Assembly (NCBI GenBank): GCA_003170295.1
Contig: PNAJ01000148.1
Location: forward strand, 3,946-67,945
Length of the DNA stretch: 64,000 nt
Source: Bryobacterales bacterium
GTDB lineage: Bacteria > Acidobacteriota > Terriglobia > Bryobacterales > Bryobacteraceae
Direction of reading: 5' to 3'
Shown here: one piece after another, positions 1 to 64,000 of the stretch
Layout: the number at the start of each line of letters is the position of its first letter
Position numbering within the stretch: position 1 is the first letter of the stretch
Notes under the pieces: model-generated
What the model was told of the DNA's origin: nothing
Seen by the model: the letters and a program-made list of their open reading frames with translations, nothing else
Database searches by the model: none
Made by a program: the position numbers and the translations under genes

Positions 1-690
1 ATGCTGGAGTGTGAGGCGAAAATCTTCGTTCCCTCCATCACGACTCCAGCGCGCATCGAAGCGATTCGCAGGGAGGGTGCCGAGGTGCGCGTCGTCAACG
101 GTTCTTATGAAGACGCGGTTCGCCAGTGCGACGTCGAGAGTCGCACGCACGGATGGCAAGTCGTCTCCGACACTGGCTACGCGGGCTACATGGAGATTCC
201 GAAGCGCGTGGCGGAGGGCTATCAAACACTGTTTCTCGAATACGAGGAGCAACGTGAGGAGCCGCCCGATGTCGTCCTGGTCCAAGCTGGAGTCGGCGGA
301 CTGCTCTCGGCGGCCGTCGACTATTTTCGCAGTCACGAAACCAGTCCGCAAATCGTCTCGGTCGAACCGGAAGCCGCCGACTGTCTGCTCGAATCCGTCT
401 CGTCCTCCGACGGCGAGCCCAGTGTTTCCAAAGGCGCGCAAAATTCGATCATGGCCGGCCTTAATTGCAGCGAAGGTTCGCTAACCGCATGGCCGGCGAT
501 CCGGCGCGGCGTCGATCTGTTCCTGGCGATCGAGGATCATTTAGCGATTCGCGCAATGGGCATGTTTCGCGACTTCGGGATCGACTCCGGCGAATCGGGT
601 GCCGCGGGGCTCGCAGGTATTCTCGCGCTTCCTCAGGAATTTCAGGAACAACGCGTGCTCCTGATCAATACCGAAGGTCACTCGACCTGA
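1..690 (+). CDS. PLP-dependent diaminopropionate ammonia-lyase-like enzyme, C-terminal part (gene probably starts left of the window)
   Basis: The ORF is open from base 1. The translated GWQVVSDTGYAGY..IP..V.EGY.T block and later GVGGL motif resemble the Trp-synthase-beta-fold DpaL/threonine dehydratase group. Confidence 0.6.
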   Translation: MLECEAKIFVPSITTPARIEAIRREGAEVRVVNGSYEDAVRQCDVESRTHGWQVVSDTGYAGYMEIPKRVAEGYQTLFLEYEEQREEPPDVVLVQAGVGGLLSAAVDYFRSHETSPQIVSVEPEAADCLLESVSSSDGEPSVSKGAQNSIMAGLNCSEGSLTAWPAIRRGVDLFLAIEDHLAIRAMGMFRDFGIDSGESGAAGLAGILALPQEFQEQRVLLINTEGHST

Positions 691-1550
691 AACTGCTCGC
701 GCGATTCCCAGGTCTGATTCCCGATCTTGTCGCGCATCGTGATGACCATCGTGTACGATCCCTTCGGCAGATCCTTATTCAGGCCCAGACTCAGCACTCC
801 CGGTACATAATGTTGCGGATAGAACGACTCGCTGGTCTCCTTAGCCGCCACCGGTTGTGAAAACATCGTTTCGCCGTTGGCGCGCAGAACCGCTAATCCA
901 TACTCGACCTCGTACCGGTTCTTCTCCCCGAATTTGTAGCCCGTAATGTCGAAACGGATCCACAGCGTGTCGCCCGGTTGATAGCTCGGATGGTGCAGCG
1001 GCGTCTGATCGTTTTCATTGCGCAGAAACCGAACGCTGCGCCCGATCAGCGTCTCACTCGGTTCCACCGTATCGCCCCGGACTTTGAAATCGAGTTGCGA
1101 AGCCGCTTCGCCGCTCTCGTCCTTCACCGTTACCGTTGCGCGATAAATACCGCTCGGAGCAAGCGGAGGCACCATGAAGCTATCGGCGGCGCGCGGCGTC
1201 CAATCCTTATCCTGCTCAAACAGGCGAGCCTCCACGTGACCGGAGCGCTCTTTCTCGATCGCCACCCCCTTGGGGTCGGTAGCGCGCAGGGTCCAGGTGA
1301 GCTTCATGCGGCTCTCTTCGTCGCCCGCGTCGTTCTCACTCTTCTTGACCTGATACCCGCGCATGCGGAAGCTCCAGAAGATCGTCTCGCCGGGAAGAAA
1401 CTCGTGGCTCGCGGGCAGCGCCGGACCGTCCTCGAACTGGCGCAGCGCAAATTTCTCGATTTCGAGCTTTCGAGGCTCCGCCGCGAGACCGGCTGTGAGG
1501 AAGAGCGCTGCGCTACTGCTTGCCAATACTCGGCGTTTCCACCGGAGCAT
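678..1550 (-). CDS. Secreted hypothetical protein with two similar beta-rich halves
   Basis: Signal-like N-terminus MLRWKRRVLASSSAALFLTAGLAA at the second Met. Composition is coding-like. The opposite-strand ORF is Arg-rich antisense junk. Confidence 0.6.
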   Translation of the reverse strand: MLRWKRRVLASSSAALFLTAGLAAEPRKLEIEKFALRQFEDGPALPASHEFLPGETIFWSFRMRGYQVKKSENDAGDEESRMKLTWTLRATDPKGVAIEKERSGHVEARLFEQDKDWTPRAADSFMVPPLAPSGIYRATVTVKDESGEAASQLDFKVRGDTVEPSETLIGRSVRFLRNENDQTPLHHPSYQPGDTLWIRFDITGYKFGEKNRYEVEYGLAVLRANGETMFSQPVAAKETSESFYPQHYVPGVLSLGLNKDLPKGSYTMVITMRDKIGNQTWESREQFQVE

Positions 1551-2022
1551 CGGCGTCGATTTGCAGAGGAATCTGGACATAATAAAAACGCCCGGACACG
1601 GAATCGCCGTCGGACAACTTCAGGCGGTAGGAACTGAGAGGCACGTCGAAAAGGATGCGGCCCTGCTGCGTCTGCGCCGGCTCGAGCGTGCGCAAAATGC
1701 CGAACCAGTTGCCCACGCCTTCGCCGTTTTCGATCTCCTTGTAGATTTTCCCGTCCGGCCCTTCGAGCTCCAGCAGCGGCACTGATACTTCGCTCCCTCC
1801 GCCGTTGGTGGCCGAAATGCTGATCAGCAGGAAACGGTTCTGCGGCGCGCGAATCTGGAACGCTTCCCCCAATTGACTTCGCCAGACTTTTTCCACGACA
1901 TTGTAGGTGAGCGGTCCGGCCGTTATCTTGTCTCCCATCTGATAATCGGAGCGGGCCGTAAGTTGCGGGCGGCACCCGGTCGCGAGCAACAAGGTCGCCA
2001 GCGCGAGCAGAAGTCTTAACAT
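1513..2022 (-). CDS. Lipoprotein, DUF4352-like
   Basis: Internal Met gives a classic lipobox, MLRLLLALATLLLATGC. The ISISATNGG..V..L.L beta-sandwich-like body follows. The longer N-terminal extension looks spurious. Confidence 0.65.
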   Translation of the reverse strand: MLRLLLALATLLLATGCRPQLTARSDYQMGDKITAGPLTYNVVEKVWRSQLGEAFQIRAPQNRFLLISISATNGGGSEVSVPLLELEGPDGKIYKEIENGEGVGNWFGILRTLEPAQTQQGRILFDVPLSSYRLKLSDGDSVSGRFYYVQIPLQIDADAPVETPSIGKQ

Positions 2023-2737
2023 GATCACCACTACCCAATCATACTGGTATTCCATCCCAAGGCAAATCCGCCTGCTGTCGCTGGTTTGTCTCTTCCTCCT
2101 GATTCCTCGCGTCAACGCTTTTCAATCCGAGCATCCCTTAAGCGGCCGCCGCATCGCCCCCGTGATGGGCGTCGGCGGTGCGGACTGGCTCGATCGCCAC
2201 GAACGCGAATCGGAGGAAAATCCGGACGGCGCTCTCGACGCCCTCGGCATTAAACCCGGCATGGTGGTCGCCGACGTCGGCGCGGGCACCGGATATATGA
2301 CGTTGAAGATGGCCACGCGGGTCGGCCCGTCGGGCAAGGTGTACGCCGAAGACGTGCAGCCGGAGATGCTCACCCGTTTACGGCAGAACGCGGCGGCGGC
2401 GAAGCTCGCCAATATCCAGACCGTGCTCGGCGGCGAGACCGATCCCAAACTGCCTCCGGGCGCGCTCGATTTGATTCTCCTGGTCGACGTGTATCACGAA
2501 TTCTCGCAGCCCCAAAAAATGCTGCGCAGAATGCGCGAGTCGCTGAAACCTGACGGAAGATTAGTGCTGCTCGAATACCGAAAAGAAGACCCGTCGATCC
2601 CGATTCGCCCGGAGCACAAAATGAGCGTGCAAGAGGTCAAACTGGAATTGGAGGCGGAGGGTTTCCATCTCGACCAGGTGCTCGAAACCCTGCCGCGCCA
2701 GCATATTCTCATTTTGACGAAGGTGAAGGTGAATTAG
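2021..2737 (+). CDS. Class I SAM-dependent methyltransferase with hydrophobic N-terminus
   Basis: Motif I VADVGAGTGYMT, then KVYAEDVQ and LDLILLVDVYHE. The start is uncertain because ATG 2021 overlaps the divergent start codon at 2020-2022. Confidence 0.8.
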   Translation: MITTTQSYWYSIPRQIRLLSLVCLFLLIPRVNAFQSEHPLSGRRIAPVMGVGGADWLDRHERESEENPDGALDALGIKPGMVVADVGAGTGYMTLKMATRVGPSGKVYAEDVQPEMLTRLRQNAAAAKLANIQTVLGGETDPKLPPGALDLILLVDVYHEFSQPQKMLRRMRESLKPDGRLVLLEYRKEDPSIPIRPEHKMSVQEVKLELEAEGFHLDQVLETLPRQHILILTKVKVN

Positions 2738-2799
2738 AAAGGCCGATGAGGCGTTGCGCGACACTCGTGTTTGGATGGGCCCTGCAACAGTCTGGGTGG

Positions 2800-2819
2800 G
2801 GCAGGCGGTTTCGCCTGCC
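2800..2819. terminator. GC-rich hairpin between convergent genes (possible bidirectional terminator or REP-like unit)
   Basis: GGCAGGCG-GTTT-CGCCTGCC is a perfect 8-bp stem. It lies between the stop at 2737 (+) and the stop at 2927 (-). There is no clear U-tract. Confidence 0.35.
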
Positions 2820-2858
2820 GACTGAACCGCCATGCGTCAGCATGCGGATAGACAGCTC

Positions 2859-2884
2859 TACCGAGCCGCGACCACAGGGAGCGG
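2859..2884 (-). repeat. REP family 2 arm (consensus CCGCTCCCTGTGGTCGCGGCTCGGTA, reverse orientation)
   Basis: TACCGAGCCGCGACCACAGGGAGCGG matches the copies at 9017, 10541, 42309, 44769/44824 and 58243. Confidence 0.85.
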
Positions 2885-2926
2885 TTGTGCCCCATGTTTA
2901 GGAGACTGTCGCCGCCTCGGCCCGCT

Positions 2927-4018
2927 TCACCACAACACACTCTTGTCGATACTCTTGAGCGTCGGTCTGCCCATCAACATCATGGTCATTTCGAACTCGC
3001 GCCGCAGAATCTCGACGACTCGCGTCACACCCGCGGCGCCACCGACGCCCAGTCCCCACAAATAGGGCCGTCCGATCTGTACCGCGGTCGCGCCGCGCGC
3101 CAGCGCTTTGATGACGTCCGTACCGCGCCGAATGCCGCCGTCGACCAGAATCGGAATGCGTCCTTCGACTTTCTCGGCGACCAGCGGCAGCGCATCGATG
3201 GTCGCGGGAACCGTGTCTAGATTGCGCGCGCCGTGATTCGACACGATGATCCCGGCGACACCGGCTTTGACAGCAATCGCGGCGTCGTCCGGATTCAGCA
3301 CGCCCTTGAGCATCACCGGAGTTTTCGCGAAGCCGCGCAGCCAGTCGATATCTTTCCAGGCGAGCGTCGGGTCGAGATAATCCTTGCCCTTAAGGTTCGG
3401 CAGTTCCCTCGGAGGCAACTCCGCGCGCGAGCGATCCTCGCGATTGCGCGCGCCGAACGTAGGGGAATCGACGGTGACACACAGCGCGCGGCAGCCCGCC
3501 GCTTCGGCTCGCTGCACCAGTTCGCGCGTGAATCCGCGGTCGCGCTGCACGTAAAGCTGGAACCATACGGGACCGGTCGCGGCCTTGGCGACATCTTCAA
3601 TCTTCAACGAGGCGCTGCTCGAAATACACAGCGTTGCCTTCGCGGCGCCCGCCCCGCGCACCGACTCCAGATCGCCCTCCGGGTGAACGAAGCTCTGCGC
3701 GCCGGTGGGCGCGAGGACGATCGGAAACGCCAGCTCCTCGCCGAACAACTTGACGCGCGTGTCCACCTTGGAAACATCGACCAAAATGCGCGGCTTCAGG
3801 CGGATATGCTCGTAGGCTTCGTGATTCCAGCGCATCGTGATCTCGTCGGCGGAGGCGCCCATGATGCGCTCCCAAGCTCCATGCGAGATATGTTTTTGCG
3901 CTTCGACCTGAAAATCGAAGAGCGAGAACAGCGAATCGAGACGGGCTCGTTCCTGCGCGCCCACGCGCAGCGCCGTAAGTCCGAGCGCCGAGATCAGCAC
4001 TTCTCGCCGTGTTGGCAC
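2927..4018 (-). CDS. FMN-dependent alpha-hydroxy acid dehydrogenase/oxidase (LldD/glycolate oxidase family) with Tat-like N-terminus
   Basis: SNHGARNLD, ILVDGGIRRGTDV.KALA.GA and VQIGRPYLWGL motifs. A GTG at 4018 gives MPTRREVLISALGLTALRVGAQE. The ORF track starts further upstream at 4102. Confidence 0.85.
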   Translation of the reverse strand: MPTRREVLISALGLTALRVGAQERARLDSLFSLFDFQVEAQKHISHGAWERIMGASADEITMRWNHEAYEHIRLKPRILVDVSKVDTRVKLFGEELAFPIVLAPTGAQSFVHPEGDLESVRGAGAAKATLCISSSASLKIEDVAKAATGPVWFQLYVQRDRGFTRELVQRAEAAGCRALCVTVDSPTFGARNREDRSRAELPPRELPNLKGKDYLDPTLAWKDIDWLRGFAKTPVMLKGVLNPDDAAIAVKAGVAGIIVSNHGARNLDTVPATIDALPLVAEKVEGRIPILVDGGIRRGTDVIKALARGATAVQIGRPYLWGLGVGGAAGVTRVVEILRREFEMTMMLMGRPTLKSIDKSVLW

Positions 4019-4117
4019 AATGCGGATTATATAACCTTGTGTGGACGGGCAGAGTGGGGCAGCGCCATGCGCTGCCATGGGAGGAAACCGGAGGCGTCCC
4101 ACTCCGGCTCAGGAAAT

Positions 4118-4149
4118 CGGCGTTTATCCGCGTTCATCAGCGGCCAAAA
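4118..4149. repeat. REP family 5 unit (ATCCGCGTTCATCAGCGGCCAAA)
   Basis: The same core appears as an inverted pair at 29160-29239. Confidence 0.7.
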
Positions 4150-4185
4150 TACTCTTGTTCCGTGTAAATCGATTAAACTGACCCT

Positions 4186-4950
4186 TTGCCTCCCGCCATC
4201 ACCTTCGAAAAAATATCGCAGACCTTCGGCAGCTACACCGCCGTCGACGGCATCAATCTCGAAATCGCCGCGGGAAAATTTGTTTCCGTGGTCGGACCCA
4301 GCGGCTGCGGCAAATCGACTCTTCTCAATCTGGCCGCCGGATTGATCGCACCCACCCAAGGCTCCGTCTCCATATTCGGCGCACCCCTAACCGGCCTCGA
4401 CCGCCGCGCCGCCTACATGTTTCAGCAGGACGCTCTGCTCCCCTGGAAGACCGTACTTGAAAATGTCGGGCTCGGCCTCCGCTTTCGAGGGACGTTCACC
4501 GAGGCGAAGGCGCACCAGTGGGTCGAGCGCGTCGGCCTATCCGCCTTTGCCGATAAATTCCCGTCGCAGTTGAGCGGAGGCATGAGGAAACGCGTCGCCA
4601 TGGCGCAATGCTGGATCGTCGACCCCGACATCCTATTAATGGACGAGCCGTTCAGCGCCCTCGACGTCCACACCCGCATGCGCATGGAAGGCGAGCTGCT
4701 CGATTTGTGGACCGGATCGCCGAAAACCATTCTGTTCGTCACGCACGATCTCGAAGAAGCGCTTTCGCTATCGGACGAAGTTGTGGTCCTGTCCGCCGGC
4801 CCGGCCAGCCACATCATTGCCCGGCACCCGATCGATCTCCCACGTCCGCGCAATTTAATGGACATTCGCACCGAGCCTAGATTCGCCGAGCTATATCGCG
4901 AAATCTGGGCACAGTTAAAACAGGAGGTGCTCACCAGCTATGCGCGCTAG
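4186..4950 (+). CDS. ABC transporter ATP-binding protein (nitrate/sulfonate/taurine NitT/TauT-type)
   Basis: Walker A GPSGCGKST, Q-loop, signature LSGGMRKR and Walker B ILLMDEPF. TTG start. Confidence 0.9.
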   Translation: MPPAITFEKISQTFGSYTAVDGINLEIAAGKFVSVVGPSGCGKSTLLNLAAGLIAPTQGSVSIFGAPLTGLDRRAAYMFQQDALLPWKTVLENVGLGLRFRGTFTEAKAHQWVERVGLSAFADKFPSQLSGGMRKRVAMAQCWIVDPDILLMDEPFSALDVHTRMRMEGELLDLWTGSPKTILFVTHDLEEALSLSDEVVVLSAGPASHIIARHPIDLPRPRNLMDIRTEPRFAELYREIWAQLKQEVLTSYAR

Positions 4951-4971
4951 TGTCTTGACTCTGAAGTTCAG

Positions 4972-5077
4972 GTGGGGCGGTCACCCTGGACCGCGGCCGA
5001 CGCCCCCGTCGGCCTCTTTGAGTGCGTTCCCAGAGCCGGACCAGGGGGTCCGGCGCGGACGAGGGCGTCCGCCCCAC
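4972..5077. repeat. REP family 1 element (GTGGGGCGG...CCGCCCCAC termini)
   Basis: 106 bp with 9-11 nt inverted termini and internal mini-palindromes of GACGCCCxCGTC and GGACCxxxGGTCC type. A second copy lies at 55508-55609. Confidence 0.8.
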
Positions 5078-5212
5078 CTCGATTTATGTCGAGGACCTCA
5101 GCCGCGTTTGCGAAACTTCGTGCCTGTAACCTATTTGCCCCGTCTCGAATCATACCGTTCGAAATCAACGACGCACTCCGCTAGGAGCAATACGGTCGCA
5201 GATCAAGTGGCC

Positions 5213-5309
5213 GGCATCCGATGGGGACTGACCACTCTGTCCCGAGCCACGAGACGGCTGGTTTCCCTTATCCCCGGCGAGTGGACAGAGCGGTCTGTCT
5301 CCATCGGAT
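5213..5309 (+). mobile_element. MITE-like element, family 4 (short variant)
   Basis: About 29-bp terminal inverted repeats (GCATCCGATGGGGACTGACCACTCTGTCC / GGACAGAGCGGTCTGTCTCCATCGGATCC). The inner arms match the copies at 10617 and 60579. Confidence 0.7.
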
Positions 5310-5327
5310 CCCCGAGCACCCGCTGCT

Positions 5328-6083
5328 ATGCGCGCTAAAATCTCATTGCTGCTCTGGCAAATTCTGATCGCCGTGGCCTTTCTCTGCACCTGGCAAATGC
5401 TGGTGACCACGGGCAAGCTCGACAAGTTTTTCTTCAGCCGCCCCAGCGACATCGCAGGGCGCATTCTGACGTGGTTGCGCACCGGATCGATTTGGCCGCA
5501 CCTGGCAGTCACGCTGGAAGAGGCCGCGCTCGCCTTCGCGTTCGGTGCGGGCGCCGGAATCGCCTGCGGATTCGCCCTCGCGCGATCTCCCAAACTGGGC
5601 GCGCTTGCCGATCCCTTCATTCGAGTACTGAACGCACTGCCGCGCGTCGTGCTCGCTCCGATTTTCCTGCTCTGGTTCGGGCTAGGCATCTGGTCGAAGG
5701 TCGCCCTCGGCGTCACCGTCGTATTTTTCATCGTGTTTTTCAACACGCATCAAGGCGTTCGCGACGTGGACAAATCCGTCGTCGATAACGCGCGCATGCT
5801 CGGCGCGTCGGAATGGCAGCTCACCCGGCATGTTCTGATCCCGAGCGCGCTGACCTGGGTGTTTTCGAGCCTGCACATCAGCATCGGATTCGCGGTAATC
5901 GCGGTAGTGGTCGGCGAATATCTCGGCGCGTCGCGCGGCGTCGGCTATCTCATTTCGCAAGCCGAGGGAGTTTTCGATACCACCGGAGTCTTCGCGGGAA
6001 TGGCGGTGCTGAGCGCGTCGGTGTTACTGGTCGGATGGGGCGTAAATCGACTGGAACGATGGCTGCTGCGCTGGAAGTCGTGA
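5328..6083 (+). CDS. ABC transporter permease (SsuC/TauC-type, BPD_transp_1)
   Basis: Six-TM-like hydrophobic profile and an EAA-like loop ARMLGASEWQLTRHVLIPSA. Confidence 0.9.
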   Translation: MRAKISLLLWQILIAVAFLCTWQMLVTTGKLDKFFFSRPSDIAGRILTWLRTGSIWPHLAVTLEEAALAFAFGAGAGIACGFALARSPKLGALADPFIRVLNALPRVVLAPIFLLWFGLGIWSKVALGVTVVFFIVFFNTHQGVRDVDKSVVDNARMLGASEWQLTRHVLIPSALTWVFSSLHISIGFAVIAVVVGEYLGASRGVGYLISQAEGVFDTTGVFAGMAVLSASVLLVGWGVNRLERWLLRWKS

Positions 6084-6084
6084 A

Positions 6085-6792
6085 TCACGGCATCTGGGGG
6101 CGGCCGCTCTCAAGCATCTTCGCCACCCAATCGGCATGCGGCAAACCGCACATCGACAGAGCCTTCAGCTCCCGCTCTACGTCATACTCCACCCGCCGGA
6201 TTTCTGGCTTCGCGTCGTCCAGCAACAAGTAAGCAGCCCGCCGGTCGCCGTCGTGAGAAAGACTGACACTCCCTGTGTTGACGATCATTATCGATGAGGT
6301 CGTTCGCACAAATGACCGGTGAACATGCCCATAAACCGCAATTGGCCGCCTGAGCGGCGCATAAACCTTCTCCAACTCCGCGTCGCTCGCTTCCGGCATC
6401 GGTGCGCGCCAGCAACTCTCGGGACTGGCATGGACCAGAGCCATCGGACCATGAACTTGCTGAAACGGCAGCCCGCGCAGCCACGCGAGCCTTTCTTCTC
6501 CCAGCGCTTCCCGAGTCGCCGCCGCCATTTCTTCAATCAAATCGCCGATTGGCGACCGGCCAAAAAACTCCGTCAACGCCTCCGGCCGAAAGAGCATCTC
6601 ATCGGTATTGCCAAGCACCCCTTGCCAGCCGAGATCGCGAATCTGATCGACAATTTCCACGGGACTCGATCCGCCATGAGGCAGATCGCCGCCGTGGAGG
6701 ATCAAGTCGGGAGAAGTTTCGCGCAGATCCGCCAGCACTGCGTCGAACGCAGTCCGATTCCCGTGAATATCGGATACAATCGCGATGCGCAA
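6085..6792 (-). CDS. Metallophosphoesterase (YfcE/MJ0936-like)
   Basis: A TTG start gives MRIAIVSDIHGN. GD..HGG, GNTD and GHVH motifs follow. The start lies 1 nt after the upstream stop. Confidence 0.8.
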   Translation of the reverse strand: MRIAIVSDIHGNRTAFDAVLADLRETSPDLILHGGDLPHGGSSPVEIVDQIRDLGWQGVLGNTDEMLFRPEALTEFFGRSPIGDLIEEMAAATREALGEERLAWLRGLPFQQVHGPMALVHASPESCWRAPMPEASDAELEKVYAPLRRPIAVYGHVHRSFVRTTSSIMIVNTGSVSLSHDGDRRAAYLLLDDAKPEIRRVEYDVERELKALSMCGLPHADWVAKMLESGRPQMP

Positions 6793-6793
6793 G

Positions 6794-7339
6794 CTAATAA
6801 AAAAGGTACTTCCGCCACTGATCGTCGCTCTTGCCAAGCAGCCGCATCAAATGACGACTGGTGTGCAAGCTGAACGGACGTGGCGCTCGCGCAAGGCGCA
6901 TCCCCGCTTCTTCCGGAGTACGGCTCCCCTTGCGATTGTTGCAAAGATGGCAGCACGCGACCAGATTTTCCCAAGTCGTTTCACCCGCGCGCGACCGCGG
7001 CTGCACGTGATCGAGCGTCAGTTCTCCCGAATTGAAAGTTCGCAGGCAATACTGGCACGTATAACGATCGCGCATCAAAATATTCTTCCGAGAAAGCGCC
7101 CGCGTCTGATGAGGAATGCGGCGATACTCCAGCAGCCGGATCACACTCGGCACCCGCATGGATTGCCTTGCGGAATGGACATGCGCGTTGCCGTGCTCCT
7201 CCGCCGATGCGACGCCTTTCAATACCAGCACCAGCGCGCGCCGCGCCGCGCATACGTTGATCGGCTCGTAGCTGGAATTCAGTACAAGTACAGGTTTATG
7301 GAGCCTTTGCAGCACGCGTTCCTGAGGATTCGCGATCAT
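6794..7339 (-). CDS. HNH endonuclease
   Basis: CQYC...LTLDHV.PRS.GG...WENLV.CC..CN..K motif. ATGA overlap with the stop of the upstream comF-like gene at 7336-7339. Confidence 0.8.
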
Positions 7340-8160
7340 GGGGTCCCACTCCGTTCGAGAGTTATGCGGCGATCCGTGCGTGCCACCGCGGCAACCGCAA
7401 CATGACTTGCTCCCGCACGCTTCAACACTTTCGCGCACGCGCTCGCGGTGGCTCCGGTGGTGAGCACATCGTCGATCAACAGCACACGCAAACCTTTTAT
7501 GTTCGCGCCTTTGCGTATTCGAAACGCTCCGCTCACATTCAACCGGCGCTTGGAATTACTGAGCCCTGCCTGGGGTGCGGTCGCCTTCACGCGGCGTACG
7601 ATCTCACCGACCGGCACACCCCAGCGCCTGGCGACTTCTTTCGCCAGCAATTCGCTTTGGTTGTAGCCTCTTGCCCAGCGCTTCCGCCAGTGCAGCGGCA
7701 TGGGAACAATCAGGTCGAAACGATGTTCGCGCGGGATTGCACGCGCCACCAATGCGCCCAGCGGACGAGCTAAAGGACGTACTTGGTTGTACTTAAAGAG
7801 ATGAATCAGCTCGCGTAGAGTGTCTTCGTAGGAACCGAACGTATAGACGGTATCGAATCCGGTCAAACCCAGACGGCACATCGTGCAGCGGCCCTGCTCA
7901 TCAAGGGGAAAACGATTTAAGAACGGAGTTTTGCAATCTGTGCAGTAATAATCGGCTGCAATTGCAGTGGGTTGGCGCAAACAGCGGCTGCAAACGGGGA
8001 TGCGGGAGATTTCGTGGAGCGGCTCGCCGCAAACGCGGCAATCATCGGGGAAAAGGGCGCAGAAAACCTTCTCTGCGAGAGGCAGAACGGAGCGGCCGAA
8101 ATTGGCTAGCAGGGCACTTGAGAAGACCCACCTCCAACCGACACCCTCATTGTACAACAT
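7336..8160 (-). CDS. ComF family protein (phosphoribosyltransferase domain)
   Basis: N-terminal Cys-pair zinc-finger motifs ([21 protein letters not shown]) and the PRTase signature [13 protein letters not shown]. Confidence 0.8.
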
Positions 8161-8181
8161 CTTAATCGCGCATAAATGGCC

Positions 8182-8943
8182 TTAAGCGTTCGTTGGCGGA
8201 GCCTTAAACGACCTTATTTTGACGTATAACGCGGCTAATTCGGGGATGCTCATCTGCTCAGCGCGCAGGCGGCCTTCCTCCCAACCACCAATTTCATAAA
8301 GCGGCGCCAGGTTGTTGCGCAACGTTTTTCGCTTGTGACGGAAACATAGCGATGCGAACTTCAGAAAAGTACTTGTATCCGGGACTTCTGGAAGGCTGCG
8401 GCGCTCCAGGCGGACGACGGCGCTATCGACTTTGGGAGGCGGGCGAAACGCGTCCCGCGGAACCGGAAATAGGATTTCGGGGCGCGCGTGGATTTGCGTT
8501 TGCACGCTTAAATAGCCATAATCGCGAGTTCCCGGTTTTGCCGCCAATCTATCGGCTACCTCGGATTGCATCAGAAAAACGGCGCGGGTCCAGCCGTCTC
8601 CGAGCGCGAACACCTTTTCGAGAATTGGCGAAGTTATGTAGTAGGGCAGGTTGCCGGTGATGACGGCGCCGGAGAAATCGGTCTTGAGAACGTCGCCTTC
8701 GATCACTTCCAGGCGGCCTGCTTCCATGGCGTCGTGAAACTTTTGATGGAGATAGTGGACCAGGTGGGGATCGACTTCAATCGCCACTACTTTGTCGGCA
8801 CGTTCGAGGAGGGATTCGGTGAGCGCGCCTTTGCCGGGACCGATTTCGACAACCAGAGGCACGCGATCGCTGCAGGCGGCCTCGGCGATGCGATCGAGGA
8901 TGGATTTTCGAGAAAGAAAGTGCTGGCCGAATCGACGACCCAA
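8182..8943 (-). CDS. rsmA: 16S rRNA (adenine1518/1519-N6)-dimethyltransferase
   Basis: N-terminal GQHFL, VVEIGPG.G.LT and NLPYYI motifs typical of KsgA/RsmA. Confidence 0.9.
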   Translation of the reverse strand: MGRRFGQHFLSRKSILDRIAEAACSDRVPLVVEIGPGKGALTESLLERADKVVAIEVDPHLVHYLHQKFHDAMEAGRLEVIEGDVLKTDFSGAVITGNLPYYITSPILEKVFALGDGWTRAVFLMQSEVADRLAAKPGTRDYGYLSVQTQIHARPEILFPVPRDAFRPPPKVDSAVVRLERRSLPEVPDTSTFLKFASLCFRHKRKTLRNNLAPLYEIGGWEEGRLRAEQMSIPELAALYVKIRSFKAPPTNA

Positions 8944-9016
8944 CTTAGCCCTTTATCACTCTAGCAAGATGCGACAGATCCCCTGGCCGACGAGGTTGTG
9001 TGAAAACCCCGGCGTT

Positions 9017-9093
9017 GACCGCTCCCGGTGGTCGCGGTTCCAAAAAAATTCCACAGCGCGGTCTTGATAGAACCGCGACCATCGGGAGCGGTC
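9017..9093. repeat. REP family 2 inverted doublet (REPIN-like variant)
   Basis: GACCGCTCCCGGTGGTCGCGGTTC (9017-9040) and its reverse complement GAACCGCGACCATCGGGAGCGGTC (9070-9093). Confidence 0.85.
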
Positions 9094-9134
9094 CTTCACG
9101 GTTTCCACACAGACTAAAACGCCAGAGGTTATAA

Positions 9135-9155
9135 CCCCGTCCCGTGAGGGCGGGG
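9135..9155 (-). terminator. Possible hairpin terminator after the sigma/anti-sigma pair
   Basis: CCCCGCCC-TCAC-GGGACGGGG on the minus strand, about 20 nt after the stop at 9177. One mismatch and a weak U-tract. Confidence 0.25.
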
Positions 9156-9176
9156 ATTGGGCGATCCATCGGCCGC

Positions 9177-9740
9177 CTAGCCTTTTACGTCGACTTCGCT
9201 GTTGCGGAAATAGAGACGCACTTTGCCCGACGTCGGCTGTCCGAATTGGGTGGTCGGCTTAAACTCGGTGAAGATCAGCCGGTTTTCGAGACTTCTGCGA
9301 AGTTTCGCGCTCGTAAGAACGTTGAAGCCGCTCACGACTTTATAATCGACCATGCGGCCGGATTCGTCGACGATCACATCCACTACAACCTCGCCGACTC
9401 CTCCGCCGATGGCTGCCGTGTTCTTCACCGCCGCTTCCGTCGTCAGCACGGTGGGGACATCGAAGGAATCGTCGCCGCGCACGGGATACATTGGCGTCAG
9501 ACACATACTGAACAAAGCCACGGTGGAGAAAATGCCGCCGGCCAACGGTAGCGCGAGCGGGCGCATCAAGTTTGTGGCGAACAAATTCAAACGGTCGCGC
9601 CACTGTATTTTCCGAGAGAGAATGCGCTGGCGCTCCCTGGAAGCGAGCACACGCAACGAGGTCCGCAGTCCCGACGGGGGGATGCGCGCAGGTAGACTAC
9701 GAAGCGCCTGACTTACCGAATCGTTTGAATCGCGTGTCAT
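9177..9740 (-). CDS. Membrane protein with TonB-C-like domain, probable anti-sigma partner of the adjacent ECF sigma
   Basis: Begins 6 nt after the sigma gene. Single TM helix (LALPLAGGIFSTVALFSMCL) and a C-terminal VVVDVIVDESG.V.DYKVV...F.P block resembling TonB_C. Confidence 0.55.
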   Translation of the reverse strand: MTRDSNDSVSQALRSLPARIPPSGLRTSLRVLASRERQRILSRKIQWRDRLNLFATNLMRPLALPLAGGIFSTVALFSMCLTPMYPVRGDDSFDVPTVLTTEAAVKNTAAIGGGVGEVVVDVIVDESGRMVDYKVVSGFNVLTSAKLRRSLENRLIFTEFKPTTQFGQPTSGKVRLYFRNSEVDVKG

Positions 9741-9746
9741 ATCGAA

Positions 9747-10424
9747 TTACAGTTCCCTTACCAGCTCTATTTGCCGGTGCTGCCACTCCGAGTGCGATGC
9801 CGGTTCCAGCCGGCCCGCCAAGTGTTTCTTCAACGCGTCCCGCCCTCGCAGGATGCGCGATTTTACGGTTCCGAGCGAGATCTCGAGAATCGCGCCGATT
9901 TCCTCGTAACTCAAACCTTCAATTTCGCGGAGGACGAGAGCGGCGCGAAACTTCGGATTCACTTGCGCAAGCGCCGCCTCAATTAAGAGCTGCGTCTCAT
10001 GATCGAGCGTCACGTCAAACGGCGAACGGCCGGGATCGGGCAGAACGTGCTGATAACCTTCCCCGGGTTCTTCCGCCTCCAAATTCACTTCCTGGCGCCG
10101 GTGCCGGCTGAACCAGCGGCGCTGGTTACGCCCCTCATTCACCGCGATGCGGTAGATCCAGGTCTTAAGCGAGCTCTCTCCGCGGAACGAGGCGACATTG
10201 CGGAACACCTTAAGAAAAACTTCCTGCACCACGTCGGCGGCATCGGACGGATCGTCCAACAAGCGGCTGACAATGTTATAAATCGGCTGTTCAAAGCGCT
10301 GAATCAGAGCTTCGTAGGCGGATTCCTCGCCGGCGCGGAGGCCCTGAAGGAGCACGGAATCATCCTCCCGCGCGCGGACTGCCGTTGAAACGTCGAGTTG
10401 GAAGCCAACCAAGCTATCCGCCAC
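9747..10424 (-). CDS. ECF-type RNA polymerase sigma-70 factor
   Basis: Region 2 (DVVQEVFLKVF, WIYRIAVN) and region 4 (REIEGLSYEEIGAILEISLGTVKSRI). Confidence 0.9.
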   Translation of the reverse strand: MADSLVGFQLDVSTAVRAREDDSVLLQGLRAGEESAYEALIQRFEQPIYNIVSRLLDDPSDAADVVQEVFLKVFRNVASFRGESSLKTWIYRIAVNEGRNQRRWFSRHRRQEVNLEAEEPGEGYQHVLPDPGRSPFDVTLDHETQLLIEAALAQVNPKFRAALVLREIEGLSYEEIGAILEISLGTVKSRILRGRDALKKHLAGRLEPASHSEWQHRQIELVREL

Positions 10425-10499
10425 TACATCTCCAAAATAGCAGCTTTACATAGTCCGAGCTTGCCAGAACCGCTCCGGTTTCTGAATTCTATAGTCTTT

Positions 10500-10525
10500 G
10501 ACGCCGCAGGCGGGGGATTTGTTCC
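10500..10525 (-). promoter_or_regulatory. Candidate ECF-type promoter (GGAAC-N17-CGTC)
   Basis: The minus strand reads GGAACaaatcccccgcctgcggCGTC about 75 nt upstream of the sigma start. It fits the generic ECF GGAAC / CGT pattern. Confidence 0.3.
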
Positions 10526-10540
10526 CATTTGCCGTTGAAA

Positions 10541-10568
10541 CTCCGCTCCCTGTGGTCGCGGCTCGGTA
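10541..10568 (+). repeat. REP family 2 arm
   Basis: CTCCGCTCCCTGTGGTCGCGGCTCGGTA. Confidence 0.85.
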
Positions 10569-10616
10569 AGCAGTGTGAACTGAGCCTCCGTATAGCAATC
10601 ATCGGCCAATGTAGAC

Positions 10617-10721
10617 GGGGCGAAAGCCGGTACAGACCTCTCTGTCCACCGGCGACGGGATGTAGGGTGCTTTGGCGGGGATGGTGGCGCCTTGGGACAG
10701 AGATCAGTCCCGGTTTTCGCG
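10617..10721 (-). mobile_element. MITE-like element, family 4
   Basis: Its reverse complement aligns end to end with 60579-60688. Terminal inverted repeats are CGAAAxCCGG(G/T)AC(T/A)GA(C)CxCTCTGTCC. Confidence 0.8.
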
Positions 10722-13520
10722 GTTTCTCGCAGTCCCCGAGTTTTGTTTACGCAAGCTCGTCACCGGACGCCGGGCATTTGCGGCCGTGGCGGCTGCGAAG
10801 GTGCACGAGGTGCCTCCGCTGGTGTCGATGGAGACGGCCACGGTTGTGGAGAAAGAGCCACTGGAAATGGTGAAAACGTTGTTTCCGCTCAAATCCGGGC
10901 GGCCCGTGGTGATCTGCGCTTCATAAGTGCCGGCGATGTAGTTACCGGGGACGTCACCGCCGGTGTAGTCGCTGATCGGTAAGACGCTCACAACGGCAGC
11001 GAGAGGGGAAACCGTGGTCACGGTAGGCGTTCCCGAGGATCCCACCGGCATTCCCGAGGCGTCCAACAGCCGGAAATCGATGTAATCGGTGCAGGAGGGG
11101 GGATCGACAGAGGGCAAATAGAGGCTGAGCGTGTTGGTCACAGGTCCGACGACGCCATACCAATAAGGCAGGCGCAGAGGGGTCTGTCCTTTGGAGCCGG
11201 AGACGACGATAAAGCCGTGGTACTGGCCCGAGGCGAGACCGCCGGAAAGAGACACCGTGACGGTTTTCGAAGCTCCGGCGGCCAGGGTGAAACTGGGAGA
11301 ATCGACGGAGGGCGTCGCGATGCCGTCAATGGAATTGACGACCACCGAGAACGTATCGGAAGAGGAACCGACATTGGCAATGCTGACCGTCTGCGAAATA
11401 CCGGCGGGGGCTGGCGCAGTATCGAGCCGGGAACGAGCATGGACGCCGACGGACGAGGTCGAAGGGCCCATGGCAACGTTGGGCGGAGCGAAGTTAAGGG
11501 TGGCGGGAACCGCGGTTAGACCCGCCTGCAACGATCCCAATAAATCCAGCTTGCCCGCTCCGGCATACTGCGGAAACGCGATGTTGTTTTTGGGATAGAG
11601 GTCCAGTTCGGCCGCACCATTGGTGATCAACGAACGGTATTGCGCCGCGGACAGCCCGGGCTTCGCCGCCATGAGGACCGCAATGGATCCGGTGACGATA
11701 GGAGTAGCGAAGCTGGTGCCCGCGCCATCGTCAAAAAGCTGGCCGTAGCCGAACTGATAAAAATAATTCAGGGTAAACGGACTGTCGAGGATGGTGTAGG
11801 GATTGTAGCAACCGTTGGCTTCAGAGATCGCCGCGCAGCCGGTAGTTTCATAAACGCTGGTCGAGGGTGCGACCAGCCAATCGCCTACGGCGACAACATC
11901 CGGCTTGAGATTCCCCAGCGGAGTGGGCCCGAGGCTCGAAAAATCCGCAATTGTGTTGAGGGGATAGGAGAGCGGAGTCTTGGCGTCGAAATCGAGGTCC
12001 ACCGCGGGGCTGGAGGATGCGGTTTGCTTGATTGCTAAGCCGTCGGCCTGACTGACCATCACTGCGGGCAGGGCGGCGGTCCCCATGGACCAACTCACGG
12101 CACGATCGCTACCACTCGAATCGGCGGGGGGATTCGAGAGCCCAAGCTGATACCCCGAGATCGTGCCACCGGACATGGTGTAATCGAAAAACGCGCGGCT
12201 GGTATTGTCGTAAATAATGGCGCCCACGGCACCGGCGTTCTGCGCGTTGTTCAGCTTCGTCTGAAACGAGCAGGAAGGCGGAGTAGCCGCGCCGCGCTGG
12301 ACCAGAGCGATCTTATTCGTCAGACTATTCGCCGGAAGAGCGCTGCAGGCGTAGCCGCCCGCATCAGACGTAAGAGTGGCAACGTCCACAATGGCGCCGG
12401 TTGTGTCTCCGGTTTGGAACCCGAGCTCTTCAGCCGCCGGGATGGCATAGTAGGAATGGCCACCGACGGTGGCGGCGTACCAAAACCATCGCTGATTCTC
12501 GATGCCACCGACGGCGATGGCCGCTGGCGTGGCGGCAGGAGTGGAGATGGTGCCCAAGCCCGGTCCGGAGTTTCCGGCGGCCGCGACCACAAGAACGCCG
12601 CTCGAGACCGCTTGGGCAATCGCGGTGGCATCGGCCCCGGTCTCATCGCTGATGCCATAAATCAGAGACCCGGAGCTGTAGTTGACCACGTTCATGCCGT
12701 CGCTGACGGCGTCTTCCAATCCGTGAATAAAAGTGATGTCGGTGCTGCCGCCCTGGGTATCCTCGGCAACCTTGTAATTGCCGATCCAGGCACCGGGTGC
12801 GACGCCGCTGAAGGGCGCGACCATAGAGGGGACGCCGGGATCGGTGGTCAAGCCCGCACTGATGCCGGCGATGGTGGTGCCATGCTGGCAATAATCGCTG
12901 CCGTCGGTTTGCGTATTATCGATCCCGTCGGCTACGTCGGAATAAATGCGGGTGACGATTACCTTGTTGTTGACGTTGCTTGCGGTCGCCAAACCGCCGG
13001 CGAAAATGGGAAATCCGGTGGGCAGCGGCGTTGAGAAATTAGAAAACGCGGGGTGGGTATTGTCGACACCGCAATCGAGAATACCGATTTTGATTCCAGC
13101 GCCGGCAGTCGCCTGGCCGCCGGGTAGAGTCTGCCATGCCTGCGTGATACGGTGCACATTTATGGCCTGATCCATCAGCAGGTGGTGACGCCGCACGGGA
13201 TAGACATTTTTCACGTTCGGCGACTGGCGCAATTCGGCGGCCGCCTGGTCCGTCATGGTCACGGCCACGGCGTTGAGGAGTGTATCGTAATGGTCGGTGA
13301 CCTTGCCGCCGAGGGATTGGACTTGCGCTTCGAGGGCTCGATGTTCGGCTTGAATCGCGGCGCGACGTGTCTGGACCTCCGCGTCGGCTGCGGTGTAATG
13401 AAGACTCTTCGCGGCAGCGATCGCGGCGGCCGGTGCGGTTCGCAGCTCCACGATATAGCGGCCGGGGATGGTCTGGGCAGCGGCGAGCGCGGCGGAAATT
13501 AGAAAGAAAACGATTCTCAT
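10704..13520 (-). CDS. Secreted S8 (subtilisin-family) serine peptidase with PA-like insert and Ig-like C-terminal repeats
   Basis: Catalytic D (LDCGVD), H (HGTTIAG) and S (GTSFATPIVTG). The signal peptide starts at the internal Met, MRIVFFLISAALAAAQT. Confidence 0.9.
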   Translation of the reverse strand: MRIVFFLISAALAAAQTIPGRYIVELRTAPAAAIAAAKSLHYTAADAEVQTRRAAIQAEHRALEAQVQSLGGKVTDHYDTLLNAVAVTMTDQAAAELRQSPNVKNVYPVRRHHLLMDQAINVHRITQAWQTLPGGQATAGAGIKIGILDCGVDNTHPAFSNFSTPLPTGFPIFAGGLATASNVNNKVIVTRIYSDVADGIDNTQTDGSDYCQHGTTIAGISAGLTTDPGVPSMVAPFSGVAPGAWIGNYKVAEDTQGGSTDITFIHGLEDAVSDGMNVVNYSSGSLIYGISDETGADATAIAQAVSSGVLVVAAAGNSGPGLGTISTPAATPAAIAVGGIENQRWFWYAATVGGHSYYAIPAAEELGFQTGDTTGAIVDVATLTSDAGGYACSALPANSLTNKIALVQRGAATPPSCSFQTKLNNAQNAGAVGAIIYDNTSRAFFDYTMSGGTISGYQLGLSNPPADSSGSDRAVSWSMGTAALPAVMVSQADGLAIKQTASSSPAVDLDFDAKTPLSYPLNTIADFSSLGPTPLGNLKPDVVAVGDWLVAPSTSVYETTGCAAISEANGCYNPYTILDSPFTLNYFYQFGYGQLFDDGAGTSFATPIVTGSIAVLMAAKPGLSAAQYRSLITNGAAELDLYPKNNIAFPQYAGAGKLDLLGSLQAGLTAVPATLNFAPPNVAMGPSTSSVGVHARSRLDTAPAPAGISQTVSIANVGSSSDTFSVVVNSIDGIATPSVDSPSFTLAAGASKTVTVSLSGGLASGQYHGFIVVSGSKGQTPLRLPYWYGVVGPVTNTLSLYLPSVDPPSCTDYIDFRLLDASGMPVGSSGTPTVTTVSPLAAVVSVLPISDYTGGDVPGNYIAGTYEAQITTGRPDLSGNNVFTISSGSFSTTVAVSIDTSGGTSCTFAAATAANARRPVTSLRKQNSGTARNRENRD

Positions 13521-13845
13521 GAAAAAGAAGACTCCACTTAACAGGTCGGACGCGAACAGATACGACTGTACAGACGTTTGCAGTATAAAACTGGAATACA
13601 AGAAATCACGGCAGGGCGCGGGTAGCTCACTTGGTACAACACGGGCTGGGAAGAAAGGTTGTGGGGCGGGCGGCGAAGCACTCCTGTCATTCTCATCCTT
13701 ATGATGCTTATTGAGCGGCGGAGGGGTGGATTTTTGAGAAAAAAGGAAGTGCTTGGCGCGGTAGTAGGGTCGTGTGGTATATCGATACGCCTTTTGTTAC
13801 AATGAATTAAGGGGATATAGGCCCCTTAAAGGATTTCCGGTTCCC

Positions 13846-14085
13846 ATGGCCACCAAACCTGCTTACGCCCAAGGCGCACAAATCGAGCATCCTAAGTTCG
13901 GGTTAGGAAGCGTGCTGTCTTGCAGCGACGAATATATTGTGATTAAATTCGACGAGCATGGCGAAAAGAAGTTCGTGCTCACGATCGTGCTGCCGAACCT
14001 GAAAAAGAGCGACCGGCAGCCTCCGGTAGAGAAGCGTCGAACGACAAAGAAGAAGGTGGCGGCGGCGCCGGTGGTAGCGACCTAG
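13846..14085 (+). CDS. Small hypothetical protein (HPKFGLGSV motif, lysine-rich tail)
   Basis: 79 aa from the internal ATG. The H.KFG.G.V motif recalls DUF3553/UvrD-C-terminal-like small domains. Confidence 0.5.
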   Translation: MATKPAYAQGAQIEHPKFGLGSVLSCSDEYIVIKFDEHGEKKFVLTIVLPNLKKSDRQPPVEKRRTTKKKVAAAPVVAT

Positions 14086-14121
14086 CGGATCGCTGGGTTA
14101 TGATGGGAGTGAACCGCTCAA

Positions 14122-14196
<75 letters not shown>

Positions 14197-14261
14197 TCTT
14201 TTCAATCACTTGGGGATAAAAGCCCACGATCTGTCACTCCAGTCACTCCATTAGGCAGCCA

Positions 14262-14480
14262 GCACTTCAGATTCGAGTTTTCCAACCGCCTCTGAACGCT
14301 GCCGCAAATCCGACTTCGTATAAACATCTAAGCGGACCCCAAGGCTGTGGCCCAACTGATCGGCCACCACCTTTGGATCGATGCCAGCCCTCCTTAGAAA
14401 GGCTCGCATGGGTCCGGCGCATCACTTGAAAATTTGCCCACTCTAACCGTTGCGCTTCGGCAATCTGGTGGAGTGTCATC
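14262..14480 (-). pseudogene. Tyrosine recombinase/integrase, C-terminal remnant (frameshifted)
   Basis: The minus strand reads ..VMRRTHASL.. in one frame, then AGIDPKVVADQLGHSLGVRLDVYTKS..* in another. This is the R-H-..-Y catalytic tail of phage-type integrases. No intact N-terminal part is present. Confidence 0.6.
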
Positions 14481-14790
14481 CTGGCAGCAACTGCGTCATG
14501 TTCGGATGAATGCCCATGGAAGCAGAGGCTGCCAAGTTGATCCCACATGTGCGCTTGAACGTGTCCTGGGCTACGCCTTGGCCGTTGTCGTACTTCACTC
14601 CCAGGTTGAAGCATGCTGGTTCAGAGCCCTGGTCGGCGGTGCGGATGGTGGAACTGGCTTCATATCTGCGATAGCGTTTGAAACTGAGTCGATTCGCCAG
14701 TTTTGACCGAGTTCTCATTCACCTGCATTTTCAGTGTTGATGTTGTCGTCGAAACTGGTATGCGATTTCACATCTGCTCTTAACCCCGCG

Positions 14791-15966
14791 TCAGTCTGGC
14801 GACCGGACGGATGCCTCGGCGGTCTGAAGGTCGAGGCCCACGCGCTCGCCGTTGATCAGGACGACGCTCGCGTCCAGCAATTGTTGCCCGGTGAGGTCGA
14901 ATTGCGCGTAACTGCGCAGAGCGCTCAAAGGAAATATGAATTCCACTGCCTCGCCGCCTTCCGCATTGGCGCCTGCCATGCGAACACTGGTGCTGAAATC
15001 AATTCCGCTGAAGTCGACGCTGTCTTTGAAGTAGGCGAGAACAGGGCGGACCAGGTGCGCGACGTGACGATCGAACGCCAGCGCGGCCAGCTTGTATTGC
15101 GATCCGGCATCGGATGCCGCGAGAGTCGTCGCGATCGGGATCTCCAGATATTGGCCGCCGCGAAACGCAATGAAAGATGGGGGAGCATAGGGCACGAAGT
15201 GCGCCTGTTGATCGAGATCCTTCAGCATCCTGGCCAGCGCATCGCGATAGTCGGATACCGGCTTCGATTCCGTTTCCAACTTCGCAGGCGCGCTGGGGAA
15301 CCGCGGTTCCGGTTTGGCGGACACCACGGACACCGGTATCGCCTGACCATCTTGTCGCTCGAAAGGCAAGAACGAAATCGGAGTGCGATTGAGGTATGCG
15401 GTTCCCTCCTGCACTGCGGCGGCGCGCCCGGCTTCATCGCGAGCCTCCACCAGGCGCTGCGCCGATGCCTTTGGCAGGATCAGGACGACATTTTCCGCCG
15501 ATTCCGTCTCGACCCCCAATACCTTCCTGATCACGTGGTGGGATATTTCAAGTGCGAACGCTTCCGGAACGTCGGCCCGCGCGAGGGCGGGTGCGGCGGC
15601 CTGCAGGATCGGCAGCATGACGTCGCGAAACGTTTGGCGCGTCCGTTCCTCCTTGCTCATCCGCTCGGCCGAATAAGCCGCGAAGTAATTCCCGGTGATC
15701 TTGAGAACCGTCTGTCCTTGATATTTATCGAATTGAATCGAGCGCTGATCGCTGCGCTCCTGCTCCCGCTCAGTCAGGTCCAGTTTGCGGCTGAAGTAGA
15801 AATGATACGGAAACTCGTGTTTGCCGAGCGCCGCGGTAATCGCGTGCAACTCCTCCAGATGGCTCTGCTGCAATGCGCGGATCGAGGGGTCCGCGATCTC
15901 GGCCGGCGATAACACTTGCCCGGTCGCTTGCCAAGCCAGAATCGCGAAAAGGCTAAGGATTCGCAT
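14791..15966 (-). CDS. Secreted hypothetical protein, last gene of the respiratory operon
   Basis: Signal peptide MRILSLFAILAWQATGQ. 14-nt overlap with the upstream gene. No recognisable cofactor motif. Confidence 0.6.
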   Translation of the reverse strand: MRILSLFAILAWQATGQVLSPAEIADPSIRALQQSHLEELHAITAALGKHEFPYHFYFSRKLDLTEREQERSDQRSIQFDKYQGQTVLKITGNYFAAYSAERMSKEERTRQTFRDVMLPILQAAAPALARADVPEAFALEISHHVIRKVLGVETESAENVVLILPKASAQRLVEARDEAGRAAAVQEGTAYLNRTPISFLPFERQDGQAIPVSVVSAKPEPRFPSAPAKLETESKPVSDYRDALARMLKDLDQQAHFVPYAPPSFIAFRGGQYLEIPIATTLAASDAGSQYKLAALAFDRHVAHLVRPVLAYFKDSVDFSGIDFSTSVRMAGANAEGGEAVEFIFPLSALRSYAQFDLTGQQLLDASVVLINGERVGLDLQTAEASVRSPD

Positions 15967-16672
15967 TAAATACTCCTTGGGGACGATAAGGTGGATCCGC
16001 GACCGCGCGGATATAAGCCGTCAACGCTTCAATGTCGCTCGCGGAAAGCGTAGGGCTATAAGGCGGCATCTCCGGCGATTTGCTGAGCGCGGCGCCGCCA
16101 TGGGTGATGATGGCAACTAGATTGGCGCGACTGATCTGGTTCAACGTCGCGCCATCGGAAAAAGCGTGCGGTGCGACGCTCAAATTGTCGTGGTTCGAAA
16201 CTCTTTCCGCGGTGGATTCGGAATTGTGGCATCGCGAACAGTATTTCTCATTCAACACCTGTCCCAGAGTCTGCTGGTAATCCAGAGCGATTTCAGCGAA
16301 CGTCACCTGAACCCGTTTCCCGGATTTGTCTTGCGTTGTGGCGACCAGCGAGGTTCTGCCGGATGCACCGCCCAGCCGGACCGTAGTGCTGAACTGGCCG
16401 TCGCTTCCCGTGAGTCCCGAGGGCGGATCGAAGTGCGCGCCGTCCATCGAGCTGAATTGCACCAACGCGCCGGCGACTCCCGTACCTTGCGCGTCGTTGA
16501 CTTGGGCGACCACCGGCTGATCGAGCGTCGCACCGGCGCCGGCCGTCTGCTTTTCCCCGCTGATGCCGACGATTGCCACACCGAACCCCGAGGCCACAGG
16601 CGCCGATGAGGACGATGGCGTCCGGTTGCATCCCGCTGCTGCCAGCAGCAGCAACAATGCGGCGGCCCTCAT
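15953..16672 (-). CDS. Lipoprotein with Ig-like (Big_1-like) domain and C-terminal monohaem cytochrome c
   Basis: Lipobox LLLAAAGC at the internal Met. An invasin-like beta domain is followed by CSRCH and a distal EMPPY Met-ligand motif. ATGA overlap with the upstream gene at 16669-16672. Confidence 0.75.
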   Translation of the reverse strand: MRAAALLLLLAAAGCNRTPSSSSAPVASGFGVAIVGISGEKQTAGAGATLDQPVVAQVNDAQGTGVAGALVQFSSMDGAHFDPPSGLTGSDGQFSTTVRLGGASGRTSLVATTQDKSGKRVQVTFAEIALDYQQTLGQVLNEKYCSRCHNSESTAERVSNHDNLSVAPHAFSDGATLNQISRANLVAIITHGGAALSKSPEMPPYSPTLSASDIEALTAYIRAVADPPYRPQGVFNANP

Positions 16673-18710
16673 CTCGATGCTCCTTTTCGAGGCGCGGCTT
16701 TTTGTTCCATTAAGAACGCCGTGATGGCGCGCGCATCCTCGTCGTTCATGTTCCAGTTCACCTCCAGAGTGCCTGGACGCAGCGCCTGCGCATTCTTCAG
16801 CCAGTGGAATATCCACTCCGGATTCAGCCTCAATCCCACCTCGGTGAGCGTCGGACCGATGTAGCCCTTGTCTTTAGCGGGATCGAGAATATGGCACGAA
16901 TTGCAGGCGTACTTGCCGTAATAAAGATCCTTGCCGTGCGCCGAATCGCCGCCCGCGAATTTCGCGGCGCCATCGAACGCGGCAGTCTGATACACAGTCA
17001 TGATGTAATCGGCCAGGACGCTAGCCTCTTCGTCGGTCATGTTGAACTTAGGCATGCGGCGGATCAGCGTTGGCCGAAGCGTGTTGGGGCGCTTCAAAAA
17101 ACTCACGAGCCAGCCTCGTTGTACCGAGCTCCCTTCCCACGTCAGCTCCGGCGCCATCGAGCCTCCGCGTCCATTGATTTCGTGACAACTGAAGCAGCGC
17201 ATGTCCGTCATCAACTGCCCCGCCCGCCCCGCCGGCTGATAGGTCGATGGTGGCGCGGCCTGGATTCGCAACGTGGCAGGCAACGTCTTTGCGCGAGTGG
17301 TCTGCGCGAGCAGCGCCGTCACCAGCGAGTCGACCTGCGAATCGGATAACGTGAACTTCGGCATCTTCAACGCGTTTCCGAATGACCGCGGGTTCCGGAT
17401 CTTGGCCGAGATGTAATCCGGCACCGTATGCGCCATCCCCGGCGCGAACAGGATCTTCGCGAGCGGCAGACTGCCCACGGCCGTCAATTCGGGCGCGAAA
17501 TTATCCGCGTGCGCGACGCCGTTGATTTCGTGGCACGACGCGCATCCGCGCTCGCTCACCAGCGTTTTGCCGTGTGCGATTTGCGCGGCCGTAGCCGTGT
17601 CCATGTGAACGTCCTTGAGAAAATCGGAATCCGTTTTGCTCCCGAGAAAACCCATCACGAGGCCAACGTCTTTTTCCTCGAAACGATAGTGCGGCATTGC
17701 TGTCTCGGGATCGTAAACCTTGGGATTGCGCAGCCAATCCGCCAGCCACTCCGGTTTGACCTTCGACCCGACCCGCGTCAACTCCGGTCCGATATTTCCT
17801 CCCGTCATCAGTCCCGCGGCGTTCTGCATTGCGTGGCAGGACGCGCAGAACGATTCCCCGTACACGCTCGATCCCTGCTGCACCGCCGCCGTATCGTCCT
17901 GCTTCGGAACCGCCGGAGTCTTGCGCGGCGCACCCGCAATATAAGGTGTGCTCTGGTTGATCAGAAACGCGGAAATATCGCGGGCGTCCTCGTCGCTTAA
18001 CTGGAAATTGGGCATGGTGGCCGTCGTCGCATACGCCTGCGGATTCTTGATCCATGCGAAAATCCATTCCCGCGTCGTCTTCTCCGCGACGTGCGCCAGC
18101 GACGGAGGATCGTCGGTCGCCGTCATTACGCGGCCTTCGGGCGATGCGATTTTATGGCAATGGACGCAGCCATACCGCGCCAGCATGTCTCTTCCCGCAT
18201 TGAGTTGAGGCGTTCCTTCGAGCGGTCGTTCGTGACACTGCCCGCACGACGATTCGACGTAGCGCGCCGGCAAAATCGCCTGTTCCCAAGCCTTTGTGCT
18301 GCTGTGTGCGTCCTCCACCGTCGTCGCGAAACCCTGTCCCCGATGGCACATCACGCATCCGAATTCGGTCAAGGAATGCGGAATCGGCGGATGCGGACGG
18401 AACGGCTGCGCCGCGACCCCGGCCAGCGACGCTTCCTTCAATCCCGAGTGACAAGTCGCGCAGCGGTCGACCACATCCAACTCCGGCAGCCAGATCTGTT
18501 GCACTCCTCCCTGAAATCGCCGCGCGAGCGACACGCCGTCGCTGCGATTGCGAATCAGGCTCTGGTATTCGTGCTGATAGTGCAGCCATTCGCGAAAATG
18601 ATCCTTCGCCGGCACCACCGCGAGCATCACCACGAGCACGACGCTCAGGGACCCGAACGCGCGCGCGCTGTCCCCGAACAAGAACTTCCATGCAGTGCGG
18701 ATTTTTTCGG

Positions 18711-18714
<4 letters not shown>
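16669..18714 (-). CDS. Membrane-anchored octahaem cytochrome c (4 clustered haems plus 4 class-I c domains)
   Basis: Eight CxxCH motifs: CATCH, CVMCH, CGQCH, CVHCH, CASCH, CASCH, CFSCH, CNSCH. The later domains carry MP.F Met-ligand motifs. N-terminal TM helix. ATGA overlap at 18711-18714. Confidence 0.85.
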
Positions 18715-19407
<693 letters not shown>

Positions 19408-19415
<8 letters not shown>

Positions 19416-20145
19416 GGGTTTTCTCTCCGGTGTGCAATCCGCCGTCCTTTCGGATTCGCCAGAAGTGAACCGCCAGGAACACCACGGCGATCAGCGGCAG
19501 GATCACGCAATGCAACACGTAAAATCGCAGCAGCGCATTGGCGTTCACCGTGTTGCCTCCCAAAATCAGGAAACGCGTTTTAGCCCCCATCAACGGCACC
19601 GCGGACATGATGTTGGAACCCACCGTGATCGCCCAGAACGCCAGTTGATCCCACGGCAGCAGGTATCCGGTGTAGCTCAGGAACAGTGTCAGCATGAGCA
19701 GCACCACGCCCACCACCCAGTTAAATTCGCGTGGCGGACGATACGCGCCGCGGTAGAACACTTTGAACATGTGCGCGAACACCAGCAGCACCATCGCATG
19801 CGCGCTCCAGCGGTGCAGATTCCGCAGGAACACGCCCGCCGAGACCACGAACTGCAAATCCTTCATGTCCGCGTAGCCTTGCGGAACCGAAGGATGGTAA
19901 TACAGCATCAGCAGAATTCCCGTGACCACCAGAATCAGAAAGCAGCCCAGGCTCAGCGTCCCCAAATACCAGGTCACGCCGAAATCCAGCGCCCTCCGCC
20001 GCACCTTCACCGACGCCAGGTGCATGAACACGTTCTGCTGAACCGCCAGCGACCGGTGCAGATTGGTATCGCCCGTTCCCGCCCGGAACACCGAACGCCA
20101 CACGCGCGAGTTGCGTACGCCAACCACCGCCTCAGAGAGTTTCAT
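19408..20145 (-). CDS. Cytochrome b6-type (N-terminal four-helix haem-binding core)
   Basis: Helix [18 protein letters not shown] has a His-His spacing of 14. Helix [18 protein letters not shown] has a spacing of 15, as in b6-type proteins. [11 protein letters not shown] motif. Confidence 0.9.
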
Positions 20146-20149
20146 CGTG

Positions 20150-20638
20150 TTAAATCCTGACGAACTGTTTTTGCGTCAGAGGCTCGCTGCGGTCGATCAG
20201 CAGATTGCCATCGTCGTTCACCCACGTCTTCAACCACGGTAGAGGTCGCGGAGCCGGCCCCTCGAACTTGATTCCATCCGCATGGAATTTGCTGCCGTGG
20301 CACGGACACGCGATAATGCCGAGGTCGGGTTTCCACGCCGTGAGACATCCCAGGTGCGTACACACCGCCGAGAGCGCATAAATGCCTTCGGCCCGATGCA
20401 CGATATAGAGGCCACTCGCCACATCGGGTGTTACCGAATCCAGAGGATAGCGATCGGGCTTCCCCGCATCGACAATCGGAGACGGTTCATACAACGCGTT
20501 CGGCGAGAGGAACGAGTAGCCGAATACGGCCGACCCGGCCCCCGCGATCGCTACCGCTCCGAGGCCGACGGCCGTGAACCTGCGGCGGCTGCATTCTTCG
20601 CAAGCGCCGCTGCAAGCCTTTTTTGCTTCCCCTGGCAT
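20150..20638 (-). CDS. Rieske [2Fe-2S] protein with Tat signal
   Basis: CTHLGC ... CPCHGSKF boxes. [11 protein letters not shown] twin-arginine motif. An unusual Cys-rich tail, CSGACEEC, precedes the RR motif. Confidence 0.9.
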
Positions 20639-20648
20639 CTCATTCTCC

Positions 20649-22568
20649 TCATTCCGAAAAAACCGGCGCTTGAAGCTTCATCGAATACGCTTCCATCGTG
20701 ATCGTGTTCACCGGGCATCGCTCCGCGCACAGCCCGCACCGGATGCACCGCGTTTCATCCTTCAACATGGCCGCGCCGGTCACGATCCCGAGTTCCTCCG
20801 CGGCCACGCCGTCCAACTCCACGCGGAAAATTCCGCTGTCACCGCCAATCTGTTCGAGCACGCCGGGCGGGAACTCAATCCGGTCGAGCGAGACCAGCTG
20901 GATGCAGTTCTCCGGGCACACATCCACGCAGCCTCCGCACAGGATGCATTGCGATCCGTCCGCTTCGTTGCCCTCGAACACCGTGTTTATCCAGCAACGC
21001 AGGCAGCGACGCGCCTCGCGGCGGGCCGTCTCCTCGTCGTAGACCAACTCGACTTCGGTCACCCCAGTGCGCCGGTCCAGAGGAAGCGTCGGAATCGTCT
21101 GCCGCCCGATCTCCATGTAGTCCGGATACATTTTGTGATGCTCCAGAATCTCGACTTCGATCTCCGGCTCATCATGTTTCCGCCCCGTCAGGCGCTCGTC
21201 GATTCCGTTCGCGATCCGCTTGCCGTCGCCCACGCTGTCGATGATCAGCCGCGGCCCGAAAACGCAATCCCCTCCCGCGAAAACGCCCGCCGCGCTGGTC
21301 ATCAATGTCCGGCGGTCGGCGACGATCAAACCACGGGGCGAAATGTCGACGCCGTCCTCCGGCTTCAAAAAATCGAGCCTCGGAGCTTGACCGATCGCCA
21401 GAATCACTGTGTCGCATTCAATCGTCGTCTCGCTGCCCTCTTGAAACGTAGGATTGAATTTCCCTTGGGCGTCGAACACGGCCTTCGTCCGGATCGTTTC
21501 GAGGCCCACCACCTTGCCGTCGCGGCCCAGTACCCGCACGGGACCTTGCCCGTCGTGCATCCGCACGCCCTCGATCTCCGCCTCTTCGATTTCTTCAGAC
21601 GCCGCCGGCATCTCCTCGCGCCTCTCGATGCACACGATGTTCACCTCGCGCGCGCCCAAACGCAGCGCGGAGAGCGACACGTCCACCATCTCGCGCGTGG
21701 CCACCGCCGCGATATTTTCTTCGCTCGGCGTCGCGCCCTCGTCTTCCCCGCCGTGCTGCTTCAGTACTTCGCGAACCGCGCTCCGAGCCACGTCCATCGC
21801 GACGTTTCCTCCGCCGATCACCACCACCCTTTCGCCGATGCTGAACCGGTATCCCAGGTTCGCGTTGAGTAAAAATTCAATTCCTTTATGAACTCCGTCC
21901 AAATCGACTCCAGGAATCGAGAGGTCGCGGCTGCGATGCGCTCCCACCGCGAGCACCACGGCATCGAAGCCTTGCGCGCGCAGTCCGGAGACCGTAAAAT
22001 CGCGGCCCGCGGCCGTATTCAGCTTCAGGGTGACATCCCCGGCCTCCAGGATTTCGCGAATCTGCGCCTCCACCACCGCGCGCGGAAGCCGGTACTCGGG
22101 AATGCCCAAATGGAGCATCCCGCCCGCGACCTGCGCCGCCTCGAAGATCGTGATCGAGTAACCCATCAGCGCCAGGTCGTACGCCGCCGACAATCCCACT
22201 GGCCCGCTCCCGATAATCGCGACCTTGTAAGGAAGCTTTTCGACGCTACAGCGCTTCGGCTCGAGAGGGTTCCGCGACTCCGGCCCGTACCGCTCCGTGA
22301 GAAAACGTTTCAACGCCCGGATCGAGATCGGTTTGTCGATGGCGCCGCGGCGGCAAGCGGTCTCGCATGGGTGCGCGCACACCCGCCCGCACACGCTCGC
22401 CATCGGGTTCGGATCGCGCGCGACCCGGTACGCCTCCTCGAATCGCCCATCCGCGATCAGCGAAACGTACTTCCCGGCATTGGTGCCAGCCGGGCATGCC
22501 ATCATGCAAGGGAAGTTCGTGTTGAGCCATTCGCGGTCGACGCGCTTGTCTTTCAGGCGTTCGAGCAT
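20649..22568 (-). CDS. GltD-like NAD(P)H-dependent oxidoreductase fused to a 2x[4Fe-4S] ferredoxin domain
   Basis: N-terminal CMMACPAG...CGRVCAHPCETAC (Fer4_20-like). Two Rossmann motifs, IIGSGPVGLSAA and VIGGGNVAMD. C-terminal CILCGGCVDVCP and CIRCGLCAERCP. No signal peptide. Confidence 0.9.
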   Translation of the reverse strand: MLERLKDKRVDREWLNTNFPCMMACPAGTNAGKYVSLIADGRFEEAYRVARDPNPMASVCGRVCAHPCETACRRGAIDKPISIRALKRFLTERYGPESRNPLEPKRCSVEKLPYKVAIIGSGPVGLSAAYDLALMGYSITIFEAAQVAGGMLHLGIPEYRLPRAVVEAQIREILEAGDVTLKLNTAAGRDFTVSGLRAQGFDAVVLAVGAHRSRDLSIPGVDLDGVHKGIEFLLNANLGYRFSIGERVVVIGGGNVAMDVARSAVREVLKQHGGEDEGATPSEENIAAVATREMVDVSLSALRLGAREVNIVCIERREEMPAASEEIEEAEIEGVRMHDGQGPVRVLGRDGKVVGLETIRTKAVFDAQGKFNPTFQEGSETTIECDTVILAIGQAPRLDFLKPEDGVDISPRGLIVADRRTLMTSAAGVFAGGDCVFGPRLIIDSVGDGKRIANGIDERLTGRKHDEPEIEVEILEHHKMYPDYMEIGRQTIPTLPLDRRTGVTEVELVYDEETARREARRCLRCWINTVFEGNEADGSQCILCGGCVDVCPENCIQLVSLDRIEFPPGVLEQIGGDSGIFRVELDGVAAEELGIVTGAAMLKDETRCIRCGLCAERCPVNTITMEAYSMKLQAPVFSE

Positions 22569-22573
22569 GGCCT

Positions 22574-23140
22574 CTATTTCGCCAGACTGAACGCCACCGT
22601 CGCGCTACCGGCAAGGGTCACCGGTTTAGTTTGGATTTTCATCCCTTCGTGCCATGCCGATACTGAATAGCTTCCATCCGGCACGTTCTCGATTTTGAAA
22701 TTTCCAGACGCATCTGCGATGGCGTAATACGGAGTCGGCGACACGATTATGTATCCCGACATTTCCGGATGTACGTTGCACAGCAGAGGCACCGCGCCCA
22801 CCGTGTCGAATTTGAAGGAGCGCTCTTCTCCGGTCGGCCAGGTGCCCATGTTGTGGCTCAACTTTTTGTTGCCGCTGATCGACGGCCAGAAGATGTTGTG
22901 TTGCACTTTGTCGCTGTTCAAAAATTGCACCGTCGAGCCGAGCTGCACCGCCAGTACGTGCGGCTGAAACAAGAGCGACTTCTGATCCATAACGACCGGC
23001 TTCGCCGCCGCCGGAAATGTCTTTCCCGCAATCGCCTCTACATACACCACCGAGCCCGCCTTGCCGGGGCTCACAGTTCCCGAAATGACGCCTGCTCTGG
23101 TCAGAATCGCTACTGCAAACAGCGGAATGATTTTTTTCAT
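22574..23140 (-). CDS. Secreted type-1 copper (cupredoxin) protein with C-terminal CarboxypepD_reg-like domain
   Basis: Signal peptide. Ligand pattern H (VQHNIF) ... C-x2-H-x2-M (LLCNVHPEM). The tail GNFKIENVPDGSYSVSAW follows. Confidence 0.75.
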   Translation of the reverse strand: MKKIIPLFAVAILTRAGVISGTVSPGKAGSVVYVEAIAGKTFPAAAKPVVMDQKSLLFQPHVLAVQLGSTVQFLNSDKVQHNIFWPSISGNKKLSHNMGTWPTGEERSFKFDTVGAVPLLCNVHPEMSGYIIVSPTPYYAIADASGNFKIENVPDGSYSVSAWHEGMKIQTKPVTLAGSATVAFSLAK

Positions 23141-23148
23141 AGGTCCTT

Positions 23149-24759
23149 TCAGTACACAAATTCGAGCGCGAACAACACCGTGTTCACGCGAAACGGGTTC
23201 GCTGCTAACGGGTTTCCGTTGGGAAGGCTCGCCAGAGTCACAAACTGCCGCGGCCGGATCTGGTATTCCATGGAAACCTTGATGTTCGGGTGAATCAGGA
23301 ACTGCACGCCGGGAGTAAATCGGTTCCGGCTTGAATTGTAGGGCGCGAAATAGGACGTGTTCGTCGCAAAATCCAGACCGTTAATACGATCCGCGGTCGA
23401 GTTCACCTGATCCCAGCGCATGATCGCCATCAGCCAAGGCTTCATCAGATAATCGGCCTGCATAAAGCCTCCATTAAAGGTGGCCGGAACGCCGCGCGAA
23501 AACCCCGCAGTGGTCGTGGTGGTCGGATCGATAGGCAAAGGGATCGGCGCGCCCGTCGCATCCACCGGCAGCATGTTCGAATCGTGCCCCACCATATATA
23601 GCCCGTAGAGATTGAACGTCCTGTAGTTGAAGCTGAAATCTCCGCCTGCGCGGTAATACGGCTCCCGGTTGTTGAAGAACGTGTTAGCCGTCGCGGGAAC
23701 CGTTTCGAGCGAGTTCCCGTGCAAATAGAAGGTCCCGAGGTTCAAATAGGTGTGATCGTGAGGACCCGTCGCACCGGCCGCTTGGATGTCTTTCCGAATC
23801 TTGGGATCGCTCTCCAGATTGAAGCGGTAAGACGCACGCGCATAGACGTTCTTGATGCCTGAATCGGAGCTGAACCCCACTCCGCCGCCCGCACTTGCCG
23901 TCGCCGATGGAACAAACGGAAACTGATTCGATCCCTGAGAGACTCCAGTAGTGTTTTGATCGAAAATCGCTACCGAATAGTGGTATCCGCTGTAGGTATG
24001 ACCGCCACTCAACTCAAAGCCTCGCGCCGCGTTGGCCAAAGCAGACTGATTCGCCACGTTTTGCTGCCTTGCTCCGATGTTGGCTTGCTGATAAATGTCG
24101 TAGGGACTGAGGTTTATCCCTCGCGCCTGCGTGAACGGCAGGTCCAGCTCGAACTGCCCCGCGCGGAGAGAAAGCAGGTCGTTCGGCAACTTCAGCAGGC
24201 GTCCGACGTTGACGAATTTCAGGTAGGCGTCTCCCAATCCACCGTTACTGTTGTTGCCGGAGACGCTGAGATCGTCGTCCACCCAGAATGCGATGTCGCT
24301 TCCGAAATTTCCAGCTGTAAAAATGCTGAAAAGTCCGGCTTGAAAATCCGTTGCTGGTATCACTCCCGGGACTGTGCCTGGAGCCGTTAAGGTGTCGAAC
24401 CGGTTCCGGTTCGACGTCACTTGAAAGAACTGGTTGTAGCGCAGTCCTATGGGAGGCATACCCGGCATGGTCCCCGGCCACACCGAATTGGGAAACGATT
24501 CTTTGTTCGCCGGAGCCCCCAGCATCACCGGCGCTTCCTTAAGGAAGGTATCGTCGTCGGTTGGAAACTTGAAACCCGCGTCTTTAAAGGCTTTACCGAA
24601 ATCGTTCAGCTTCGGAAAATCCATGTGGCATGTCTGGCAGGACGTCTGATACTTCCGCGCAAACGGCGGAATTGCGTAACTCTTCGACGAAGAGAGTAAT
24701 ACGAGCATCGCGGCCGCTGCCGCCACACTCGGAACAAACGTTCGGACAAACCTGAACAC
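23149..24759 (-). CDS. Outer-membrane beta-barrel protein with N-terminal monohaem c motif (Cyc2-like fused cytochrome-porin candidate)
   Basis: Signal peptide ending SYA. Mature N-terminus IPPFARKYQTSCQTCH. About 480 aa of alternating beta-strand-like sequence rich in G/Y/N/F. C-terminal ALEFVY has a terminal aromatic. GGAGG lies 5 nt before the GTG at 24759. Confidence 0.7.
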   Translation of the reverse strand: MFRFVRTFVPSVAAAAAMLVLLSSSKSYAIPPFARKYQTSCQTCHMDFPKLNDFGKAFKDAGFKFPTDDDTFLKEAPVMLGAPANKESFPNSVWPGTMPGMPPIGLRYNQFFQVTSNRNRFDTLTAPGTVPGVIPATDFQAGLFSIFTAGNFGSDIAFWVDDDLSVSGNNSNGGLGDAYLKFVNVGRLLKLPNDLLSLRAGQFELDLPFTQARGINLSPYDIYQQANIGARQQNVANQSALANAARGFELSGGHTYSGYHYSVAIFDQNTTGVSQGSNQFPFVPSATASAGGGVGFSSDSGIKNVYARASYRFNLESDPKIRKDIQAAGATGPHDHTYLNLGTFYLHGNSLETVPATANTFFNNREPYYRAGGDFSFNYRTFNLYGLYMVGHDSNMLPVDATGAPIPLPIDPTTTTTAGFSRGVPATFNGGFMQADYLMKPWLMAIMRWDQVNSTADRINGLDFATNTSYFAPYNSSRNRFTPGVQFLIHPNIKVSMEYQIRPRQFVTLASLPNGNPLAANPFRVNTVLFALEFVY

Positions 24760-25020
24760 AGTCACCTCCACTTAGCTTTGGGGACTGCATCGCACTTGGA
24801 TGGCCTTTGCACAAATGCCCCTGTTTTTAAGGTTGGCGCAGGGAGACGCCCGCGCGATATCGCACAGCGTGCGTCAGATGACGCCATATAATGACCAAAT
24901 AATGCCGAAAAAGTGGCTTGATGGAGCCTTAAATGACCATATCTCGGCCACGTGCTGGTCCTGCCGCGATTGAGCCAACCTGCGGGCCTGGACTCGACCT
25001 CGACAATCACCTTCTGTACT

Positions 25021-25061
25021 GCTGGACGTCGCCGGTTCAAACTCGGTTTCCCGCTCCATCT
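25021..25061 (+). other. Partial tRNA-Gly 3' half (attR-like direct repeat)
   Basis: GCTGGACGTCGCCGGTTCaAaCtCGGTtTCCCGCTCCATCT compared with tRNA positions 14159-14199. No matching 5' half lies upstream. Confidence 0.7.
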
Positions 25062-25084
25062 AAAAGACTTACCTATTCCAATCC

Positions 25085-25645
25085 TTACTTTTTGATCGTG
25101 ACGCGCACGGCTGCAGGCCGGATATCGATGCGGTCGATGTTGTATCCCATCTCAAACTTCTCGCCAATCTTCGCCGATGGATAAAGAGGCAGGAAGAACG
25201 TCTTAATCAGAAAATCGAGCACCGTTCCCGTGGCTACCACTCCTGAGACTTCGACACGGGTCAGGTCCACGACGCATTGGCCGCCGCCAGATTTCACCCG
25301 AATCGAAATGGTAACCGGCCGCTCACCCTCAATCATCCGAGCCATCACCCAGTTGGTCGCTTTGCCCTGGGCGTGGCGCATTTTCAAAAAATCCATCAGC
25401 GCGTAGGCGGTACCAATATCGTTGCCGAGCGTCACACGCTGGTTGCGGATTCCCTGCGGGACGATGCCGGGGACCATATAATAGGCCCATGAATTGATCT
25501 CCTGCAAGGTAAAGACGATGACGGAGCCGGGCTTCGGGTGGCCGTTTTCAATGGTGTCGAGTTTGGCCAATGCGCTGCGAACGTACGCGTCGCCCGCAGG
25601 AAGCGCCGGCGCACACAGGAGAGCCAACGTCAGCAGCCGGTGCAT
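25085..25645 (-). CDS. Secreted hypothetical protein
   Basis: Signal peptide MHRLLTLALLCAPALPAG. Coding-like composition. Confidence 0.6.
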   Translation of the reverse strand: MHRLLTLALLCAPALPAGDAYVRSALAKLDTIENGHPKPGSVIVFTLQEINSWAYYMVPGIVPQGIRNQRVTLGNDIGTAYALMDFLKMRHAQGKATNWVMARMIEGERPVTISIRVKSGGGQCVVDLTRVEVSGVVATGTVLDFLIKTFFLPLYPSAKIGEKFEMGYNIDRIDIRPAAVRVTIKK

Positions 25646-25654
25646 GTTACCAGT

Positions 25655-27205
25655 CTAGTGCTTATAGCTCGCGTTGATCCACTCGTCGACATCCTTGTGC
25701 AGTTTGTCGTTGGCCTTTTTGTCGATGTACATCATGTGGCCGCCTTCGTAATAGGTGAAGCTCACATTTTTGCGAACCGCCGGTTCCAGGCCCATGTGCG
25801 CTACGGTCTGCTCGATCCCGTTGAAGGGGGTCGCGTGATCGTAATAACCGCAGATCACCAGCAGTTTCAGGTGCGTCTGCTGCGTCATGGCGGAGCGGAG
25901 CGCTTCCGCCGGGCCGCCGGGTTGGCCCTGATCCCAGGGCTGCACGCGAGCCGTTACGGTGTAATACATATCGGTCGACCATTTGAGGTCGCGGCGCACG
26001 TAATCCTGGAACGTTGCGACGTACGCGCCCTCATAGGAAGCTTCGCTCGAATCGTATTCGACGCGCTCGCCCGCGGCATCGAAATCAAAGCCAGTGAAGC
26101 GCGCGTCGAGGCGGCCGACGGTTTCGCGTTTGTCGCGCAGCAACTCCTTGAACCAGCGCTGCGGGCTGACCCGAAGATTCGTCTCCTCTATGTACTTCGG
26201 CGCGAGGCCGGTGAAACGGGCCAGTTCCTTCACGATTTGCGCTTTCTCCGCCGCGGAGATTTGATCGCCTTTTTCGAGCGCCGCCGCATACGGACCGTGG
26301 GAGAAATCGCGGGCCTTCAGCGCCACTTGTTCAATGGTCAATTTCTGCAGGTCCGGAGGGAGCAACTTATGAAACCAGCCGGAACAGACAATCGTCGGAA
26401 GCCAAAACTTGGTGCGATCGTCCGCGCCCCAGTTCCCGAATCCGACCGAAGATAGCAGAGCGACGCCGTTCAAATACATTTGATGGCGCTGTTCGAGCAC
26501 GTTCGATAGTTGCGCCGAGCGCGTGGTGCCATAGCTTTCGCCGATCAGAAATTTCGGCGAGAGCCAGCGCTCATTGCGGGTGACATATTGATAGATGAAA
26601 TCGGAGAACCACGTGGCGTCCTGCACCACACCATAAAACTGCGAGGCATTTTCACCGGGAACGGGACGGCTGTAGCCAGTGGAGACGGCATCGATAAACA
26701 CCATGTCAGTCGCGTCGAGGAACGAATCCTCGTTATCGGCGATTTCGTACGGAGCCGGTCCCAGGCCGTGCCCATCGGGCGCAAGTACGACATGCTTCGG
26801 TCCCAGGCCCATGTGCGTGAAAGACGACGCCGAGCCGGGGCCTCCGTTATAGACGAACGACAGAGGACGCTTGGCGGCATCGGCGACGTCTTCCTTCGTG
26901 TAAGCGACGTAGAAGAACGACGCCTTGGGCGCGCCCGCATCGTCCTTGATGACGTAGTTGCCGGCGGTGGCGGTGTAACCGATCTGCTGGCCGCCGATAA
27001 TAGCCTTGTGATGCGTGATCGAAGTTTTTTCTTCAGGCGGCGGCAATCGCGGGGTCTGCTGGGTGGTGGCGGGCGCGGGGGTCGCAGCGGCCTGCGGAGT
27101 CTGGGCGTTGGCTCCGCCTCGTCCACCTCCACGACCTTGCGCGGTTGCCTCACACGCGGCGATGAGCAGACCAGCGCCGAGCGCGGCGATTCGATTCGTT
27201 GTCAT
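25655..27205 (-). CDS. Secreted S10-family serine carboxypeptidase-like protein
   Basis: YNGGPGSASS and IGESYG nucleophile-elbow motifs. Signal peptide and a Gly/Arg-rich linker. Confidence 0.8.
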   Translation of the reverse strand: MTTNRIAALGAGLLIAACEATAQGRGGGRGGANAQTPQAAATPAPATTQQTPRLPPPEEKTSITHHKAIIGGQQIGYTATAGNYVIKDDAGAPKASFFYVAYTKEDVADAAKRPLSFVYNGGPGSASSFTHMGLGPKHVVLAPDGHGLGPAPYEIADNEDSFLDATDMVFIDAVSTGYSRPVPGENASQFYGVVQDATWFSDFIYQYVTRNERWLSPKFLIGESYGTTRSAQLSNVLEQRHQMYLNGVALLSSVGFGNWGADDRTKFWLPTIVCSGWFHKLLPPDLQKLTIEQVALKARDFSHGPYAAALEKGDQISAAEKAQIVKELARFTGLAPKYIEETNLRVSPQRWFKELLRDKRETVGRLDARFTGFDFDAAGERVEYDSSEASYEGAYVATFQDYVRRDLKWSTDMYYTVTARVQPWDQGQPGGPAEALRSAMTQQTHLKLLVICGYYDHATPFNGIEQTVAHMGLEPAVRKNVSFTYYEGGHMMYIDKKANDKLHKDVDEWINASYKH

Positions 27206-27236
27206 TCAACAAGAGACGATAAAAAGATCGGCGTCG

Positions 27237-28448
27237 TTACGGCTCGGGCTTTAATTCCAGCTTCGCTTCCGACCGCTTTTCGATGTCTGCAAGCAGCTTC
27301 GCCGTCGTATCCCGATCGGTGACGGCGTCCGACTTCAAGTAGATCTTCAGATTCTCCACCGCACCCTTGAAATCCTGTTTCTTCGCGAGAATCACGCCCA
27401 GGATGTAATACACTTTCGGATTCTCCGCGGCGCTCACAGCGACGGCCTCTCGGGCGCTTTTCTCGGCGAGATCGAGTCTCCAGAGTTGCGAATTCGCCAC
27501 CGCGTTGTAGTACAGAGACCCGGGAAAATCGTAGGAATTCAGGCGGATGACACGGGCCGTGATTTGCGCGACGTCTTCCCACTTCTTTTCGCGGAACGAC
27601 AGCAGGTACATCCGTTCATATGGGTTGACGAATTTTGAATCGGCGGCAATGGACCTCGTATAGGCTTCGCGAGCCTCGATATTCTGACCGTGCTGTTCGT
27701 AAATACGCCCCAGCTCCAACCATGCAGCGGCATAGCGCGGGTAAATGTCCGTGGCTTTCAGAAAATCGCTCTGCGCCTCGTCGAGCTTCGATTTTTTCAC
27801 CGCTTCTAAACCTTTATCGAAAGCCTTATGTGCATCTTTGGGCGCCAGAGCCGATGTCGCGCTGGTGGTTAAGCCTTCCACCTTCGCGTAGGGATGCAGG
27901 AAGATCGTCCCGATATTCGGATCGTCCAGGTTGCGGCGGCCGGCGAGCGAAATGAGATCGGAGCGATAGCCGGCAAGCTTGGCGCGCAAATCGCAGCCAA
28001 ATAGGGTCGCGTTCGATTTCTGCGAACCCTGCGCGCCCCTGTTCGCCGAGGGCGAGTCGTCGGTTGCGTCCGAAAGCATATCCTGCGTCTGGCCAATCTG
28101 AAAGCTGAACTCGCCGTGGGCATCGGCGTAGGCCTGCGGACGCGTCGAGCCGTTGCAGACGCGCTCGATGATAACCCCGGTAGGCGGCGCCGTGCCGTCG
28201 GGCATCGCCACCCTGCCGTAGAAAAATGCGCCGCGCGTATTGAGACCGGGATTCGTCGGGGAGTTCGTTGTGCCGGACCCGGGAGTGGTCGGAAGACTTC
28301 CGGACGACGGCGCTCCGGTGGCTCCGGTGCCCGTCGTGGGACTCCCAGTGGAGCCGCCAGGGGGTTTCGGAGGACCCACCTGCGCGGGCAAAAGAATCGT
28401 GGCCACTGCAGCGCTCGCCAGGATTGTCGGAACACGCCAAATTCGCAT
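27237..28448 (-). CDS. Secreted TPR-repeat protein with low-complexity linker and CarboxypepD_reg-like domain
   Basis: The internal Met gives MRIWRVPTILASAAVATILLPAQ. A P/G/T-rich stretch is followed by TPR-like repeats (AAWLELGRIYEQHGQ.., YYILGVILAKKQDF..). Confidence 0.75.
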   Translation of the reverse strand: MRIWRVPTILASAAVATILLPAQVGPPKPPGGSTGSPTTGTGATGAPSSGSLPTTPGSGTTNSPTNPGLNTRGAFFYGRVAMPDGTAPPTGVIIERVCNGSTRPQAYADAHGEFSFQIGQTQDMLSDATDDSPSANRGAQGSQKSNATLFGCDLRAKLAGYRSDLISLAGRRNLDDPNIGTIFLHPYAKVEGLTTSATSALAPKDAHKAFDKGLEAVKKSKLDEAQSDFLKATDIYPRYAAAWLELGRIYEQHGQNIEAREAYTRSIAADSKFVNPYERMYLLSFREKKWEDVAQITARVIRLNSYDFPGSLYYNAVANSQLWRLDLAEKSAREAVAVSAAENPKVYYILGVILAKKQDFKGAVENLKIYLKSDAVTDRDTTAKLLADIEKRSEAKLELKPEP

Positions 28449-28525
28449 GATTTGAAGCCCCGTCCTTGCCTCGATTATACTCCCGCTGTTGACAGCCTGC
28501 GGCCCGGCAGCGGACAGTAGGAATA

Positions 28526-29119
28526 ATGAAGATCTGGTTCCCTTTAGCGGCAGCCGTTGTGCTGACTGCGTGCTCCGAGACGCCTGTGGCAAAGACTCCC
28601 GTAAAACCACCGGAGCCGCTGACGGGCCGGCAGGCGTTCTATCAAACATATCCGCAGGCGCGTACCTGGGCTCAGGACGCGCAGCCGGTGCGCGTGCGCA
28701 GCCTCGAACTGGATGAGCTCAAGGCGGACGGCGGGAAGGCCGCTGCGTGGGAAGTGCTATACGCGTCGCAGGCGAAGGGGCGCTCGCGCGTTTACTCCTG
28801 GTCCGCAGTGGAGGCACAAGGCAATCTGCACAAAGGCGTGTTTGCGAATCAGGAAGAATCCTGGCACGCGGGCGGATCGGACAAACCGTTCCTGATTCAG
28901 GCGTTGAAAATCGATACGCCGGAGGCGCTGGAAACCGCGATCGCGCACAGCGGAACTTATTTCAAGAACGCCGGGACCAAGCCTCATCCGAAATTTGTTC
29001 TGGAATACAGTGAGCGCTATCCCGATCCGGTATGGCGGATTTATTGGGGCGATTCGGTTTCGACCGCGGAGTGGAGCGTCTTTGTCGATGCGGCCACCGG
29101 GAATTATCAGGGGCGGTAA
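28526..29119 (+). CDS. Lipoprotein, hypothetical
   Basis: Lipobox AAAVVLTAC. Confidence 0.65.
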   Translation: MKIWFPLAAAVVLTACSETPVAKTPVKPPEPLTGRQAFYQTYPQARTWAQDAQPVRVRSLELDELKADGGKAAAWEVLYASQAKGRSRVYSWSAVEAQGNLHKGVFANQEESWHAGGSDKPFLIQALKIDTPEALETAIAHSGTYFKNAGTKPHPKFVLEYSERYPDPVWRIYWGDSVSTAEWSVFVDAATGNYQGR

Positions 29120-29159
29120 GCGGCGCGCAGCTTAACAGAGATTGTTGACAAAGGCTTAT

Positions 29160-29239
29160 TTGGCCGCTGATGAACGCGGATTCGGATAGGATTTTATTGG
29201 GTTTTCGATCGGCGTTCATCCGCGTTCATCGGCGGCCAA
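29160..29239. repeat. REP family 5 inverted doublet between convergent genes
   Basis: TTGGCCGCTGATGAACGCGGAT (29160-29181) and ATCCGCGTTCATCGGCGGCCAA (29218-29239). Confidence 0.75.
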
Positions 29240-29290
29240 CCTTGTTTTTGCCTTTTCAGCAACCTCTGCCAGCCTGCACCGCGCGATAGT

Positions 29291-30307
29291 TTACGAGTAC
29301 CCGTCACTTTCCGAACGCACCTTACCCGCGAAGTGGCGATATACGTAGAAAAAATATCCGGCCGCGAGCACGATCCCGGGAATAAACCATCGTAAACCGA
29401 TCGAGAGTCCGTAGGGAGCCGCTGCCGCATTGTAGATCGTGAGCCCGAATTGCGGATCGCCGTTAGAGGGAAGCACGTAGGGATAGACACCTAACACGGC
29501 ACCGGCGAGCATCGAGACGATGAATCCGCACGACGCCAGAAACCGTGTCCGGTCGTGCTTCGCTCCCCATCCTGAGACAGCCAGCGCGACTGCCGCCAAG
29601 GGAAGCAACCATGCGCCGCGCACCGCACGCGGTTGCACCACAGCGCTGAGCGCGAGAACCAGGATCGTCATTGGGACGACAAGCCATCGCAGCCGGTTCG
29701 CCAAGCTCCGGGCCCGGGCCTGCACGTCGCCTTGGGTTTTGTATGCGACCCACAGTGCGCCATGCAACATGAGCGTGACGAAGGCCGCGACTCCGATGGG
29801 AACTGTGTACCAATCAAGAATCCCCGCGTCGTGCTGCGGCGTGAAGTTGGTCCACAAGGGCAGGAAAAAGTAGCCTTCAGCGTTCAAAGGCACGCCGCGA
29901 ATCACGTTGCCGAGCGCCGCTCCGAAAAAAATCGCTAGCAGCGAGCTGGAGAACGCAAATACCGCGTCCGCGAGCTGTTTCCAGAGGTCATGTTCGACGT
30001 GACTGCGCATTTCGATTGAGATGCCGCGAAGGATCAACAACCACAGAACCATCATCAGAGGCAGGTAGAATCCGCTGAAGCTGGACGCATAGAGAAGGGG
30101 GAACGCGAAATAGAGAGTCCCTCCGGCGGCGAGCAGCCATACTTCGTTTCCATCCCAGAACGGACCAATTGACTTGAGTACAGTCTTCCGGTCAGCATCG
30201 TTTCGCGCGACCAACAAATAGACCATGCCGACGCCAAGATCGAAACCGTCGAGAACCACGTAGGCGGTGATCATCAACACGATGAGCCAGAACCACAGTG
30301 TTTCCAT
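29291..30307 (-). CDS. cydB: Cytochrome bd ubiquinol oxidase subunit II
   Basis: METLWFWLIVLMITAYVVLDGFDLGVG N-terminus typical of CydB. Abuts cydA with no gap. Confidence 0.9.
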   Translation of the reverse strand: METLWFWLIVLMITAYVVLDGFDLGVGMVYLLVARNDADRKTVLKSIGPFWDGNEVWLLAAGGTLYFAFPLLYASSFSGFYLPLMMVLWLLILRGISIEMRSHVEHDLWKQLADAVFAFSSSLLAIFFGAALGNVIRGVPLNAEGYFFLPLWTNFTPQHDAGILDWYTVPIGVAAFVTLMLHGALWVAYKTQGDVQARARSLANRLRWLVVPMTILVLALSAVVQPRAVRGAWLLPLAAVALAVSGWGAKHDRTRFLASCGFIVSMLAGAVLGVYPYVLPSNGDPQFGLTIYNAAAAPYGLSIGLRWFIPGIVLAAGYFFYVYRHFAGKVRSESDGYS

Positions 30308-31636
30308 TTAAGCCTCCTCCCCCTCGGGTCCATGTTCGATTTCGCGCGTGACTAAGAACAGGAAAAGTACGCCGAGCACCATGTAAAGGCCCATAAAGCC
30401 GATCAGCGTAAACAATCCGTTGCCAGCGGAAACTTGGAGCGACGAGCCTTGCGCGGTTCGCATGATTCCATAGATCAACCAGGGCTGGCGGCCAATTTCC
30501 GCCGTCATCCATCCGGCGGTTGTGGCGATGTAGGGGAACGGCAGGGCGAGCATCAGCATCCACAAAACCGGACGCGCCGTGAACAATCGTCCGCCGCGCA
30601 GCAGCAGCAGCGAAATGCCCATCAACGCGAGCATCATCATGCCTAAACCGACCATAATGTGATAGGAAAAGTACAGTAACGGCACGTTATCGGGCCATAA
30701 ATCGCGTGGAAAATCGCGCAAACCCTTCACCTCCGCGCCCCACCTCTTATACGTGAGAAAACTCAGGGCTTTGGGAATCAGGATTGGATTATCGAGCTTC
30801 ATTTTTTCCATGTCGGGCTGTCCGATAATTGCCAGCGGAGCGCCCTGTTTGGTATCGAAAAGGCCTTCCATCGCGGCCAGCGTTACAGGCTGACTCTGCA
30901 GCACCATTTTCCCTTGTTGATCTCCGGTGGGAAAGATGAGCAGTGCTACCGCGATCGCTCCGGCAATCACGCCCGCGCGCACAAACGTCCGCCCGTAACC
31001 GGCATGTTTGTTCGTGAGCAAATAGTATGCGCCAATCGAAGCCATGACGAAACTACCCGTCACCACGGCTGCGATCATGTTGTGCAGATACTGCCACTGG
31101 CCCCAGGGATTGAGAAGGAATGCCCAGATGTCCGTGAGTATAATCTCGCCTTTCGGGCCCAACGAATAACCGGTGGGGTGCTGCATCCAGGCGTCGGTCA
31201 TAATGATGAAGAATCCGGATAGCCAGGATCCAAGAAAGACCAGAAACGCGGAACACCAGTGGGCGAGCGGGCTCAAGCGTTTTTCTCCGAAGATAAACAG
31301 GCCGAGAAAGCTCGATTCCAGGAAGAAGGAGAACACGCCTTCCATGGCGAGCGTCTGTCCGATGACTCCTCCGGCGGAGCGCGAGAAGCGAGCCCAGTTG
31401 GTGCCGAACTGAAACTCCATCGGAATTCCGGTGACCACGCCGAATGTGAAATTGATGGCGAAGATTTTCGCCCAGAAACGCGCGGCCCGCGCGTAGTGCT
31501 GGTTGCCGGTTCGGAGCGCAAGGGTTTTCAAAACGACGATCAGCAGCGCAAGGCCCATCGTCAATTGAGGAAATAAGTAGTGAAATGTGATGGTGAACGC
31601 GAAATGGAGGCGATGAACTGCGAGAGCCGAGTCCAT
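30308..31636 (-). CDS. cydA: Cytochrome bd ubiquinol oxidase subunit I
   Basis: LHRLHFAFTITFHYLFPQLTMGL, GWMTAEIGRQPW and a Q-loop region. Confidence 0.92.
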   Translation of the reverse strand: MDSALAVHRLHFAFTITFHYLFPQLTMGLALLIVVLKTLALRTGNQHYARAARFWAKIFAINFTFGVVTGIPMEFQFGTNWARFSRSAGGVIGQTLAMEGVFSFFLESSFLGLFIFGEKRLSPLAHWCSAFLVFLGSWLSGFFIIMTDAWMQHPTGYSLGPKGEIILTDIWAFLLNPWGQWQYLHNMIAAVVTGSFVMASIGAYYLLTNKHAGYGRTFVRAGVIAGAIAVALLIFPTGDQQGKMVLQSQPVTLAAMEGLFDTKQGAPLAIIGQPDMEKMKLDNPILIPKALSFLTYKRWGAEVKGLRDFPRDLWPDNVPLLYFSYHIMVGLGMMMLALMGISLLLLRGGRLFTARPVLWMLMLALPFPYIATTAGWMTAEIGRQPWLIYGIMRTAQGSSLQVSAGNGLFTLIGFMGLYMVLGVLFLFLVTREIEHGPEGEEA

Positions 31637-32057
31637 GCTCGCACTGTATCAAAACACACTTCTCCCTGCAGAGATGTCAATCAATTCTCAGACCGGGCGG
31701 CTTATACAAGGCTTCCCCTCGCAAAGCCGATCCCGGCCCTAATATTAGCCGGAGTGCCTCGCCCGTTAAGGCCAGGCTTGTTCCGGTTCCCCAATGATCC
31801 ATCGAGAATCACCAGGGTGGGTACCCAAATCCGTGTTTTTACTCTCACGGCTTAGTCCACCGATGAGACGGCGGTTCTCCCCAATGCTCCTGCGAGTACG
31901 CCTAGGGCCTCGAGGACTTAGTGCGTGTCGCGACCGGGCGTCCATTGGGAAACCCCGGCTTCTTGACTGTATGTTAAAGGAGTTTGCGGAGAATTGGGCC
32001 GAGTGAATACGGGAAATTTAGGAATCGGCGGGAGATTGAGTTTCTGCTGGACGGAGA

Positions 32058-32100
32058 AGCCGCCTCGAAAGGCGGCTGCCGCCAAAATTGGCCGCCCCAC
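32058..32100 (-). repeat. REP family 3 unit
   Basis: AGCCGCCTCGAAAGGCGGCTGCCGCCAAAATTGGCCGCCCCAC is the reverse complement of the units flanking the RAYT gene at 59546 and 60243. Confidence 0.85.
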
Positions 32101-32120
32101 ACGGCAGGCGGGCGAAATAG

Positions 32121-32438
32121 TTACTCGAAAACGAGCTTCGTGGTCGTCCCGGCGATAGTGATGTCTTTGATCTGGTGGTTGTCGCCGTCCTTGTAGCCGA
32201 TGGTGGTGTACAGGTATTTGGAGTTTGACGTCTCCACCTTCACGGTGGCTTCGACGCTGGTTTTCCCCTGTTTTACGATGGCTTTGTTGTCTTTGATCTC
32301 GAGCTTCGCCTCGCCGACTTTCAACGTCGTACCGTTCACGACGGTGGGTTGGTAGAAATTCAGGTTGAAGTTGCTGGCGGCGCTGGCCACGGCCAACACC
32401 ATCACGGAAACGAGCAATAACGTGCCCTTAATCATCAT
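32121..32438 (-). CDS. Small secreted hypothetical protein
   Basis: Signal peptide MMIKGTLLLVSVMVLAVASA. Beta-rich 80-aa body. Confidence 0.55.
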   Translation of the reverse strand: MMIKGTLLLVSVMVLAVASAASNFNLNFYQPTVVNGTTLKVGEAKLEIKDNKAIVKQGKTSVEATVKVETSNSKYLYTTIGYKDGDNHQIKDITIAGTTTKLVFE

Positions 32439-32650
32439 AATCTCCTTATCGTACCAAATTCAGTTAACGGCGTTCTCTATTTTAACGATGTGGATGAGGC
32501 AAAAGTTCAATCGGATGCAACAAAATGAACAGGGAGGCTAAGAATCTTCAAGGAAGGATGCGGACGGGGCAAAAAATCAAACCGCGCCCGAACCATCTTC
32601 CTCAGAAGAGGCCCCGGGCGCGGTTCGTTAAAACTGAACGAAAACCAAAA

Positions 32651-32803
32651 TTAGCTGGTCTTGGTGGTCTTGGTCTTGGTGGTCTTGGTCTTTCCGGTCT
32701 TCTTCGACTTGGTGGTGTCGGTCGTCTTCTCCTGCGCGAAAGCATAGCTGGCGGCGCCGAGGACGAGCGAAAGGCCGAGCATCGTGGTCATGATCTTTTT
32801 CAT
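32651..32803 (-). CDS. Small secreted Lys/Thr-rich peptide (50 aa, below the ORF-track cutoff)
   Basis: AAGGAGAAA lies 7 nt before the ATG. Translation is MKKIMTTMLGLSLVLGAASYAFAQEKTTDTTKSKKTGKTKTTKTKTTKTS. The coding repeats are GGTCTTGGT-type. Confidence 0.45.
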   Translation of the reverse strand: MKKIMTTMLGLSLVLGAASYAFAQEKTTDTTKSKKTGKTKTTKTKTTKTS

Positions 32804-33015
32804 AGGTGTGTTTCTCCTTGATTATGTCGACGACTCAAGGCCGTCTTGCAGAACTATCATTGCAATTGGACATGAAACCACCCTTAAAGGGCGATTAAAA
32901 TGGCTTCATTGGCGATGAGTGACAGGTCCGGTATCGTCGTCAACTTGTTTACTTGCAATAAAATAGATTGTTGCGGACTGCTCGAAATTAGAATGCTTTT
33001 CTATGCTGAAGCAGA

Positions 33016-33186
33016 ATGAAGCGTGAAGAATTGGCTAAAAGGCTCGCCCAGAAGACTGGAGTGTCGGACTCAGCCGCTCGGGACGAAGTGGATGAACTGG
33101 TGCATAACATCCTTTACAGGCTGCGGCGGGGGCAGGCGGTGAAGCTGCCTGGAGTGGGCAAACTGGTCCCGAAGCTGCACCGATGA
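33016..33186 (+). CDS. HU/IHF-like N-terminal-domain protein (56 aa, unannotated in ORF track)
   Basis: MKREELAKRLAQKTGVSDSAARDEVDELVHNILYRLRRGQAVKLPGVGKL resembles HU helices 1-2 plus the first strand. ATGA overlap with the next gene. Confidence 0.5.
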   Translation: MKREELAKRLAQKTGVSDSAARDEVDELVHNILYRLRRGQAVKLPGVGKLVPKLHR

Positions 33187-33752
33187 GCCTGGCGCGGGGG
33201 CTGATCTTTGAGATTGTTCGAAAATCGCTCGATGCGGGGCAGGCGGTCGAGATCGAAGGGCTCGGGCGGTTTCGCGCGTCGGCGCAGGGTTACCGGTTCG
33301 ATCCGGAGACGCAGCCTACCGTTTTTGTGGCGTATGCGGTGGAGGACCTGGCGATCGCGCGGCGGCTCGCTGACGCGCTGCGCGCCGCTGGCTGTTCGCC
33401 TTGGCTCGACAAGGACCGTCTGATGCCGGGGCAGAACTGGACGGAATCGTTCAATCGGGCGATTGCGGACGCAGATGCGTTCGTGGCGTGCTTTTCACAG
33501 CGATCGGTCTCAAAGAGAGGCGAGTTCCAAAGCGAATTGCGCCAGGCGATGGAGTGCGCGGAGCGGAGACCACTCGACGATGTGTTCCTGCTGCCGGTCA
33601 GACTGGAGCGATGCGTGGTGCCTTCGCAGATCGCGGACCGGGTGCAGTACGTCGATTTGTTCCCGGATTGGGAGCGCGGGGTGAAGCGACTGGTGCGGTC
33701 GATACGCCGCGCGGCACGGCGCCGGATTTGCACCCAATTCAGTCCAGCTTGA
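33183..33752 (+). CDS. HU-like N-terminal segment fused to a TIR domain
   Basis: IVRKSLDAGQAVEIEGLGRF is followed by the TIR blocks VFVAYAVED, PWLDKD..PGQNW and AFVACFSQRSVSKRGEFQSEL, which include the conserved Glu position. Confidence 0.75.
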   Translation: MSLARGLIFEIVRKSLDAGQAVEIEGLGRFRASAQGYRFDPETQPTVFVAYAVEDLAIARRLADALRAAGCSPWLDKDRLMPGQNWTESFNRAIADADAFVACFSQRSVSKRGEFQSELRQAMECAERRPLDDVFLLPVRLERCVVPSQIADRVQYVDLFPDWERGVKRLVRSIRRAARRRICTQFSPA

Positions 33753-35970
33753 GTATCTGGAAGACATTGCTGTAATCGTCGGTCCAGGCGCGGAAGTTCT
33801 TTTTCGTCTTGGCTGGCTGGATGTCGGCTTTGCTGAAAGCGCTGTCTTCGAAAATGGCGGTATCGGACGTCAGCAGCACCCAGGTGGAGGCGGAAAGATA
33901 GGGAGCTTCATCGCCATCGTCAGCAACGGTCATGGCTTGTTTCGAGAAAAACGCGGAGCCGCCCGCGCAGACGGGCTCAAGATCGAGATATCGATTGGAG
34001 ATGTGCAGCGCTAGAATGCCGTTCGGTTTTAGATGCCGGAAATAGACGGCGAACGCCTCGCGCGTGAGCAGGTGGACGGGAATGGCATCACTTGAGAAGG
34101 CATCGACGGCGAGAAGGTCGAGTTGCAGACTGTCCATCCGCTCCATAGTGAGACGCGCGTCGCCCATGAGAATGCGTTTGTCGGCGGGCGAATGTGGATA
34201 GAACGTGAATTCGGTCTGGGCGAGTTTCTCGACTAGCGGATTGATTTCGAAGACGCGATAAAAATCGCCGACGCGGCCGTAGTTGGATAGAACTCCCGCG
34301 CCGAGTCCGATGACGCCGACGCGCACTGGTCCGCGCTTCTGAACCGCGCGAATCGCCCGGCCGACGCCGGAGTCTTCGCCGTAATACGACGTGGTCTTGT
34401 ACCGTAACGGCTCGTCGAGGATCTGAGAACCGTGGTTGATGGTGCCATGGAGCAGGGTTCGCTCACTGTACTCATCGTCGCTTTTCGACTCATCGTCCTT
34501 GACGTGGAGCACGCCGTAGAAATTGCGCGCCGCTAAGCGATATCCTTTCTCGTTATCGCGTTCTTTTCGAGCGAGGAAGCCCAGGAGCAGGCCGACGCCG
34601 AGCAGCAAGGCCACACGCATCGCCGATCGCCCAATCTTGTGCCCGGTGCCGAATAACATTACCAGCGCGCCTAGGACGGAGCACACTGCAACCGCCAAGG
34701 CTTGCTGGTAAGGCGCGGAACCGATCTTCACGGGCAAAACGAACGCGGCGATCACGCCGCCCAAAGAGACCACCATAAACAGGTACGCGAGAAATCGCGG
34801 AGGGCGCTTGAAGAAACCATCCCACATCACCAGCGCGCCGAGCATCGTGCACGCGGCGATCGCCAGGGGAAGCTCGAGATTTGACGGGAACACTCGGGGA
34901 GCGATCAAGGCGACGAAGATACCACCTAGTGCGCCTCCGAGCGAGACCATCAAGTAGAACAGCGTCAGATATTGCGGCGCGGGGCGGCGGCGGGCCAGTT
35001 CGCCGTGACATAGCATGCAACACAAAAAAAGGCCGCCGGAGAACACAGGAATAAGAATCTTGATGTGGATGTTGCCGGAGTCCTCATACAGGTCGCGGGA
35101 CATGTAGTAGAAGATGGGCACCAGCAGAACGAACATCACGCCGCGGTGATAAATCTTGTCGCTCTCAAAGGCCAGCATGAACGTGGCGAGATAGAGGGCC
35201 AGGGGCAGCACCCAAAGAAGGGGAATCGGGGCCACGTTTTGGCTCAGGTGCGTGGTGATGGAGACCAACAGAACGGATGCGACGGCCGCGAGGCTGACCC
35301 AGAGAGCTAGATCCTGGAGGCGCGGGCGGAGGGCGGGCGGCCTGTCCCCTCCCTCACGGTCAGGGTTCGGTACAAGCGCTTCCTGCGGTCGCGGCTCGGT
35401 ACTCCGCCAGGCGGCCAGAGTACAAACGAGCGCGAAGGCTACGTATCCGACACTCCATGAGTAGGCTTGATAGCGCGAGGTTAATCGAGGCTCGACCAGA
35501 AACGGGAAGCTGACCAGGGCCAGCATCGATCCAAAATTCGACAGCGCGAACAGGCGATAGGGCATGCCGTTTCCGGAGCGCCGCACATACCAGGCTTGCA
35601 ATAAAGGACTGGTAGAGGAAAGCAGGAAATAGGGCAGGCCGATGGTCGCGGTCAGGAGCAGCAGAATACGCAGCGTGGGGTCGCCTGATTCAGACGGCTT
35701 CCAGGTCTCCGAAGGCAAGATGGGAAGCAGGGCACAACTGGCCAGCAGCAGAGCGACGTGCGTCACCATCTGCTGCTTGGATTTCAGGAACCGGATGGAG
35801 CAGTGCGCGTAGGCGTATCCGGCGAGCAGCACGAGCTGAAAAAACAGCATCGCGGCGCTCCAGACGGTGGCCGATCCTCCGAACCAGGGCAGAATGATCT
35901 TGGCGATCAGCGGTTGCACCTGAAAAAGCAGGAAGGCGCTTAGGAAGATGGTGACGGCGTAGATGAGCAT
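33739..35970 (-). CDS. Fused polytopic membrane domain / spermidine-synthase-like methyltransferase-fold protein
   Basis: About 480 aa of TM helices. The C-terminal VIGLGAGV...FEINP...DAFSSDAIPVHLLT.EAF block is typical of SpeE-like folds. Confidence 0.85.
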   Translation of the reverse strand: MLIYAVTIFLSAFLLFQVQPLIAKIILPWFGGSATVWSAAMLFFQLVLLAGYAYAHCSIRFLKSKQQMVTHVALLLASCALLPILPSETWKPSESGDPTLRILLLLTATIGLPYFLLSSTSPLLQAWYVRRSGNGMPYRLFALSNFGSMLALVSFPFLVEPRLTSRYQAYSWSVGYVAFALVCTLAAWRSTEPRPQEALVPNPDREGGDRPPALRPRLQDLALWVSLAAVASVLLVSITTHLSQNVAPIPLLWVLPLALYLATFMLAFESDKIYHRGVMFVLLVPIFYYMSRDLYEDSGNIHIKILIPVFSGGLFLCCMLCHGELARRRPAPQYLTLFYLMVSLGGALGGIFVALIAPRVFPSNLELPLAIAACTMLGALVMWDGFFKRPPRFLAYLFMVVSLGGVIAAFVLPVKIGSAPYQQALAVAVCSVLGALVMLFGTGHKIGRSAMRVALLLGVGLLLGFLARKERDNEKGYRLAARNFYGVLHVKDDESKSDDEYSERTLLHGTINHGSQILDEPLRYKTTSYYGEDSGVGRAIRAVQKRGPVRVGVIGLGAGVLSNYGRVGDFYRVFEINPLVEKLAQTEFTFYPHSPADKRILMGDARLTMERMDSLQLDLLAVDAFSSDAIPVHLLTREAFAVYFRHLKPNGILALHISNRYLDLEPVCAGGSAFFSKQAMTVADDGDEAPYLSASTWVLLTSDTAIFEDSAFSKADIQPAKTKKNFRAWTDDYSNVFQILKLD

Positions 35971-37979
35971 TTATTGGAGGATCTGAACGATATTACTGTA
36001 ATCGTCGGTCCAGCCGCGGAAACCCGGCTTACGTTGCAGTTTGCTGACGGCGAAATGGTCCTGAAAATTCGCGTGTTCAAAAAGTGCGGGAGCGCGGGAG
36101 ATTAAGATCCATGTCGACGGCGAATAGTAATTCTCGTCCTCGCCGGCGTCATCGATCACGATTCCACTAAAACCGTTTGCTGCTGCCGCGTCGGCGACCA
36201 CCGGCGCCAGATCCAGATAGCGATTGGTAATGTTGATGGCGAGAACCCCATTCGGGTTCAGATGGCGGAGGTACGTCCGGTAGGCCTCCGCTGCGAGAAG
36301 ATGGACTGGGACGGCATCGCTCGAAAAGGCGTCCATGGCGAGAAGATCCAGATGCTCGGCGGGCATGCTCTCAAGCACCAGCCGGCCGTCGCCCAGGAAG
36401 AGGCGCTTTTCGGCGGGACAAGCGTTCCAGAATCCGAACTCGGATTGTGCGATTGCCACGACCAGTGGATTGATCTCGTAGTAATGCAAGGTGTCGCCCG
36501 CGCGAGCCAGAGTCGCGGTGACGCCCGCTCCCAGGCCGAGGACGCCGATACGAAGGGGGCCGCGCTCGCCCAGCGCGCGAAGGGCTCGGTTGATACCGGA
36601 GCCGCTGCCGAAATACGACGTCGGGATGCGATCGCCGCCAGGGCGCAGCAATTGAGTACCGTGATTGATAGTGCCGTGAATCAGCACGCGCTGCGCCGGC
36701 GAGTGCTTGCCTGGTGCGTCATCCCGTACTCGCAGCACTCCGTAGAAATTGCGCGCGGAGAGGGTATATTCGCGGGACTCCCGAACATGGTTCTGAATCA
36801 GGTAACCCGCGAAGGCGAGGATTGCTAGCGCGGTCGCGACATGGAAGAGCCGCCTGAAAGGGCGGCTGCCGCCAATATTGGCGGCCCCACAAGACACCAG
36901 CGCGGCGCACAGCACCATTCCCGCGGGCAGCTCGATATATGAGTTGAACAAACGCGGAGCAGCCAGTGCGACGAACGTTCCACCTAGCGCGCCGCCGAGC
37001 GAGACCATCAAATAAAACTGCGTCAGATATCGAGGATGGGGCCTCCGGCGCGCAAGCTCACCGTGGCAGACCATGCAACATACGAAGAGCGCTGCGCAGA
37101 GTGCGGGAATGAGTCTTGTAACATAGGCATCGCTCTGATACGTCGCGATAAAACCAGGAGCGGCAGAAAAATGGCGCGGTTATAGAACCGATCGCTCTCG
37201 AAACAGAGAATAAAGCTGAGCAGATAGAGACTCAGAGGCGCCACCCAGAGCAGCGGAATCGGGGCGACATTCTGAGTCAGATGACTGGTGACCGCGAGCA
37301 ACAGAATAGAAGCGCAGGCGGAGAGGCCGATCCACAACATGCGCTGGGAGAGTCCCGGAGGCGATGCGGGGCCGGCGGTGGAAGGCTCCGTAGGCTGAGC
37401 GCCCACTCGGCTGCGCCACGCCACGATCAAGCACACGACTGCAAATCCGCCGTATGCAACGGACCAAATGAGGGCTTGCCTTGAGAGGGCCAGGCGCGGT
37501 TCGATCACGAACGGATAACTCAAGAGCGCGAGCATCGATCCAAAGTTTGAGAGCGCGAAGAGACGATAGGGAATCGCGCCTTCGTGCGCTCGAAGATACC
37601 AGGCTTGCAGCAGAGGACTGGTGGCCGAAAGGAGCGCGTAGGGCAATCCGACGGTTGCGCCGAGCAGAAGAAGAATGCGCAGTGTGGGATCGCCCGCGCC
37701 CGATGGTTTCCACGCGGCGGAGGGAATAATCGGCAGTGTGGCGAGGCTCGCGATCAGCAGCGAGCCATGCGTCCAAAATTGCTGGGCCGGCTTCAAATAG
37801 TGGATGATGCAATGCGCGTAAAGATAACCTGCAAGCAAGAGCAGTTGAAAGAAGAGAAGCGCCGCGCTCCACACCGCCGCGGATCCACCGAACCAGGGGA
37901 GAATGAATTTTGCTATGAGTGGCTGGACTTGGAAAAGCAGAAATGCGCTGAGAAAAATAGTCGCGGCGTAAAGCGGCAT
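35971..37979 (-). pseudogene. Tandem paralogue of the fused membrane/spermidine-synthase-like gene, split by a 1-nt frameshift
   Basis: Two ORFs (37979-37023 and 37074-35971) align colinearly with the neighbour. The frames switch at a T4 run (plus-strand A4, 37150-37153). One extra T would restore ..LLVFIATYQSDAYVTRLIP.. Confidence 0.7.
36848..36890 (-). repeat. REP family 3 unit embedded in-frame inside the paralogue coding sequence
   Basis: AGCCGCCTGAAAGGGCGGCTGCCGCCAATATTGGCGGCCCCAC is translated as ..CGAANIGGSRPFRRLF.. Confidence 0.85.
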
Positions 37980-38009
37980 TGACCGCTTAGGATAGCGCAG
38001 TCCCTTCGG

Positions 38010-38780
38010 TTACAGCTCTCGCATGATTTCCTCGAGGATCGGACGCACCAGGTGAATATCGCCCGCGTCCGTCTTCAGACGCAGTGTTCGACGCGAATGC
38101 CCGACGCGTCCGGACGCCAGCATTCCGCGGCCAGAATTGCATCGCACGGAAAGCGGAAATTCCGAGCTTACGCGACCTTTCACGCTCTCGGCATGCACCT
38201 CCGCACCCGTTCTCGCGCTGAGGTCGACGCGAACGTCGCCCAGCACACTGTGCGCTTCCACATCCTGCTCCAGCATATGCGCGGAAACATCGCCGTCCAC
38301 TGTGCGGCCGATGAAACGCAGCTTCTTCGGGAGGCGGACTACGAAATCGACGCGCAAATCCGTGAGGATCACGTCGCCGCCGCCGCCGTTATCCCAGCGA
38401 ACACGCGCCATCGAATCGGAAGTCGAGGCAACGCGAAATCCTCCGCCGTGGCTCGGACGGCAATCGAACGGTCGGCCGGGGTCGGCATCGGGATAGACGG
38501 CGCAGATCGTCACTCCACCTTTATGCTCGACCACCTCGATGGCGACCTGCCCGGGATCGCTGGAGCCTCTTTTGATCGCGATGACCTCAATTTCGTCACC
38601 GAGGGCGGGCTCGGCGCGCACGTTGCCATGAATATTATTGACCTCGACCAGCTGGCCGCCAGGAACCCATCCATGCCAGCGTGTTTCTTCCTGGATCGCT
38701 CCCGGGATCGTCAGGTTCGTGCGGTTCATCGGACTGGCGACGGCAGCCAGTGAAGCGATAGCGAGAATAGCCAGCTTCAT
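38010..38780 (-). CDS. Secreted DUF4097-like (putative adhesin beta-helix) protein
   Basis: The internal Met gives MKLAILAIASLAAVASP. Repeated GDV.V....V.A.SV.G.V-type rungs. Confidence 0.6.
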   Translation of the reverse strand: MKLAILAIASLAAVASPMNRTNLTIPGAIQEETRWHGWVPGGQLVEVNNIHGNVRAEPALGDEIEVIAIKRGSSDPGQVAIEVVEHKGGVTICAVYPDADPGRPFDCRPSHGGGFRVASTSDSMARVRWDNGGGGDVILTDLRVDFVVRLPKKLRFIGRTVDGDVSAHMLEQDVEAHSVLGDVRVDLSARTGAEVHAESVKGRVSSEFPLSVRCNSGRGMLASGRVGHSRRTLRLKTDAGDIHLVRPILEEIMREL

Positions 38781-38822
38781 ATAGTCGAAGAGAGGAGGCA
38801 CGCAAAGGGCCCCTCTATCTCC

Positions 38823-39245
38823 TTACCTTTGAAGAGTGAACGGCTTAAAGAGTGTCCGCCTGTGGGACGGTAGAGGTGAAATCGGACACGCTGCGACACG
38901 AATGTCGACGCAGCACGCCTGGAGGCGCGCGCCACAAAACGGCCGAAGAATCTGATGGTTGATGATGCGGTTGGACACTCTCAATTTGGGTGTGAGCCTT
39001 CGTTGGGTGCACAAAGTCCGATGAATACCTTGGCTACTAGCCCAACGCCCATACAGCAAGGCGTTGAGCGGAGCTAGTATTGAGGCAACTGAAGTGAGAG
39101 AGGGATCGACAGTGAGGGTCGCAAGGAAAGGCGGACATAGGCCGAAGACGACGAGCGGCGGCACCTCCCAATTTGTCGGAGCGAGGTAAATGCCTATGGC
39201 GACGCAATACCCGATCGCGGCCGCTGGAAGGACGATCCTTTTCAC
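38823..39245 (-). CDS. Hypothetical small membrane protein (weak call)
   Basis: Starts 13 nt after the ABC ATPase stop. Two hydrophobic helices, then an Arg/Cys-rich tail that looks non-coding. Confidence 0.3.
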   Translation of the reverse strand: MKRIVLPAAAIGYCVAIGIYLAPTNWEVPPLVVFGLCPPFLATLTVDPSLTSVASILAPLNALLYGRWASSQGIHRTLCTQRRLTPKLRVSNRIINHQILRPFCGARLQACCVDIRVAACPISPLPSHRRTLFKPFTLQR

Positions 39246-39257
39246 AGTGCCACCACG

Positions 39258-39923
39258 TTAGTCGTTCGTGATCCAGCCGTCCACGATCTTGATGATCCGG
39301 TGGCCGCGAGCGGCGTTGGCCTCGGAATGGGTCACCTGGATGATGGTAGTGCCGCTCTCATTCAGCTTCTGGAACACGTCCATGATCTCCTTGGCCTGGC
39401 TGGAATGGAGGTTGCCCGTAGGCTCGTCGGCGAGGATCACTTTTGGATTCGCAATGATCGCGCGCGCGATCGCCACCAGTTGCTGCTGGCCGCCGGAAAG
39501 CTGGTTCGGGAATAGATCTTTCTTGCCGACCATCTGAAACCGGTCCAGCACGTCGCAGACAATACCGTCGCGATCGGACTTTTTCACGTTGCGGTAGGAG
39601 AGAGGGATATCGAGGTTCTCGTACACCGTCAGCGAGTCGAGCAGGTGATAGCTCTGGAAGACGAAGCCGAAATACTTTTTGTAGATCTCGTCGCGATCCT
39701 TTTTTTTGAGTTTATGGATCGGGTGGTCGAGAAAATTGTATTCGCCGGTCCAGGCGGAATCATGCATGCCGATCAAATGGAGGAGCGTGGATTTGCCTGC
39801 GCCGGAGGGTCCCATGATGGAGACAAACTCGCCGTCCTTGATCTCCACGTTGATGCGGCGGAGCACAAACGTTTTGGTCGGGCCGTGTTCGAAGTACTTT
39901 TCGATGTTGCGGAGGGTAATCAT
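39258..39923 (-). CDS. ABC transporter ATP-binding protein (MacB/LolD-type)
   Basis: From the internal Met [11 protein letters not shown]. Walker [10 protein letters not shown], signature LSGGQQQ and Walker B ILADEPTG. The long N-terminal extension in the track overlaps the FKBP gene and is rejected. Confidence 0.9.
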
Positions 39924-40007
39924 AGTCAGACGAAGCCAGAATAGCGTAGATTGCACGTGAAGGGCCCAGCCCAAGCTAATGACTACACGTGGTATGTTTT
40001 CAAGACT

Positions 40008-40484
40008 ATGTTCGTTCCTGGGAATCGATGTACTGCTGCGATGCTCTTTCTGGGCGTTTTGCCAACGGGTTGTGCGAGTCGCGAGAAGCTGGCGGCGTCG
40101 ATTCCAAGCGCGCCGGGGAAGATGCACGCGCAGTACACGATGCGCTACGTCGAGGTTGCGATCGGAACGGGGAAGGTCGCCGAACCGGGCAAGATGTTTT
40201 CGGTTCACTATACAGGCTGGCTTCTGGACGGCACGAAATTCGATTCTTCGCGGGACAAGGAGAAGCCGCTCTCCTTCGAACAGGGGAAACGCAGGATGAT
40301 TCCCGGATGGGATGCCGGATTCGAAGGAATGCGTGTCGGCGGGAAACGGCGTTTGTTTATCCCCTATCAATTGGCATATGGAGAGAAGGGGCGGGGCAAG
40401 ATCCCGCCCAAGGCGGAGTTGATTTTCGACGTCGAGTTGATGGACGTGCGAGATCCACCGGCAGCGACGGAGGCGGCGAAGTAG
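40008..40484 (+). CDS. FKBP-type peptidyl-prolyl cis-trans isomerase (probable lipoprotein)
   Basis: VHYTGWLLDGTKFDSS, IPGWDAGFEGMRVGGKRRL.IP and LIFDVELMDV motifs. LPTGC lipobox. Start uncertain (39951, 40008 or 40041). Confidence 0.85.
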   Translation: MFVPGNRCTAAMLFLGVLPTGCASREKLAASIPSAPGKMHAQYTMRYVEVAIGTGKVAEPGKMFSVHYTGWLLDGTKFDSSRDKEKPLSFEQGKRRMIPGWDAGFEGMRVGGKRRLFIPYQLAYGEKGRGKIPPKAELIFDVELMDVRDPPAATEAAK

Positions 40485-40796
40485 CTACACAGTTTCGCTG
40501 ATTTGAAATTGCGGCTGGATGTCGGTGAAGTTCGGAATATCGGCCTGCAACTCCGCACCGTGAGCTGCCATGCCGTCCTGGAAATCGCTCACCGTTTCGA
40601 AATAGAGATTCCCGATGCACGCGAACACCGGTTCAGACCCGGGACCCAGGCCCGACAATCCTTGCTGGATTTCATAGCGCGTGATGCCGTGGCTCGCTAG
40701 CCGGTCCATCACCAGCGGGCGATGCTTCCGCTCATAATAGACCTGGTCAAATCGCTTACCAGGTCCATTGGGATAAAAAACGGAGACACAGATCAT
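40485..40796 (-). CDS. EthD-family protein (TIGR02118-like)
   Basis: MICVSVFYPNG.G..FD..YY...H..L pattern. 103 aa. Confidence 0.75.
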   Translation of the reverse strand: MICVSVFYPNGPGKRFDQVYYERKHRPLVMDRLASHGITRYEIQQGLSGLGPGSEPVFACIGNLYFETVSDFQDGMAAHGAELQADIPNFTDIQPQFQISETV

Positions 40797-40801
40797 ATTC
40801 T

Positions 40802-42265
40802 TTAAACCAGTTTCCCTTTGAGTAACGTATTTACCGCTGCGGGGTCCGCTTGGCCGCGGCTGGCCTTCATTACTTGACCGACCAGGAATGCGATCACCGT
40901 TTGCTTGCCGCCGCGATACTGCTCCACCTGCTTGGGATTCGCGGCGATCACTTCATCGACGATTTTTTCGAGCGCGCCGGTGTCACTGATCTGATGCAGG
41001 CCTTCGCGTTCGGCGATGACGTCGGCCGCGTCGCCCGACGACAACATCTTGGGAAGGATCTCTTTGGCGATTTTGCCGCTGATTTTTCCCTGCGCAATCA
41101 GCTTGATCAATCCACCGAGATTTTCCGCGCTTACTGGCGACTCGATAATCTCGGTGCCCTGCTCCTTCAGCAACGCCGCAAGATCGCCCATCACCCAATT
41201 CGCAGCCGCCCGCGCATCACCGGAAACGGCCGCGGTCTTTTCGAAATAGTCGCCGGTGACGCGCGTTGCCGTCAGGACATCGGCGTTGTATTCGGTCAAC
41301 GCGTACTGTTCGATAAAGCGCTCGCGGCGCGCCGCAGGCAGCTCCGGCATGTCACTACGAATGCGAGCCATCCAGGATTCACTGACTCGCAGAGGAACCA
41401 AATCAGGTTCCGGGAAGTAGCGATAATCGTGAGCGCTTTCCTTACTGCGCATGGAGACTGTCTCACCCGTCTCGACGTTGAACAGACGCGTTTCCTGCGT
41501 TACCCGTCCCCCGGTTTCGATCAGATCGACCTGCCGCTCGATTTCATGGTCTAGCGCCATTTTTAGAAACCGGAATGAGTTGAGATTCTTCACCTCGGCC
41601 TTGGTCCCGAATTTCTCCGCGCCGCGCAGCCGCACACTGACATTCGCATCGCAGCGAAGATGGCCTTTTTCCATGTCGCAACTCGACACTTCCACGTATT
41701 GCAAAATCTGCTTCAACTGGGTGAGGAACGCGAACGCTTCGTCAGAGCTGCGAATATCCGGCTCCGTCACAATTTCGATCAGCGGGGTGCCACTGCGATT
41801 TAAATCCACATAAGTATACCGGCTCGAGTCTCTAAAACCGTCGTGAATGCTCTTGCCCGCGTCGTCTTCCATGTGGACGCGCGTGATCCCGATGCGCTTC
41901 TTCGCGCCCTCCACTTCGACCTCGACAAACCCTCGCTCGGCGAGCGGCTGATCGTACTGCGAAATCTGATAACCCTTGGGAAGATCCGGATAAAAGTAGT
42001 TTTTCCGCGCGAAAATCGATTTCGGATTCACCGTGCAGTGGAGAGCGAGGGCTGCTTCGATCCCCAACTCCACGGCCTGCCGGCTCAACACCGGAAGAGC
42101 GCCGGGGAGACCGAGACAGACCGGACAGACGTTCGTATTCGGCGGCGCGCCGAAGCTGGTGGGGCACCCGCAAAAGATTTTCGTCCGCGTCGCGAGCTGG
42201 ACGTGCACCTCCAGTCCAATCACGGGTTCGTACTTAGCCATCAGATCGGGCGCAATGCTCGGCAT
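40802..42265 (-). CDS. gatB: Asp-tRNA(Asn)/Glu-tRNA(Gln) amidotransferase subunit B
   Basis: YEPVIGLEVHVQL, CPVCLGLPGALP and NVSVR motifs, plus a C-terminal GatB_Yqey tail. Confidence 0.95.
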   Translation of the reverse strand: MPSIAPDLMAKYEPVIGLEVHVQLATRTKIFCGCPTSFGAPPNTNVCPVCLGLPGALPVLSRQAVELGIEAALALHCTVNPKSIFARKNYFYPDLPKGYQISQYDQPLAERGFVEVEVEGAKKRIGITRVHMEDDAGKSIHDGFRDSSRYTYVDLNRSGTPLIEIVTEPDIRSSDEAFAFLTQLKQILQYVEVSSCDMEKGHLRCDANVSVRLRGAEKFGTKAEVKNLNSFRFLKMALDHEIERQVDLIETGGRVTQETRLFNVETGETVSMRSKESAHDYRYFPEPDLVPLRVSESWMARIRSDMPELPAARRERFIEQYALTEYNADVLTATRVTGDYFEKTAAVSGDARAAANWVMGDLAALLKEQGTEIIESPVSAENLGGLIKLIAQGKISGKIAKEILPKMLSSGDAADVIAEREGLHQISDTGALEKIVDEVIAANPKQVEQYRGGKQTVIAFLVGQVMKASRGQADPAAVNTLLKGKLV

Positions 42266-42308
42266 GAGATTTTTTCATTATAGCGGCGCGCTCGGCGATC
42301 CTAAGAGT

Positions 42309-42334
42309 CTCCGCTCCCTGTGGTCGCGGCTCGG
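42309..42334 (+). repeat. REP family 2 arm
   Basis: CTCCGCTCCCTGTGGTCGCGGCTCGG. Confidence 0.85.
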
Positions 42335-42358
42335 CTTAATGTGCGATAATTCCGGGAA

Positions 42359-44758
42359 TTGGTTTCCGACATTAAGTTCGCTTTCCGGATGCTATTCCGG
42401 ACGCCTGCTTTCAGTTTTGCCGCTGCCATGGTCCTGGCTTTAGGGCTGGGCGCCACCACCGCAATCTTCACGCTCGTCGAGCGCCTTCTGCTGTCTCCTC
42501 TGCCCTATCCGGACGCGGATCGTCTGGTATGGATCTGGAACGTGCCGCCTCGTGCGGGGGCGGGACTGCGCAGCCTTTTTGGCGCCGATGTCAATGAAAT
42601 ACGCCGTGAATCGCGGGATTTCGAAAGCCTGGCGGGAACTTTTCGGGGCACCTGGAACGTCACCGGCCTGGGCGAGCCGTTCCGCCTTGCGGGAGTTCGT
42701 GTGACCGCCGATTTCTTTACGACCCTGGGGATCCAGCCGAAGATCGGACGGGTTTTTTTGCCGGAGGAGTATCGACTCGGGCATGAAATGGTTGCGATCT
42801 TCAGCTACTCTTTCTGGCAAAATCGCCTCGGCGGGGATCCGAATATTGTTGGACGGCGAATTTCAATGGACGGAATTCCCTTTGAGATTGTCGGCGTGAT
42901 GCCGCGTGAATTCGCGCTCGCCGCCGACAACGATTTGTGGGCACCGCTGCCGCCGGAGTCGCCGTTCGTAGTGGGACGAAAGTGGCGATGGCTCAAGACC
43001 TGCGGCCGTTTGAAGCCCGGCGTCGAGCCACGGCAGGCCCAAGCGGAAATGAACAACATCGCCCGGGACCTGGCCTCGCGATACCCGGAGGACCGCGGCT
43101 ATGGTCTCAAACTCGTGACCTTTTTCGAACAGGAAGTAGGTTCCGTCCGCCAGACGATTTGGATCTTCGCCGCGGCGGTGGGGTGTGTTCTACTGATCGC
43201 GTGCGCGAATGTGGCGAGTCTCCTTCTCGCGCGCGGCGCGGCCCGCGTACGGGAGATGGCGATTCGTGCCGCCGTGGGCGCGAGCCGCGGCGAACTCATC
43301 CGGCAACTTCTTATTGAAAGCGGTTTGCTCGCGATCGCGGGAGTCCTGCTGGGCGTGCCTCTGGCAATCTTCGGAGTACGATTGTTGATCGCATTCGATC
43401 CGCAAGCGCTTCCCCGCGCCCAGGAAATTCACGTGGACGTTCGTATTCTGGTGTTCTCGTTCCTTATGGCTTTGGTAACAGCGCTGATTTTCGGAATCGT
43501 TCCCGCGATGCGCGGATCGCGCGCCGGACTCAGAGCCATGTTGACGGAAGGCGGACGCGGAGGCGCGGGAGGACGAAGTGGGAATCGCTTTCGATCCGCC
43601 CTGGTTGTGACGGAGGTGGCGCTCTGCGTTACCCTGCTGGCTTCCGCGGGATTGCTCGCGCGCAGCTACCGCCGGCTGATGGAAGTCCGCCCGGGTTACA
43701 ACATTTCGAGCGTCGTAACGATGCTGATCGCACCAAGTGACGTTCGCTACCGCGATTTAGCAAAGTGCGAGAAGTTCTTCGAGCGCGTGCTGACGCAACT
43801 GGAACAAATGCCCGCCGTGGATAGCGCGGGGACCACGAATTTCCTGCCCTTGGTGAAGGATCAGCAGACCGTCGGGATCTGGCTCGATTCGCAGCCGGTC
43901 CATTCCGACGACACGAAAATCGTTCTCGATAACCGCGTTGTCTCGCCGCATTACTTCCGCGCCATGGGCGTTCCCCTCCTCGCCGGAAGGTTCTTCGAAT
44001 GGACCGACCGCACCGATTCGGCAAAGGTCGTGATCGTCAACGACGCGTTTGCGCATCAGTTCTTCCCGCGCGGCGACGCGCTCGGCAAGCGAGTCACTCT
44101 AGATCTCGGCTTCCCATGGACCGGAGAGATTGTCGGGGTGGTGGGCAGTTTTCGGGAAACCAATATAGCGGAGGAGCCACGGCGCGAGTTGTTCACCGCC
44201 TATTCTCAGACCGTCATTCCCGCAAGCACGCTGGTGCTGCGGTCGAATGGCAGTACGGCCGATACTATCAGCGCAGTCCGCCGCGCGATCGACGCCGTCG
44301 ATCCGGATATTGCATTCTCTAACGTCCGCACGATGAAGCAGCAGGTGGAGGATTCATTGGCGCAGCCGAGATTGCGCAGTATGCTGCTCGCGGTGTTCTC
44401 TTTTGTGGCGTTGATCCTCGCCTCATTGGGAGTCTATGGGGTGATCGCATGCTCGGTCGCCGAACGAAAGCGCGAAATTGGAATTCGCATCGCGGTGGGA
44501 GCGGAACCATCCGAAATTAGAGCCATGGTGCTGGGGCAGGGACTGAAGCTAACCGCCATCGGGCTGGTGCTGGGCCTTGCCGGCGCCGCGGCCGCGGCAC
44601 GATTGATCGAAGGCTTCCTGTTCGGCGTTCGTGCGAGCGATCCATTCACCTACGTGGCTACGTGCGCCGTGTTCATCGCGGTCGCGCTCCTTGCCAGTTA
44701 TCTACCAGCGCGGCGCGCGATGCGCGTCGATCCGATGGCGGCGTTGCGCGAGGAGTGA
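42359..44758 (+). CDS. ADOP-family duplicated MacB/FtsX-type permease
   Basis: N-terminal FAFRMLFRTPAFSFAAAMVLALGLGA, two MacB_PCD plus FtsX halves and a C-terminal RRAMRVDPMAALREE. TTG start. Confidence 0.9.
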   Translation: MVSDIKFAFRMLFRTPAFSFAAAMVLALGLGATTAIFTLVERLLLSPLPYPDADRLVWIWNVPPRAGAGLRSLFGADVNEIRRESRDFESLAGTFRGTWNVTGLGEPFRLAGVRVTADFFTTLGIQPKIGRVFLPEEYRLGHEMVAIFSYSFWQNRLGGDPNIVGRRISMDGIPFEIVGVMPREFALAADNDLWAPLPPESPFVVGRKWRWLKTCGRLKPGVEPRQAQAEMNNIARDLASRYPEDRGYGLKLVTFFEQEVGSVRQTIWIFAAAVGCVLLIACANVASLLLARGAARVREMAIRAAVGASRGELIRQLLIESGLLAIAGVLLGVPLAIFGVRLLIAFDPQALPRAQEIHVDVRILVFSFLMALVTALIFGIVPAMRGSRAGLRAMLTEGGRGGAGGRSGNRFRSALVVTEVALCVTLLASAGLLARSYRRLMEVRPGYNISSVVTMLIAPSDVRYRDLAKCEKFFERVLTQLEQMPAVDSAGTTNFLPLVKDQQTVGIWLDSQPVHSDDTKIVLDNRVVSPHYFRAMGVPLLAGRFFEWTDRTDSAKVVIVNDAFAHQFFPRGDALGKRVTLDLGFPWTGEIVGVVGSFRETNIAEEPRRELFTAYSQTVIPASTLVLRSNGSTADTISAVRRAIDAVDPDIAFSNVRTMKQQVEDSLAQPRLRSMLLAVFSFVALILASLGVYGVIACSVAERKREIGIRIAVGAEPSEIRAMVLGQGLKLTAIGLVLGLAGAAAAARLIEGFLFGVRASDPFTYVATCAVFIAVALLASYLPARRAMRVDPMAALREE

Positions 44759-44768
44759 GGGAGTCGAG

Positions 44769-44849
44769 CTCCGCTCCCTGTGGTCGCGGCTCGGTAGAGC
44801 AACTGATAACAGGTAGCCTTCGATACCGAGCCGCGACCATAGGGAGCGG
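44769..44849. repeat. REP family 2 inverted doublet (REPIN-like) between convergent genes
   Basis: CTCCGCTCCCTGTGGTCGCGGCTCGGTA (44769-44796) and TACCGAGCCGCGACCATAGGGAGCGG (44824-44849). Confidence 0.9.
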
Positions 44850-44853
44850 TGTG

Positions 44854-45645
44854 CTAGCGTCCGCTGAAGTTCGGCGCCCGCTTTTCGAGGAACGCGCGCA
44901 CGCCCTCGCGATGATCGTCGGTCTCCCCGCAGCGCAGATGCGTCTCCGGCTCGCGATCGAGCAGGGTGCGAAAATCGACCGCCGCCGCCAGGTTGACGTT
45001 CGCCTTCATGTACCGATAGCTCGTAAGCGGTCCCTGCGCGATTCTCGCTGCGACAGCCGTCGTTTCCGCCGAAAGAGTCTCCGGTTCCACTACTCGATTG
45101 ACGAGCCCGATCCGATGAGCTTCGGCCGCGTCGAGAGCATCGGCGAGGAAGAACATCTCCTTGGCCTTAGGCGCGCCCGCGTAGTGCGTGAGCAGCCAGG
45201 TGGTTCCAAAATCGCCTCCGTAGCCGACCTTCGCGTAGGCTGTTCCGAATTTCGCCGCACTCGATGCGATGCGCAGATCGCAGGCGAGCGCGATACCGAG
45301 TCCAGCGCCCATGGCGAATCCGTTCACCGAAGCGATGGTCACCTTGGGGCTGCTGTAGAGCAGCCACGAGATCTCCTGCAGATCGCGCAGACCGTCGATC
45401 TTCTGCTCGAGCGTCGATGGATCGTTCTCGCGAGCCATCATGCTCACGTCGCCTCCGGCACAAAACGCGCGGCCCGAACCGGTGACGACGATCGCGCCGA
45501 TTCCGGGATCGCGCGACCATTTTTTCAAAACCTCGCCCGCCTCCACGAGTAACTGCACATTTACGGCGTTCAATTTCTCCGGACGATGGAGAGTCAGCGT
45601 GGCCACGCGGTCACGCACTTCGGTCAGAACGACTGTTTCGGACAT
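44854..45645 (-). CDS. Enoyl-CoA hydratase/isomerase family protein
   Basis: FCAGGD, NG.A.GAG..LALACD and other crotonase-fold motifs. Confidence 0.85.
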   Translation of the reverse strand: MSETVVLTEVRDRVATLTLHRPEKLNAVNVQLLVEAGEVLKKWSRDPGIGAIVVTGSGRAFCAGGDVSMMARENDPSTLEQKIDGLRDLQEISWLLYSSPKVTIASVNGFAMGAGLGIALACDLRIASSAAKFGTAYAKVGYGGDFGTTWLLTHYAGAPKAKEMFFLADALDAAEAHRIGLVNRVVEPETLSAETTAVAARIAQGPLTSYRYMKANVNLAAAVDFRTLLDREPETHLRCGETDDHREGVRAFLEKRAPNFSGR

Positions 45646-45669
45646 GAAGTGAATATATCAGTGAACATA

Positions 45670-46284
45670 TTAGTGTGCAGCGCCACCGAGGCGGCCCGCT
45701 GCGAACAGCCGCTTGTCCATGGGAGCGACCCTCCGCAACATTGTCTTGCTGAGCAGCGGCGTGTGGCTGATCTCACACAGGTAGTTGGGGACCACCCACA
45801 CGTCTTGTTCCGAAGTCATCCAACCGCGCCGGTCGAATTGCCGCAAGTTGACCGGCCTGGAATACGCGCGCAGCGTTTTCTCGCCCGCCGGATTGAAGTA
45901 GTGCTCGAAGTAACTCATCACCAGTTCGCGGATGTTGCGGTACACCGGCTCGCGCGAGCGAAGCCCCGAATAGTCGGACTTTGCCACGGCGCCCCAATGA
46001 CCGTTGCTGCGATAGACGGCCAACACGTGGTCGGTATCACGCACGGCTTCGAGATCGACCAGCAGCGGCGGATGTCCCAGCCGCCTCAACGCGACCGCAG
46101 CCAGCATCGCGCCCTCCATGCAGTGCGCGACACCTTTGCGCAGCACTGTTCGCGGCGAATAGCAGGTGTCGCCACCCGGTTCCAGGTTGTAGCCGATTTC
46201 GTCGTCGAGAAATTTCTGGATCCTGGCCGGGGTTGTGAGCCGTTCGAAGATCTTCCGTTCCCGGGCGTTGAAGTGATGAAGCAT
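45670..46284 (-). CDS. Hypothetical protein, transglutaminase-like Cys-His-Asp core
   Basis: GVAHCMEGAML (Cys), DHVLAVY (His) and HWGAVAKSD, arranged as in the papain/transglutaminase-like fold. Confidence 0.55.
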   Translation of the reverse strand: MLHHFNARERKIFERLTTPARIQKFLDDEIGYNLEPGGDTCYSPRTVLRKGVAHCMEGAMLAAVALRRLGHPPLLVDLEAVRDTDHVLAVYRSNGHWGAVAKSDYSGLRSREPVYRNIRELVMSYFEHYFNPAGEKTLRAYSRPVNLRQFDRRGWMTSEQDVWVVPNYLCEISHTPLLSKTMLRRVAPMDKRLFAAGRLGGAAH

Positions 46285-46327
46285 CCTCGTCAGGTTAGCG
46301 CATTGTTGTTATACTCACGGATGTCGT

Positions 46328-46630
46328 ATGCGAGAACCGCGTTTAGGGGATATTATCGATGATTTTTGCGTGAAATGCCGCCGGTTAACAAACCATGCGA
46401 TCGTTTCCCTCATGAACGGCGCCGCCGCCAAAGTGCGGTGCCGCACCTGTTATAGCGACCACGATTTTCGAAATGAGATCGCGCCGCCCACCAAGAAGGA
46501 GTTGCTGAAGCAGAAAGAGCTGTACGCAGCGGTGCTGGCTGGCGTGGCGCCGGCGGACCCGGTAAAAGAAGAGCTTGCCGAGCCTGAGACCGCGACGGGG
46601 CCCGTCAAGAAAAAGAAGGCGAAGGGCTAG
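46328..46630 (+). CDS. Small zinc-ribbon-like protein with Lys-rich tail
   Basis: CVKC...17 aa...CRTC Cys pairs. 100 aa. Confidence 0.5.
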   Translation: MREPRLGDIIDDFCVKCRRLTNHAIVSLMNGAAAKVRCRTCYSDHDFRNEIAPPTKKELLKQKELYAAVLAGVAPADPVKEELAEPETATGPVKKKKAKG

Positions 46631-48846
46631 CTTTTTCGCAGTTCTTTCTGGATGTCCGTGATCACGACATCGTTCCCGTCGTTCGTCAAGTCCTTGTGCA
46701 ACCTGCGGAGCGCGACCCCCACCACATCGCGATGATGGAGCCGGGATCCGAGCGCGTCCGAGGCCGCCAGCCGCAGCCATATTTCATGCAGTAGATCCAC
46801 GTCCTCAGGCCACATCCGCGGCGGATGCGGACCCAGGTTCACATAGGTCGACGGACGATCCGGGCTGATCACTTCGAGCGAGAAGGGATGCCTCGGCTCG
46901 GGCAGCGATTCCCAGGCCAAGCCCAATTGGCGGGCTAATTCGTCCGATTCCATCCGAGCGCTGACGCCGGTGACCAGCCTGGATGCCTTCAGCCCGTTCG
47001 CCGCTTGCGCCAGCGCATCGAAAGGATTCACCGCCGGCACCACCAGCAACTCGACAGGCTTGCCTTCCTTCTCCGCCATCTCGACGACGTGGCTGAACAG
47101 CTCTTTCTCGTAATCGCTGAACAGTTGCTCTTCGGACAGATCGTATTCGCCCGCTCCCGTGGAGATCGGACGCACCGTCATCACCACGATGTCGTGCCGG
47201 CGCAGGTTCGTCTTATCGAGCACACGCTTCAGGTGCTCCATGCGATGGTAGTCGCGCACCGCAACCAACACGCATCCCGGGCGCGCCCGCAGACTCGAAG
47301 CATCGATCTGCGCCTGATGCTCCAGGTTGAACTGCTCCAGCCCTTTTTTCTCGCAGTCTTTGTTCCGCTGGTTAATCTTCTCGGAAATTTCGAAAATGAT
47401 GAAAAACGCAATGGTGAACGCGACGCCATATTTGGTCGCGACCTGCTTAGAGAAAAGGTTCGCAACCGCGACCAGACCCAGCACCAGCGTGGTCAGACCC
47501 AGACCGATCGGGATCTCGACGCCGCGAATATGAATGTTGAATGGAAATTTGTATTCCTGGTCGGTTCGGTGAAACCGCAGCACCATCACGCCCAGCGACT
47601 TCATGAAGAAGCTCCACACCACGCCGAACGCATAGGCTTCCGCGAGCACGGTCATGTTTCCGCGGCTGCCGATGATGGTGGCGATTTGCATCAGCGCGAT
47701 CATGTTGATGATCCGCGACGTGGTTCCAAACTTCGCGTGCGGTTTGCGAAACCAGGGCAGCAGCACACCGTCTTCGGCGACGCGATTCAGCACGCCGTTG
47801 GCGCCGATGATCGAGGTATTCACCGCTCCGGCCAGAATCAAACCACCTACCGCGACGACGAAAATATGGAATCCCAACCTCGCCAGATAGGGCCCGCTGA
47901 GGCTCATGGCCAGTCCGCCGATCAGGTTGTCGAAGTACTTCGGCCGGTCCGCGTCGGGGATGATCATTCCTGCGAAAACCGTCACAACGCCCGTGCAAAT
48001 CACCGCGTACCAGCACACGATATTTGCCGTGATTCTCAGATTCTTCAACTTCGGATAGGCGATCTCGCGGTAGACCTGCGCCAGCGTCTCAAATCCGCTC
48101 ATCGAAAGCAGCGAGTGTCCGAAGGCGATGATGATCGCCACCATCGGAATCTGGATCCAGAACGTTCCTTTAAACCAGCCTTGCGCGTCGGGAGAAAAGT
48201 TAAGATTCGATGCGATGGGCGCCGGTGGAAGATGCCAGCGATCCTTCAACAGAATCGTGATGGGACACCAGATCAGCAGGATCACCACCATCACCGTTGT
48301 GATCTGCATGATTCGCAGCGCCTTGCCGCTCGATTCGTGAACGCCCTTGATGTTTTGCCACCAGAAATAAATCGTCACCAGCACGGCGGCCGCGGCGGCG
48401 AACATGTTCACGTTGATGCGGTAGTTGGAATGCAGCAGCTCGCTGATTTCGTTCAATAACGCGGCCAGATACAATCCTGCGCTCACCACGCTAATCGGAC
48501 CGGTAAGAATGTAGTCGAACACCAGCGAGGAGACTGAGAACTTCGCTAGTATCGGCCCCATGCTGTCCCGCACCACGACGTATACGCCGCCGCGTACGAA
48601 CATGCTGCAGCTCTCCATGTATACGCTGCGTACGGCGAAGCTGAACAGCATCACGCCCAGCACGAACCAGGGCGCGGATTTACCGATCGCCTGCTCGGCG
48701 GCGCCTCCGGCATAGAACGCGGAAGACGCGAGATCGCTCAAAACAATGGAAGCGCCGCGCCAGAAACTGATAAAGGAAAGCGCTACCGTTGTCGCGACCA
48801 CTACTCTCGGGGCGACAGACGGTAGGCGGCCGTCGGTGGATGACAT
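46627..48846 (-). CDS. APC-superfamily amino acid permease with C-terminal cytoplasmic (USP-like) domain
   Basis: About 12 TM helices followed by about 230 soluble residues (VLVAVRDYH...VVMTVR). Confidence 0.85.
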   Translation of the reverse strand: MSSTDGRLPSVAPRVVVATTVALSFISFWRGASIVLSDLASSAFYAGGAAEQAIGKSAPWFVLGVMLFSFAVRSVYMESCSMFVRGGVYVVVRDSMGPILAKFSVSSLVFDYILTGPISVVSAGLYLAALLNEISELLHSNYRINVNMFAAAAAVLVTIYFWWQNIKGVHESSGKALRIMQITTVMVVILLIWCPITILLKDRWHLPPAPIASNLNFSPDAQGWFKGTFWIQIPMVAIIIAFGHSLLSMSGFETLAQVYREIAYPKLKNLRITANIVCWYAVICTGVVTVFAGMIIPDADRPKYFDNLIGGLAMSLSGPYLARLGFHIFVVAVGGLILAGAVNTSIIGANGVLNRVAEDGVLLPWFRKPHAKFGTTSRIINMIALMQIATIIGSRGNMTVLAEAYAFGVVWSFFMKSLGVMVLRFHRTDQEYKFPFNIHIRGVEIPIGLGLTTLVLGLVAVANLFSKQVATKYGVAFTIAFFIIFEISEKINQRNKDCEKKGLEQFNLEHQAQIDASSLRARPGCVLVAVRDYHRMEHLKRVLDKTNLRRHDIVVMTVRPISTGAGEYDLSEEQLFSDYEKELFSHVVEMAEKEGKPVELLVVPAVNPFDALAQAANGLKASRLVTGVSARMESDELARQLGLAWESLPEPRHPFSLEVISPDRPSTYVNLGPHPPRMWPEDVDLLHEIWLRLAASDALGSRLHHRDVVGVALRRLHKDLTNDGNDVVITDIQKELRKS

Positions 48847-48898
48847 TCTCTGACTTAGTGTAACGGCTTTTGGACGCGTCCAAAATTACACCCAGGGA

Positions 48899-49621
48899 CT
48901 ACACGCCCGTCAGCAATCGCGATGCGAGCGAGTCCGGGAGCCCCGCCGCTCTGATTTTTTCCCCCGCCGCGAAGGTGTCATAAGCCACGCGCCGGAACTC
49001 CACCACGTGATCTTCAGCCCGGTAAACGGCATACGCCGCGCGCGGATCCCCGTCGCGAGGCTGGCCCACCGACCCCGGATTCACCAGGTACCTGTAATTC
49101 GCTTCCAGCTCCAGCGCGAGGTGCAGATCGATCGTTTTTACACTGCCGCGCGCGATCAGGAATCCGCCTTGAAGATGCGTGTGACCGAAGAACGAGAGCG
49201 GAGTCTCGATCTCATTGCGGATCGTGTGGAGGTCGGCCATGGTCAGCAGGTAGTCGTCTTCATTGAGGGGCGATCCGTGCACCAGATCGAAGCCCTCGTA
49301 CGGCAGAGGCCCGCGCGGAAGCCTCTCCAGGTACGCACGGTTCTCAACCGTAAGCGCATTCTGCGTCCACTCCGCCGCAGCGCGCGCAGCCGGACGGAAG
49401 GAGGTTACCGGTTCCAGTCCCGCGCATACCTTATCGTGATTCCCTCGCACGATCGCCGTGACATTCGTGCGCGCCCACTCCACCGTAAAGTTAGGATCCG
49501 CGCCATAGCCGGCCAGGTCGCCCAGGCACACGACGCGGTCATAGCGCCCGCGAGCGTCGTCGACGACCGCCTCCAGCGCCTCGCGATTTCCGTGAATGTC
49601 GCTCACGATCAGGAACGGCAC
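48899..49621 (-). CDS. Metallophosphoesterase (YfcE-like)
   Basis: MPFLIVSDIHGN, CLGDL.GYG, GNHD and GHTH motifs. Confidence 0.8.
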   Translation of the reverse strand: MPFLIVSDIHGNREALEAVVDDARGRYDRVVCLGDLAGYGADPNFTVEWARTNVTAIVRGNHDKVCAGLEPVTSFRPAARAAAEWTQNALTVENRAYLERLPRGPLPYEGFDLVHGSPLNEDDYLLTMADLHTIRNEIETPLSFFGHTHLQGGFLIARGSVKTIDLHLALELEANYRYLVNPGSVGQPRDGDPRAAYAVYRAEDHVVEFRRVAYDTFAAGEKIRAAGLPDSLASRLLTGV

Positions 49622-50742
49622 AAGCGCACCAGCGCGACCTCCGGAGGAGCGCCCAGACGCGCCGGCAACCCGATGGTCCCGATTCCCCGCGACACGAAGA
49701 TCGCCTTCTCACGCTCACGATACAAACCATCGACATACGGGGTGAAAAATCGCGCGACGTTCAGATCCTCGCGCAGAATCTCCACCCGCACCTGCCCGCC
49801 GTGCGTATGTCCCGCCACCGTCAGATCGTAGCCTTGCCGCACAGCCACGGGAAACACATCGGGATTATGCGAGAGCAGCACGTTGAATGCCCCTGGCTCA
49901 ATCATTTTCTCCGCATCCGTTAGATATGGTGTGCGAAAGCGCTGGTAATCGACGCCCGCCAGATTCATCGACGCCCCTCCGAACTTCAATCGCACCGATT
50001 CTGAGCGCAGGTAGCGAATGCCCAGTCGCGCGCCTTGCACAGTGGCATAATCCTCCGCGTTCGCATAGATCTCATGGTTACCGAGACAGCCGAAGATTCC
50101 GGCGTCCGAATGCAATCCCGCCAGTTGCTTTAAACACGCATCCAGAGGATCGCGGCTGGCCGAGATCATGTCGCCGGTCACCAGCGCCAGGTGCGGGATC
50201 GTCTCGTTCGCCATCGCGACAGCATGCGCCAGTTCCCGCTCGTTTAAGAACGGGCCGAGATGGATGTCGGTTATTTGAGCAATACGCAACCCATCCAGAT
50301 CCGCAGCCAGCCCCGGGATTATGATTTTCTGCTCCCGCAGCCGGATGTTCAGCCGCTCTACGAACACTCCGTATCCCACCGCCGCAGCCGGAGCCGCGAA
50401 GAGCGCGGCGCCCGACACTTTGAGAAATCCCCGCCGTCCCGCGGAATGGGCCGGCCTCACGATCCCCGCCAGCGCGCGCCACACAAGCCACGAGCCCATC
50501 CAGAGCACCGTGAGCATTCCCCAGATCATTGCCGATCCTCTAACCCAACTCGCCGTCCATACCTGAAAGTATCGCGCCACGCGCGCAAACATAAGCAGAA
50601 ATCCGAAAATGAGTACGATCCCGGAGACTCCACCAACTGCGAAGATCAAGCTCCGGACCCACTTCCGGCCGCGCGCGACGGATCCCCGCAGCAAAACAAA
50701 GGCGCCTCCCGCTTGCGCCAGCAACACGAGCGTCAGCAACAT
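49609..50742 (-). CDS. Membrane-anchored metallophosphoesterase
   Basis: N-terminal TM helices followed by QITDIHLG, VTGDM, GNHE and GHTHGGQ. Start uncertain. The track start at 51018 overlaps the divergent kinase gene. Confidence 0.75.
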   Translation of the reverse strand: MLLTLVLLAQAGGAFVLLRGSVARGRKWVRSLIFAVGGVSGIVLIFGFLLMFARVARYFQVWTASWVRGSAMIWGMLTVLWMGSWLVWRALAGIVRPAHSAGRRGFLKVSGAALFAAPAAAVGYGVFVERLNIRLREQKIIIPGLAADLDGLRIAQITDIHLGPFLNERELAHAVAMANETIPHLALVTGDMISASRDPLDACLKQLAGLHSDAGIFGCLGNHEIYANAEDYATVQGARLGIRYLRSESVRLKFGGASMNLAGVDYQRFRTPYLTDAEKMIEPGAFNVLLSHNPDVFPVAVRQGYDLTVAGHTHGGQVRVEILREDLNVARFFTPYVDGLYREREKAIFVSRGIGTIGLPARLGAPPEVALVRLCRS

Positions 50743-50829
50743 CAAATCCGGCAGACTGCGGGATCCGGCGGATAGCAAAAAGGAAATCACCACTCCTATC
50801 TTATCGGCCCTCGCGGCTACAATAAAAAG

Positions 50830-51747
50830 ATGTCTCTTGTTGTCGTTGGTTCCGTCGCCTATGACGGTGTCGAAACCCCTCATGGCCGCGTGGACCGGAT
50901 GCTTGGCGGAGCCGCCACCTATATATCGCTTTCCGCGAGTTTTTTCACGAAAACCAGTCTCGTCGGCGTGGTTGGCGACGATTTTGCGCAAGAAGACACG
51001 GACCTGCTGCTCCGTCACGGTATCGACCTCGAAGGTCTGGAGCGCGTCCCGGGAAAAACGTTCTTTTGGGCGGGGAAATACTCGGACGACATGAACGACC
51101 GCACCACGTTACAGACCGATCTGAACGTGTTCGCCGATTTTAACCCCAAGCTTCCAGCGAGTTACAAATCAGCGTCCTATCTGCTGCTCGGCAACATCCA
51201 GCCTGCGCTGCAAGCGGCGGTCCGCAACCAGATGAACGGCGTGCGCCTCGCCGGCGGCGACACGATGAATTACTGGATCGCGGATTTCCGCGATGAACTG
51301 CTCGCGACCATCCGCGACTGGGACTTTCTGCTGATCAACGATAGTGAAGCGAAGATGCTCTCCGGCCAATCGAACCTGCGCAAAGCGGCGCAGACCATTC
51401 TCGACATGGGTCCGCACACTCTGGTGATCAAGCGCGGCGAATACGGAGCGATGCTGTTTCGACGCGATTCTTTCTTCGTCGTGCCGGGATATTTGCTGGA
51501 AGACGTATTCGATCCAACTGGCGCGGGCGATTGTTTCGCGGGCGGCTTCATCGGTTATCTGGCCGAAAAAGGCTTCGATCTGGAGAAGGACCACATCAGC
51601 CGCGGGGAACTGAGCCGCGCCGTCATCCATGGCTCCGTGATGGGGAGCTTCTGTTGCGAACGCTTTGGCGTGGAGCGATTCCGCACCCTCACGCGAGCCG
51701 AAATCGATGCCCGTTTCGAAGAATTTCGCCGATTCACGCATTTTTAA
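50830..51747 (+). CDS. PfkB-family carbohydrate kinase
   Basis: N-terminal VVGSVAYD and the C-terminal DPTGAGDCFAGGF signature. Confidence 0.85.
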   Translation: MSLVVVGSVAYDGVETPHGRVDRMLGGAATYISLSASFFTKTSLVGVVGDDFAQEDTDLLLRHGIDLEGLERVPGKTFFWAGKYSDDMNDRTTLQTDLNVFADFNPKLPASYKSASYLLLGNIQPALQAAVRNQMNGVRLAGGDTMNYWIADFRDELLATIRDWDFLLINDSEAKMLSGQSNLRKAAQTILDMGPHTLVIKRGEYGAMLFRRDSFFVVPGYLLEDVFDPTGAGDCFAGGFIGYLAEKGFDLEKDHISRGELSRAVIHGSVMGSFCCERFGVERFRTLTRAEIDARFEEFRRFTHF

Positions 51748-53323
51748 GGTCATCGCGTTCGGCTGTGCGGTGCTGCTCGCCGCCGCCGTCGCCATCACCG
51801 CCGCGCGCTGGTCGTTCGCGCACGGCTACGTCCTTTATTACGGCGATGCCGAGGCGCATTTCGACATCGCTCGCCGTATTCTCGATTCGCAAACGCCCGG
51901 CCTGGAACAAATCGGAACCGGCTGGCTGCCTCTGCCCCACATTCTGCTGATCCCCTTCGTCATGCATACCGACTGGTGGCAAACGGGTCTCGGCGGGACC
52001 ATTCCCTCCGCAGCTTGCTTCGCGATCGCTGCGATTTTCTTATTCGCCGCCGCGGAGCGAGCATTCCAGTCACTGCCAGCCGCCTTCGCCGTGATGCTGC
52101 TCTTCTTGTTGAACCCGAACATGCTGTATCTTTCAACCGCGCCGATGACCGAGCCGGTCTTCGCCGCCTCCGTCGCCGCACTCCTCTACGCGACGCTCTG
52201 GTTCCGCGATTCGCAATCGATCTGGGCACTGCTGCTGGCCGCCGCCGCGTCGAATGCCGCGTCCCTCACGCGCTATGAAGGATGGTTCCTGATCCCCTTT
52301 GCGGCGCTCTACCTCCTGATCGTCGCAAAGAACAAGTGGCTCGCGATTCTGTTCGGAGCCCTCGCATCGCTCGCCCCTCTGGCCTGGCTCGCGCACAATC
52401 AGTTCTACAATGGCGACGCACTGGAGTTCTACCGAGGCCAGTGGTCGGCGCTGGGCATCTATCAGCGACAACTCGCGCAAGGGATGGTCAGGTACCCCGG
52501 CGATCGCGATTGGCGCAAGGCGATCGAATATTATTCCACTGCCGTACAACTCACGGTCGGCTGGCCTGCATTGATTCTCGGCGCGGCCGGAGTTTTCGCC
52601 GCCCTCTGGAAGCGAACCTGGTGGCCCGTGCTTCTCCTCGCTCTCTCGCCGGTGTTTTACGTGCTCAGTATGCACTCCTCCGGCACTCCGATTTTCGTCC
52701 CGACGCTCTATCCTTACTCCTGGTACAACACTCGCTACGCGCTCGCCGCACTGCCTCTCGCCGCCCTCTGCGCCGGATCGCTGATAATGCTCATTCCTAA
52801 GAAGTGGCGCTGGCCCGCCGCGCTGATCGTCGCCGCGATTCCCTCCGTATTCTGGGCGCTGCATCCCGAATCGATTTGCTGGAAGGAGTCCGAAGTCAAC
52901 TCCGTCGCGCGCCGCCAATGGACCAGAGCAGCCGCGTCATTTCTTGCCGCGAACTACCGCCCGGACGATGGAATCATCTTCCCCTTCGGCGACATGACTG
53001 GAGTCCTCCGCCAAGCAGGCATCCCTTTGCGCGAAGCGTTGCACGACGGTAACGGAGCCGCCTTTGGAATGGCCCTCGACCGCCCCGAGCTGTTTCTTCA
53101 ATCCCGCTGGGCGCTGGCGTTTTCCGGTGATCGCATCGCCACCGCAATTTTGAGAGGAGACAAGCGCGGCCCGCACTATGAACTCGTCGCGACCGTCATC
53201 GTGAAGGGAGCACCCGTCGTCGAAATTTATCACCGCGACCGAAGCGGTTTGCGCCCGCCTCCGCTGTGCGAGGAATATATTGGTCAGGCGTGCGCCCCGC
53301 CCGCTGAGGAAGAAAATAAATGA
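51707..53323 (+). CDS. Polytopic membrane protein, GT-C/ArnT-PMT-like glycosyltransferase candidate
   Basis: YYGDAEAHFDIARR.. loop after TM1, more than 10 TM helices and a soluble C-terminal domain. Start uncertain. Confidence 0.6.
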   Translation: MPVSKNFADSRIFKVIAFGCAVLLAAAVAITAARWSFAHGYVLYYGDAEAHFDIARRILDSQTPGLEQIGTGWLPLPHILLIPFVMHTDWWQTGLGGTIPSAACFAIAAIFLFAAAERAFQSLPAAFAVMLLFLLNPNMLYLSTAPMTEPVFAASVAALLYATLWFRDSQSIWALLLAAAASNAASLTRYEGWFLIPFAALYLLIVAKNKWLAILFGALASLAPLAWLAHNQFYNGDALEFYRGQWSALGIYQRQLAQGMVRYPGDRDWRKAIEYYSTAVQLTVGWPALILGAAGVFAALWKRTWWPVLLLALSPVFYVLSMHSSGTPIFVPTLYPYSWYNTRYALAALPLAALCAGSLIMLIPKKWRWPAALIVAAIPSVFWALHPESICWKESEVNSVARRQWTRAAASFLAANYRPDDGIIFPFGDMTGVLRQAGIPLREALHDGNGAAFGMALDRPELFLQSRWALAFSGDRIATAILRGDKRGPHYELVATVIVKGAPVVEIYHRDRSGLRPPPLCEEYIGQACAPPAEEENK

Positions 53324-54123
53324 ACATCCCGTTCACCAAAGCCCACGGAGCGCACAACGATTTCCTGCTGACCTGGCAGGATCAGCTCCCGTCCACGTTC
53401 GATGCTCCCTCCGCAGCCGTCGCCATCTGCGATCGCCACACGGGAGCTGGCGCCGACGGATGGCTGCTCCTTTCAAAGCCGCTCGTGTCGAAATCCGATG
53501 AAGCCAACGGTGCAATCGAGTTATGGAACTCCGACGGCAGCCGATCCGAGATCTCCGGCAACGGAACACGCTGCGCCGCTGCCTTCCTCATCGAGGCCGG
53601 AAAGGCTACCGAAAATGTGCGCATCCTCACGGGCGCTGGCCTGAAGCACCTCCGCCTGCTTCACCGCAACGGCCACCGATTCTCTTTCGAGATGAACATG
53701 GGCACCGCCCTAATCGAGGAACTGCGCGCAACGATTCTCGATCATGACGCGACCATCCTCAACGTGGGAAACCCGCAGTGCGCTGTTTTTGTCGATCATT
53801 TTGATTTTGACTGGCGAGTTCTCGGCGCGACGATCGAACGCCACTGGGAGTTTCCCAATCGCACGAACGTCTCGTTTATCAAGCGCATTGACGAACACAC
53901 GCTCGACGTCCGCTTCTTCGAGCGAGGCGCGGGCGAGACCATGAGCTCCGGAACCGGCTCGACCGGCGCAGCCGCCGCGGCATTCGCCCGGGGACTCGTA
54001 ACCAGCCCCGTCCGCGTTCTCACGCCAGCCGGTCCGCTCGATCTGCGCTGGGAGAATCGCGACATTTTTCTCTCGGGACCAGCCGAGATAGTAGCGTCGG
54101 GCGAGTTTTACTGGGATGCTTGA
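53320..54123 (+). CDS. dapF: Diaminopimelate epimerase
   Basis: F.K.HG..NDF, SGNGTRCAAAF and SGTGSTGAA active-site Cys/loop motifs. Confidence 0.9.
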   Translation: MNIPFTKAHGAHNDFLLTWQDQLPSTFDAPSAAVAICDRHTGAGADGWLLLSKPLVSKSDEANGAIELWNSDGSRSEISGNGTRCAAAFLIEAGKATENVRILTGAGLKHLRLLHRNGHRFSFEMNMGTALIEELRATILDHDATILNVGNPQCAVFVDHFDFDWRVLGATIERHWEFPNRTNVSFIKRIDEHTLDVRFFERGAGETMSSGTGSTGAAAAAFARGLVTSPVRVLTPAGPLDLRWENRDIFLSGPAEIVASGEFYWDA

Positions 54124-55450
54124 AGTTCTAGGAGGAATTTTGACTCATTCAGAGCAGTTGTGCCAGAAGATCGAAAATCGTAAGGCTCGGACCGGTGTCG
54201 TTGGCCTGGGCTACGTCGGTCTGCCCTTGGCGGTCGAACTGGCGCACGCTGGGTTTTCCGTCACCGGAATCGATATCGATCAAGCGAAGGTAGACAGTAT
54301 CAATCGCGGCGAGTCCTATATTCAGGACGTGCCCACCGCGGTATTCAAACCGCTGGTGGAAGCGGGTTTGATCAAGGCAACTACAGATTTTGCCGCAGTT
54401 GCGGATCTCGACACCATCAATATCTGCGTCCCGACACCCTTGCGCAAAACCAAAGATCCCGATATGAGCTACATCGTCAGCTCCTGCGGGTCCATCGCCA
54501 AACATTTTCACGCCGGTATGTTGGTGATCCTTGAATCCACCACCTACCCCGGCACCACCGATGAACTGATGCTGCCCATGTTCGAACGCGACGATCTGAA
54601 AGTCGGCGAGCATTTCTTCCTCTGCTTCTCACCGGAGCGCGTCGATCCCGGCAACGAAAAATATCAAACCAAGAATATTCCCAAGGTCGTCGGCGGCATC
54701 ACGCCAGCCTGTACCGAAGTCGGCGCGCTGTTCTATCGGCAATCGCTCGATACCGTCGTGCCCGTCGGCTCCACGCGCGTCGCCGAAATGGTGAAGCTGC
54801 TGGAGAATACGTTCCGCATGATCAACATCGGACTGGCGAATGAAATCGCAATGATGTGCGATCGCATGGGCATCAACGTGTGGGAAGTCATCGACGCCGC
54901 CGCCACCAAGCCGTTCGGGTACATGCCGTTTTATCCCGGCCCAGGCCTGGGCGGCCATTGTATCCCCATCGACCCGTTCTACCTCTCATGGAAGACTAAG
55001 CAGGCCGGCATTGAAGCCCGCTTCATTGAGCTTGCCGGCTATATCAACGGCTCCATGCCGCACTTTGTCGTCGATAAGATTCAGAACGCGCTGAACGATC
55101 ATTCCAAGCCGCTCAAGGGCTCGCGCGTCCACGTGCTGGGCGTCGCTTACAAGCGTAATATCGACGATGTGCGCGAATCCCCCGCGCTCGATATCATCCA
55201 CCTGCTAGGCCAGCGCGGCGCGATCATCGGCTATAGCGACCCCTTCGTCTCCAGCCTCCGCGCCGATGGAGTGGTCCCCGACATGAACTCAGTCGACGCT
55301 GAAAAAGCCGCAGCCGAAGCCGATTGCGTCGTCATTGTCACCGACCACAAAGACTTCGACTATTCCAAAATCGTCGACCGCGCCAAACTAATCGTCGATA
55401 CTAGAAACGCCCTGAAAGGCCGAGTATCGGATAAAATCGTCCGCCTCTAA
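54116..55450 (+). CDS. Nucleotide-sugar dehydrogenase (UDP-N-acetyl-hexosamine dehydrogenase-like)
   Basis: VGLGYVGLPLA Rossmann motif, GGHCIPIDP catalytic Cys and VAYK.N.DD.RESPA. Confidence 0.9.
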   Translation: MLEVLGGILTHSEQLCQKIENRKARTGVVGLGYVGLPLAVELAHAGFSVTGIDIDQAKVDSINRGESYIQDVPTAVFKPLVEAGLIKATTDFAAVADLDTINICVPTPLRKTKDPDMSYIVSSCGSIAKHFHAGMLVILESTTYPGTTDELMLPMFERDDLKVGEHFFLCFSPERVDPGNEKYQTKNIPKVVGGITPACTEVGALFYRQSLDTVVPVGSTRVAEMVKLLENTFRMINIGLANEIAMMCDRMGINVWEVIDAAATKPFGYMPFYPGPGLGGHCIPIDPFYLSWKTKQAGIEARFIELAGYINGSMPHFVVDKIQNALNDHSKPLKGSRVHVLGVAYKRNIDDVRESPALDIIHLLGQRGAIIGYSDPFVSSLRADGVVPDMNSVDAEKAAAEADCVVIVTDHKDFDYSKIVDRAKLIVDTRNALKGRVSDKIVRL

Positions 55451-55507
55451 TTGCCTGCCTCACCTGTGTCTGCGAACTAGTAGCTTGAACAGATCTGCTA
55501 GTGGACT

Positions 55508-55609
55508 GTGGGGCGGACCCCCTGGTCCGCAACCGACGCCCTCGTCGGTTTTGTTGCATCGGAACAGCCAGACCAGGAAGGCCGGCGGGGACGAGGACGT
55601 CCGCCCCAC
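55508..55609. repeat. REP family 1 element
   Basis: GTGGGGCGGACCCCCTGGTCCGC...GACGAGGACGTCCGCCCCAC. Paralogous to 4972-5077. Confidence 0.8.
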
Positions 55610-55628
55610 CACGACCAACCTACGGCCC

Positions 55629-56525
55629 CTACTTCCCAAAGTACGCGTCGTTATAAACCGCGGGCCTCTTCACCTTCAGATCGCTGAGCGCCTTCTTAGC
55701 CATATCGTCCGGCATGCGCTTGAGGATCGCGGCCTTCACATCCTCAAACGGCTTGGTCGAGTGCGCTTCCACTTTGATCAAGTGATATCCGAATGGCGAC
55801 TTCACCGGCTGGCTCACTTGTCCCGCTGGCAATAAGAACGCCTCTTTATCGAACTCCGGCACCATGGCTCCTCTCGCGAATGCCCCTAAATCGCCGCCAT
55901 TCGCACCCGACCCCGTGTCATCCGAGCTCTCCTTCGCTACCGCCGCGAAATCCGCTCCGGCCACGATCTTTGCTCGCAGCTCCGTGACTTTCGCCAGCGC
56001 TTCCGCTTCCGTCAAGTCCTTTTTCCCCTCCGCCAGCGGCATCTTCGAGCCCTGGAAGCGGATCAAAATATGGCGCGCCTTCACTTCCTCCCACTCCGTT
56101 TTGTGCGCGTCATAGTAAGCGTGCATCGCTGCGTCGTCCGGCTTGGTATTCTCCGCCAGATCGCGATACATGGTGTTCGCCAGCAATTGATCAGTCGATA
56201 AAACGATCTGCGTCTGCACCTTGGGTGTCTGATCCAGTTTCCGCGCCTTGGCTTCCTGCGCCAGCGTCAGAATCTCGGCCAGTTTTTCCGCGATGTCGCG
56301 GCGTCCCTTCGGAGTCTGTACGTTCGCCTGCTGCTGTGGCGGAAGCGTCGACAAGATCATGTCGAACTGCGTTTTCGTAATCTTGTCCTCGCCCACACTC
56401 AGGACCACCGCGTCCGGGGCGACCATCGAAGGAGCCGGCATGGTCTGCACAGCTGGGGCGGCTTGAGGAGCGGTTGTTTGCCCCCACGCGAGCGCCGCGC
56501 CGAGCAGGAAAAAAGAAAATCTCAT
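55629..56525 (-). CDS. Secreted parvulin-type peptidyl-prolyl isomerase (SurA/PrsA-like)
   Basis: ARHILI, GGDLG.F..G.MVPEF and S.FGYHLIKVE motifs. Confidence 0.85.
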   Translation of the reverse strand: MRFSFFLLGAALAWGQTTAPQAAPAVQTMPAPSMVAPDAVVLSVGEDKITKTQFDMILSTLPPQQQANVQTPKGRRDIAEKLAEILTLAQEAKARKLDQTPKVQTQIVLSTDQLLANTMYRDLAENTKPDDAAMHAYYDAHKTEWEEVKARHILIRFQGSKMPLAEGKKDLTEAEALAKVTELRAKIVAGADFAAVAKESSDDTGSGANGGDLGAFARGAMVPEFDKEAFLLPAGQVSQPVKSPFGYHLIKVEAHSTKPFEDVKAAILKRMPDDMAKKALSDLKVKRPAVYNDAYFGK

Positions 56526-56557
56526 ACTCCTAGAATAACAGCCGGCCGTTATCTCAT

Positions 56558-57166
56558 ATGATGGGAAACGGACAAAAACCCATGAGACTGTGCACTTTAC
56601 TACTTGTGACCGCTCCCCTGTTTGCCGCCGACGAGTTCACAGTCTACGACCTCCTCGCCCCGGAAACCCACAAATTCGCAATTATTTACGACGTCTCCGC
56701 CACCCGCGAAGGCGCGCCGTATTATCTGAACCCCATCCGCCATGGCTCGGTCGCCGATAAGGAGAGCGTTGTCGATCGCGCTACCGGCCAGCCGTTGAAG
56801 TTCGACATCATCGACGGCAAGACCGCGAAAGCCGAGGGCCTCGGTGGACGCAATTCTGCCGATGACGACCATTTCCTGCGCGTCCATCTCCTGAAACCGG
56901 TCGCAAAAGGCTCGGAGACCCGTATCCGTATCTACAAAACCTATACCGACGCCGCGTCCTATTTTGAAAAAGACGGAGCCCTGATGTGGGAGCGCCCCTT
57001 AGGCATCAAGCGCAACGTCGTCATCCTCCCGCCTGGGTATGAACTCACCGGAAGCGCATCCCCCGCCATCGTCTCCACCGACCCCGATGGCCGCGTCCGC
57101 CTCAGTTTCCTCAACGATCGTGACGACCAGTTGCCCGTGAAGATCACAGCACGGAGGGTCAAATGA
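56558..57166 (+). CDS. Secreted hypothetical protein (paralogue A)
   Basis: Signal peptide. Shares the Y.LLAP.TH.F.I..D... and ..TYTD... blocks with the next gene. Confidence 0.6.
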   Translation: MMGNGQKPMRLCTLLLVTAPLFAADEFTVYDLLAPETHKFAIIYDVSATREGAPYYLNPIRHGSVADKESVVDRATGQPLKFDIIDGKTAKAEGLGGRNSADDDHFLRVHLLKPVAKGSETRIRIYKTYTDAASYFEKDGALMWERPLGIKRNVVILPPGYELTGSASPAIVSTDPDGRVRLSFLNDRDDQLPVKITARRVK

Positions 57167-57762
57167 ACCTTCTTCTGTTTTTCATTCTGGCTTTCCAATT
57201 CCATCGCGCCGAGCAGGATCGCGAAATCCGCTACTGGCTCCTCGCCCCCGATACACACCAATTCCGCATCTCGCACGACTTTACGGTCACCAAGATCGGA
57301 CAGAAATCCGTCCACAGCTTCGTCAGAAAAGGCAGCGACGTCGCCCCGGATTCCAAAATGTTCAACCTCGACACCGGCGAGCCTCTCTTCACGCACATCG
57401 TAAAGGGAAAAGAAGTAAACGCCCTGAATTATTACCCGACGCCCACCGATCCCGAATCGATCGTGGTGCAGGGCGACCTGCCCCACGCCGTCGAAAAGGA
57501 CCAATCCGTTCGCATCAGAGTAGAAGAAACCTATACCGATCCAGTCGGCTACGCGATTAAAGGAGACGAACTCGTCTGGACCAGAACCCTGGGCCGCCCG
57601 TTGAACTTCGTGACCCTGCCCGCAGGCTGGATGCTGACCGGCGTGAATACTCCGGCAGTGATTACTCTAGACCGCGAAGGTCGAACCATGATGCGCTTCA
57701 CGAATATCCGCAACGACGAACTGGCAGTGACCATACGCGCCCGAAAACATGCTTCGAACTGA
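57163..57762 (+). CDS. Secreted hypothetical protein (paralogue B)
   Basis: ATGA overlap with paralogue A. RYWLLAPDTHQFRISHDF and EETYTDPVGY blocks. Confidence 0.6.
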   Translation: MNLLLFFILAFQFHRAEQDREIRYWLLAPDTHQFRISHDFTVTKIGQKSVHSFVRKGSDVAPDSKMFNLDTGEPLFTHIVKGKEVNALNYYPTPTDPESIVVQGDLPHAVEKDQSVRIRVEETYTDPVGYAIKGDELVWTRTLGRPLNFVTLPAGWMLTGVNTPAVITLDREGRTMMRFTNIRNDELAVTIRARKHASN

Positions 57763-58324
57763 GCGGCTTCTCCTCCACACCTGGGAGAGCTCCGACTGGT
57801 CCGCCCTCCGCCCCATCGCCACCGATGTCGAGGTCATGCGCTACATCACCGGCGGCATCCCATGGACCGACGAGCAGATCCAGAACTTCGTGAACCGCCA
57901 GGTGCTCCTCTATTCCGACCGCGGCTTCTGCCGCTGGAAGCTCCTCGAAGCGTCGACTGGCGAGCTGATCGGCTTCTGCGGCGTAGGCATATGGCGCGAG
58001 GCCTTGGACCCGGAGATCGGCTGGTGGCTGGCGCGCAGCCACTGGGGACGAGGCCTGGCAACCGAAGCCGCCCGCGCCGCGCTCAACGACGCCTTCGAGC
58101 GCGTCCGCTTAGACCGAATCATCTCCATCGCGATGCCCGCTAATGTTGCTTCCCTTGCGATCATGAAAAAACTAGGCTTGAAGCTGGACGCAGAATTCGA
58201 AAGCGACGGCGTCAAGCTGCTGCGTTACGCAGTTGACCGGCAGAGCCGCGACCAACGGGAGCGGTCAAAGCCCCTGTTTTCGAAAGTGTCGCCGCGTCTT
58301 ACATCGCCCGAATCACACCACTAG
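57749..58324 (+). CDS. GNAT-family N-acetyltransferase (RimJ/RimL-like)
   Basis: TERLLL..W and WGRGLATEAARA......F......I motifs. The C-terminal 25 aa read through a REP2 arm. Confidence 0.8.
   Translation: MLRTERLLLHTWESSDWSALRPIATDVEVMRYITGGIPWTDEQIQNFVNRQVLLYSDRGFCRWKLLEASTGELIGFCGVGIWREALDPEIGWWLARSHWGRGLATEAARAALNDAFERVRLDRIISIAMPANVASLAIMKKLGLKLDAEFESDGVKLLRYAVDRQSRDQRERSKPLFSKVSPRLTSPESHH
58243..58266 (-). repeat. REP family 2 arm (diverged)
   Basis: GAGCCGCGACCAACGGGAGCGGTC. Confidence 0.7.
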
Positions 58325-59303
58325 TGAACTCATCCGTCGAAGCCTTCCCCCCCACGTCCCCCGTCAGCGCCGACCGATCCGCATAAACTTTCTCGATTGC
58401 CCCTTGCAGCCTCTTCGCCGCCTCCAGCTCCTCTAAATGAATCAGCATCATCACCGACGACAACATCATCGCCGTCGGATTCGCGATCCCCTTCCCCGCA
58501 ATATCTGGAGCCGACCCGTGCACCGCCTCGAACACCGCATGACCCTCGCCCATGTTCGCCCCCGGCACAATCCCGAGCCCGCCCACTAAGCCCGCCGCCA
58601 AGTCCGACACAATGTCGCCATACAAATTCGGCAGCAGCAGCACGTCGAACGTTTCCGGCCGCATCACCAGTTGCATCGACGCGTTATCGACGATCAACTC
58701 TTTATATTCAATATGCGGAAACTTCGCCGCCACCTCGCGGCAGCACCGCAAAAACAGCCCGTCGGCGAGCTTCATGATGTTCGCCTTGTGAATCGCCACG
58801 ACCTTCTTCCGTCCCATGCGGTTCGCGTAAGCGAACGCGTACTCGGCGATCTTGATCGAAGCCACCCGCGTAATCACCTTCAGGCTGGTGACGACGTCTT
58901 TCACTACCTCGTGCTCCAGCCCCGAATAAAGATCCTCCGTGTTCTCGCGAAAAATCACCATGTCGATCTTCACATCGGAAAACCGCGTCGCAAATCCCGG
59001 TAAGGACCGCACCGGCCTCACGTTCGCATACAGATCGAGCCTCTTCCGCAGAGCTACATTGACGCTGGCGAACCCTCCGCCAATCGGAGTGGTCACGGGT
59101 CCCTTCAATCCCACCCGAGTGCGTTCCAAACTGTCGAGCACATCCTGCGGCAGCGACACCCCCGCCTTGCGAATCACCTCTTCGTTAAGTTGAACCACTT
59201 CCCAATCGATCGAAACGCCCGTAGCATCGACAGCGCGACGCGCAGCGGAGGAAACCTCGGGACCAATCCCGTCCCCTGGAATCAAAGTAACTTGATGAGA
59301 CAC
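58299..59303 (-). CDS. NAD-dependent isocitrate dehydrogenase-like (isocitrate/isopropylmalate dehydrogenase family, 334 aa)
   Basis: IPGDGIGPEV, NV.LRK..DLYANVRP and NLYGDI.SD motifs. Confidence 0.85.
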   Translation of the reverse strand: MSHQVTLIPGDGIGPEVSSAARRAVDATGVSIDWEVVQLNEEVIRKAGVSLPQDVLDSLERTRVGLKGPVTTPIGGGFASVNVALRKRLDLYANVRPVRSLPGFATRFSDVKIDMVIFRENTEDLYSGLEHEVVKDVVTSLKVITRVASIKIAEYAFAYANRMGRKKVVAIHKANIMKLADGLFLRCCREVAAKFPHIEYKELIVDNASMQLVMRPETFDVLLLPNLYGDIVSDLAAGLVGGLGIVPGANMGEGHAVFEAVHGSAPDIAGKGIANPTAMMLSSVMMLIHLEELEAAKRLQGAIEKVYADRSALTGDVGGKASTDEFTSGVIRAM

Positions 59304-59329
59304 AAGTCCATTGTAAGTAATATGTTGTT

Positions 59330-59538
59330 ATGACAGACACCGTCGTAGAAGCCCTGATCCTCGATCTTCTCGACTGGCTGGCAGCCCGCGAGCGAACCTA
59401 TGAAGAAGTAATGGACGCCTGGCGCACGTCCTGCCCAAACTCCCGGTGTGGGAAGAAGCGAATGACCGGGGACTTATCATAACGGAGGAAGGGATCGTAA
59501 AGATAACTTCGCTGGGACGCACCCTCCTGGACCGCTGA
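59330..59538 (+). pseudogene. Frameshifted copy A of a small conserved hypothetical gene
   Basis: The first about 105 nt are nearly identical to 60322-60564. A C3 run at 59434-59436 stands against C4 in copy B, which shifts the frame to an early stop. The corrected frame ends at 59538. Confidence 0.65.
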
Positions 59539-59545
59539 CGGCCTT

Positions 59546-60284
59546 GTGGGGCCGCCAATATTGGCGGCAGCCGCCCTTTCAGGCGGCTCTGGCTCTGAGA
59601 ATTTTTCCTCTCCAAAACCACAACTAAATCATATGAAACGCTACGAGCGACGCCTCCCACACTGGGACGCAGTAGGCCAACCCCTCTTCGTTACTTTCCG
59701 CCTGCACGACAGCCTTCCCGTCAACCGCGTGTTTCCTCCATCTGAACTGACCACCGGGAAAGCGTTCGTCGCGATGGATCGCATCTTAAGATCGAGCAGA
59801 AACCGGCCCGAAGCATCTCTGCATCCCAGAAATCGCCGCGCTTGTAGCTACATCTCTACGCGAAGGCGACCGCCGATTCCTCCGCTACAAACTACATGCC
59901 TTTGTGGTCATGCCGAATCATGTTCATCTTCTGGTAACCCCCAACGTCGTTGCCACGCGATGGCTCGGGCCTCTGAAGGGTTTTACCGCCTATCAAGCCA
60001 ACCGAATCCTGGGTCGCGCCGGCAACCCATTCTGGCAACACGAAGGCTACGATCACCTCGTGAGATCGGACGAAGAGTTTGCTCGGATCCGCAGATATAT
60101 CGAAAACAATCCGGCATCCGCTGGCCTTGTTGCCGAACCGGGAGATTTCGAGTGGTCGAGTGCGTACGCAGGGCCGCCTGAAAGGGCGGCTGCCGCCACT
60201 AACTGACCCGCTTGTGGAGCAATCAACTGTTGAGGCAATAATGTGGGGCCGCCAATTTTGGCGGCAGGCGCCCTTTCTAGGCGG
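59546..60284 (+). mobile_element. RAYT-REP unit: REP3 - Y1 transposase (disrupted) - REP3 partial (inverted) - REP3
   Basis: REP3 units lie at 59546-59588 (+), 60173-60198 (-, partial) and 60243-60284 (+), bracketing the HUH/Y1 gene. Confidence 0.8.
59633..60206 (+). pseudogene. REP-associated tyrosine transposase (RAYT, IS200/IS605-like Y1 HUH), disrupted by a +1 frameshift
   Basis: MKRYERRLPHWD..G..LFVTFRL is in one frame. ..DRAETGPKHLCIPEIAALVATSLREGDRRFLRYKLHAFVVMPNHVHLLV...RYIENNP is in the next frame. A TAA at 59787-59789 lies inside CTTAAG. Deleting one A restores MDRILDRAETGPK. Confidence 0.75.
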
Positions 60285-60321
60285 TTCGTTGCACCCCGGA
60301 TCGAGATTGTATATTCAAAGC

Positions 60322-60564
60322 ATGGCCGACGCCGTCGTAGAAGCCCTGATCCTCGATCTTCTCGACTGGCTGGCAGCCCGCGAGCGGACCTATGAACAAG
60401 TAATGGACGCCTGGCGCACTTCCTGCCCCAAACTCCCGGTATGGGAAGAAGCGAATGATCGAGGACTTGTCACGAAGAAAGAAGTAAACGGCCGCAGCAT
60501 CGTCGCGATCACATCATCCGGCCGTGCTTTATTGAGGCAGCGCACAAAAGCCGGGCAGATCTAG
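60322..60564 (+). CDS. Small conserved hypothetical protein (intact copy B, 80 aa)
   Basis: MADAVVEALILDLLDWLAARERTYEQVMDAWRTSCPKLPVWEEANDRGLV... The longer track ORF from 60079 reads through REP3 and is rejected. Confidence 0.55.
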   Translation: MADAVVEALILDLLDWLAARERTYEQVMDAWRTSCPKLPVWEEANDRGLVTKKEVNGRSIVAITSSGRALLRQRTKAGQI

Positions 60565-60578
60565 CGATGACGCAAAAG

Positions 60579-60688
60579 CGCGAAAACCGGGACTGACCTC
60601 TCTGTCCCAAGGCGCCACAATCTCCCGCAAAAGCACTCGCAAAACTCCGCACCGGATGGACAGAGCGGTCTGTCCCGGCTTTCGCCCC
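60579..60688 (+). mobile_element. MITE-like element, family 4
   Basis: CGCGAAAACCGGGACTGACCTCTCTGTCCC...GGACAGAGCGGTCTGTCCCGGCTTTCGCCCC, with about 27-bp terminal inverted repeats. Confidence 0.8.
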
Positions 60689-60699
60689 TGGATCAAGAG

Positions 60700-62403
60700 C
60701 TACTCCACGTCTTTCCCCATATACATCTCACTCACCAACCCCCGATGATTCTCCAGCACCCGGTTGCGCCGCACCTTCATCGTCGGCGTCAACTCTCCTT
60801 GCTCAATCGAAAAATCCTTTTCGAGAATCTTGAATTTCCGCACCCGCTCAAACGAGGCAAGCTGTTTATTCACATCCTTCACCGCCCGCTCCACAGAGCT
60901 TTGAGCTTCCTCGGGCGTACCATTCACCGTGAACAGAGCCGTTACATACGGCATCCGATCCCCGATCAATAGGACCTGATTAATCGCTGGCTCCTTCTTT
61001 AACATCCCCTCAATTCGCGAAGGATAAATCTTTTTCCCATTCGAGGAAACAATCAGCTCTTTTTTGCGCCCGGTGATGTAGTAATACCCATCCGCATCGC
61101 ACTCCGCAAGGTCGCCCGTCGCCAGCCATCCACCGCGCAACACCGCCGCCGTCGCTTCCGGATCTTTGTAATAACCCGAGAACAGCGACCCGCCGCGCAG
61201 CATCAATTCACCGTCTTCCTCGATCCTCGCTTCAAAGCCCGGCAGCAGTTTTCCGATGCTCCCAGCCTTCGGCCGCTCGATTGGATTCAGCAACGCCACG
61301 CCGCCTTCGGTCAATCCGTACCCTTCAATCAGAGGCATCCCGATGGCGCCATAGAATTCCGCGAGATCCTTGCTCAGCGGAGCCGCTCCACTCGCGGCAA
61401 GTCTCATTCGTCCACCCAAACGTTCGCGTATTTTCGAGAATACCAGGCGATCGAAAACGCGCAGCGAAGTTCGCATCCAGCCCGGTATCGCTTTGCCCAG
61501 TTGCCGCCTCCGGTCGGCTTCCGATCCTAGTCCAATCGCGGTGTAGAACAGCCGCCTCACCGCCGCCGGGCGTTTTCGAATCTCGGTAGAGACGGTCGAG
61601 TAAATCCGCTCCCACACTCTCGGCGGAGCGAGAAAAAAAGTCGGCCGAATCGTACGCAATTCATGCGGGAGCTTCGCGAGCCCTTCTGAAAACCAGATGC
61701 ACCCTCCTTCACGGATCGGCAGCAGCTCCACCACGACGCGCTGAGCGATGTGCGCCGAGGGCAGAAACGCAATCGTGCAATCTTCCGTCGAAAGTGGGAA
61801 CGATGTGGGCGACATATCCATATTCGCCACCAATGCCCGCTGCGAAACCAATCCCATCTTCGGTTCGCCGGTAGCTCCGGAAGTCGAATAGAGCACCGCC
61901 ATATCGGATTCTGAAACCTCCGAGCGAATCCTTTCAAATACGCCGGGATCTTCCCGCATCTTCTTCTCGCCCAGCGCCCGCACCGAATCGTCCGTCAGCA
62001 GAATCCACTGCACATCCAAAGGCCCCTCACCCTGGAGCGCCTTCATGACCTTCTCGTTTTCCACAAATACGACGGTCGCATCCGATGCCCGCAAAGTTTT
62101 CGCCTGATCCGCATAGGGCAAGCTGGTATAGAGCGCCGCCGAAATGGCCCCCGCGGTCATCACGCCAATATCGGTGAGATAAAACTCCGCCCGAGTCTCC
62201 GATTGCAACGCCACCACCCCGCCCTTGGGCACTCCGATCTCGCGCACACCCACCGCAATCTGCTGCACCGTGTCGCGATATTCGCGCCACGTCCACGTCC
62301 GGTATTTTCCGCCCCCCAGCGGTTGATGCAGCGCCGCTTTTTCGGGGTATTTCTCAGCGGTTTCTTCAAGCACCGTGTAGACGGTCCGGGCCTTCATCCG
62401 CAC
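60700..62403 (-). CDS. AMP-dependent synthetase/ligase (long-chain fatty-acid-CoA ligase-like)
   Basis: YSTSGATGEPKM (AMP motif I), EGYGLTE, GWLATGD and GRKKELI motifs. Confidence 0.9.
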   Translation of the reverse strand: MRMKARTVYTVLEETAEKYPEKAALHQPLGGGKYRTWTWREYRDTVQQIAVGVREIGVPKGGVVALQSETRAEFYLTDIGVMTAGAISAALYTSLPYADQAKTLRASDATVVFVENEKVMKALQGEGPLDVQWILLTDDSVRALGEKKMREDPGVFERIRSEVSESDMAVLYSTSGATGEPKMGLVSQRALVANMDMSPTSFPLSTEDCTIAFLPSAHIAQRVVVELLPIREGGCIWFSEGLAKLPHELRTIRPTFFLAPPRVWERIYSTVSTEIRKRPAAVRRLFYTAIGLGSEADRRRQLGKAIPGWMRTSLRVFDRLVFSKIRERLGGRMRLAASGAAPLSKDLAEFYGAIGMPLIEGYGLTEGGVALLNPIERPKAGSIGKLLPGFEARIEEDGELMLRGGSLFSGYYKDPEATAAVLRGGWLATGDLAECDADGYYYITGRKKELIVSSNGKKIYPSRIEGMLKKEPAINQVLLIGDRMPYVTALFTVNGTPEEAQSSVERAVKDVNKQLASFERVRKFKILEKDFSIEQGELTPTMKVRRNRVLENHRGLVSEMYMGKDVE

Positions 62404-62422
62404 AATGCTACCATGCTGGGAA

Positions 62423-63217
62423 ATGCCGTACAGTCAAGAGATTGAAACAGCCCGCCGGGCGGCGAAGCTCTCCGCGGAGCTGGCTTTGCGCCATCAAAAA
62501 GCGGGCGTTTTTGCGGAAAATAAGCCCGATAATTCGCCGGTTACCATTGCCGACAAGGAATGCGAGAAACTGATCGCAAAATTGCTCGAAGAAGCGTATC
62601 CGGACGACGGAATTTTGGGTGAAGAAGGGGCGAGGAAAGAGTCGAAGAACGGACGCCGCTGGATCATCGATCCTATTGACGGCACAAGGGATTTCGTCCG
62701 GGGGAATCCACTTTGGAGCGTCCTCATTGCTCTGGAGAAAGAGGGCGAGGTGCAAGCCGGGGTCGTCCATCTGCCTCAGATGGGAAATACCTGCTGGGGA
62801 TCGCGCGGCGGAGGGTCGTTTCGCAACGGTATTCGGCTGAAAGTGTCCTCCATTTCCGCACCTGAACATGCAGTGATATCGCTAAACAGCCTTAATCGCA
62901 TCAAAAGTGCATCGTTAAGGGACTTATTGACTTCTTATTTGACCTTATTTTGGGCATTTCGATGCTTGGGAGGAACGCCCGATGCGATGATGCTCGCCGA
63001 GGGGCAGATGGACGCATGGGTCGAACCGAAGGTTGCTCCGTGGGACATGGCTGCGGCGCAGGTGATTTTGGAAGAGGCAGGCGCGGTGTTCTTCGCGTTC
63101 AACGGCAAGCGGTCGATTTATGAAGGCAACTGCGTCGCCTGCACGCCCGGCCTCGAAGCATCCATGCGCGAATTCTTCACTCGCATCGCAGAGCATGGAT
63201 CGGATCTATGCGGCTAG
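62423..63217 (+). CDS. Inositol monophosphatase family protein (HisN-like phosphatase candidate)
   Basis: ILGEEG, WIIDPIDGTRDF and WD.AA motifs. Confidence 0.85.
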   Translation: MPYSQEIETARRAAKLSAELALRHQKAGVFAENKPDNSPVTIADKECEKLIAKLLEEAYPDDGILGEEGARKESKNGRRWIIDPIDGTRDFVRGNPLWSVLIALEKEGEVQAGVVHLPQMGNTCWGSRGGGSFRNGIRLKVSSISAPEHAVISLNSLNRIKSASLRDLLTSYLTLFWAFRCLGGTPDAMMLAEGQMDAWVEPKVAPWDMAAAQVILEEAGAVFFAFNGKRSIYEGNCVACTPGLEASMREFFTRIAEHGSDLCG

Positions 63218-64000
63218 CCCGTCGCGCGGGGAACCAGATGGCGGCCAATGCTACCGCAGCCAATAAAATTGGGACTGCGATGAACACGACTGGGTCCAGC
63301 GCCGCGACTCCGTAGAGAAAGCTTTCGAGGAAGCGTGTCAAGCCAAGTGATGCCGCAACTCCAATCGCCGCGCCAATCAAAACTAGCAGCATTCCTTGGG
63401 CGATTACCATGTTTTGCACGTTGTTCGATCCGGCTCCCAGCGCGATGCGGATACCGATCTCCCTGGTGCGCTGCTCGACGCTGAAGGCCATCAATCCATA
63501 AATGCCGATCGCGGCAAGCAATAGGGCCGAGCCTCCGAAGATCAGCATCAGCACCATATTGAAATCCTGGCGCGCGGTAGAGGCCGACATAATTTCATCC
63601 ATCGACCGCACATTCACCGCAGGCAATCCGCCGCTCGCTTGGATCAACTCGGTCTTAATGGCGGAAGAGAGGGAATGAGGCTCGACGCGAGCGCGAATCA
63701 TCCATGTGGTCGGCATGCGAACGATGTACGCGGTGAAACCATCTGAGTTTTGCGGCAGCGGAATATAAATAGTGTTACCTGGAGGGTCGCTGCTGCGATC
63801 AGTGCGCTCCCGAACGTCGCCTGCGATGCCGACGATCTCGTGGGGACGATGATCGGAGGTGGATCCAGAGCCGAAGGTGATTTGCGCGCCTATGGCGTCG
63901 CCGTTGGGCCAAAACTGCCGTGCCATCGCTTGATTCACGATGATGACATCGGGTGCTCCTGCGCCGTCGCGGTCCGTAAACTTGCGGCCGCGCAGAATCG
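63177..64000 (-). CDS. ADOP-family MacB/FtsX-type permease, C-terminal part (gene continues past the right window edge)
   Basis: The frame stays open upstream of the track Met (..ILRGRKFTDRDGAGAPDVIIVNQAMA..). A C-terminal FtsX domain ends RRASRIDPIHALRCE. Confidence 0.85.
   Translation of the reverse strand, partial: ILRGRKFTDRDGAGAPDVIIVNQAMARQFWPNGDAIGAQITFGSGSTSDHRPHEIVGIAGDVRERTDRSSDPPGNTIYIPLPQNSDGFTAYIVRMPTTWMIRARVEPHSLSSAIKTELIQASGGLPAVNVRSMDEIMSASTARQDFNMVLMLIFGGSALLLAAIGIYGLMAFSVEQRTREIGIRIALGAGSNNVQNMVIAQGMLLVLIGAAIGVAASLGLTRFLESFLYGVAALDPVVFIAVPILLAAVALAAIWFPARRASRIDPIHALRCE

What the first reader, a model, noticed from the sequence alone, without database searches (positions are those of the whole stretch)
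4937..5337. A 388-bp composite repeat insertion with 13-bp direct repeats splits an ABC operon at a former stop/start overlap
**Seen in sequence.**
- GCTATGCGCGCTA occurs at 4937-4949 and again at 5325-5337.
- The first copy supplies the ATPase stop (..SYAR-TAG). The second supplies the permease start (ATG CGC GCT AAA).
- Collapsing the two copies recreates an 11-nt overlapping junction, ATGCGCGCTAA.
- The intervening DNA holds a REP1 element (4972-5077) and a family-4 MITE (5213-5309).

**Inference.** The repeat block inserted, or was built up, at the gene junction with a target-duplication-like outcome that preserved both reading frames. It may now modulate the relative expression of the two cistrons.
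Basis: seen in the sequence. Interest (0 to 1): 0.6.

Follow-up and report, generated by a model that had tools for sequence, protein, structure and literature searches.

The report
Repeat insertion splitting overlapping transporter genes
In an uncultured soil acidobacterium, 375 bases of repeat DNA landed in the 11-base stop/start overlap of two ABC-transporter genes; a 13-base copy of the junction kept both genes whole, and a reading frame across the insert may still pass ribosomes to the second gene.

Summary
GCTATGCGCGCTA occurs at 4937-4949 and 5325-5337 and nowhere else in the 6.2-Mb genome. The first copy ends the ATPase gene (TAG 4948-4950). The second starts the permease gene (ATG 5328).

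The insertion reading is supported. Ten related loci carry an uninterrupted stop/start overlap. Two of them have exactly the predicted ATGCGCGCTAA.

The insert is more composite than reported:
- A right-truncated MITE shell carrying REP1 (4947-5100).
- The right 84 nt of a second MITE (5101-5184). These two together are bounded by CTAG.
- 28 unique bases.
- A hairpin-family copy (5213-~5321) that alone among about 40 copies lacks the family's A/T tracts.

The 13-mer is not a family target-site duplication, because other copies have no flanking repeats. The same genome has sister insertions at other gene junctions with 16- and 46-nt duplications, also empty in relatives.

The first copy keeps the ancestral SD-like motif and ATG. 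From it, a stop-free 132-codon ORF crosses the insert and ends at TAA 5336-5338 over the permease ATG. This resembles MIRU-type coupling relays. The statistics are only suggestive (about 1-2%). I rate it a new member of a known kind, of moderate interest.

The parts
4186..4950 (+). ABC transporter ATP-binding protein gene (NitT/TauT-type, SsuB/TauB/NtrCD-like). Its stop TAG 4948-4950 is made of the last two bases of 13-mer copy 1 plus the first inserted base.
   Evidence: ORF. PF00005 and NCBIfam sulfonate/taurine/nitrate ATPase models match, all below their equivalog cut-offs.
4923..4928 (+). SD-like AGGAGG inside the ATPase codons, 12 nt upstream of ATG 4940. It is the ancestral ribosome-binding context of the permease start and is not duplicated.
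   Evidence: Read. The same (C/G)A(G/A)GAGGT motif lies upstream of the overlapping ATG in all relatives. No such motif precedes ATG 5328.
4937..4949 (+). Copy 1 of the 13-nt junction duplication GCTATGCGCGCTA. It contains the ancestral permease ATG (4940).
4940..5338 (+). Bridging ('relay') ORF of 132 codons. It starts at the ancestral permease ATG and has no internal stop. It ends at TAA 5336-5338 in the ATPase frame of copy 2, overlapping permease ATG 5328 by 11 nt.
   Evidence: The other five frames have 2-6 stops. The frame is open in 5.3% of dinucleotide shuffles. It has no protein family.
4947..5100 (+). MITE-like shell 'A' with left TIR CTAGTGTCTTGACTCTGAAGT, carrying the REP1 palindrome. 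The right TIR is missing (about 14-20 nt truncated).
   Evidence: Alignment with full copies at C79, C81, C107 and C125. Full length is about 174 nt.
4970..5079 (.). REP1 core palindrome with 48-nt arms, 77% complementary.
   Evidence: I1. About 90-100 blast hits on both strands, which is about 45-50 copies.
5101..5184 (+). Right-hand 84 nt of MITE family 'B', ending in its TIR ..GACGCACTCCGCTAG. The left ~70 nt of the family are absent.
   Evidence: Full copies are about 154-157 nt. The 234-nt block 4951-5184 is bounded by CTAG at 4947-4950 and 5181-5184.
5185..5212 (.). Single-copy filler of unknown origin.
   Evidence: Blast coverage is 1 (self only). It shows no similarity to the flanking genes.
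5213..5321 (.). The conserved core is 5221-5304. The A-tract and T-tract that flank the stem in every other copy found by the anchor search are replaced here by the complementary TCCGAT/ATCGGA.
   Evidence: (I2). The variant was not found in 300 other genomes of the family.
5314..5325 (+). GAGCACCCGCTG, 10/12 complementary to 4921-4932 (CAGGAGGTGCTC). Together they form the predicted closing helix of the whole insert.
   Evidence: I4. The MFE fold of 4915-5345 is -202 kcal/mol with z = -7.5.
5325..5337 (+). Copy 2 of the 13-nt duplication. It supplies permease ATG 5328 and, with A 5338, the TAA that ends the bridging ORF.
5328..6083 (+). ABC transporter permease gene (BPD_transp_1; SaoP/TauC/SsuC-like). 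The N-terminus MRAKISLLL is conserved in relatives.

Best explanation
**Ancestral state (shown).** The ATPase stop and the permease start overlapped by 11 nt (ATGCGCGCTAA). This is a conserved coupling architecture in this transporter family.

**What happened here (shown and inferred).** In this species' lineage, 375 nt of repeat DNA now lies inside that overlap, flanked by a 13-nt duplication of the junction. The duplication lets the ATPase keep a stop and the permease keep its ATG and first codons. I infer that the insert was built in at least two steps:
1. A ~141-nt piece containing the hairpin-family copy arrived together with the 13-nt duplication.
2. A 234-nt chimera of two CTAG-ended MITEs then inserted at the CTAG formed by copy 1 plus the first inserted base.

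**The duplication is not a family TSD (shown).** Its length is not fixed. Sister events in the same genome duplicate 16 and 46 nt. It therefore probably comes from repair or replication at a staggered break, or from a short tandem duplication that was later colonised. Only junction-duplicating events survive selection at such sites.

**How the permease is probably translated now (inferred).** The Shine-Dalgarno-like motif was not duplicated. Ribosomes probably start at the old ATG (4940), as they did ancestrally, and translate a 132-codon bridging ORF through the highly structured insert. They would then terminate at TAA 5336-5338 and re-initiate at ATG 5328 in the ancestral stop/start geometry. 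This is a MIRU-like relay.
For: **Empty sites and conservation of the overlap**
- L002 (G019) and L034 read exactly ATGCGCGCTAA. L028 (permease 93% aa), L029, L003, L030-L033 and L035 are overlapping.
- In most of the roughly 75 homologous loci read, a candidate permease start overlaps or abuts the ATPase stop.

**The insert is repeat DNA**
- It belongs to mobile families that occur elsewhere in this genome. Two of the families and the hairpin core also occur in relatives.
- The locus is identical in 10 assemblies.

**The duplication is not a family property**
- There is no excess of flanking repeats around 37 hairpin-family copies or 26 REP1 copies, nor around the repeat families of the sister cases.
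- Sister junction duplications of 16 nt (contig C6) and 46 nt (contig C114) have empty sites in G004, G003 and G009.

**Two-step history**
- CTAG bounds the MITE chimera on both sides (4947-4950 and 5181-5184).
- Full copies of both MITE families begin and end with CTAG-type termini.
- G019 has TTAG at the site where G000 contig C107 has CTAG plus the element.

**Relay ORF**
- The frame from ATG 4940 has no internal stop, while the other frames have 2-6.
- It is open in only 5.3% of shuffles, and 388 = 1 mod 3 brings it to the TAA.
- Removing the 234-nt (78-codon) chimera leaves a 54-codon ORF with the same start and stop. Both inferred steps therefore preserved the bridge.
- No SD-like motif precedes ATG 5328.
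- No promoter-like or terminator-like site lies in the spacer.
- The insert folds very stably, z = -7.5.
- In G003 an independent insertion of a different palindromic family at the same junction is crossed by a 46-codon ORF. It runs from the old ATG to a TGA that overlaps the new ATG as ATGA.
- Precedent: MIRUs (PMC12548453, section 11, citing Supply et al. 1997).
Against: **No expression data**

**The relay statistics are weak**
- The open frame is only modestly improbable and was noticed post hoc.
- Other REP1 copies also lack stops in that frame, so part of the openness is a family property.
- In G003 a second frame is also open through the element.
- The sister case on contig C114 has no single bridging ORF. 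Homologous loci L088 and L099, which also have repeats in the spacer, have none either.
- The AGGAGG motif is also a conserved Glu-Val codon context and lies 12 nt from the ATG, so its role as a Shine-Dalgarno sequence is assumed.

**Mechanism and history are inferred**
- The mechanism of the duplication is not shown.
- No allele with the hairpin piece alone was found.
- The CTAG target-site reading rests on diverged flanks.
Confidence: 0.6

Rival explanations
1. The bridging ORF is a chance by-product of GC-rich, stop-poor repeat DNA. The permease would then be translated independently: by SD-independent initiation on the operon mRNA, or from a promoter inside the insert. Alternatively it is simply expressed less. 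The hairpins would act, if at all, as mRNA stabilisers or processing sites, as REP elements do in E. coli operons.
For: - The frame is open in 5.3% of shuffles, which is not rare.
- Other REP1 copies are also stop-free in this frame.
- Two of three frames are open through the G003 element.
- The sister case on contig C114 and loci L088 and L099 lack a continuous bridge.
- The spacer folds into very stable hairpins.
Against: - There is no promoter-like hexamer pair and no SD-like motif before ATG 5328.
- The phase (388 = 1 mod 3), the stop-free frame and the 3n length of the later 234-nt insertion all coincide.
- The overlap architecture is strongly conserved in homologues, which argues that coupling matters for this pair.
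Confidence: 0.35
2. The duplication came first. Replication slippage made a 13-nt tandem duplication (GCTATGCGCGCTA twice). This un-overlapped the two genes without damage and created a new CTAG at the copy boundary. CTAG-targeting MITEs and the hairpin element then colonised this newly neutral site.
For: - A tandem copy would read ..GCGCGCTA|GCTATG.., giving the TAG stop now seen and a CTAG site.
- Both MITE families have CTAG termini.
- Other copies of the families have no long flanking repeats.
- Duplication lengths vary among the sister cases.
Against: - The sequence just before copy 2 is ..CCCGCT, not ..CTA as this model predicts.
- No relative shows the tandem intermediate.
- The hairpin piece next to copy 2 has no CTAG ends.
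Confidence: 0.2
3. A single transposition event inserted a pre-formed composite element, and its transposase makes a 13-bp staggered cut. The 13-mer would then be a classical target-site duplication.
For: Exact 13-nt direct repeats lie immediately outside the insert. Some IS families do make duplications of this size (general knowledge).
Against: - The composite has no terminal inverted repeats. Its left end is a MITE TIR and its right end is unrelated.
- The junction between the two MITE fragments and the whole block are unique in this genome and in 40 relatives.
- No other copy of any component has comparable flanking repeats.
- No autonomous element with these TIRs was found.
Confidence: 0.05
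4. The long spacer is ancestral and the relatives lost it, or it is an assembly chimera.
For: None found.
Against: - Ten relatives at graded distances (permease 77-93% aa identity) all have overlaps.
- The overlap is the rule in most of the roughly 75 homologous loci read.
- The spacer is made of mobile repeat families.
- Ten independent assemblies agree base for base.
Confidence: 0.02

Closest known systems
MIRUs (mycobacterial interspersed repetitive units; Supply et al. 1997, as summarised in PMC12548453, section 11)
   Same: Both are repeat DNA sitting at start codons or intercistronic junctions of operons. In both, an ORF through the repeat is coupled to the downstream gene by an overlapping stop/start, so the insertion costs little expression.
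   Different: - MIRUs are one family of 40-100-bp units that bring their own ORF and a -4 (ATGA) overlap.
- Here three unrelated palindromic or MITE families form a 375-nt composite.
- Here the start, the stop and the 11-nt overlap are host sequence recreated by a 13-nt junction duplication.
- Here the ORF is 132 codons and is not a family feature.
REP/BIME elements inside E. coli operons, such as malE-malF and hisJ-hisQ (general knowledge; review PMC3184786)
   Same: Both are GC-rich extragenic palindromes, present in tens of copies, lying between cistrons of an ABC transporter operon and forming very stable RNA hairpins.
   Different: - The E. coli elements lie in ordinary intergenic spacers with no junction duplication and no bridging ORF.
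- They are thought to act through mRNA stability.
- An association with a RAYT transposase could not be shown here.
Bacterial MITEs inserted within operons or fused to ORFs (Chunjie of Geobacter with 9-bp direct repeats, Nezha, Correia, RPE of Rickettsia; PMC3184786)
   Same: The two MITE units have TIRs, are about 155-175 nt long, occur in multiple copies, have CTAG-type ends and fold into long hairpins. MITE reading frames fused to host ORFs are known.
   Different: - The flanking 13-mer does not match the short CTAG-type ends of these families.
- The MITE copies here are truncated and fused to each other.
- The translated frame is a separate relay ORF, not a fusion to either gene.

Membership tests
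MITE (the two TIR-bounded units at 4947-5184) | Terminal inverted repeats, small size (<300 bp), no transposase gene, multiple copies | tested here: met
   - First family: TIR CTAGTGTCCTGACTCTGAAGT, full length about 174 nt.
- Second family: TIRs CTAGTGGTCTGCGTC and GACGCACTACACTAG, full length about 154-157 nt.
- Several to about 30 ends per family were found.
- The window copies are truncated.
MITE (the two TIR-bounded units at 4947-5184) | Fixed-length target-site duplication shown by filled versus empty sites | tested here: inconclusive
   CTAG is present at both ends of full copies and of the chimera. G019 has TTAG at one orthologous site. However, intergenic flanks are too diverged for a clean empty site.
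MITE (the two TIR-bounded units at 4947-5184) | A related autonomous IS with the same TIRs | tested here: not met
   No TIR pair in this genome encloses a transposase. The one 2-kb pair encloses ordinary genes. The genome is only 83% complete.
REP/REPIN | Short GC-rich imperfect palindrome, extragenic, tens to hundreds of copies | tested here: met
   REP1 core has 48-nt arms and about 45-50 copies. The hairpin family has about 40-45 copies.
REP/REPIN | Association with a RAYT (Y1 transposase) gene flanked by the repeats | tested here: inconclusive
   There are 11 PF01797 matches over the cut-off in the genome. Only one has hairpin-family copies nearby, and none has REP1 flanking it.
MIRU-like coupling relay | An ORF through the repeat, co-oriented with the operon, whose start overlaps the upstream stop and whose stop overlaps the downstream start | tested here: met
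   ORF 4940..5338. ATG 4940 lies 8 nt before TAG 4948-4950, and TAA 5336-5338 lies 8 nt after ATG 5328.
MIRU-like coupling relay | The ORF and its overlaps are a built-in property of the repeat family | tested here: not met
   Start, stop and overlaps come from the duplicated host junction. Other copies of the families lie in ordinary intergenic DNA, and most differ from this copy by indels that are not multiples of three.
MIRU-like coupling relay | The ORF is translated and downstream expression depends on it | not testable with these tools
This needs ribosome profiling or reporters.
Classical transposon target-site duplication | The same duplication length at other insertions of the same element | tested here: not met
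   There is no excess of flanking repeats of 8 nt or more at 37 hairpin-family and 26 REP1 copies, and none of 9 nt or more around the repeat cores of the sister cases. Junction duplications in this genome are 13, 16 and 46 nt.

The most novel reading that the evidence does not exclude
Overlapping or abutting stop/start junctions in this acidobacterium are repeatedly invaded by REP-containing DNA. The insertion route copies a variable stretch of the junction: 13, 16 and 46 nt in the verified cases here. Unchecked notes from this scan describe 14 and 16 nt in other phyla. That would be an undescribed insertion or repair pathway, not a transposase-type fixed stagger. Where the ribosome-binding site is not copied, selection would keep a stop-free bridging ORF in the right phase, so that termination-reinitiation still feeds the downstream gene. 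MIRU-type relays would then be a general, convergent way for selfish repeats to live inside operons.
Probability: 0.25. Interest if true: 0.65.

Novelty: new member of a known kind. Interest (0 to 1): 0.45.

Why it matters
Tightly coupled gene junctions are usually thought to be closed to mobile DNA. This locus has clean empty sites in relatives. It shows how an insertion there can be harmless: the junction is duplicated, and a reading frame across the insert may carry ribosomes on.

Three things give a concrete, testable system for two questions, namely how repeats colonise operons and how much translational coupling constrains them:
- There are sister events with duplications of different length in the same genome.
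- There is an independent hit on the same junction in a related species.
- The inferred second insertion is exactly 78 codons and stop-free.

For annotation, the case warns that a 132-codon 'hypothetical protein' made of repeat DNA can be a coupling device and not a gene.

Tried and rejected
- **Rfam.** The search of 4000-6500 at E <= 1 found nothing.
- **Promoters and terminators.** No promoter-like or terminator-like site lies in the spacer.
- **Intermediate alleles.** All 10 contigs that encode the identical proteins are base-for-base identical. The closest other population (L028) is already empty. No allele with the hairpin piece alone was seen.
- **Filled versus empty sites for single copies of the three families, against G019, G004 and G003.** Intergenic flanks are too diverged to define target duplications. 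There was only a hint of a TTAG/CTAG target.
- **Decayed large tandem duplication.** The unique parts of the spacer show no significant similarity to the ATPase 3' end or the permease 5' end, so I rejected this.
- **The hairpin variant without A/T tracts as a subfamily.** It was not found in 300 other genomes of the family. Only an unrelated CCGAGGGGGAC variant turned up in one other genus.
- **An autonomous IS with the two MITE TIR types.** None was found.
- **RAYT association.** Inconclusive.
- **Relay ORFs in more distant homologous loci with long spacers (L080, L088, L099).** None has a continuous bridge. L082, L086, L102 and L107 simply have an extra gene.
- **Protein family of the 132-aa ORF.** None.
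Full report
**Observation.** The 13-mer GCTATGCGCGCTA is present at 4937-4949 and 5325-5337. It has no other match in the window, even with one mismatch (0.08 expected). It has no other exact copy in the 6.2-Mb genome (0.18 expected).

The upstream ORF 4186..4950 is an ABC ATP-binding protein of the sulfonate/taurine/nitrate (NitT/TauT) type. The downstream ORF 5328..6083 is the matching permease. Copy 1 carries the last ATPase codons, and with the next base forms the stop TAG. Copy 2 carries the permease ATG and first codons.

Ten contigs from independent metagenome assemblies are identical to the window over 4186-6083. The arrangement is therefore real and fixed in this population. Earlier notes of this scan describe the organism as an uncultured soil acidobacterium.

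**Empty sites.** A DNA search of 40 relatives found three orthologous loci. A scan of metagenome contigs with the permease found 80 more homologous loci.
- The closest ones all have a single, uninterrupted junction.
- G019 (L002) and L034 read TATGCGCGCTAA, which is exactly the 11-nt overlap predicted by collapsing the two copies.
- L028 (permease 93% identical) and L029 read TATGCGCGGTAA.
- L003, L030, L031, L032, L033 and L035 have overlaps of 11-23 nt.
- In most of the roughly 75 homologous loci read, a candidate permease start overlaps or abuts the ATPase stop.
- G019 carries REP1 copies elsewhere in its genome, and other relatives carry the second MITE family and the hairpin-family core elsewhere.

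**Anatomy of the insert (4950-5324, 375 nt).**
1. **4947-5100: a MITE-like shell.** It has the left TIR CTAGTGTCTTGACTCTGAAGT and carries the REP1 palindrome (arms 4970-5017 and 5032-5079, about 45-50 copies). Full copies are about 174 nt. This one lacks the right TIR.
2. **5101-5184: the right 84 nt of a second MITE family.** Full length is about 155 nt, with TIRs CTAGTGGTCTGCGTC.. and ..GACGCACTACACTAG.
3. **5185-5212: single-copy filler.**
4. **5213 to about 5321: a copy of an abundant hairpin family.**
   - The family consensus is GCGCGAAAAAT[GGGGACTGACC.CTCTGTCC ... GGACAGAGCGGTCTGTCCCC]ATTTTTCGCCCCGTCCACAA.
   - That consensus looks like a two-way intrinsic terminator.
   - The window copy is the only one of about 40 in which the A- and T-tracts are replaced. 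The replacement is the mutually complementary TCCGAT/ATCGGA.
   - This variant was not found in 300 other genomes of the family.

The junction between the two MITE fragments is unique in this genome and in the relatives searched. RNA 4915-5345 folds to -202 kcal/mol (z = -7.5). A closing helix pairs 4921-4932 with 5314-5325.

**History.** The 234-nt block 4951-5184 is bounded by CTAG on both sides (4947-4950 and 5181-5184). Full copies of both MITE families begin and end with CTAG-type termini. At one orthologous site, G019 has TTAG where this genome has CTAG plus the element.

I therefore read the MITE chimera as a later insertion at the CTAG formed by copy 1 plus the first base of an older, ~141-nt insert containing the hairpin. 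This order is inferred. No intermediate allele was found.

**The 13-mer is not a family target-site duplication.**
- Flanks of 37 hairpin-family copies and 26 REP1 copies share no more sequence than flanks of unrelated copies.
- I scanned this genome for sequences at the end of a long ORF that recur 30-900 nt downstream at the start of another long ORF. It returned the window case and three others with repeat-containing inserts.
  - 16 nt (GGAGAGGTAGAATAGT, contig C6, 144-nt insert).
  - 46 nt, extending to about 56 with mismatches (contig C114, 113-nt insert, splitting an 8-nt ATGGCTGA overlap).
  - 31 nt (contig C64), which I did not pursue.
- Relatives have the uninterrupted junction for the first two: G004 for C6, and G003, G004 and G009 for C114.
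- The repeat cores in these inserts also show no flanking duplications elsewhere.

Junction-duplicating insertions therefore recur in this genome with variable duplication length. That argues against a fixed transposase stagger. It favours either repair or replication at staggered breaks, or short tandem duplications that were later colonised. In both cases selection would let only junction-preserving events survive. I found no trace of a decayed larger tandem duplication in the window.

**How the pair may still work.** Only 3 nt upstream of the ATG were duplicated. The SD-like AGGAGG (4923-4928), which precedes the overlapping ATG in all relatives, now serves only ATG 4940. Nothing similar precedes ATG 5328, and no promoter-like or terminator-like site lies in the spacer.
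- From ATG 4940 a 132-codon frame runs without a stop through the whole insert. The other five frames have 2-6 stops.
- Because 388 = 1 mod 3, this frame enters copy 2 in the ATPase frame and ends at TAA 5336-5338. That stop overlaps ATG 5328 exactly as the ATPase stop overlapped it ancestrally.
- Removing the 234-nt chimera, which is exactly 78 codons, leaves a 54-codon ORF with the same ends. Both inferred steps therefore kept the bridge.
- In G003 a different, abundant palindromic family has independently entered the same junction. A 46-codon ORF from the old ATG crosses it and ends in a TGA overlapping the new ATG as ATGA.

This is the logic proposed for mycobacterial MIRUs (PMC12548453, section 11, citing Supply et al. 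1997). Ribosome transit would also melt the hairpins, in line with the unfolding and re-initiation models of coupling reviewed there.

**Limits on the relay reading.**
- The frame is open in 5.3% of dinucleotide shuffles. With the phase requirement this gives roughly 1-2%, and the pattern was noticed post hoc.
- Other REP1 copies also lack stops in that frame.
- A second frame is open through the G003 element.
- The C114 sister case and the distant loci L088 and L099 have no continuous bridge.

I put the relay at about 0.4 and the insertion with junction duplication at above 0.95.

**Comparison and verdict.** The parts are ordinary kinds: REP-like palindromes and MITEs, as reviewed in PMC3184786. 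The functional logic has a precedent in MIRUs. Other notes of this scan describe similar junction duplications (14 and 16 nt) and relay ORFs in other phyla. Those are unchecked leads, not independent evidence.

Four things are new here:
- The composite, stepwise build.
- The exact empty sites in relatives.
- The variable-length junction duplications within one genome.
- A second hit on the same junction in a related species.

I class it as a new member of a known kind, of moderate interest. The open question is the mechanism that copies the junction.

Noticed in passing
L004 (G003:C23) 2055-2201, minus strand: An independent insertion lies at the same ATPase-permease junction in a related species. 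It is a ~115-nt palindromic element of a different, abundant family (at least 40 copies in G003; its arms are also frequent in G000 and G019). The old start and N-terminal codons (MPAKISDL) remain upstream. A new ATG follows the element, and a 46-codon ORF bridges the two, ending in ATGA.
   Followed up: partly
G000 contig C6, about 8928-9103 (minus strand); outside the window: A 16-nt duplication, GGAGAGGTAGAATAGT (SD-like motif plus stop), flanks a 144-nt insert that holds a ~46-nt REP present in more than 80 copies. The junction is uninterrupted in G004:C65. A 50-codon ORF crosses the insert and ends at the second-copy stop.
   Followed up: partly
G000 contig C114, 72496-72700; outside the window: A 46-nt duplication (about 56 nt with mismatches) of an 8-nt ATGGCTGA stop/start overlap flanks a 113-nt insert upstream of a short-chain dehydrogenase gene. 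The junction is uninterrupted in G003:C11, G004:C115 and G009:C28. There is no continuous bridging ORF.
   Followed up: partly
G000 contig C64, 45393-45728 (minus strand); outside the window: A 31-nt exact duplication, TTCGAATTCTAGAACGGTATCGGCTTGCATG, flanks a 274-nt insert that contains a high-copy repeat core. It was not checked against relatives.
   Followed up: no
window 5213-5321 versus about 40 copies genome-wide (for example window ~60588): The hairpin family has a conserved GC stem flanked by AAAAAT and ATTTTT, followed by CGCCCCGTCCACAA. This looks like a bidirectional intrinsic terminator. Only the copy inside the ABC operon has lost both tracts, and it did so by complementary replacement.
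   Followed up: partly
G000 C63:58980-59136 and C125:22808-22963: The REP1 core palindrome occurs inside two different TIR shells: the CTAGTGTCCTGAC type and the CTAGTGTAGTGCGTC type. This suggests a modular exchange of cores between MITE families.
   Followed up: no
window about 59883-60110 (G000:C44:63828-64055): A Y1-transposase (PF01797) homologue lies about 480 nt upstream of a hairpin-family copy. The genome has 11 such matches over the cut-off, but they show no consistent association with any of the repeat families.
   Followed up: partly
L088 and L099 (distant homologous ABC loci from metagenomes): The same gene junction holds spacers of about 150-250 nt containing GGGTCCCGGCGTTCGCCGGGACGAC-type repeats. 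An ATGTC(G/C)C motif is present both at the old stop and at the current start in L088.
   Followed up: no
L020, L022, L026, L027 (Logan contigs) and L021: Short-read assemblies break inside REP1 (contig ends at window 5013 and 5050). One contig end (L021) carries GG instead of CC at 5029-5030, matching the family consensus. This is probably a repeat-collapse artefact.
   Followed up: no

What the first reader, a model, noticed from the sequence alone, without database searches (positions are those of the whole stretch)
14791..24771. One 9-gene operon combines a Cyc2-like porin-cytochrome, a type-1 copper protein, a GltD-like NAD(P)H oxidoreductase, a split b6-type Rieske/cyt b complex and ten c-haem sites
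**Seen in sequence.** Nine same-strand ORFs are packed with junctions of -14 to +10 nt. There are ATGA overlaps at 16669-16672 and 18711-18714 and an 8-nt overlap at 19408-19415. The order is:
- an outer-membrane barrel candidate with CQTCH
- a cupredoxin (H...C-x2-H-x2-M)
- a cytoplasmic GltD-like flavoprotein with two CxxCxxCxxxCP clusters
- a Tat Rieske protein (CTHLGC/CPCHGS)
- cytochrome b with His spacings of 14 and 15
- subunit IV (PWYFL)
- an octahaem c
- an Ig-like plus CSRCH lipoprotein
- an unknown secreted protein

**Established knowledge.** A Cyc2 fused cytochrome-porin, a periplasmic cupredoxin and a bc-type complex run in reverse form the textbook uphill route to NAD(P)H in acidophilic iron oxidisers, where these parts sit at separate loci. 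Rieske/cyt b operons carrying a GltD-like NAD(P) oxidoreductase subunit have been discussed for anammox planctomycetes.

**Inference.** All parts here sit in one transcription unit. This suggests a self-contained module that takes electrons from an extracellular or periplasmic donor and delivers them to quinone and/or NAD(P)+. I do not know of this composite architecture being described, but I cannot search.
Basis: partly seen in the sequence, partly recalled or inferred. Interest (0 to 1): 0.9.

Follow-up and report, generated by a model that had tools for sequence, protein, structure and literature searches.

The report
Outer-membrane cytochrome wired to respiratory complex
A nine-gene block conserved in dozens of peat and soil Acidobacteriota joins an outer-membrane haem-porin of the iron-oxidase (Cyc2) type and a blue-copper protein to an anammox-like membrane complex with an NAD(P)H-handling subunit; it looks like an undescribed electrical link between iron outside the cell and the cell's quinone and NAD(P)H pools.

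Summary

**What the parts are**
- The 540-aa protein meets the published sequence and fold criteria for Cyc2-type fused cytochrome-porins. The FeGenie HMMs could not be run.
- The cupredoxin keeps its His-Cys-His-Met ligands.
- The Rieske, b6-type cytochrome b, five-helix subunit IV, octahaem c and GltD/NfnB-like flavoprotein match the anammox-type Rieske/cyt b complexes. The closest solved Rieske proteins are Kustd1480 and Kuste4569.

**Conservation**
- 48 of 58 Acidobacteriota genomes with enough flank carry all nine genes in the same order.
- All six relatives examined at about 25-30% identity, two of them from MAGs labelled Bacteroidetes and Ignavibacteriae, still pair the porin-cytochrome and cupredoxin with a Rieske/cyt b/multihaem complex.
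- P1-P2-P9 also occurs alone.

**New here**
- In this window the operon lies between tRNA-Gly and a 41-nt copy of its 3' half, next to an integrase remnant.

**Open questions**
- Direction of electron flow is unresolved. I favour quinol oxidation with export to a high-potential extracellular acceptor such as Fe(III). Fe(II) uptake is nearly as likely.
- I found no published description of this architecture.

The parts
23149..24771 (-). P1: Cyc2-type fused monohaem cytochrome-porin (540 aa). It has a signal peptide, AIPPFARKY-QTS-CQTCH-MDF-PKL, and then a 16-strand barrel.
   Evidence: Sequence. The motif definition is in PMC8406198. The motif is kept across the 50%-identity cluster representatives. 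The AF2 model has pLDDT 79 and pTM 0.81 with 16 strands. The top PDB fold hit is OprP 2o4v, and OprO 4rjw is also hit.
22574..23140 (-). P2: secreted type-1 copper protein (plastocyanin/amicyanin-like) fused to a CarboxypepD_reg-like beta-sandwich.
   Evidence: Pfam Copper-bind scores 27.7 bits against a cut-off of 21.2. The weak best PDB hits are plastocyanin and amicyanin. H81, C121, H124 and M127 are conserved in 79 homologues and in all distant versions.
20649..22568 (-). P3: cytoplasmic GltD/NfnB-type FAD and NAD(P)-binding iron-sulfur flavoprotein. It has an N-terminal Fer4_20 domain and a C-terminal 2x[4Fe-4S] ferredoxin domain.
   Evidence: Pfam and NCBIfam. The closest solved relatives are NfnA 9n5u, NfnB-like modules, DPD subunit A and GltD. 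No hydrophobic (TM-like) segment was found.
20150..20638 (-). P4: Tat-exported Rieske [2Fe-2S] protein of the high-potential type (Ser116 present, Phe118 at the Tyr position).
   Evidence: Pfam Rieske. The best PDB hits are 9rk4, which I take to be Kustd1480 from the entry name and PMC12954380 (E 2.4e-24), and 9rk3, taken as Kuste4569 (E 8.4e-21), ahead of b6f Rieske proteins. The Ser/Phe pattern matches that described for Kustd1480.
19408..20145 (-). P5: four-helix b6-type cytochrome b. All four haem-b His ligands are present, the haem-cn cysteine is absent (Tyr60), and His42 in the N-terminal extension is invariant.
   Evidence: Pfam Cytochrome_B at 154 bits. The best NCBIfam match is ExtP, at 262.6 bits against a cut-off of 290.
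18711..19415 (-). P6: subunit IV homologue with about five transmembrane segments and an APWYF motif in place of PEWY.
   Evidence: Pfam Cytochrom_B_C at 22.5 bits against a cut-off of 20.7. A five-helix subunit IV is reported for the anammox complexes.
16669..18714 (-). P7: membrane-anchored octahaem cytochrome c, with four closely spaced multihaem-type sites followed by four class-I cytochrome c domains.
   Evidence: Eight CxxCH at residues 85, 120, 157, 183, 290, 391, 507 and 604, plus an N-terminal TM segment. Eight sites are kept in 48 of 51 homologues. No solved relative was found.
15953..16672 (-). P8: lipoprotein with a Big_1 Ig-like domain and one class-I cytochrome c domain (CSRCH).
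   Evidence: A single CxxCH is present in all 52 homologues.
14791..15966 (-). P9: secreted two-domain protein of unknown fold. It has conserved His-containing motifs (EISHHV, QAHF, FDxHVAHL) and a Pro-rich linker, and it is genetically tied to P1 and P2.
   Evidence: No Pfam, NCBIfam or PDB match, alone or as a 17-sequence profile. The alignment is A4. P1-P2-P9 occurs without P3-P8 in 8 genomes.
24851..24866 (-). Candidate degenerate operator (TGTGCGATATCGCGCG), about 80-95 nt upstream of the P1 start. It is related to palindromes conserved upstream of P1 in relatives.
   Evidence: TGTGA-N6-TCACA occurs at one mismatch or fewer in 35 of 79 upstream regions, against 0.6 expected, and at a fixed distance. 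The Bryobacterales variant is TG[GC]G-N8-C[GC]CA. This part is tentative for the window itself.
14122..14196 (+). tRNA-Gly(CCC). Its 3' half (14159-14199) is one copy of the direct repeat that brackets the operon (attL-like).
   Evidence: Rfam at 64.6 bits, ARAGORN, and repeat family D1.
14267..14480 (-). Frameshifted C-terminal remnant of a tyrosine recombinase (integrase), next to the tRNA.
   Evidence: Frame translations show ...RRTHASL... and ...AGIDPKVVADQLGHSLGVRLDVYTKSD.... This is a motif-level reading only. Pfam gave no hit for the 115-aa ORF.
25021..25061 (.). 41-nt partial copy of the tRNA-Gly 3' half (attR-like). It is 90% identical and lies 10,862 nt from the tRNA copy, just upstream of the P1 regulatory region.
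   Evidence: the repeat finder family D1 and the pairwise alignment.

Best explanation
The nine genes encode one modular electron-transfer chain that runs from the outer membrane to the cytoplasm.

**Outer module (P1, P2, P9)**
- P1 is a Cyc2-type porin with one c-haem, sitting in the outer membrane.
- P2 is a soluble blue-copper carrier.
- P9 is an uncharacterised secreted partner.

**Inner module (P3-P8)**
- It is an anammox-type Rieske/cytochrome b complex: a high-potential Tat Rieske, a b6-type cytochrome b without haem cn, and a five-helix subunit IV.
- It carries a membrane-anchored octahaem c and a lipoprotein monohaem c on the periplasmic side.
- It carries a GltD/NfnB-type NAD(P) flavoprotein on the cytoplasmic side.

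**Preferred mode of action**
- Menaquinol is oxidised at the Qo site.
- The high-potential electron leaves through Rieske, P7/P8, P2 and P1 to a high-potential extracellular or periplasmic oxidant. The most likely oxidant is soluble or complexed Fe(III) in acidic peat.
- The low-potential electron crosses the b haems. It either reduces quinone on the cytoplasmic side or passes through the iron-sulfur chain of P3 to FAD and NAD(P)+, as proposed for the anammox complexes.

**Shown versus inferred**
- Shown: part identities, cofactor motifs, synteny and modularity.
- Inferred: subunit contacts, the path between modules, the substrate and the direction.

The block is inherited as a unit and moves horizontally. 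In this window it lies on a decayed island at tRNA-Gly.
For: **Part identities**.

**Functional linkage**
- Nine-gene synteny in 48 of 58 Acidobacteriota genomes, with non-conserved flanks.
- In 6 of 6 loci examined at about 25-30% P1 identity, a Cyc2-like gene and a cupredoxin/CarboxypepD_reg gene precede Rieske, cyt b, subunit IV, a large multihaem c and a small monohaem c.
- The cytoplasmic partner varies: GltD-like, a small 2x[4Fe-4S] ferredoxin, or none. The periplasmic and outer-membrane chain stays constant. This points to quinone-to-outside exchange as the core function.

**For the outward direction**
- The Rieske has the Ser/Phe signature of Kustd1480, measured at +335 mV. Acidobacteria are reported to use menaquinone (my own knowledge), so a high-potential Rieske would leave a large downhill step for the Rieske-side electron. 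This is the energetic argument made for NAD(P)+ reduction in anammox.
- By the Qo mechanism, NAD(P)+ reduction needs outward flow of the other electron.
- The closest named cytochrome b family is ExtP, from the Geobacter extHIJKLMNOPQS cluster. That cluster likewise joins an outer-membrane porin and c-cytochromes to a Rieske/cyt b core in an organism that exports electrons.
- Reverse use of the quinol, bc1, cupredoxin, Cyc2 chain for Fe(III) reduction has been proposed for Acidithiobacillus ferrooxidans.
- Heterotrophic Acidobacteria (Acidobacterium capsulatum, Acidicapsa spp.) reduce Fe(III) micro-aerobically; the review text retrieved gives no pathway for them.
- The named hosts are all Acidobacteriota MAGs, many with bog, palsa or SPRUCE in their isolate names.
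Against: - Every Cyc2 homologue tested biochemically so far was shown to oxidise Fe(II), not to reduce Fe(III).
- The P1-P2-P9 triad occurs without a local quinol oxidase in 8 genomes. It resembles the front end of the classical Fe(II)-oxidation chain (Cyc2 plus a cupredoxin).
- No expression data, cultured host or biochemistry is available.
- It is not obvious why a heterotroph would need quinol-driven NAD(P)H synthesis.
- P5 lacks the haem-cn cysteine that the anammox models include, so the anammox scheme may not transfer directly.
- The substrate could be something other than iron, such as Mn, humic quinones or copper.
- FeGenie Cyc2 HMMs and a Cyc2 phylogeny were not run.
Confidence: 0.4

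Rival explanations
1. The module takes up electrons from Fe(II). Fe2+ is oxidised by P1, and electrons pass through P2 and P8/P7 to the Rieske centre. Menaquinone is then reduced at Qo in reverse. The second electron comes from NAD(P)H through P3 and the b haems (confurcation), or from a proton-motive-force-driven reverse Q cycle. Alternatively, P2, P7 and P8 hand most electrons to a terminal oxidase, and the complex only tops up the quinone pool.
For: - Cyc2, Cyt572 and Cyc2PV-1 are all experimentally Fe(II) oxidases.
- P1 carries the motif that PMC8406198 describes as unique to Cyc2.
- Cyc2 plus a cupredoxin plus a bc-type complex is the textbook uphill branch in A. ferrooxidans, and its petI operon even carries an NAD-related sdrA gene.
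- P1-P2-P9 alone looks like a stand-alone Fe(II)-oxidising front end.
- Fe(II) is long-lived in acidic, micro-oxic peat (my own knowledge).
- A cytochrome bd quinol oxidase lies 4.5 kb upstream.
Against: - Reducing menaquinone (about -70 mV) from Fe(II) is strongly uphill. In this mode the complex consumes NAD(P)H or proton-motive force and cannot make NAD(P)H in the same turnover, by the Qo mechanism.
- The named hosts are all uncultured Acidobacteriota MAGs, a phylum best known for heterotrophs (my own knowledge), and no carbon-fixation genes lie in the window.
- A direct route to a cytochrome c oxidase would not need a dedicated Rieske/cyt b complex, yet that link is the most conserved feature across phyla.
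Confidence: 0.33
2. The block is simply these organisms' version of respiratory complex III, with its own periplasmic carriers (P2, P7, P8) feeding terminal oxidases or periplasmic reductases. P1 would be an accessory outer-membrane protein, for example for iron or copper handling or redox sensing, and not part of the main electron path.
For: - Rieske/cyt b complexes with multihaem c subunits and nearby oxidoreductase genes occur in many lineages.
- Cupredoxins and class-I cytochromes c are ordinary carriers between complex III and oxidases.
- The cydAB genes are nearby.
Against: - The module has non-conserved flanks, lies on an island in this window, and no isolate name appeared among the closest P1 homologues. 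That pattern suggests an accessory rather than a housekeeping complex.
- The porin-cytochrome is the first gene of the block and stays linked to the complex down to about 25% identity and into MAGs labelled Bacteroidetes and Ignavibacteriae.
Confidence: 0.12
3. The same wire serves a non-iron extracellular redox partner, such as Mn(II)/Mn(III,IV), humic or quinone-like organic matter, or copper, in either direction.
For: - Nothing in the sequences specifies iron.
- Many host MAGs carry bog, palsa or peat-experiment names, and peat is rich in redox-active organic matter (my own knowledge).
- P9 has conserved His-containing motifs that could bind a metal.
- The related Geobacter ext cluster was linked experimentally to selenite and tellurite reduction, not only to iron.
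Against: - PMC8406198 predicts from structural analysis that monohaem Cyc2 acts on dissolved Fe2+.
- Large humic molecules would not be expected to enter a 16-strand barrel (my inference).
Confidence: 0.13

Closest known systems
Anammox Rieske/cytochrome b complexes Kustd1480-1485 and Kuste4569-4574 (Kuenenia stuttgartiensis)
   Same: - A b6-like four-helix cytochrome b with a separate five-helix subunit IV.
- A hexa- or octahaem c in place of cytochrome f.
- A putative NAD(P) oxidoreductase subunit with an iron-sulfur chain encoded in the operon.
- The Rieske is most similar to the two solved anammox Rieske proteins and shares the Ser/Phe pattern of Kustd1480.
- An invariant His lies in the N-terminal extension of cytochrome b, where the anammox models place an extra haem b.
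   Different: - No haem-cn cysteine (Tyr60).
- No HAO-like octahaem subunit.
- The host is a diderm soil bacterium without an anammoxosome.
- The complex is joined in one operon to an outer-membrane porin-cytochrome, a cupredoxin, an Ig-domain cytochrome c lipoprotein and P9. None of these is part of the anammox clusters as described.
Cyc2 / Cyt572 fused cytochrome-porins of iron-oxidising bacteria
   Same: - A signal peptide and a single N-terminal CXXCH.
- The AxPxFAR[Q/K][T/Y] and PxL motifs.
- Length above 365 aa.
- A 16-strand barrel whose closest solved folds are OprP and OprO.
- Acidobacterial homologues of Cyt572 have been noted in a sequence-network study.
   Different: - At 540 aa it is longer than the 430-470 aa typical of its distant relatives.
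- Its host lineages are not among the iron oxidisers named in the Cyc2 papers read here.
- It is the first gene of an operon with a Rieske/cyt b complex, whereas in A. ferrooxidans cyc2 and the pet genes lie in separate operons.
- The cluster assignment (1, 2 or 3) and activity are untested.
Geobacter sulfurreducens extHIJKLMNOPQS cluster
   Same: - One conserved cluster joins an outer-membrane porin with weak similarity to phosphate porins, several c-cytochromes including a lipoprotein cytochrome, a Rieske protein, a cytochrome b and a small membrane subunit.
- ExtP is the best NCBIfam match of P5. ExtQ and ExtS match P6 and P7 weakly.
   Different: - All three matches fall below the curated cut-offs.
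- ExtI has no haem.
- The ext cluster has a rhodanese, a selenocysteine cytochrome and 10- and 12-haem cytochromes.
- It has no cupredoxin, no NAD(P) flavoprotein and no P9.
Acidithiobacillus ferrooxidans rus and petI operons (Cyc2, rusticyanin, CycA1, bc1, NDH-1)
   Same: - The same logical parts list: an outer-membrane Cyc2, a periplasmic cupredoxin, c-cytochromes and a Rieske/cyt b complex linked to NAD(P)H.
- The chain has been proposed to run in both directions.
   Different: - The parts lie in separate operons.
- The complex is a bc1 type with an unsplit cytochrome b and cytochrome c1.
- The cupredoxin is rusticyanin. P2's weak best hits are plastocyanin and amicyanin, and it is fused to a beta-sandwich domain.
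- NADH is made by reversed complex I, not by a flavoprotein docked on the bc complex.
NfnAB / GltD / DPD-type NADPH iron-sulfur flavoproteins
   Same: P3 shares the Fer4_20 two-cluster domain and the FAD and NAD(P)H folds. Its best solved matches are NfnA- and NfnB-like subunits.
   Different: P3 has an extra C-terminal 2x[4Fe-4S] ferredoxin domain, and its gene lies within a membrane-complex operon. No Nfn small subunit or glutamate synthase large subunit is nearby.

Membership tests
Cyc2 fused cytochrome-porin (criteria of Keffer et al. 2021, PMC8406198) | Signal peptide and a single CXXCH near the N-terminus | tested here: met
   There is a hydrophobic N-terminus ending in SYA. CQTCH lies at residues 45-49 and is the only CxxCH. 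This holds in all 82 homologues from the loci.
Cyc2 fused cytochrome-porin (criteria of Keffer et al. 2021, PMC8406198) | AxPxFAR[Q/K][T/Y] motif just upstream of CXXCH, described as unique to Cyc2 | tested here: met
   A33-I-P-P-F-A-R-K-Y41, with five residues between the Arg and the first Cys (definition). The motif is kept in nearly all full-length cluster representatives. Close relatives often have FSR in place of FAR.
Cyc2 fused cytochrome-porin (criteria of Keffer et al. 2021, PMC8406198) | PxL motif four residues after CXXCH | tested here: met
   H49-M-D-F-P53-K-L55. P53 and L55 are invariant in alignment A1.
Cyc2 fused cytochrome-porin (criteria of Keffer et al. 2021, PMC8406198) | Length of at least 365 aa and a 16-stranded porin with OprO/OprP-like fold | tested here: met
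   P1 is 540 aa. The AF2 model from 131 sequences has pLDDT 79.2 and pTM 0.81, with 16 strands from residue 108. The Foldseek top hit is OprP 2o4v (E 2.6e-11), and OprO 4rjw is also hit. This rests on a predicted structure, not a solved one.
Cyc2 fused cytochrome-porin (criteria of Keffer et al. 2021, PMC8406198) | Score above the calibrated FeGenie Cyc2 HMM cut-off, with placement in cluster 1, 2 or 3 | not testable with these tools
Attempts to obtain reference sequences failed.
Cyc2 fused cytochrome-porin (criteria of Keffer et al. 2021, PMC8406198) | Fe(II) oxidase activity and outer-membrane location | not testable with these tools
   This needs biochemistry.
Anammox-type Rieske/cyt b complex with NAD(P) oxidoreductase (Kustd1480-85, Kuste4569-74) | b6-like four-helix cytochrome b plus a separate subunit IV with five helices | tested here: met
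   P5 aligns to cytochrome b6 over residues 57-235 with all four His ligands. P6 matches Cytochrom_B_C and has about five hydrophobic segments.
Anammox-type Rieske/cyt b complex with NAD(P) oxidoreductase (Kustd1480-85, Kuste4569-74) | Putative NAD(P) oxidoreductase with an iron-sulfur chain encoded in the operon | tested here: met
   P3 has Fer4_20, Pyr_redox_2 and two Fer4 domains, and its solved relatives are NfnA/NfnB/GltD.
Anammox-type Rieske/cyt b complex with NAD(P) oxidoreductase (Kustd1480-85, Kuste4569-74) | Hexa- or octahaem c in place of cytochrome f | tested here: met
   P7 has eight CxxCH and an N-terminal anchor. No cytochrome f or c1 is present.
Anammox-type Rieske/cyt b complex with NAD(P) oxidoreductase (Kustd1480-85, Kuste4569-74) | Rieske protein of the Kustd1480/Kuste4569 kind | tested here: met
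   The best PDB matches are 9rk4 (E 2.4e-24) and 9rk3 (E 8.4e-21), which I take to be Kustd1480 and Kuste4569. The next best is a b6f Rieske at 3e-16. Ser116 and Phe118 match the pattern in Kustd1480.
Anammox-type Rieske/cyt b complex with NAD(P) oxidoreductase (Kustd1480-85, Kuste4569-74) | Haem cn on the negative side (Cys equivalent to b6 Cys35) | tested here: not met
   Cys35 of b6 aligns with Tyr60 of P5.
Anammox-type Rieske/cyt b complex with NAD(P) oxidoreductase (Kustd1480-85, Kuste4569-74) | Extra haem b ligated by an N-terminal His of cytochrome b at the dimer interface | tested here: inconclusive
   His42 (NVFMHL) is invariant in 60 homologues and in all six distant versions. No alignment to Kuste4571 or Kustd1481 and no complex model could be made.
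Geobacter Ext cluster (ExtP, ExtQ, ExtS equivalogs) | NCBIfam equivalog scores above the curated cut-offs | tested here: not met
   ExtP scores 262.6 against 290, ExtQ 51 against 150, and ExtS 85.7 against 100.
Type-1 copper (cupredoxin) proteins | Pfam Copper-bind above the gathering score, and His, Cys, His, Met ligands | tested here: met
   The score is 27.7 against 21.2. H81, C121, H124 and M127 align with the plastocyanin ligands and are conserved.
Rusticyanin (the A. ferrooxidans partner of Cyc2) | Sequence membership in the rusticyanin family | tested here: not met
   The only NCBIfam and PDB hits are weak amicyanin and plastocyanin matches. No rusticyanin hit was found.
tRNA-associated integrative genomic island | A tRNA gene at one end, a direct repeat of its 3' part at the other end, and an integrase next to the tRNA | tested here: met
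   tRNA-Gly lies at 14122-14196. The 41-nt repeat is at 14159-14199 and 25021-25061, at 90% identity. An integrase remnant lies at about 14267-14480. The integrase is a frameshifted fragment, so the island is probably no longer mobile. No empty site was found.

The most novel reading that the evidence does not exclude
A widespread respiratory supercomplex family that I could not find described physically links a Cyc2-type outer-membrane haem-porin and a blue-copper protein to a quinol-bifurcating Rieske/cytochrome b complex. More than 500 species-level genomes encode a P1 relative, and the linked complex was seen in every distant locus examined (six). In peat Acidobacteriota it would couple extracellular iron redox chemistry directly to the menaquinone pool and to NAD(P)H. 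It would then be the missing mechanism for iron cycling by these abundant heterotrophs. It would also be a genetically simpler, non-anammox system in which the disputed NAD(P)H-forming mode of such complexes could be tested.
Probability: 0.35. Interest if true: 0.9.

Novelty: new variant of a known kind. Interest (0 to 1): 0.78.

Why it matters
**Open questions this touches**
- Acidobacteriota dominate acidic peat and soil, where iron redox cycling affects carbon storage. They are not regarded as iron oxidisers, and I found no described pathway for the Fe(III) reduction seen in some isolates.
- The function of Rieske/cyt b complexes that carry an NAD(P) oxidoreductase subunit is still open. 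It has so far been studied mainly in slow-growing anammox bacteria.
- What Cyc2 homologues do in organisms that are not iron oxidisers is also unknown.

**What the operon offers**
- It brings all three questions into one conserved, self-contained and apparently horizontally mobile unit of about 10 kb.
- The unit could be cloned, expressed or tracked in peat meta-omics.

**A practical caveat**
- The public gene call for P1 starts after the haem motif. Marker-gene screens that require CXXCH may therefore under-count this family.

Tried and rejected
- **First AF2 run on P1.** It used 28 close homologues and gave pLDDT 41, which was unusable. A 131-sequence alignment fixed this.
- **Direct comparison with a reference Cyc2.** I could not obtain a reference sequence. 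The supplements of PMC8406198 hold none. A full-text search for FARQT/FARKY strings only matched German 'Infarkt'. Cluster look-ups gave no names.
- **Looking for a cultured host.** A Terriglobales P1 profile returned no isolate names. The best 80 genome loci are all MAGs.
- **P9.** There was no Pfam, NCBIfam or PDB match, even as a profile. It is not homologous to the 373-aa protein in the same position of L006.
- **P7.** No solved relative was found.
- **Promoter and terminator scan.** The sigma-70 and terminator consensus scan was uninformative.
- **Regulatory motifs upstream of P1.** The FNR (TTGAT-N4-ATCAA), Fur and TGGCA-N7-TGC sigma-54 patterns were absent. A looser sigma-54-like pattern was mildly enriched and not pursued.
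- **Conserved flanking genes.** None was found.
- **tRNA-derived repeats in other loci.** None was found.
- **Empty-site search for the island.** The metagenome scan gave 0 hits.
- **Readings rejected.**
  - P1 as an ordinary porin with a chance CXXCH: rejected because the motif is invariant across nearly all the full-length cluster representatives inspected.
  - P2 as rusticyanin.
  - P5 as an ExtP equivalog: its score is below the cut-off.
  - Presence of haem cn.
  - The Caldithrix nap-linked Rieske/cyt b cluster as a precedent: it has a different context.

Full report
**1. The observation**

The region holds nine ORFs on the minus strand: P1 23149-24771, P2 22574-23140, P3 20649-22568, P4 20150-20638, P5 19408-20145, P6 18711-19415, P7 16669-18714, P8 15953-16672 and P9 14791-15966.

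- P1 has CQTCH.
- P2 has H81, C121, H124 and M127.
- P3 has two CxxCxxCxxxCP motifs and two dinucleotide-binding folds.
- P4 has a Tat motif with CTHLGC and CPCHGS.
- P5 has His pairs spaced 14 and 15 residues apart.
- P6 has APWYF.
- P7 has eight CxxCH.
- P8 has a lipobox and CSRCH.

Pfam and NCBIfam confirm seven of the nine products and find nothing for P1 and P9. A 310-nt gap precedes P1. The flanking genes are unrelated: peptidases and a TPR protein, with cytochrome bd oxidase genes cydAB lying 4.5 kb upstream. The rest of the window is housekeeping.

**2. P1 is a Cyc2-type cytochrome-porin by the published criteria**

Keffer et al. (PMC8406198) give these criteria:
- a signal peptide;
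- one N-terminal CXXCH;
- an AxPxFAR[Q/K][T/Y] motif upstream, which they say is unique to the family;
- a PxL motif four residues downstream;
- a length of at least 365 aa;
- a 16-strand porin modelled on OprO and OprP.

P1 reads ...SYA-IPPFARKY-QTS-CQTCH-MDF-PKL.... An exhaustive HMMER scan found 1785 50%-identity clusters at E of 1e-3 or less. Nearly all full-length representatives carry AIPxFARKYxTSCxTCHxxFPKLNxFG.

A first structure prediction from 28 close homologues failed, with pLDDT 41. With 131 sequences that included relatives at about 25-30% identity, the model reached pLDDT 79 and pTM 0.81. It has 16 strands starting at residue 108. Its best solved match is OprP 2o4v, and OprO 4rjw is also on the list. 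These are the same templates reported for Cyc2.

I could not run the FeGenie HMMs or obtain a reference Cyc2 sequence. Cluster assignment is therefore open. A network study had already noted that Leptospirillum Cyt572 clusters with acidobacterial homologues. The public gene call for this very protein (P0001, 491 aa) starts after the haem motif.

**3. The inner-membrane part is an anammox-type Rieske/cyt b complex**

- **Rieske (P4).** Its best solved matches are 9rk4 and 9rk3, which I take from the entry names and PMC12954380 to be the Kuenenia proteins Kustd1480 and Kuste4569. These score well ahead of b6f Rieske proteins. P4 has the Ser/Phe second-sphere pattern of Kustd1480, which was measured at +335 mV.
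- **Cytochrome b (P5).** It aligns with cytochrome b6 and keeps all four haem ligands. The haem-cn cysteine is a tyrosine. A His in its N-terminal extension (His42) is invariant in 60 acidobacterial homologues and in all six distant versions. The anammox AlphaFold3 models place an extra haem b on an N-terminal His. Equivalence of the two positions is untested.
- **Subunit IV (P6).** It has about five helices, like the anammox subunit IV.
- **Octahaem c (P7).** It is an anchored octahaem c and takes the place of cytochrome f.
- **Flavoprotein (P3).** It belongs to the NfnB/GltD/DPD family of NADPH iron-sulfur flavoproteins and has an extra C-terminal two-cluster domain.

Dibrova et al. noted that such oxidoreductase genes lie next to small cytochrome b genes 'in many other cases' beyond anammox bacteria. 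This core is therefore a known kind. The best NCBIfam match of P5 is ExtP, from the Geobacter extHIJKLMNOPQS cluster, but the score is below the cut-off.

**4. Conservation and modularity**

A scan of one genome per species found at least 545 genomes with a P1 relative. The best 80 are all Acidobacteriota MAGs (Bryobacterales, Terriglobales and Korobacteraceae), many from bog, palsa and peat samples. Searching P1-P9 against these loci by tblastn gave the following:
- 48 of 58 loci with at least 9 kb downstream have all nine genes in the same order.
- Eight loci have only P1-P2-P9. Two of these have a dihaem protein inserted between P2 and P9.
- One locus lacks P3 and has cytochrome b fused to subunit IV.
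- One locus lacks P9.
- Two loci have P1-P2 only.

Flanking genes are not conserved, so the unit is bounded by P1 and P9. It splits into an outer module (P1, P2, P9) and an inner module (P3-P8).

All six P1 relatives examined at about 25-30% identity, two of them from MAGs labelled Bacteroidetes and Ignavibacteriae, are followed by a cupredoxin/CarboxypepD_reg protein that keeps its copper ligands. After that come Rieske, cytochrome b, subunit IV, a large multihaem c and a small monohaem c. The cytoplasmic partner varies: it is GltD-like in two loci, a 92-95-aa two-cluster ferredoxin in two, and absent in two. The constant feature is therefore the path from the quinol site to the outer membrane. 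The cytoplasmic low-potential outlet is optional.

**5. Mechanism**

- **What is shown.** The parts, their cofactor motifs, their predicted compartments (Sec, Tat, lipobox, TM anchor, and no signal peptide on P3) and their tight genetic coupling.
- **What is inferred.** The order of electron transfer, the substrate and the direction.

By the established Qo-site mechanism, an electron that arrives at the Rieske centre from the periplasm can only reduce quinone together with a second electron from the low-potential haem b. An inward-running complex would therefore consume NAD(P)H or proton-motive force. Making NAD(P)H, as proposed for anammox, needs the Rieske-side electron to leave toward a high-potential acceptor.

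Taking menaquinone at about -70 mV and the Rieske centre at about +300 mV by analogy with Kustd1480, a high-potential extracellular acceptor would suit this scheme. My own rough estimate is that Fe(III) in acidic peat is such an acceptor.

Three further points favour outward flow:
- the ExtP-like cytochrome b;
- the proposed reverse use of the Cyc2 chain in A. ferrooxidans;
- micro-aerobic Fe(III) reduction by acidobacterial isolates, for which the review text retrieved gives no pathway.

I therefore favour quinol oxidation with export of electrons, at confidence 0.40. Fe(II) uptake is almost as likely, at 0.33. All tested Cyc2 proteins are Fe(II) oxidases, and the P1-P2-P9 triad alone looks like the classical front end of iron oxidation. 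An ordinary complex III role (0.12) and a non-iron partner (0.13) remain possible.

**6. New observations beyond the finding**

*Island.* In this window the operon is bracketed by tRNA-Gly(CCC) at 14122-14196 and a 41-nt, 90%-identical copy of its 3' half at 25021-25061. A frameshifted integrase C-terminus lies next to the tRNA. This is the signature of a decayed integrative island of about 10.9 kb.
- L038 also has tRNA-Gly(CCC) directly after P9.
- L006 has integrase genes on both sides of its cluster.
- No empty site was found.

*Candidate operator.* A CRP-type palindrome, TGTGA-N6-TCACA, sits at a fixed distance upstream of P1 in 35 of 79 loci, against 0.6 expected. Most of these loci are Terriglobales. 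Bryobacterales carry TG[GC]G-N8-C[GC]CA, often as two sites. The window has only a degenerate copy at 24851-24866.

**7. Novelty**

None of the literature searches aimed at this architecture, run on the open-access library and bioRxiv, returned a paper that describes an operon joining a Cyc2-type gene to a Rieske/cyt b complex, in Acidobacteriota or elsewhere. The library lacks most subscription journals, so prior description cannot be excluded.

The parts are known kinds. Their conserved combination, its spread across phyla, the P9 family and the mobility are new as far as I can tell. I rate it a new variant of a known kind, with interest 0.78.

Noticed in passing
window 14122-14199, 14267-14480 and 25021-25061: The whole operon lies between tRNA-Gly(CCC) and a 41-nt, 90%-identical direct repeat of the tRNA's 3' half, 10,862 nt away. 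A frameshifted tyrosine-recombinase remnant sits beside the tRNA. Together these are the signature of a decayed integrative genomic island.
   Followed up: yes
loci L027-L087, about 100-130 nt upstream of the P1 start; window 24851-24866: A CRP-type palindrome, TGTGA-N6-TCACA, is conserved at a fixed position upstream of P1 in 35 of 79 loci at one mismatch or fewer, against 0.6 expected. Bryobacterales carry a variant, TG[GC]G-N8-C[GC]CA, often as two sites 30-35 nt apart. The window has only a degenerate copy. L005 has a small cNMP-binding protein gene directly upstream.
   Followed up: partly
L026, L044, L049, L060, L073, L080, L081, L082: P1-P2-P9 occurs as a stand-alone triad without the Rieske/cyt b genes. 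L060 and L080 have a dihaem protein of about 300 aa inserted between P2 and P9. This ties the unknown protein P9 to the porin-cytochrome and the cupredoxin rather than to the membrane complex.
   Followed up: partly
window 23149-24771; public record P0001: The public gene call for this protein is 491 aa and starts at MDFPK, just after the CQTCH motif. Haem-motif filters such as the one in FeGenie would therefore discard it.
   Followed up: partly
window 29291-31636 (-): Cytochrome bd quinol oxidase genes cydA and cydB lie 4.5 kb upstream of the operon on the same strand, outside the island.
   Followed up: no
L090 12675-12962 and L091 14709-14987: In the MAGs labelled Bacteroidetes and Ignavibacteriae, a 92-95-aa 2x[4Fe-4S] ferredoxin gene sits among the Rieske/cyt b genes and no GltD-like gene is present. 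L090 also has two tandem Cyc2-like genes and two P2-like genes. L091 has a DoxX gene inserted between cytochrome b and subunit IV.
   Followed up: no
L032 5743-7104; L088 15389-16639: Cytochrome b and subunit IV are fused into one ORF (453 and 416 aa) in some versions of the cluster. This shows both split and unsplit forms within one family.
   Followed up: no
window 33739-38801 (-): A run of four ORFs (743, 367, 318 and 263 aa) with no Pfam match lies in a stretch with unusually high AT skew (0.19-0.21). In the same-genome locus L001, the 743-aa ORF is adjacent to a TIR_2-domain gene and an HU-like gene.
   Followed up: no
L005 694-2073; L006 2004-3101 and 20221-21326: Mobile-element genes lie near other copies of the module. 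L005 has a group II intron reverse transcriptase upstream. L006 has phage-type integrases on both sides.
   Followed up: no

What the first reader, a model, noticed from the sequence alone, without database searches (positions are those of the whole stretch)
20649..22568. Cytoplasmic GltD-like flavoprotein with ferredoxin domains encoded 10 nt upstream of the Rieske gene
**Seen in sequence.**
- The N-terminal Cys clusters are typical of glutamate synthase small subunits (CMMACPAG, CGRVCAHPCETAC).
- There are two dinucleotide-binding motifs.
- A C-terminal 2x[4Fe-4S] domain is present.
- There is no signal peptide.
- No glutamate synthase large-subunit gene is nearby.

**Inference.** This protein is the likely NAD(P)(H) entry or exit point of the membrane complex. 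It could drive quinol:NAD(P)+ reverse or bifurcating electron flow, or supply NAD(P)H-driven reduction of the periplasmic haems.
Basis: partly seen in the sequence, partly recalled or inferred. Interest (0 to 1): 0.7.

Follow-up and report, generated by a model that had tools for sequence, protein, structure and literature searches.

The report
NADH-linked flavoprotein of Rieske/cytochrome b complex
This gene encodes a soluble iron-sulfur flavoprotein that is almost always found next to Rieske/cytochrome b genes, as in anammox bacteria, so it most likely connects a quinol-oxidising membrane complex to cytoplasmic NAD(H) in a soil acidobacterium.

Summary
Window 20649-22568 (-) encodes a 639-aa cytoplasmic protein with a GltD/NfnB-type Fe-S domain, FAD and NAD(P) Rossmann folds and a C-terminal 2x[4Fe-4S] ferredoxin domain. 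It ends 10 nt before a Rieske gene.

It is not a glutamate synthase subunit.
- In 68 of 72 informative loci from at least 15 phyla, its homologue is directly followed by Rieske, split b6-type cytochrome b and subunit IV genes, usually also a multihaem cytochrome c.
- It aligns over its full length (35% identity) with the Kuste4570-type NAD(P) reductase of a Kuenenia Rieske/cyt b operon. The cytochrome b is 50% identical, and the Rieske protein's best solved relatives are the anammox ones.

So it belongs to a known but biochemically unproven kind: a Rieske/cyt b complex with a cytoplasmic NAD(P) reductase.

This version differs from the anammox one.
- The NADP-specifying YRR motif is replaced by C-I-E, which predicts NAD(H).
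- A 34-aa insert sits in the NAD domain.
- Cytochrome b has no haem c_n cysteine.
- The operon starts with a Cyc2-type cytochrome-porin and a cupredoxin.

The direction of electron flow is inferred, not shown. Quinol to NAD+ by Qo-site bifurcation is favoured.

The parts
20649..22568 (-). Fe-S flavoprotein, 639 aa, cytoplasmic. It has a GltD/NfnB-like core plus a C-terminal 2x[4Fe-4S] ferredoxin domain. This is the finding.
   Evidence: ORF. Pfam and NCBIfam; the best NCBIfam match, NF009410, scores 461.5 against a cut-off of 516. PDB sequence and fold neighbours are NfnABC, StnC and NfnB. Synteny.
22290..22517 (-). N-terminal Fe-S domain (aa 18-93). C25, C64 and C68 are assigned to the FAD-proximal cluster, with K87 at the position of the fourth ligand. 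C21 and C72 are two ligands of the distal cluster.
   Evidence: Pfam Fer4_20. Alignment to T. maritima NfnB, combined with the NfnB ligand list in PMC7596348. Invariance.
21180..22229 (-). FAD and NAD(H) Rossmann domains (aa 114-463). C313-I314-E315 sits where NfnB has the NADP-binding YRR.
   Evidence: Pfam Pyr_redox_2. Alignments. All 71 linked homologues have x-[L/I/V]-E at this position.
21669..21770 (-). Clade-specific insert of about 34 aa in the NAD-binding domain (aa 267-300). It is absent from NfnB, GltD and the Kuenenia homologue.
   Evidence: PDB alignments break at aa 266 and resume at aa 300. pLDDT is below 50 in the model. Insert lengths by clade. Absent in Kuenenia.
20994..21083 (-). 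Permuted segment (aa 496-525) ending in R-C522-L-R-C525. It is homologous to the N-terminal residues 13-42 of NfnB, which carry distal-cluster ligands Cys39 and Cys42.
   Evidence: HMMER alignment to 4ylf_B and 5jca_L. C522 and C525 are invariant.
20685..20963 (-). C-terminal 2x[4Fe-4S] ferredoxin domain (aa 536-628), with an insert of about 56 aa between the two CxxCxxCxxxCP motifs.
   Evidence: Pfam Fer4 and Fer4_7. All eight cysteines are invariant. Weak PDB hits to FwdF 5t5i_F.
20639..20648 (-). 10-nt spacer GGAGAATGAG between the flavoprotein stop and the Rieske start. It contains a ribosome-binding site.
   Evidence: Sequence read.
20150..20638 (-). Rieske [2Fe-2S] protein, 162 aa. It has an SRRRF twin-arginine-like motif, one membrane helix, and the motifs CTHLGC and CPCHGSKF.
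   Evidence: Pfam. Best PDB hits are 9rk4_A (89 bits) and 9rk3_A (77 bits), the anammox Rieske proteins. Motifs.
19408..20145 (-). Split b6-type cytochrome b, 245 aa. His42 is invariant. YLGT replaces the haem c_n CxGG motif.
   Evidence: Pfam and NCBIfam. 50% identical to the Kuenenia cytochrome b. Alignment of 70 homologues. PDB b6 hits.
18711..19415 (-). Subunit IV-like membrane protein, 234 aa, with about 5 hydrophobic helices and the Qo-site motif [11 protein letters not shown].
   Evidence: Pfam Cytochrom_B_C. Hydropathy. The same motif occurs in Kuenenia subunit IV.
16669..18714 (-). Membrane-anchored octahaem cytochrome c. The likely start is the ATG at 18714-18712, which overlaps the subunit IV stop as ATGA. 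The mechanical ORF runs on to 18843.
   Evidence: 8 CxxCH motifs and one hydrophobic helix. Pfam. ATGA overlap read.
15953..16672 (-). Lipoprotein with a Big_1 domain and one haem c. The likely start is the ATG at 16672-16670 (MRAAALLLLLAAAGC), which overlaps the octahaem stop.
   Evidence: Pfam. One CxxCH. Sequence.
14791..15966 (-). Secreted protein of 391 aa with no family match. It is the last gene of the cluster and is conserved only in Terriglobia-type loci.
22574..23140 (-). Periplasmic cupredoxin (plastocyanin/azurin family) fused to a CarboxypepD_reg-like domain, 188 aa. Its stop lies 5 nt before the flavoprotein start.
   Evidence: Pfam. The C-N-V-H-P-E-M copper-site motif is conserved in 27 loci. 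Spacing read.
23149..24771 (-). Cyc2-type fused monohaem cytochrome-porin, 540 aa, and the first gene of the cluster. It has a signal peptide, the sequence AIPPFARKY-QTS-CQTCH-MDF-PKL, and a C-terminal ...LEFVY.
   Evidence: Sequence. The motif definition AXPXFAR[Q/K][T/Y]...CXXCH...PXL comes from PMC8406198. It is conserved in 23 loci.

Best explanation
The gene encodes the cytoplasmic (N-side) subunit of a b6-type Rieske/cytochrome b complex of a Bryobacteraceae acidobacterium.

The protein carries FAD, an NAD(H) site and four Fe-S clusters:
- a distal [4Fe-4S] cluster built from C21, C72 and the permuted C522 and C525;
- an FAD-proximal cluster with only three cysteines (C25, C64, C68) and Lys87 at the fourth-ligand position;
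- two [4Fe-4S] clusters in the C-terminal ferredoxin domain.

These clusters form a wire between the n-side of cytochrome b and the flavin. A proposed extra haem b, held by the invariant His42 of the cytochrome b dimer, may be part of that wire.

The favoured mechanism is as follows. Menaquinol is oxidised at the Qo site. One electron goes to the high-potential Rieske cluster, the octahaem cytochrome c and the cupredoxin. The low-potential electron crosses the two b haems. Instead of, or besides, reducing quinone at a Qi site, it runs through the Fe-S wire to FAD and reduces NAD+.

**Shown here:** the domain and ligand anatomy, the cytoplasmic location, the operon structure, the conserved linkage, and homology to the anammox system.

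**Inferred:** physical docking, cofactor identities, NAD(H) specificity and the direction of flow.

My estimates are about 0.8 that it is a functional subunit or partner of the complex, and about 0.5 that the physiological direction is quinol to NAD+.
For: **Operon.** Nine genes lie on one strand, separated by gaps of 5-10 nt or by overlapping start and stop codons.

**Linkage.** A scan of one genome per species returned 80 loci. Of the 72 with at least 1.5 kb downstream, 70 hold Rieske and cytochrome b genes. In 68 they lie immediately downstream on the same strand. The order is flavoprotein-Rieske-b in 61 loci and flavoprotein-b-IV-Rieske in 7. The phyla include Acidobacteriota, Verrucomicrobiota, Planctomycetota, Actinomycetota, Chloroflexota, Nitrospirota, Bacteroidota, Myxococcota, Zixibacteria and others.

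**Homology to the anammox system.** A Ca. Kuenenia contig holds Rieske, a 581-aa flavoprotein, cytochrome b, subunit IV, a multihaem cytochrome and an HAO-like gene.
- The flavoproteins align end to end: 35% identity, E 4e-98.
- The cytochromes b are 50% identical from residue 2, and His42 aligns with the Kuenenia His43.
- The Rieske protein's best PDB hits are the two anammox Rieske proteins.
- Subunit IV shares the [11 protein letters not shown] motif.

**Anatomy matches the published anammox models (PMC12954380).**
- The structural neighbours are the same: NfnABC 9bov/9bp5 and, weakly by sequence, FwdF 5t5i.
- There are four clusters, and the one next to FAD lacks a fourth cysteine and has a lysine nearby. 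Here K87 is invariant at the position of NfnB Glu117.
- Subunit IV has about five helices.
- The Rieske Ser/Phe pair is the same as in Kustd1480, which was measured at +335 mV.

**The Qo machinery is integral.** Rieske, subunit IV and a multihaem cytochrome c are co-conserved with the flavoprotein. This argues for Qo-site chemistry rather than a simple membrane-anchored dehydrogenase.

**Cytoplasmic.** No signal peptide or membrane helix.

**NAD(H).** C-I-E replaces YRR. DsrL enzymes without YRR are NAD(H)-specific in assays (PMC7596348).
Against: - No biochemical evidence exists for this protein, or for any member of the kind. NAD(P)+ reduction by the anammox complexes is still a proposal (PMC12954380).
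- The flavoprotein is not in the same subclade as the Kuenenia subunit. The Kuenenia protein has YRR, lacks the insert, and is closer to YRR-type representatives, some of them multidomain proteins of 780-1500 aa. The window protein ranks only 88th of 223 by similarity to it.
- Cytochrome b here lacks the haem c_n cysteine that the anammox models include in the path.
- The host lineage is known as heterotrophic (my own knowledge), and a heterotroph has ample NADH. The need for quinol-driven NAD+ reduction is therefore not obvious.
- Docking, the extra haem b and the permuted cluster assembly rest on alignment and on other authors' AlphaFold3 models. No coordinates were examined here.
Confidence: 0.55

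Rival explanations
1. The complex is the same but flow runs the other way. The flavoprotein is an NADH-oxidising entry module. Electrons pass from FAD through the Fe-S clusters into the b haems. They then either reduce menaquinone at an n-side site, making a non-canonical NADH:quinone reductase anchored by cytochrome b, or they join an electron from reduced periplasmic carriers (Fe(II) via Cyc2 and cupredoxin) at the Qo site to reduce quinone (confurcation).
For: The same synteny and anatomy apply. GltD/NfnB-type modules work reversibly, and DsrL enzymes catalyse both directions (PMC7596348). Dibrova et al. view such proteins as dehydrogenases anchored by cytochrome b (PMC5600118). A heterotroph has NADH to spend. 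Quinol-oxidising cytochrome bd genes lie 7 kb away.
Against: A plain NADH:quinone reductase would not need a Rieske protein, subunit IV or a multihaem cytochrome c, yet these are co-conserved in nearly every locus. Hauser et al. argue that NAD(P)H-to-quinone flow through such a complex would waste a large amount of energy compared with complex I. With a high-potential Rieske centre, suggested by the Ser/Phe pair, forward bifurcation is the exergonic direction.
Confidence: 0.25
2. The flavoprotein is a free soluble NAD(P)H:ferredoxin-type or NAD(P)H:acceptor oxidoreductase, like NfnB, DsrL or SudA. It is co-transcribed with the complex, for example to supply or drain a soluble carrier, and does not dock on it.
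For: The architecture is the same as DsrL, which is a soluble partner of DsrAB. There is no membrane segment. Two loci hold Rieske/cyt b genes 6 kb away, one clade member has none nearby, and a Brocadia paralogue sits next to methylene-THF reductase genes.
Against: Adjacency with tiny or overlapping spacers is conserved across at least 15 phyla. The clade-specific features (insert, Lys87, short N-terminus) track the Rieske/cyt b linkage. The invariant cytochrome b His42 matches a proposed contact site. The anammox homologues were reported by others to be expressed in complexes that contain both cytochrome b and the large oxidoreductase subunit (de Almeida 2016, as cited in PMC5600118).
Confidence: 0.1
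3. It is a genuine glutamate synthase small subunit (GltD) whose large-subunit partner is encoded elsewhere.
For: The core is homologous to GltD: PDB 2vdc_G at 184 bits, and Foldseek hits to A. brasilense GltS.
Against: The GltD models score far below their curated cut-offs: TIGR01317 at 204 against 447.7, TIGR01318 at 230 against 483. The protein is closer to NfnABC/StnC and NfnB than to GltD. It has an extra ferredoxin domain, permuted cluster ligands and no YRR. No gltB lies in the window. The conserved neighbours are Rieske/cyt b genes.
Confidence: 0.01

Closest known systems
Anammox Rieske/cytochrome b complexes with an NAD(P) reductase subunit (Kuenenia stuttgartiensis Kuste4569-4574 and Kustd1480-1485; Kartal 2013, de Almeida 2016, Hauser 2025 = PMC12954380)
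   Same: - One operon holds the Rieske protein, a split b6-type cytochrome b, a subunit IV with about 5 helices, a multihaem cytochrome c in place of cytochrome f/c1, and a cytoplasmic FAD/Fe-S protein.
- Flavoprotein: 35% identity over its full length. Cytochrome b: 50% identity. The Rieske protein's best PDB hits are the anammox ones.
- Four Fe-S clusters, with the FAD-proximal one short of a cysteine.
- The cytochrome b His42/His43 is conserved.
- The Rieske Ser/Phe pair is as in Kustd1480.
   Different: - The flavoprotein belongs to another subclade: C-I-E instead of YRR, which predicts NAD(H) rather than NADP(H), and a 34-aa insert in the NAD domain.
- Cytochrome b lacks the haem c_n CxGG motif.
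- The gene order is flavoprotein first.
- There is no HAO-like octahaem protein. Instead the operon holds a Cyc2-type cytochrome-porin, a cupredoxin and a different octahaem cytochrome c.
- The host is a soil acidobacterium without an anammoxosome.
NfnB-like module of the Bfu-family transhydrogenases NfnABC and StnABC (PDB 9bov/9bp5, 9n5u, 8oh5)
   Same: These are the best sequence and fold matches in the PDB: 299 bits, and Foldseek E of 1e-46 to 1e-49. The arrangement is the same circular permutation, with the RCxxC segment after the flavin domains, and lysine rather than glutamate at the proximal cluster.
   Different: Those proteins are 950-1180 aa. They have an N-terminal extension and a formate-dehydrogenase-like C-terminal part, carry YRR, and work with NuoE/NuoF-like soluble subunits. 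None of these features or partners is present here.
DsrL, the Fe-S flavoprotein partner of dissimilatory sulfite reductase (PMC7596348)
   Same: The overall plan and size are the same: an N-terminal two-cluster domain, FAD with an embedded NAD(P) domain, a linker and a C-terminal 2x[4Fe-4S] ferredoxin domain. DsrL-1A also lacks YRR, is NAD(H)-preferring, and has an insert of about 32 aa in the NAD(P) domain.
   Different: DsrL is defined by its linkage to dsrAB. Here the conserved partners are Rieske/cyt b genes. DsrL keeps the N-terminal position of the distal-cluster ligand (NfnB Cys42), whereas here that segment is permuted to aa 496-525. No DsrL sequence was available for direct comparison.
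NfnB/NfnL of NfnAB (NfnSL) and GltD of glutamate synthase
   Same: The Fe-S/FAD/NAD(P) core is homologous: 248 bits to 4ylf_B and 184 bits to 2vdc_G, with TM-scores normalised to the target length of 0.77-0.80.
   Different: There is an extra ferredoxin domain, a permuted CxxC pair, Lys in place of the Glu ligand, no YRR, and no NfnA or GltB partner gene.
Acidithiobacillus ferrooxidans Fe(II) pathway (Cyc2, rusticyanin, bc1 'uphill' branch to NAD+) and the Geobacter extHIJKLMNOPQS cluster
   Same: Both combine an outer-membrane porin-type protein, periplasmic carriers and a Rieske/cyt b complex. The window's first gene carries the Cyc2-defining motif. Its cytochrome b, subunit IV and cytochrome c score near the cut-offs of the Geobacter ExtP, ExtQ and ExtS models.
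   Different: In Acidithiobacillus, NAD+ is reduced by a separate complex I driven by proton-motive force. No flavoprotein is part of the bc1 operon, and none is listed for the ext cluster. Here the NAD(H) module is in the same operon.

Membership tests
Rieske/cyt b complex with cytoplasmic NAD(P) reductase (anammox type) | The flavoprotein gene lies in one operon with a Rieske protein, a split b6-type cytochrome b and subunit IV | tested here: met
   Gaps of 5-10 nt or overlapping codons. The linkage is conserved in 68 of 72 loci.
Rieske/cyt b complex with cytoplasmic NAD(P) reductase (anammox type) | The flavoprotein is homologous to Kuste4570/Kustd1483 | tested here: met
   35% identity over 625 aligned columns with the Kuste4570 orthologue of a Ca. 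Kuenenia contig, E 4e-98. It falls in a different subclade, however. Kustd1483 was not compared.
Rieske/cyt b complex with cytoplasmic NAD(P) reductase (anammox type) | Four Fe-S clusters lead to FAD, and the FAD-proximal cluster lacks a fourth cysteine and has a lysine nearby | tested here: met
   Tested by alignment only. C21, C72, C522 and C525 form one set. C25, C64 and C68 plus K87 form the second. Eight ferredoxin cysteines form the other two. All are invariant.
Rieske/cyt b complex with cytoplasmic NAD(P) reductase (anammox type) | Cytochrome b has the N-terminal histidine proposed to bind an extra haem b (His43 of Kuste4571) | tested here: met
   His42 aligns with His43 and is invariant in 70 linked cytochromes b. 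Haem binding itself was not tested.
Rieske/cyt b complex with cytoplasmic NAD(P) reductase (anammox type) | Haem c_n site (CxGG) in cytochrome b | tested here: not met
   The window has Y-L-G-T where Kuenenia has C-M-G-G. Only 1 of the 70 linked homologues has the cysteine.
Rieske/cyt b complex with cytoplasmic NAD(P) reductase (anammox type) | The flavoprotein is physically part of the membrane complex and reduces NAD(P)+ | not testable with these tools
   This needs complexome profiling, purification and enzyme assays.
Glutamate synthase small subunit (GltD) | Scores above the curated family cut-offs and has a GltB partner | tested here: not met
   TIGR01317 scores 204 against 447.7, TIGR01318 230 against 483, and TIGR01316 282 against 472. 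No gltB lies in the window.
NfnB (NfnAB/NfnSL transhydrogenase large subunit) | N-terminal CxxC, a Glu ligand at the proximal cluster, a YRR NADP site and an adjacent NfnA gene | tested here: not met
   The CxxC is permuted to aa 522-525. Lys87 replaces the Glu. C-I-E replaces YRR. None of the neighbours is NfnA-like.
NCBIfam NF009410 (PRK12771, 'NAD(P)-binding protein') | Whole-protein score at or above the curated cut-off | tested here: not met
   The score is 461.5 bits against a cut-off of 516, although the match covers the full length (aa 15-626 to profile positions 44-563 of 566).
DsrL | The gene is from an organism with dsrAB and has the DsrL domain order with an N-terminal two-cluster domain | tested here: inconclusive
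   The domain order is similar. The distal-cluster segment is permuted. The conserved neighbours are Rieske/cyt b genes, not dsr genes. The rest of the genome is unseen.
Cyc2 fused cytochrome-porin (the neighbouring gene 23149-24771) | A signal peptide, a single CXXCH, the upstream AXPXFAR[Q/K][T/Y] motif, a PXL motif 4 residues after CXXCH, and a length of at least 365 aa | tested here: met
   The sequence reads AIPPFARKY-QTS-CQTCH-MDF-PKL in a 540-aa protein. The motif is conserved in 23 loci. The beta-barrel fold was not modelled.

The most novel reading that the evidence does not exclude
In Terriglobia and a few neighbouring lineages the whole operon may be a single electron conduit from the outer membrane to the cytoplasm. 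The chain would be a Cyc2-type cytochrome-porin, a cupredoxin, an octahaem cytochrome c, the Rieske/cyt b complex and an NAD+ reductase.

It would couple extracellular iron redox chemistry (or another high-potential periplasmic branch) to NAD+ reduction by Qo-site bifurcation. That is a redox-driven 'uphill' route, replacing the reversal of complex I driven by proton-motive force that classical iron oxidisers use.

It would also mean there are at least two separately recruited flavoprotein lineages on Rieske/cyt b complexes: an NAD-type with the insert, and the YRR NADP-type of anammox bacteria.
Probability: 0.2. Interest if true: 0.8.

Novelty: new member of a known kind. Interest (0 to 1): 0.5.

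Why it matters
Whether a Rieske/cytochrome b complex can send its low-potential electron to NAD(P)+ instead of back to quinone has been an open proposal since it was made for anammox bacteria. Those organisms are slow-growing and hard to manipulate.

This window and the 68 syntenic loci show that the same kind of complex is widespread. It carries an NAD-type flavoprotein and occurs in at least 15 phyla, including abundant soil Acidobacteriota whose relatives can be cultured aerobically. That offers a more tractable system for testing the idea.

The sequence comparison also gives concrete targets:
- the permuted cluster ligands C522 and C525;
- Lys87;
- the C-I-E motif in place of YRR;
- the 34-aa insert;
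- His42 of cytochrome b.

The linkage to a Cyc2-type cytochrome-porin and a cupredoxin suggests a connection to iron redox cycling in soils and peat.

Tried and rejected
1. **GltD reading.** Rejected. The curated family scores are not reached, no gltB is present, and the conserved neighbours are Rieske/cyt b genes.
2. **Brocadia locus L078.** I first took it for the anammox counterpart. It is a paralogue with a C-terminal FlpD (MvhD-like) domain, next to methylene-THF reductase genes, and falls outside the linked clade.
3. **Cysteine-rich N-terminus of the Rieske protein (CSGACEEC).** I checked it as a possible extra metal site that could contact the flavoprotein. Only two close relatives have a partial CxxC, so it is not a family feature.
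4. **Promoter and terminator scan of 13400-25800.** It found fewer sites than the shuffles did, so it does not help to delimit the operon.
5. **Supplement of Hauser et al.** It holds no sequences. I obtained a Kuenenia operon indirectly instead, through the PDB Rieske sequence.
6. **Literature on the cyc2-cupredoxin-flavoprotein-Rieske/cyt b arrangement in Acidobacteriota.** Searches found no paper describing it in the held library. This is absence in that library only.
7. **Demmer 2015 (NfnB structure).** The paper is not held. The ligand numbering and the role of YRR were taken from PMC7596348.
8. **NJ tree.** It is a quick distance tree on one MAFFT alignment without support values. I used it only for coarse grouping.


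Full report
**1. What is there**

Window 20649-22568 on the minus strand is an ATG-initiated ORF of 639 aa.

- Pfam finds a Fer4_20 domain (aa 18-93), a Pyr_redox_2 flavoprotein core (aa 114-448) and two 4Fe-4S ferredoxin motifs (aa 540-624).
- Two dinucleotide-binding motifs are present, G120xG122xxG125 and G252GG254NVA.
- The protein has no signal peptide and no hydrophobic segment. The highest 19-residue Kyte-Doolittle mean is 1.41.
- Its TGA is followed by GGAGAATGAG and then the ATG of a Rieske gene, a gap of exactly 10 nt with a GGAG ribosome-binding site.
- The window has no ORF of 1000 aa or more. The other large ORFs are a subtilase, a MacB/FtsX permease, an amino-acid permease, an AMP-binding enzyme, GatB and the like. 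No glutamate synthase large subunit is nearby.

**2. The operon**

Nine genes lie head to tail on the minus strand, separated by gaps of 5-10 nt or by overlapping ATGA start/stop codons. In order:

| Coordinates | Product |
|---|---|
| 23149-24771 | 540-aa secreted protein with one CxxCH |
| 22574-23140 | 188-aa cupredoxin |
| 20649-22568 | The flavoprotein |
| 20150-20638 | Rieske protein |
| 19408-20145 | b6-type cytochrome b |
| 18711-19415 | Subunit IV-like protein with about five helices |
| 16669-18714 | Membrane-anchored octahaem cytochrome c |
| 15953-16672 | Big_1/monohaem lipoprotein |
| 14791-15966 | Secreted protein of unknown family |

The closest database proteins come from Bryobacteraceae (Acidobacteriota). 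One is 100% identical, and the nearest species-representative genome is 89% identical.

**3. Is the linkage more than chance?**

I aligned the protein with 22 full-length representatives of 38-58% identity. I used that alignment to scan one genome per bacterial and archaeal species, which returned 80 loci. I then searched them with the window's neighbouring proteins.

- Of 72 loci with at least 1.5 kb downstream, 70 encode both Rieske and cytochrome b homologues.
- In 68 these lie immediately downstream on the same strand.
- The order is flavoprotein-Rieske-b-IV in 61 loci. It is flavoprotein-b-IV-Rieske in 7 loci, from Actinomycetota and Chloroflexota.
- A multihaem cytochrome c follows in most loci.
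- The loci come from Acidobacteriota, Eisenbacteria, Zixibacteria, Verrucomicrobiota, Planctomycetota, Actinomycetota, Chloroflexota, Bacteroidota, Ignavibacteriota, Kryptoniota, Calditrichota, Nitrospirota, Myxococcota and others.

This rules out a chance neighbour and the GltD reading. The curated GltD, GltA and NfnB-related NCBIfam models are also all far below their cut-offs. The best model, NF009410 (PRK12771), reaches 461.5 of the 516 bits required.

**4. Anatomy of the flavoprotein**

*Relatives in the PDB.* By sequence, the nearest solved relatives are the NfnB-like modules of the Bfu-type transhydrogenases NfnABC and StnABC (299-269 bits). NfnB/NfnL follow (248-219 bits), then GltD (184 bits). 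An AlphaFold2 model (mean pLDDT 84.5, pTM 0.83) gives the same order by Foldseek.

Residues 496-525 (PLDRRTGVTEVELVYDEETARREARRCLRC) align with residues 13-42 of T. maritima NfnB. That is the N-terminal segment ending in Cys39 and Cys42. Residue 19 onward aligns with NfnB residue 45 onward. The protein is thus circularly permuted relative to NfnB and GltD, as are the NfnABC/StnC subunits.

*Cluster ligands.* I used the NfnB ligand list given by Löffler et al.: distal Cys39/42/47/100 and proximal Cys51/90/96/Glu117.

- The distal cluster here would be bound by C522, C525, C21 and C72.
- The proximal cluster would be bound by C25, C64 and C68, with Lys87 in the place of Glu117.
- All of these residues are invariant in 71 Rieske/cyt b-linked homologues.
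- C60 corresponds to NfnB Cys86, which is not on that ligand list, and is not conserved.
- With the eight invariant ferredoxin cysteines, the protein can hold four clusters.

*Nucleotide specificity.* Where NfnB has Y310-R311-R312, which hold the 2'-phosphate of NADP(H), this protein has C313-I314-E315. All 71 linked homologues have x-[L/I/V]-E. DsrL enzymes without YRR are NAD(H)-specific in assays. I therefore predict NAD(H). This is an inference.

*Insert.* A 34-aa insert (aa 267-300) interrupts the NAD domain. It is poorly modelled and marks the linked clade. In a quick NJ tree the insert has a median length of 24 aa inside the clade and 2 aa outside it.

**5. Comparison with the known system**

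*What the literature says.* Hauser et al. 2025 describe two Kuenenia Rieske/cyt b complexes (Kuste4569-4574 and Kustd1480-1485) that contain putative NAD(P) reductases, Kuste4570 and Kustd1483. They review the proposal that Qo-site bifurcation drives NAD(P)+ reduction. Their AlphaFold3 models show:

- four [4Fe-4S]/[3Fe-4S] clusters;
- an FAD-proximal cluster lacking a fourth cysteine, with a buried lysine nearby;
- structural similarity to NfnABC (9bp5) and FwdF (5t5i);
- a five-helix subunit IV;
- a novel haem b held by His43 of the two Kuste4571 cytochromes b.

Dibrova et al. [quoted passage not shown] The kind is therefore known.

*Direct homology test.*

- The window's Rieske protein has as its best PDB hits two chains, 9rk4_A (89 bits) and 9rk3_A (77 bits). 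Both score well above any b6f or bc1 Rieske protein.
- Their Ser/Tyr and Ser/Phe pairs match Kuste4569 and Kustd1480 as described.
- Database relatives of 9rk4_A are from Kuenenia, Brocadia, Jettenia and Scalindua.
- One of these led to a Ca. Kuenenia contig (L081) with Rieske, a 581-aa flavoprotein, cytochrome b, subunit IV, a multihaem cytochrome and an HAO-like gene.
- The window flavoprotein aligns with the Kuenenia one end to end (35% identity, E 4e-98).
- The cytochromes b are 50% identical from residue 2, and His42 aligns with His43. His42 is invariant in all 70 linked cytochromes b.
- Subunit IV shares the motif [11 protein letters not shown].

**6. Differences from the anammox system**

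- The Kuenenia flavoprotein has YRR and no insert. It is closer to YRR-type representatives than to the window protein, which ranks 88th of 223. The two flavoproteins belong to different subclades of one family.
- The window cytochrome b has Y-L-G-T where Kuenenia has C-M-G-G. It therefore lacks the covalent haem c_n site. Only one of the 70 linked homologues keeps the cysteine.
- The periplasmic partners differ. There is no HAO-like protein.
- The first gene of the operon instead carries the motif that Keffer et al. give as diagnostic of the Cyc2 fused cytochrome-porin family: AXPXFAR[Q/K][T/Y], then CXXCH, then PXL at the fourth residue after it. Here it reads AIPPFARKY-QTS-CQTCH-MDF-PKL, in a 540-aa protein with a signal peptide and a C-terminal ...LEFVY.
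- The same motif is kept in 23 related loci. The cupredoxin with C-N-V-H-P-E-M is kept in 27.

**7. How it most likely works**

*Shown:* the protein is cytoplasmic, has the ligand sets for FAD, a nicotinamide nucleotide and four Fe-S clusters, and is genetically locked to a complete Qo-type Rieske/cyt b module.

*Inferred:* it docks on the n-side of the cytochrome b dimer. Its ferredoxin domain takes electrons from haem b_N, possibly through an extra His42-ligated haem b. These electrons reduce NAD+ at the flavin. The partner electron from quinol oxidation leaves through the Rieske centre, the octahaem cytochrome and the cupredoxin.

*Arguments for this direction:*

- The Rieske Ser/Phe pair equals that of Kustd1480, measured at +335 mV. 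A high-potential Rieske centre would make the low-potential branch strong enough to reduce NAD+.
- The strict co-conservation of the Qo machinery argues against a plain cytochrome b-anchored NADH dehydrogenase.

The reverse direction (NADH in) remains possible at about 0.25. A soluble, non-docked role is unlikely, at about 0.1.

**8. Verdict**

Its interpretation is largely right but not new. This is a new member of a known kind, with variant features: an NAD-type site, an insert, no haem c_n, and a Cyc2/cupredoxin front end.

Its value is practical. It places a long-debated, never-demonstrated type of Rieske/cyt b complex in widespread, aerobic, potentially culturable soil bacteria, and it names residues to test.

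Noticed in passing
window 23149-24771 (-): The first gene of the operon encodes a 540-aa protein with a signal peptide, one haem motif and the Cyc2-defining sequence AIPPFARKY-QTS-CQTCH-MDF-PKL. It ends in ...LEFVY, like an outer-membrane barrel. It is a candidate fused cytochrome-porin iron oxidase. The motif is conserved upstream of the flavoprotein in 23 loci (Terriglobia, Eisenbacteria, Thermoanaerobaculia and a second acidobacterial clade).
   Followed up: partly
window 22574-23140 (-): A periplasmic cupredoxin (plastocyanin/azurin family) fused to a CarboxypepD_reg-like domain. The copper-site motif C-N-V-H-P-E-M is conserved in 27 related loci. Together with the Cyc2-like gene it resembles the Cyc2/rusticyanin pair of acidophilic iron oxidisers.
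   Followed up: partly
window 20020-20022 (-), cytochrome b His42: This N-terminal histidine (N-V-F-M-H-L) is invariant in all 70 flavoprotein-linked cytochromes b. It aligns with His43 of the Kuenenia cytochrome b, the residue proposed by Hauser et al. to bind an extra haem b at the dimer interface. I could not test whether it is absent from cytochromes b that have no flavoprotein partner.
   Followed up: partly
window 19957-19968 (-), cytochrome b aa 60-63: The haem c_n attachment motif CxGG is Y-L-G-T here. It lacks the cysteine in all but one (L071, Nitrospirota) of the 70 linked homologues, whereas Kuenenia has C-M-G-G.
   Followed up: yes
window 20591-20614 (-), Rieske aa 9-16: The cytoplasmic N-terminus of the Rieske protein holds C-S-G-A-C-E-E-C just before the SRRRF twin-arginine-like motif. 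Only two close relatives (L001, L012) keep a CxxC there, so it is specific to this lineage and remains unexplained.
   Followed up: yes
window 29291-31636 (-): Two adjacent ORFs of 442 and 338 aa, on the same strand and 4.5 kb upstream of the operon, read like the two subunits of cytochrome bd quinol oxidase. I judged this from the translations only and ran no family search.
   Followed up: no
L078:2753-4825 (Candidatus Brocadia sp.): A paralogue of the flavoprotein (40% identity) carries a C-terminal FlpD/MvhD-like domain and sits next to methylene-tetrahydrofolate reductase genes (DUF5981 and MTHFR). It also has C-L-E instead of YRR. This is a different use of the same module.
   Followed up: partly
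L027, L034, L049, L051, L065, L076, L079: In the Actinomycetota and Chloroflexota loci the gene order is flavoprotein, cytochrome b, subunit IV, Rieske, rather than flavoprotein, Rieske, cytochrome b. In L050 and L058 the Rieske/cyt b genes lie about 6 kb upstream of the flavoprotein.
   Followed up: no
window 18711-18714 and 16669-16672 (-): The likely starts of the octahaem cytochrome c gene and of the lipoprotein cytochrome c gene each overlap the preceding stop codon as ATGA. The mechanical ORFs (724 and 287 aa) therefore overstate these genes by 43 and 48 codons.
   Followed up: yes
window 19408-20145, 18711-19415, 16669-18843 (-): The cytochrome b, subunit IV and multihaem cytochrome score close to, but below, the cut-offs of the NCBIfam models for Geobacter ExtP (262.6 against 290), ExtQ (51 against 150) and ExtS (85 against 100). 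The Geobacter ext cluster also holds a porin-like protein, but no flavoprotein is described for it.
   Followed up: partly
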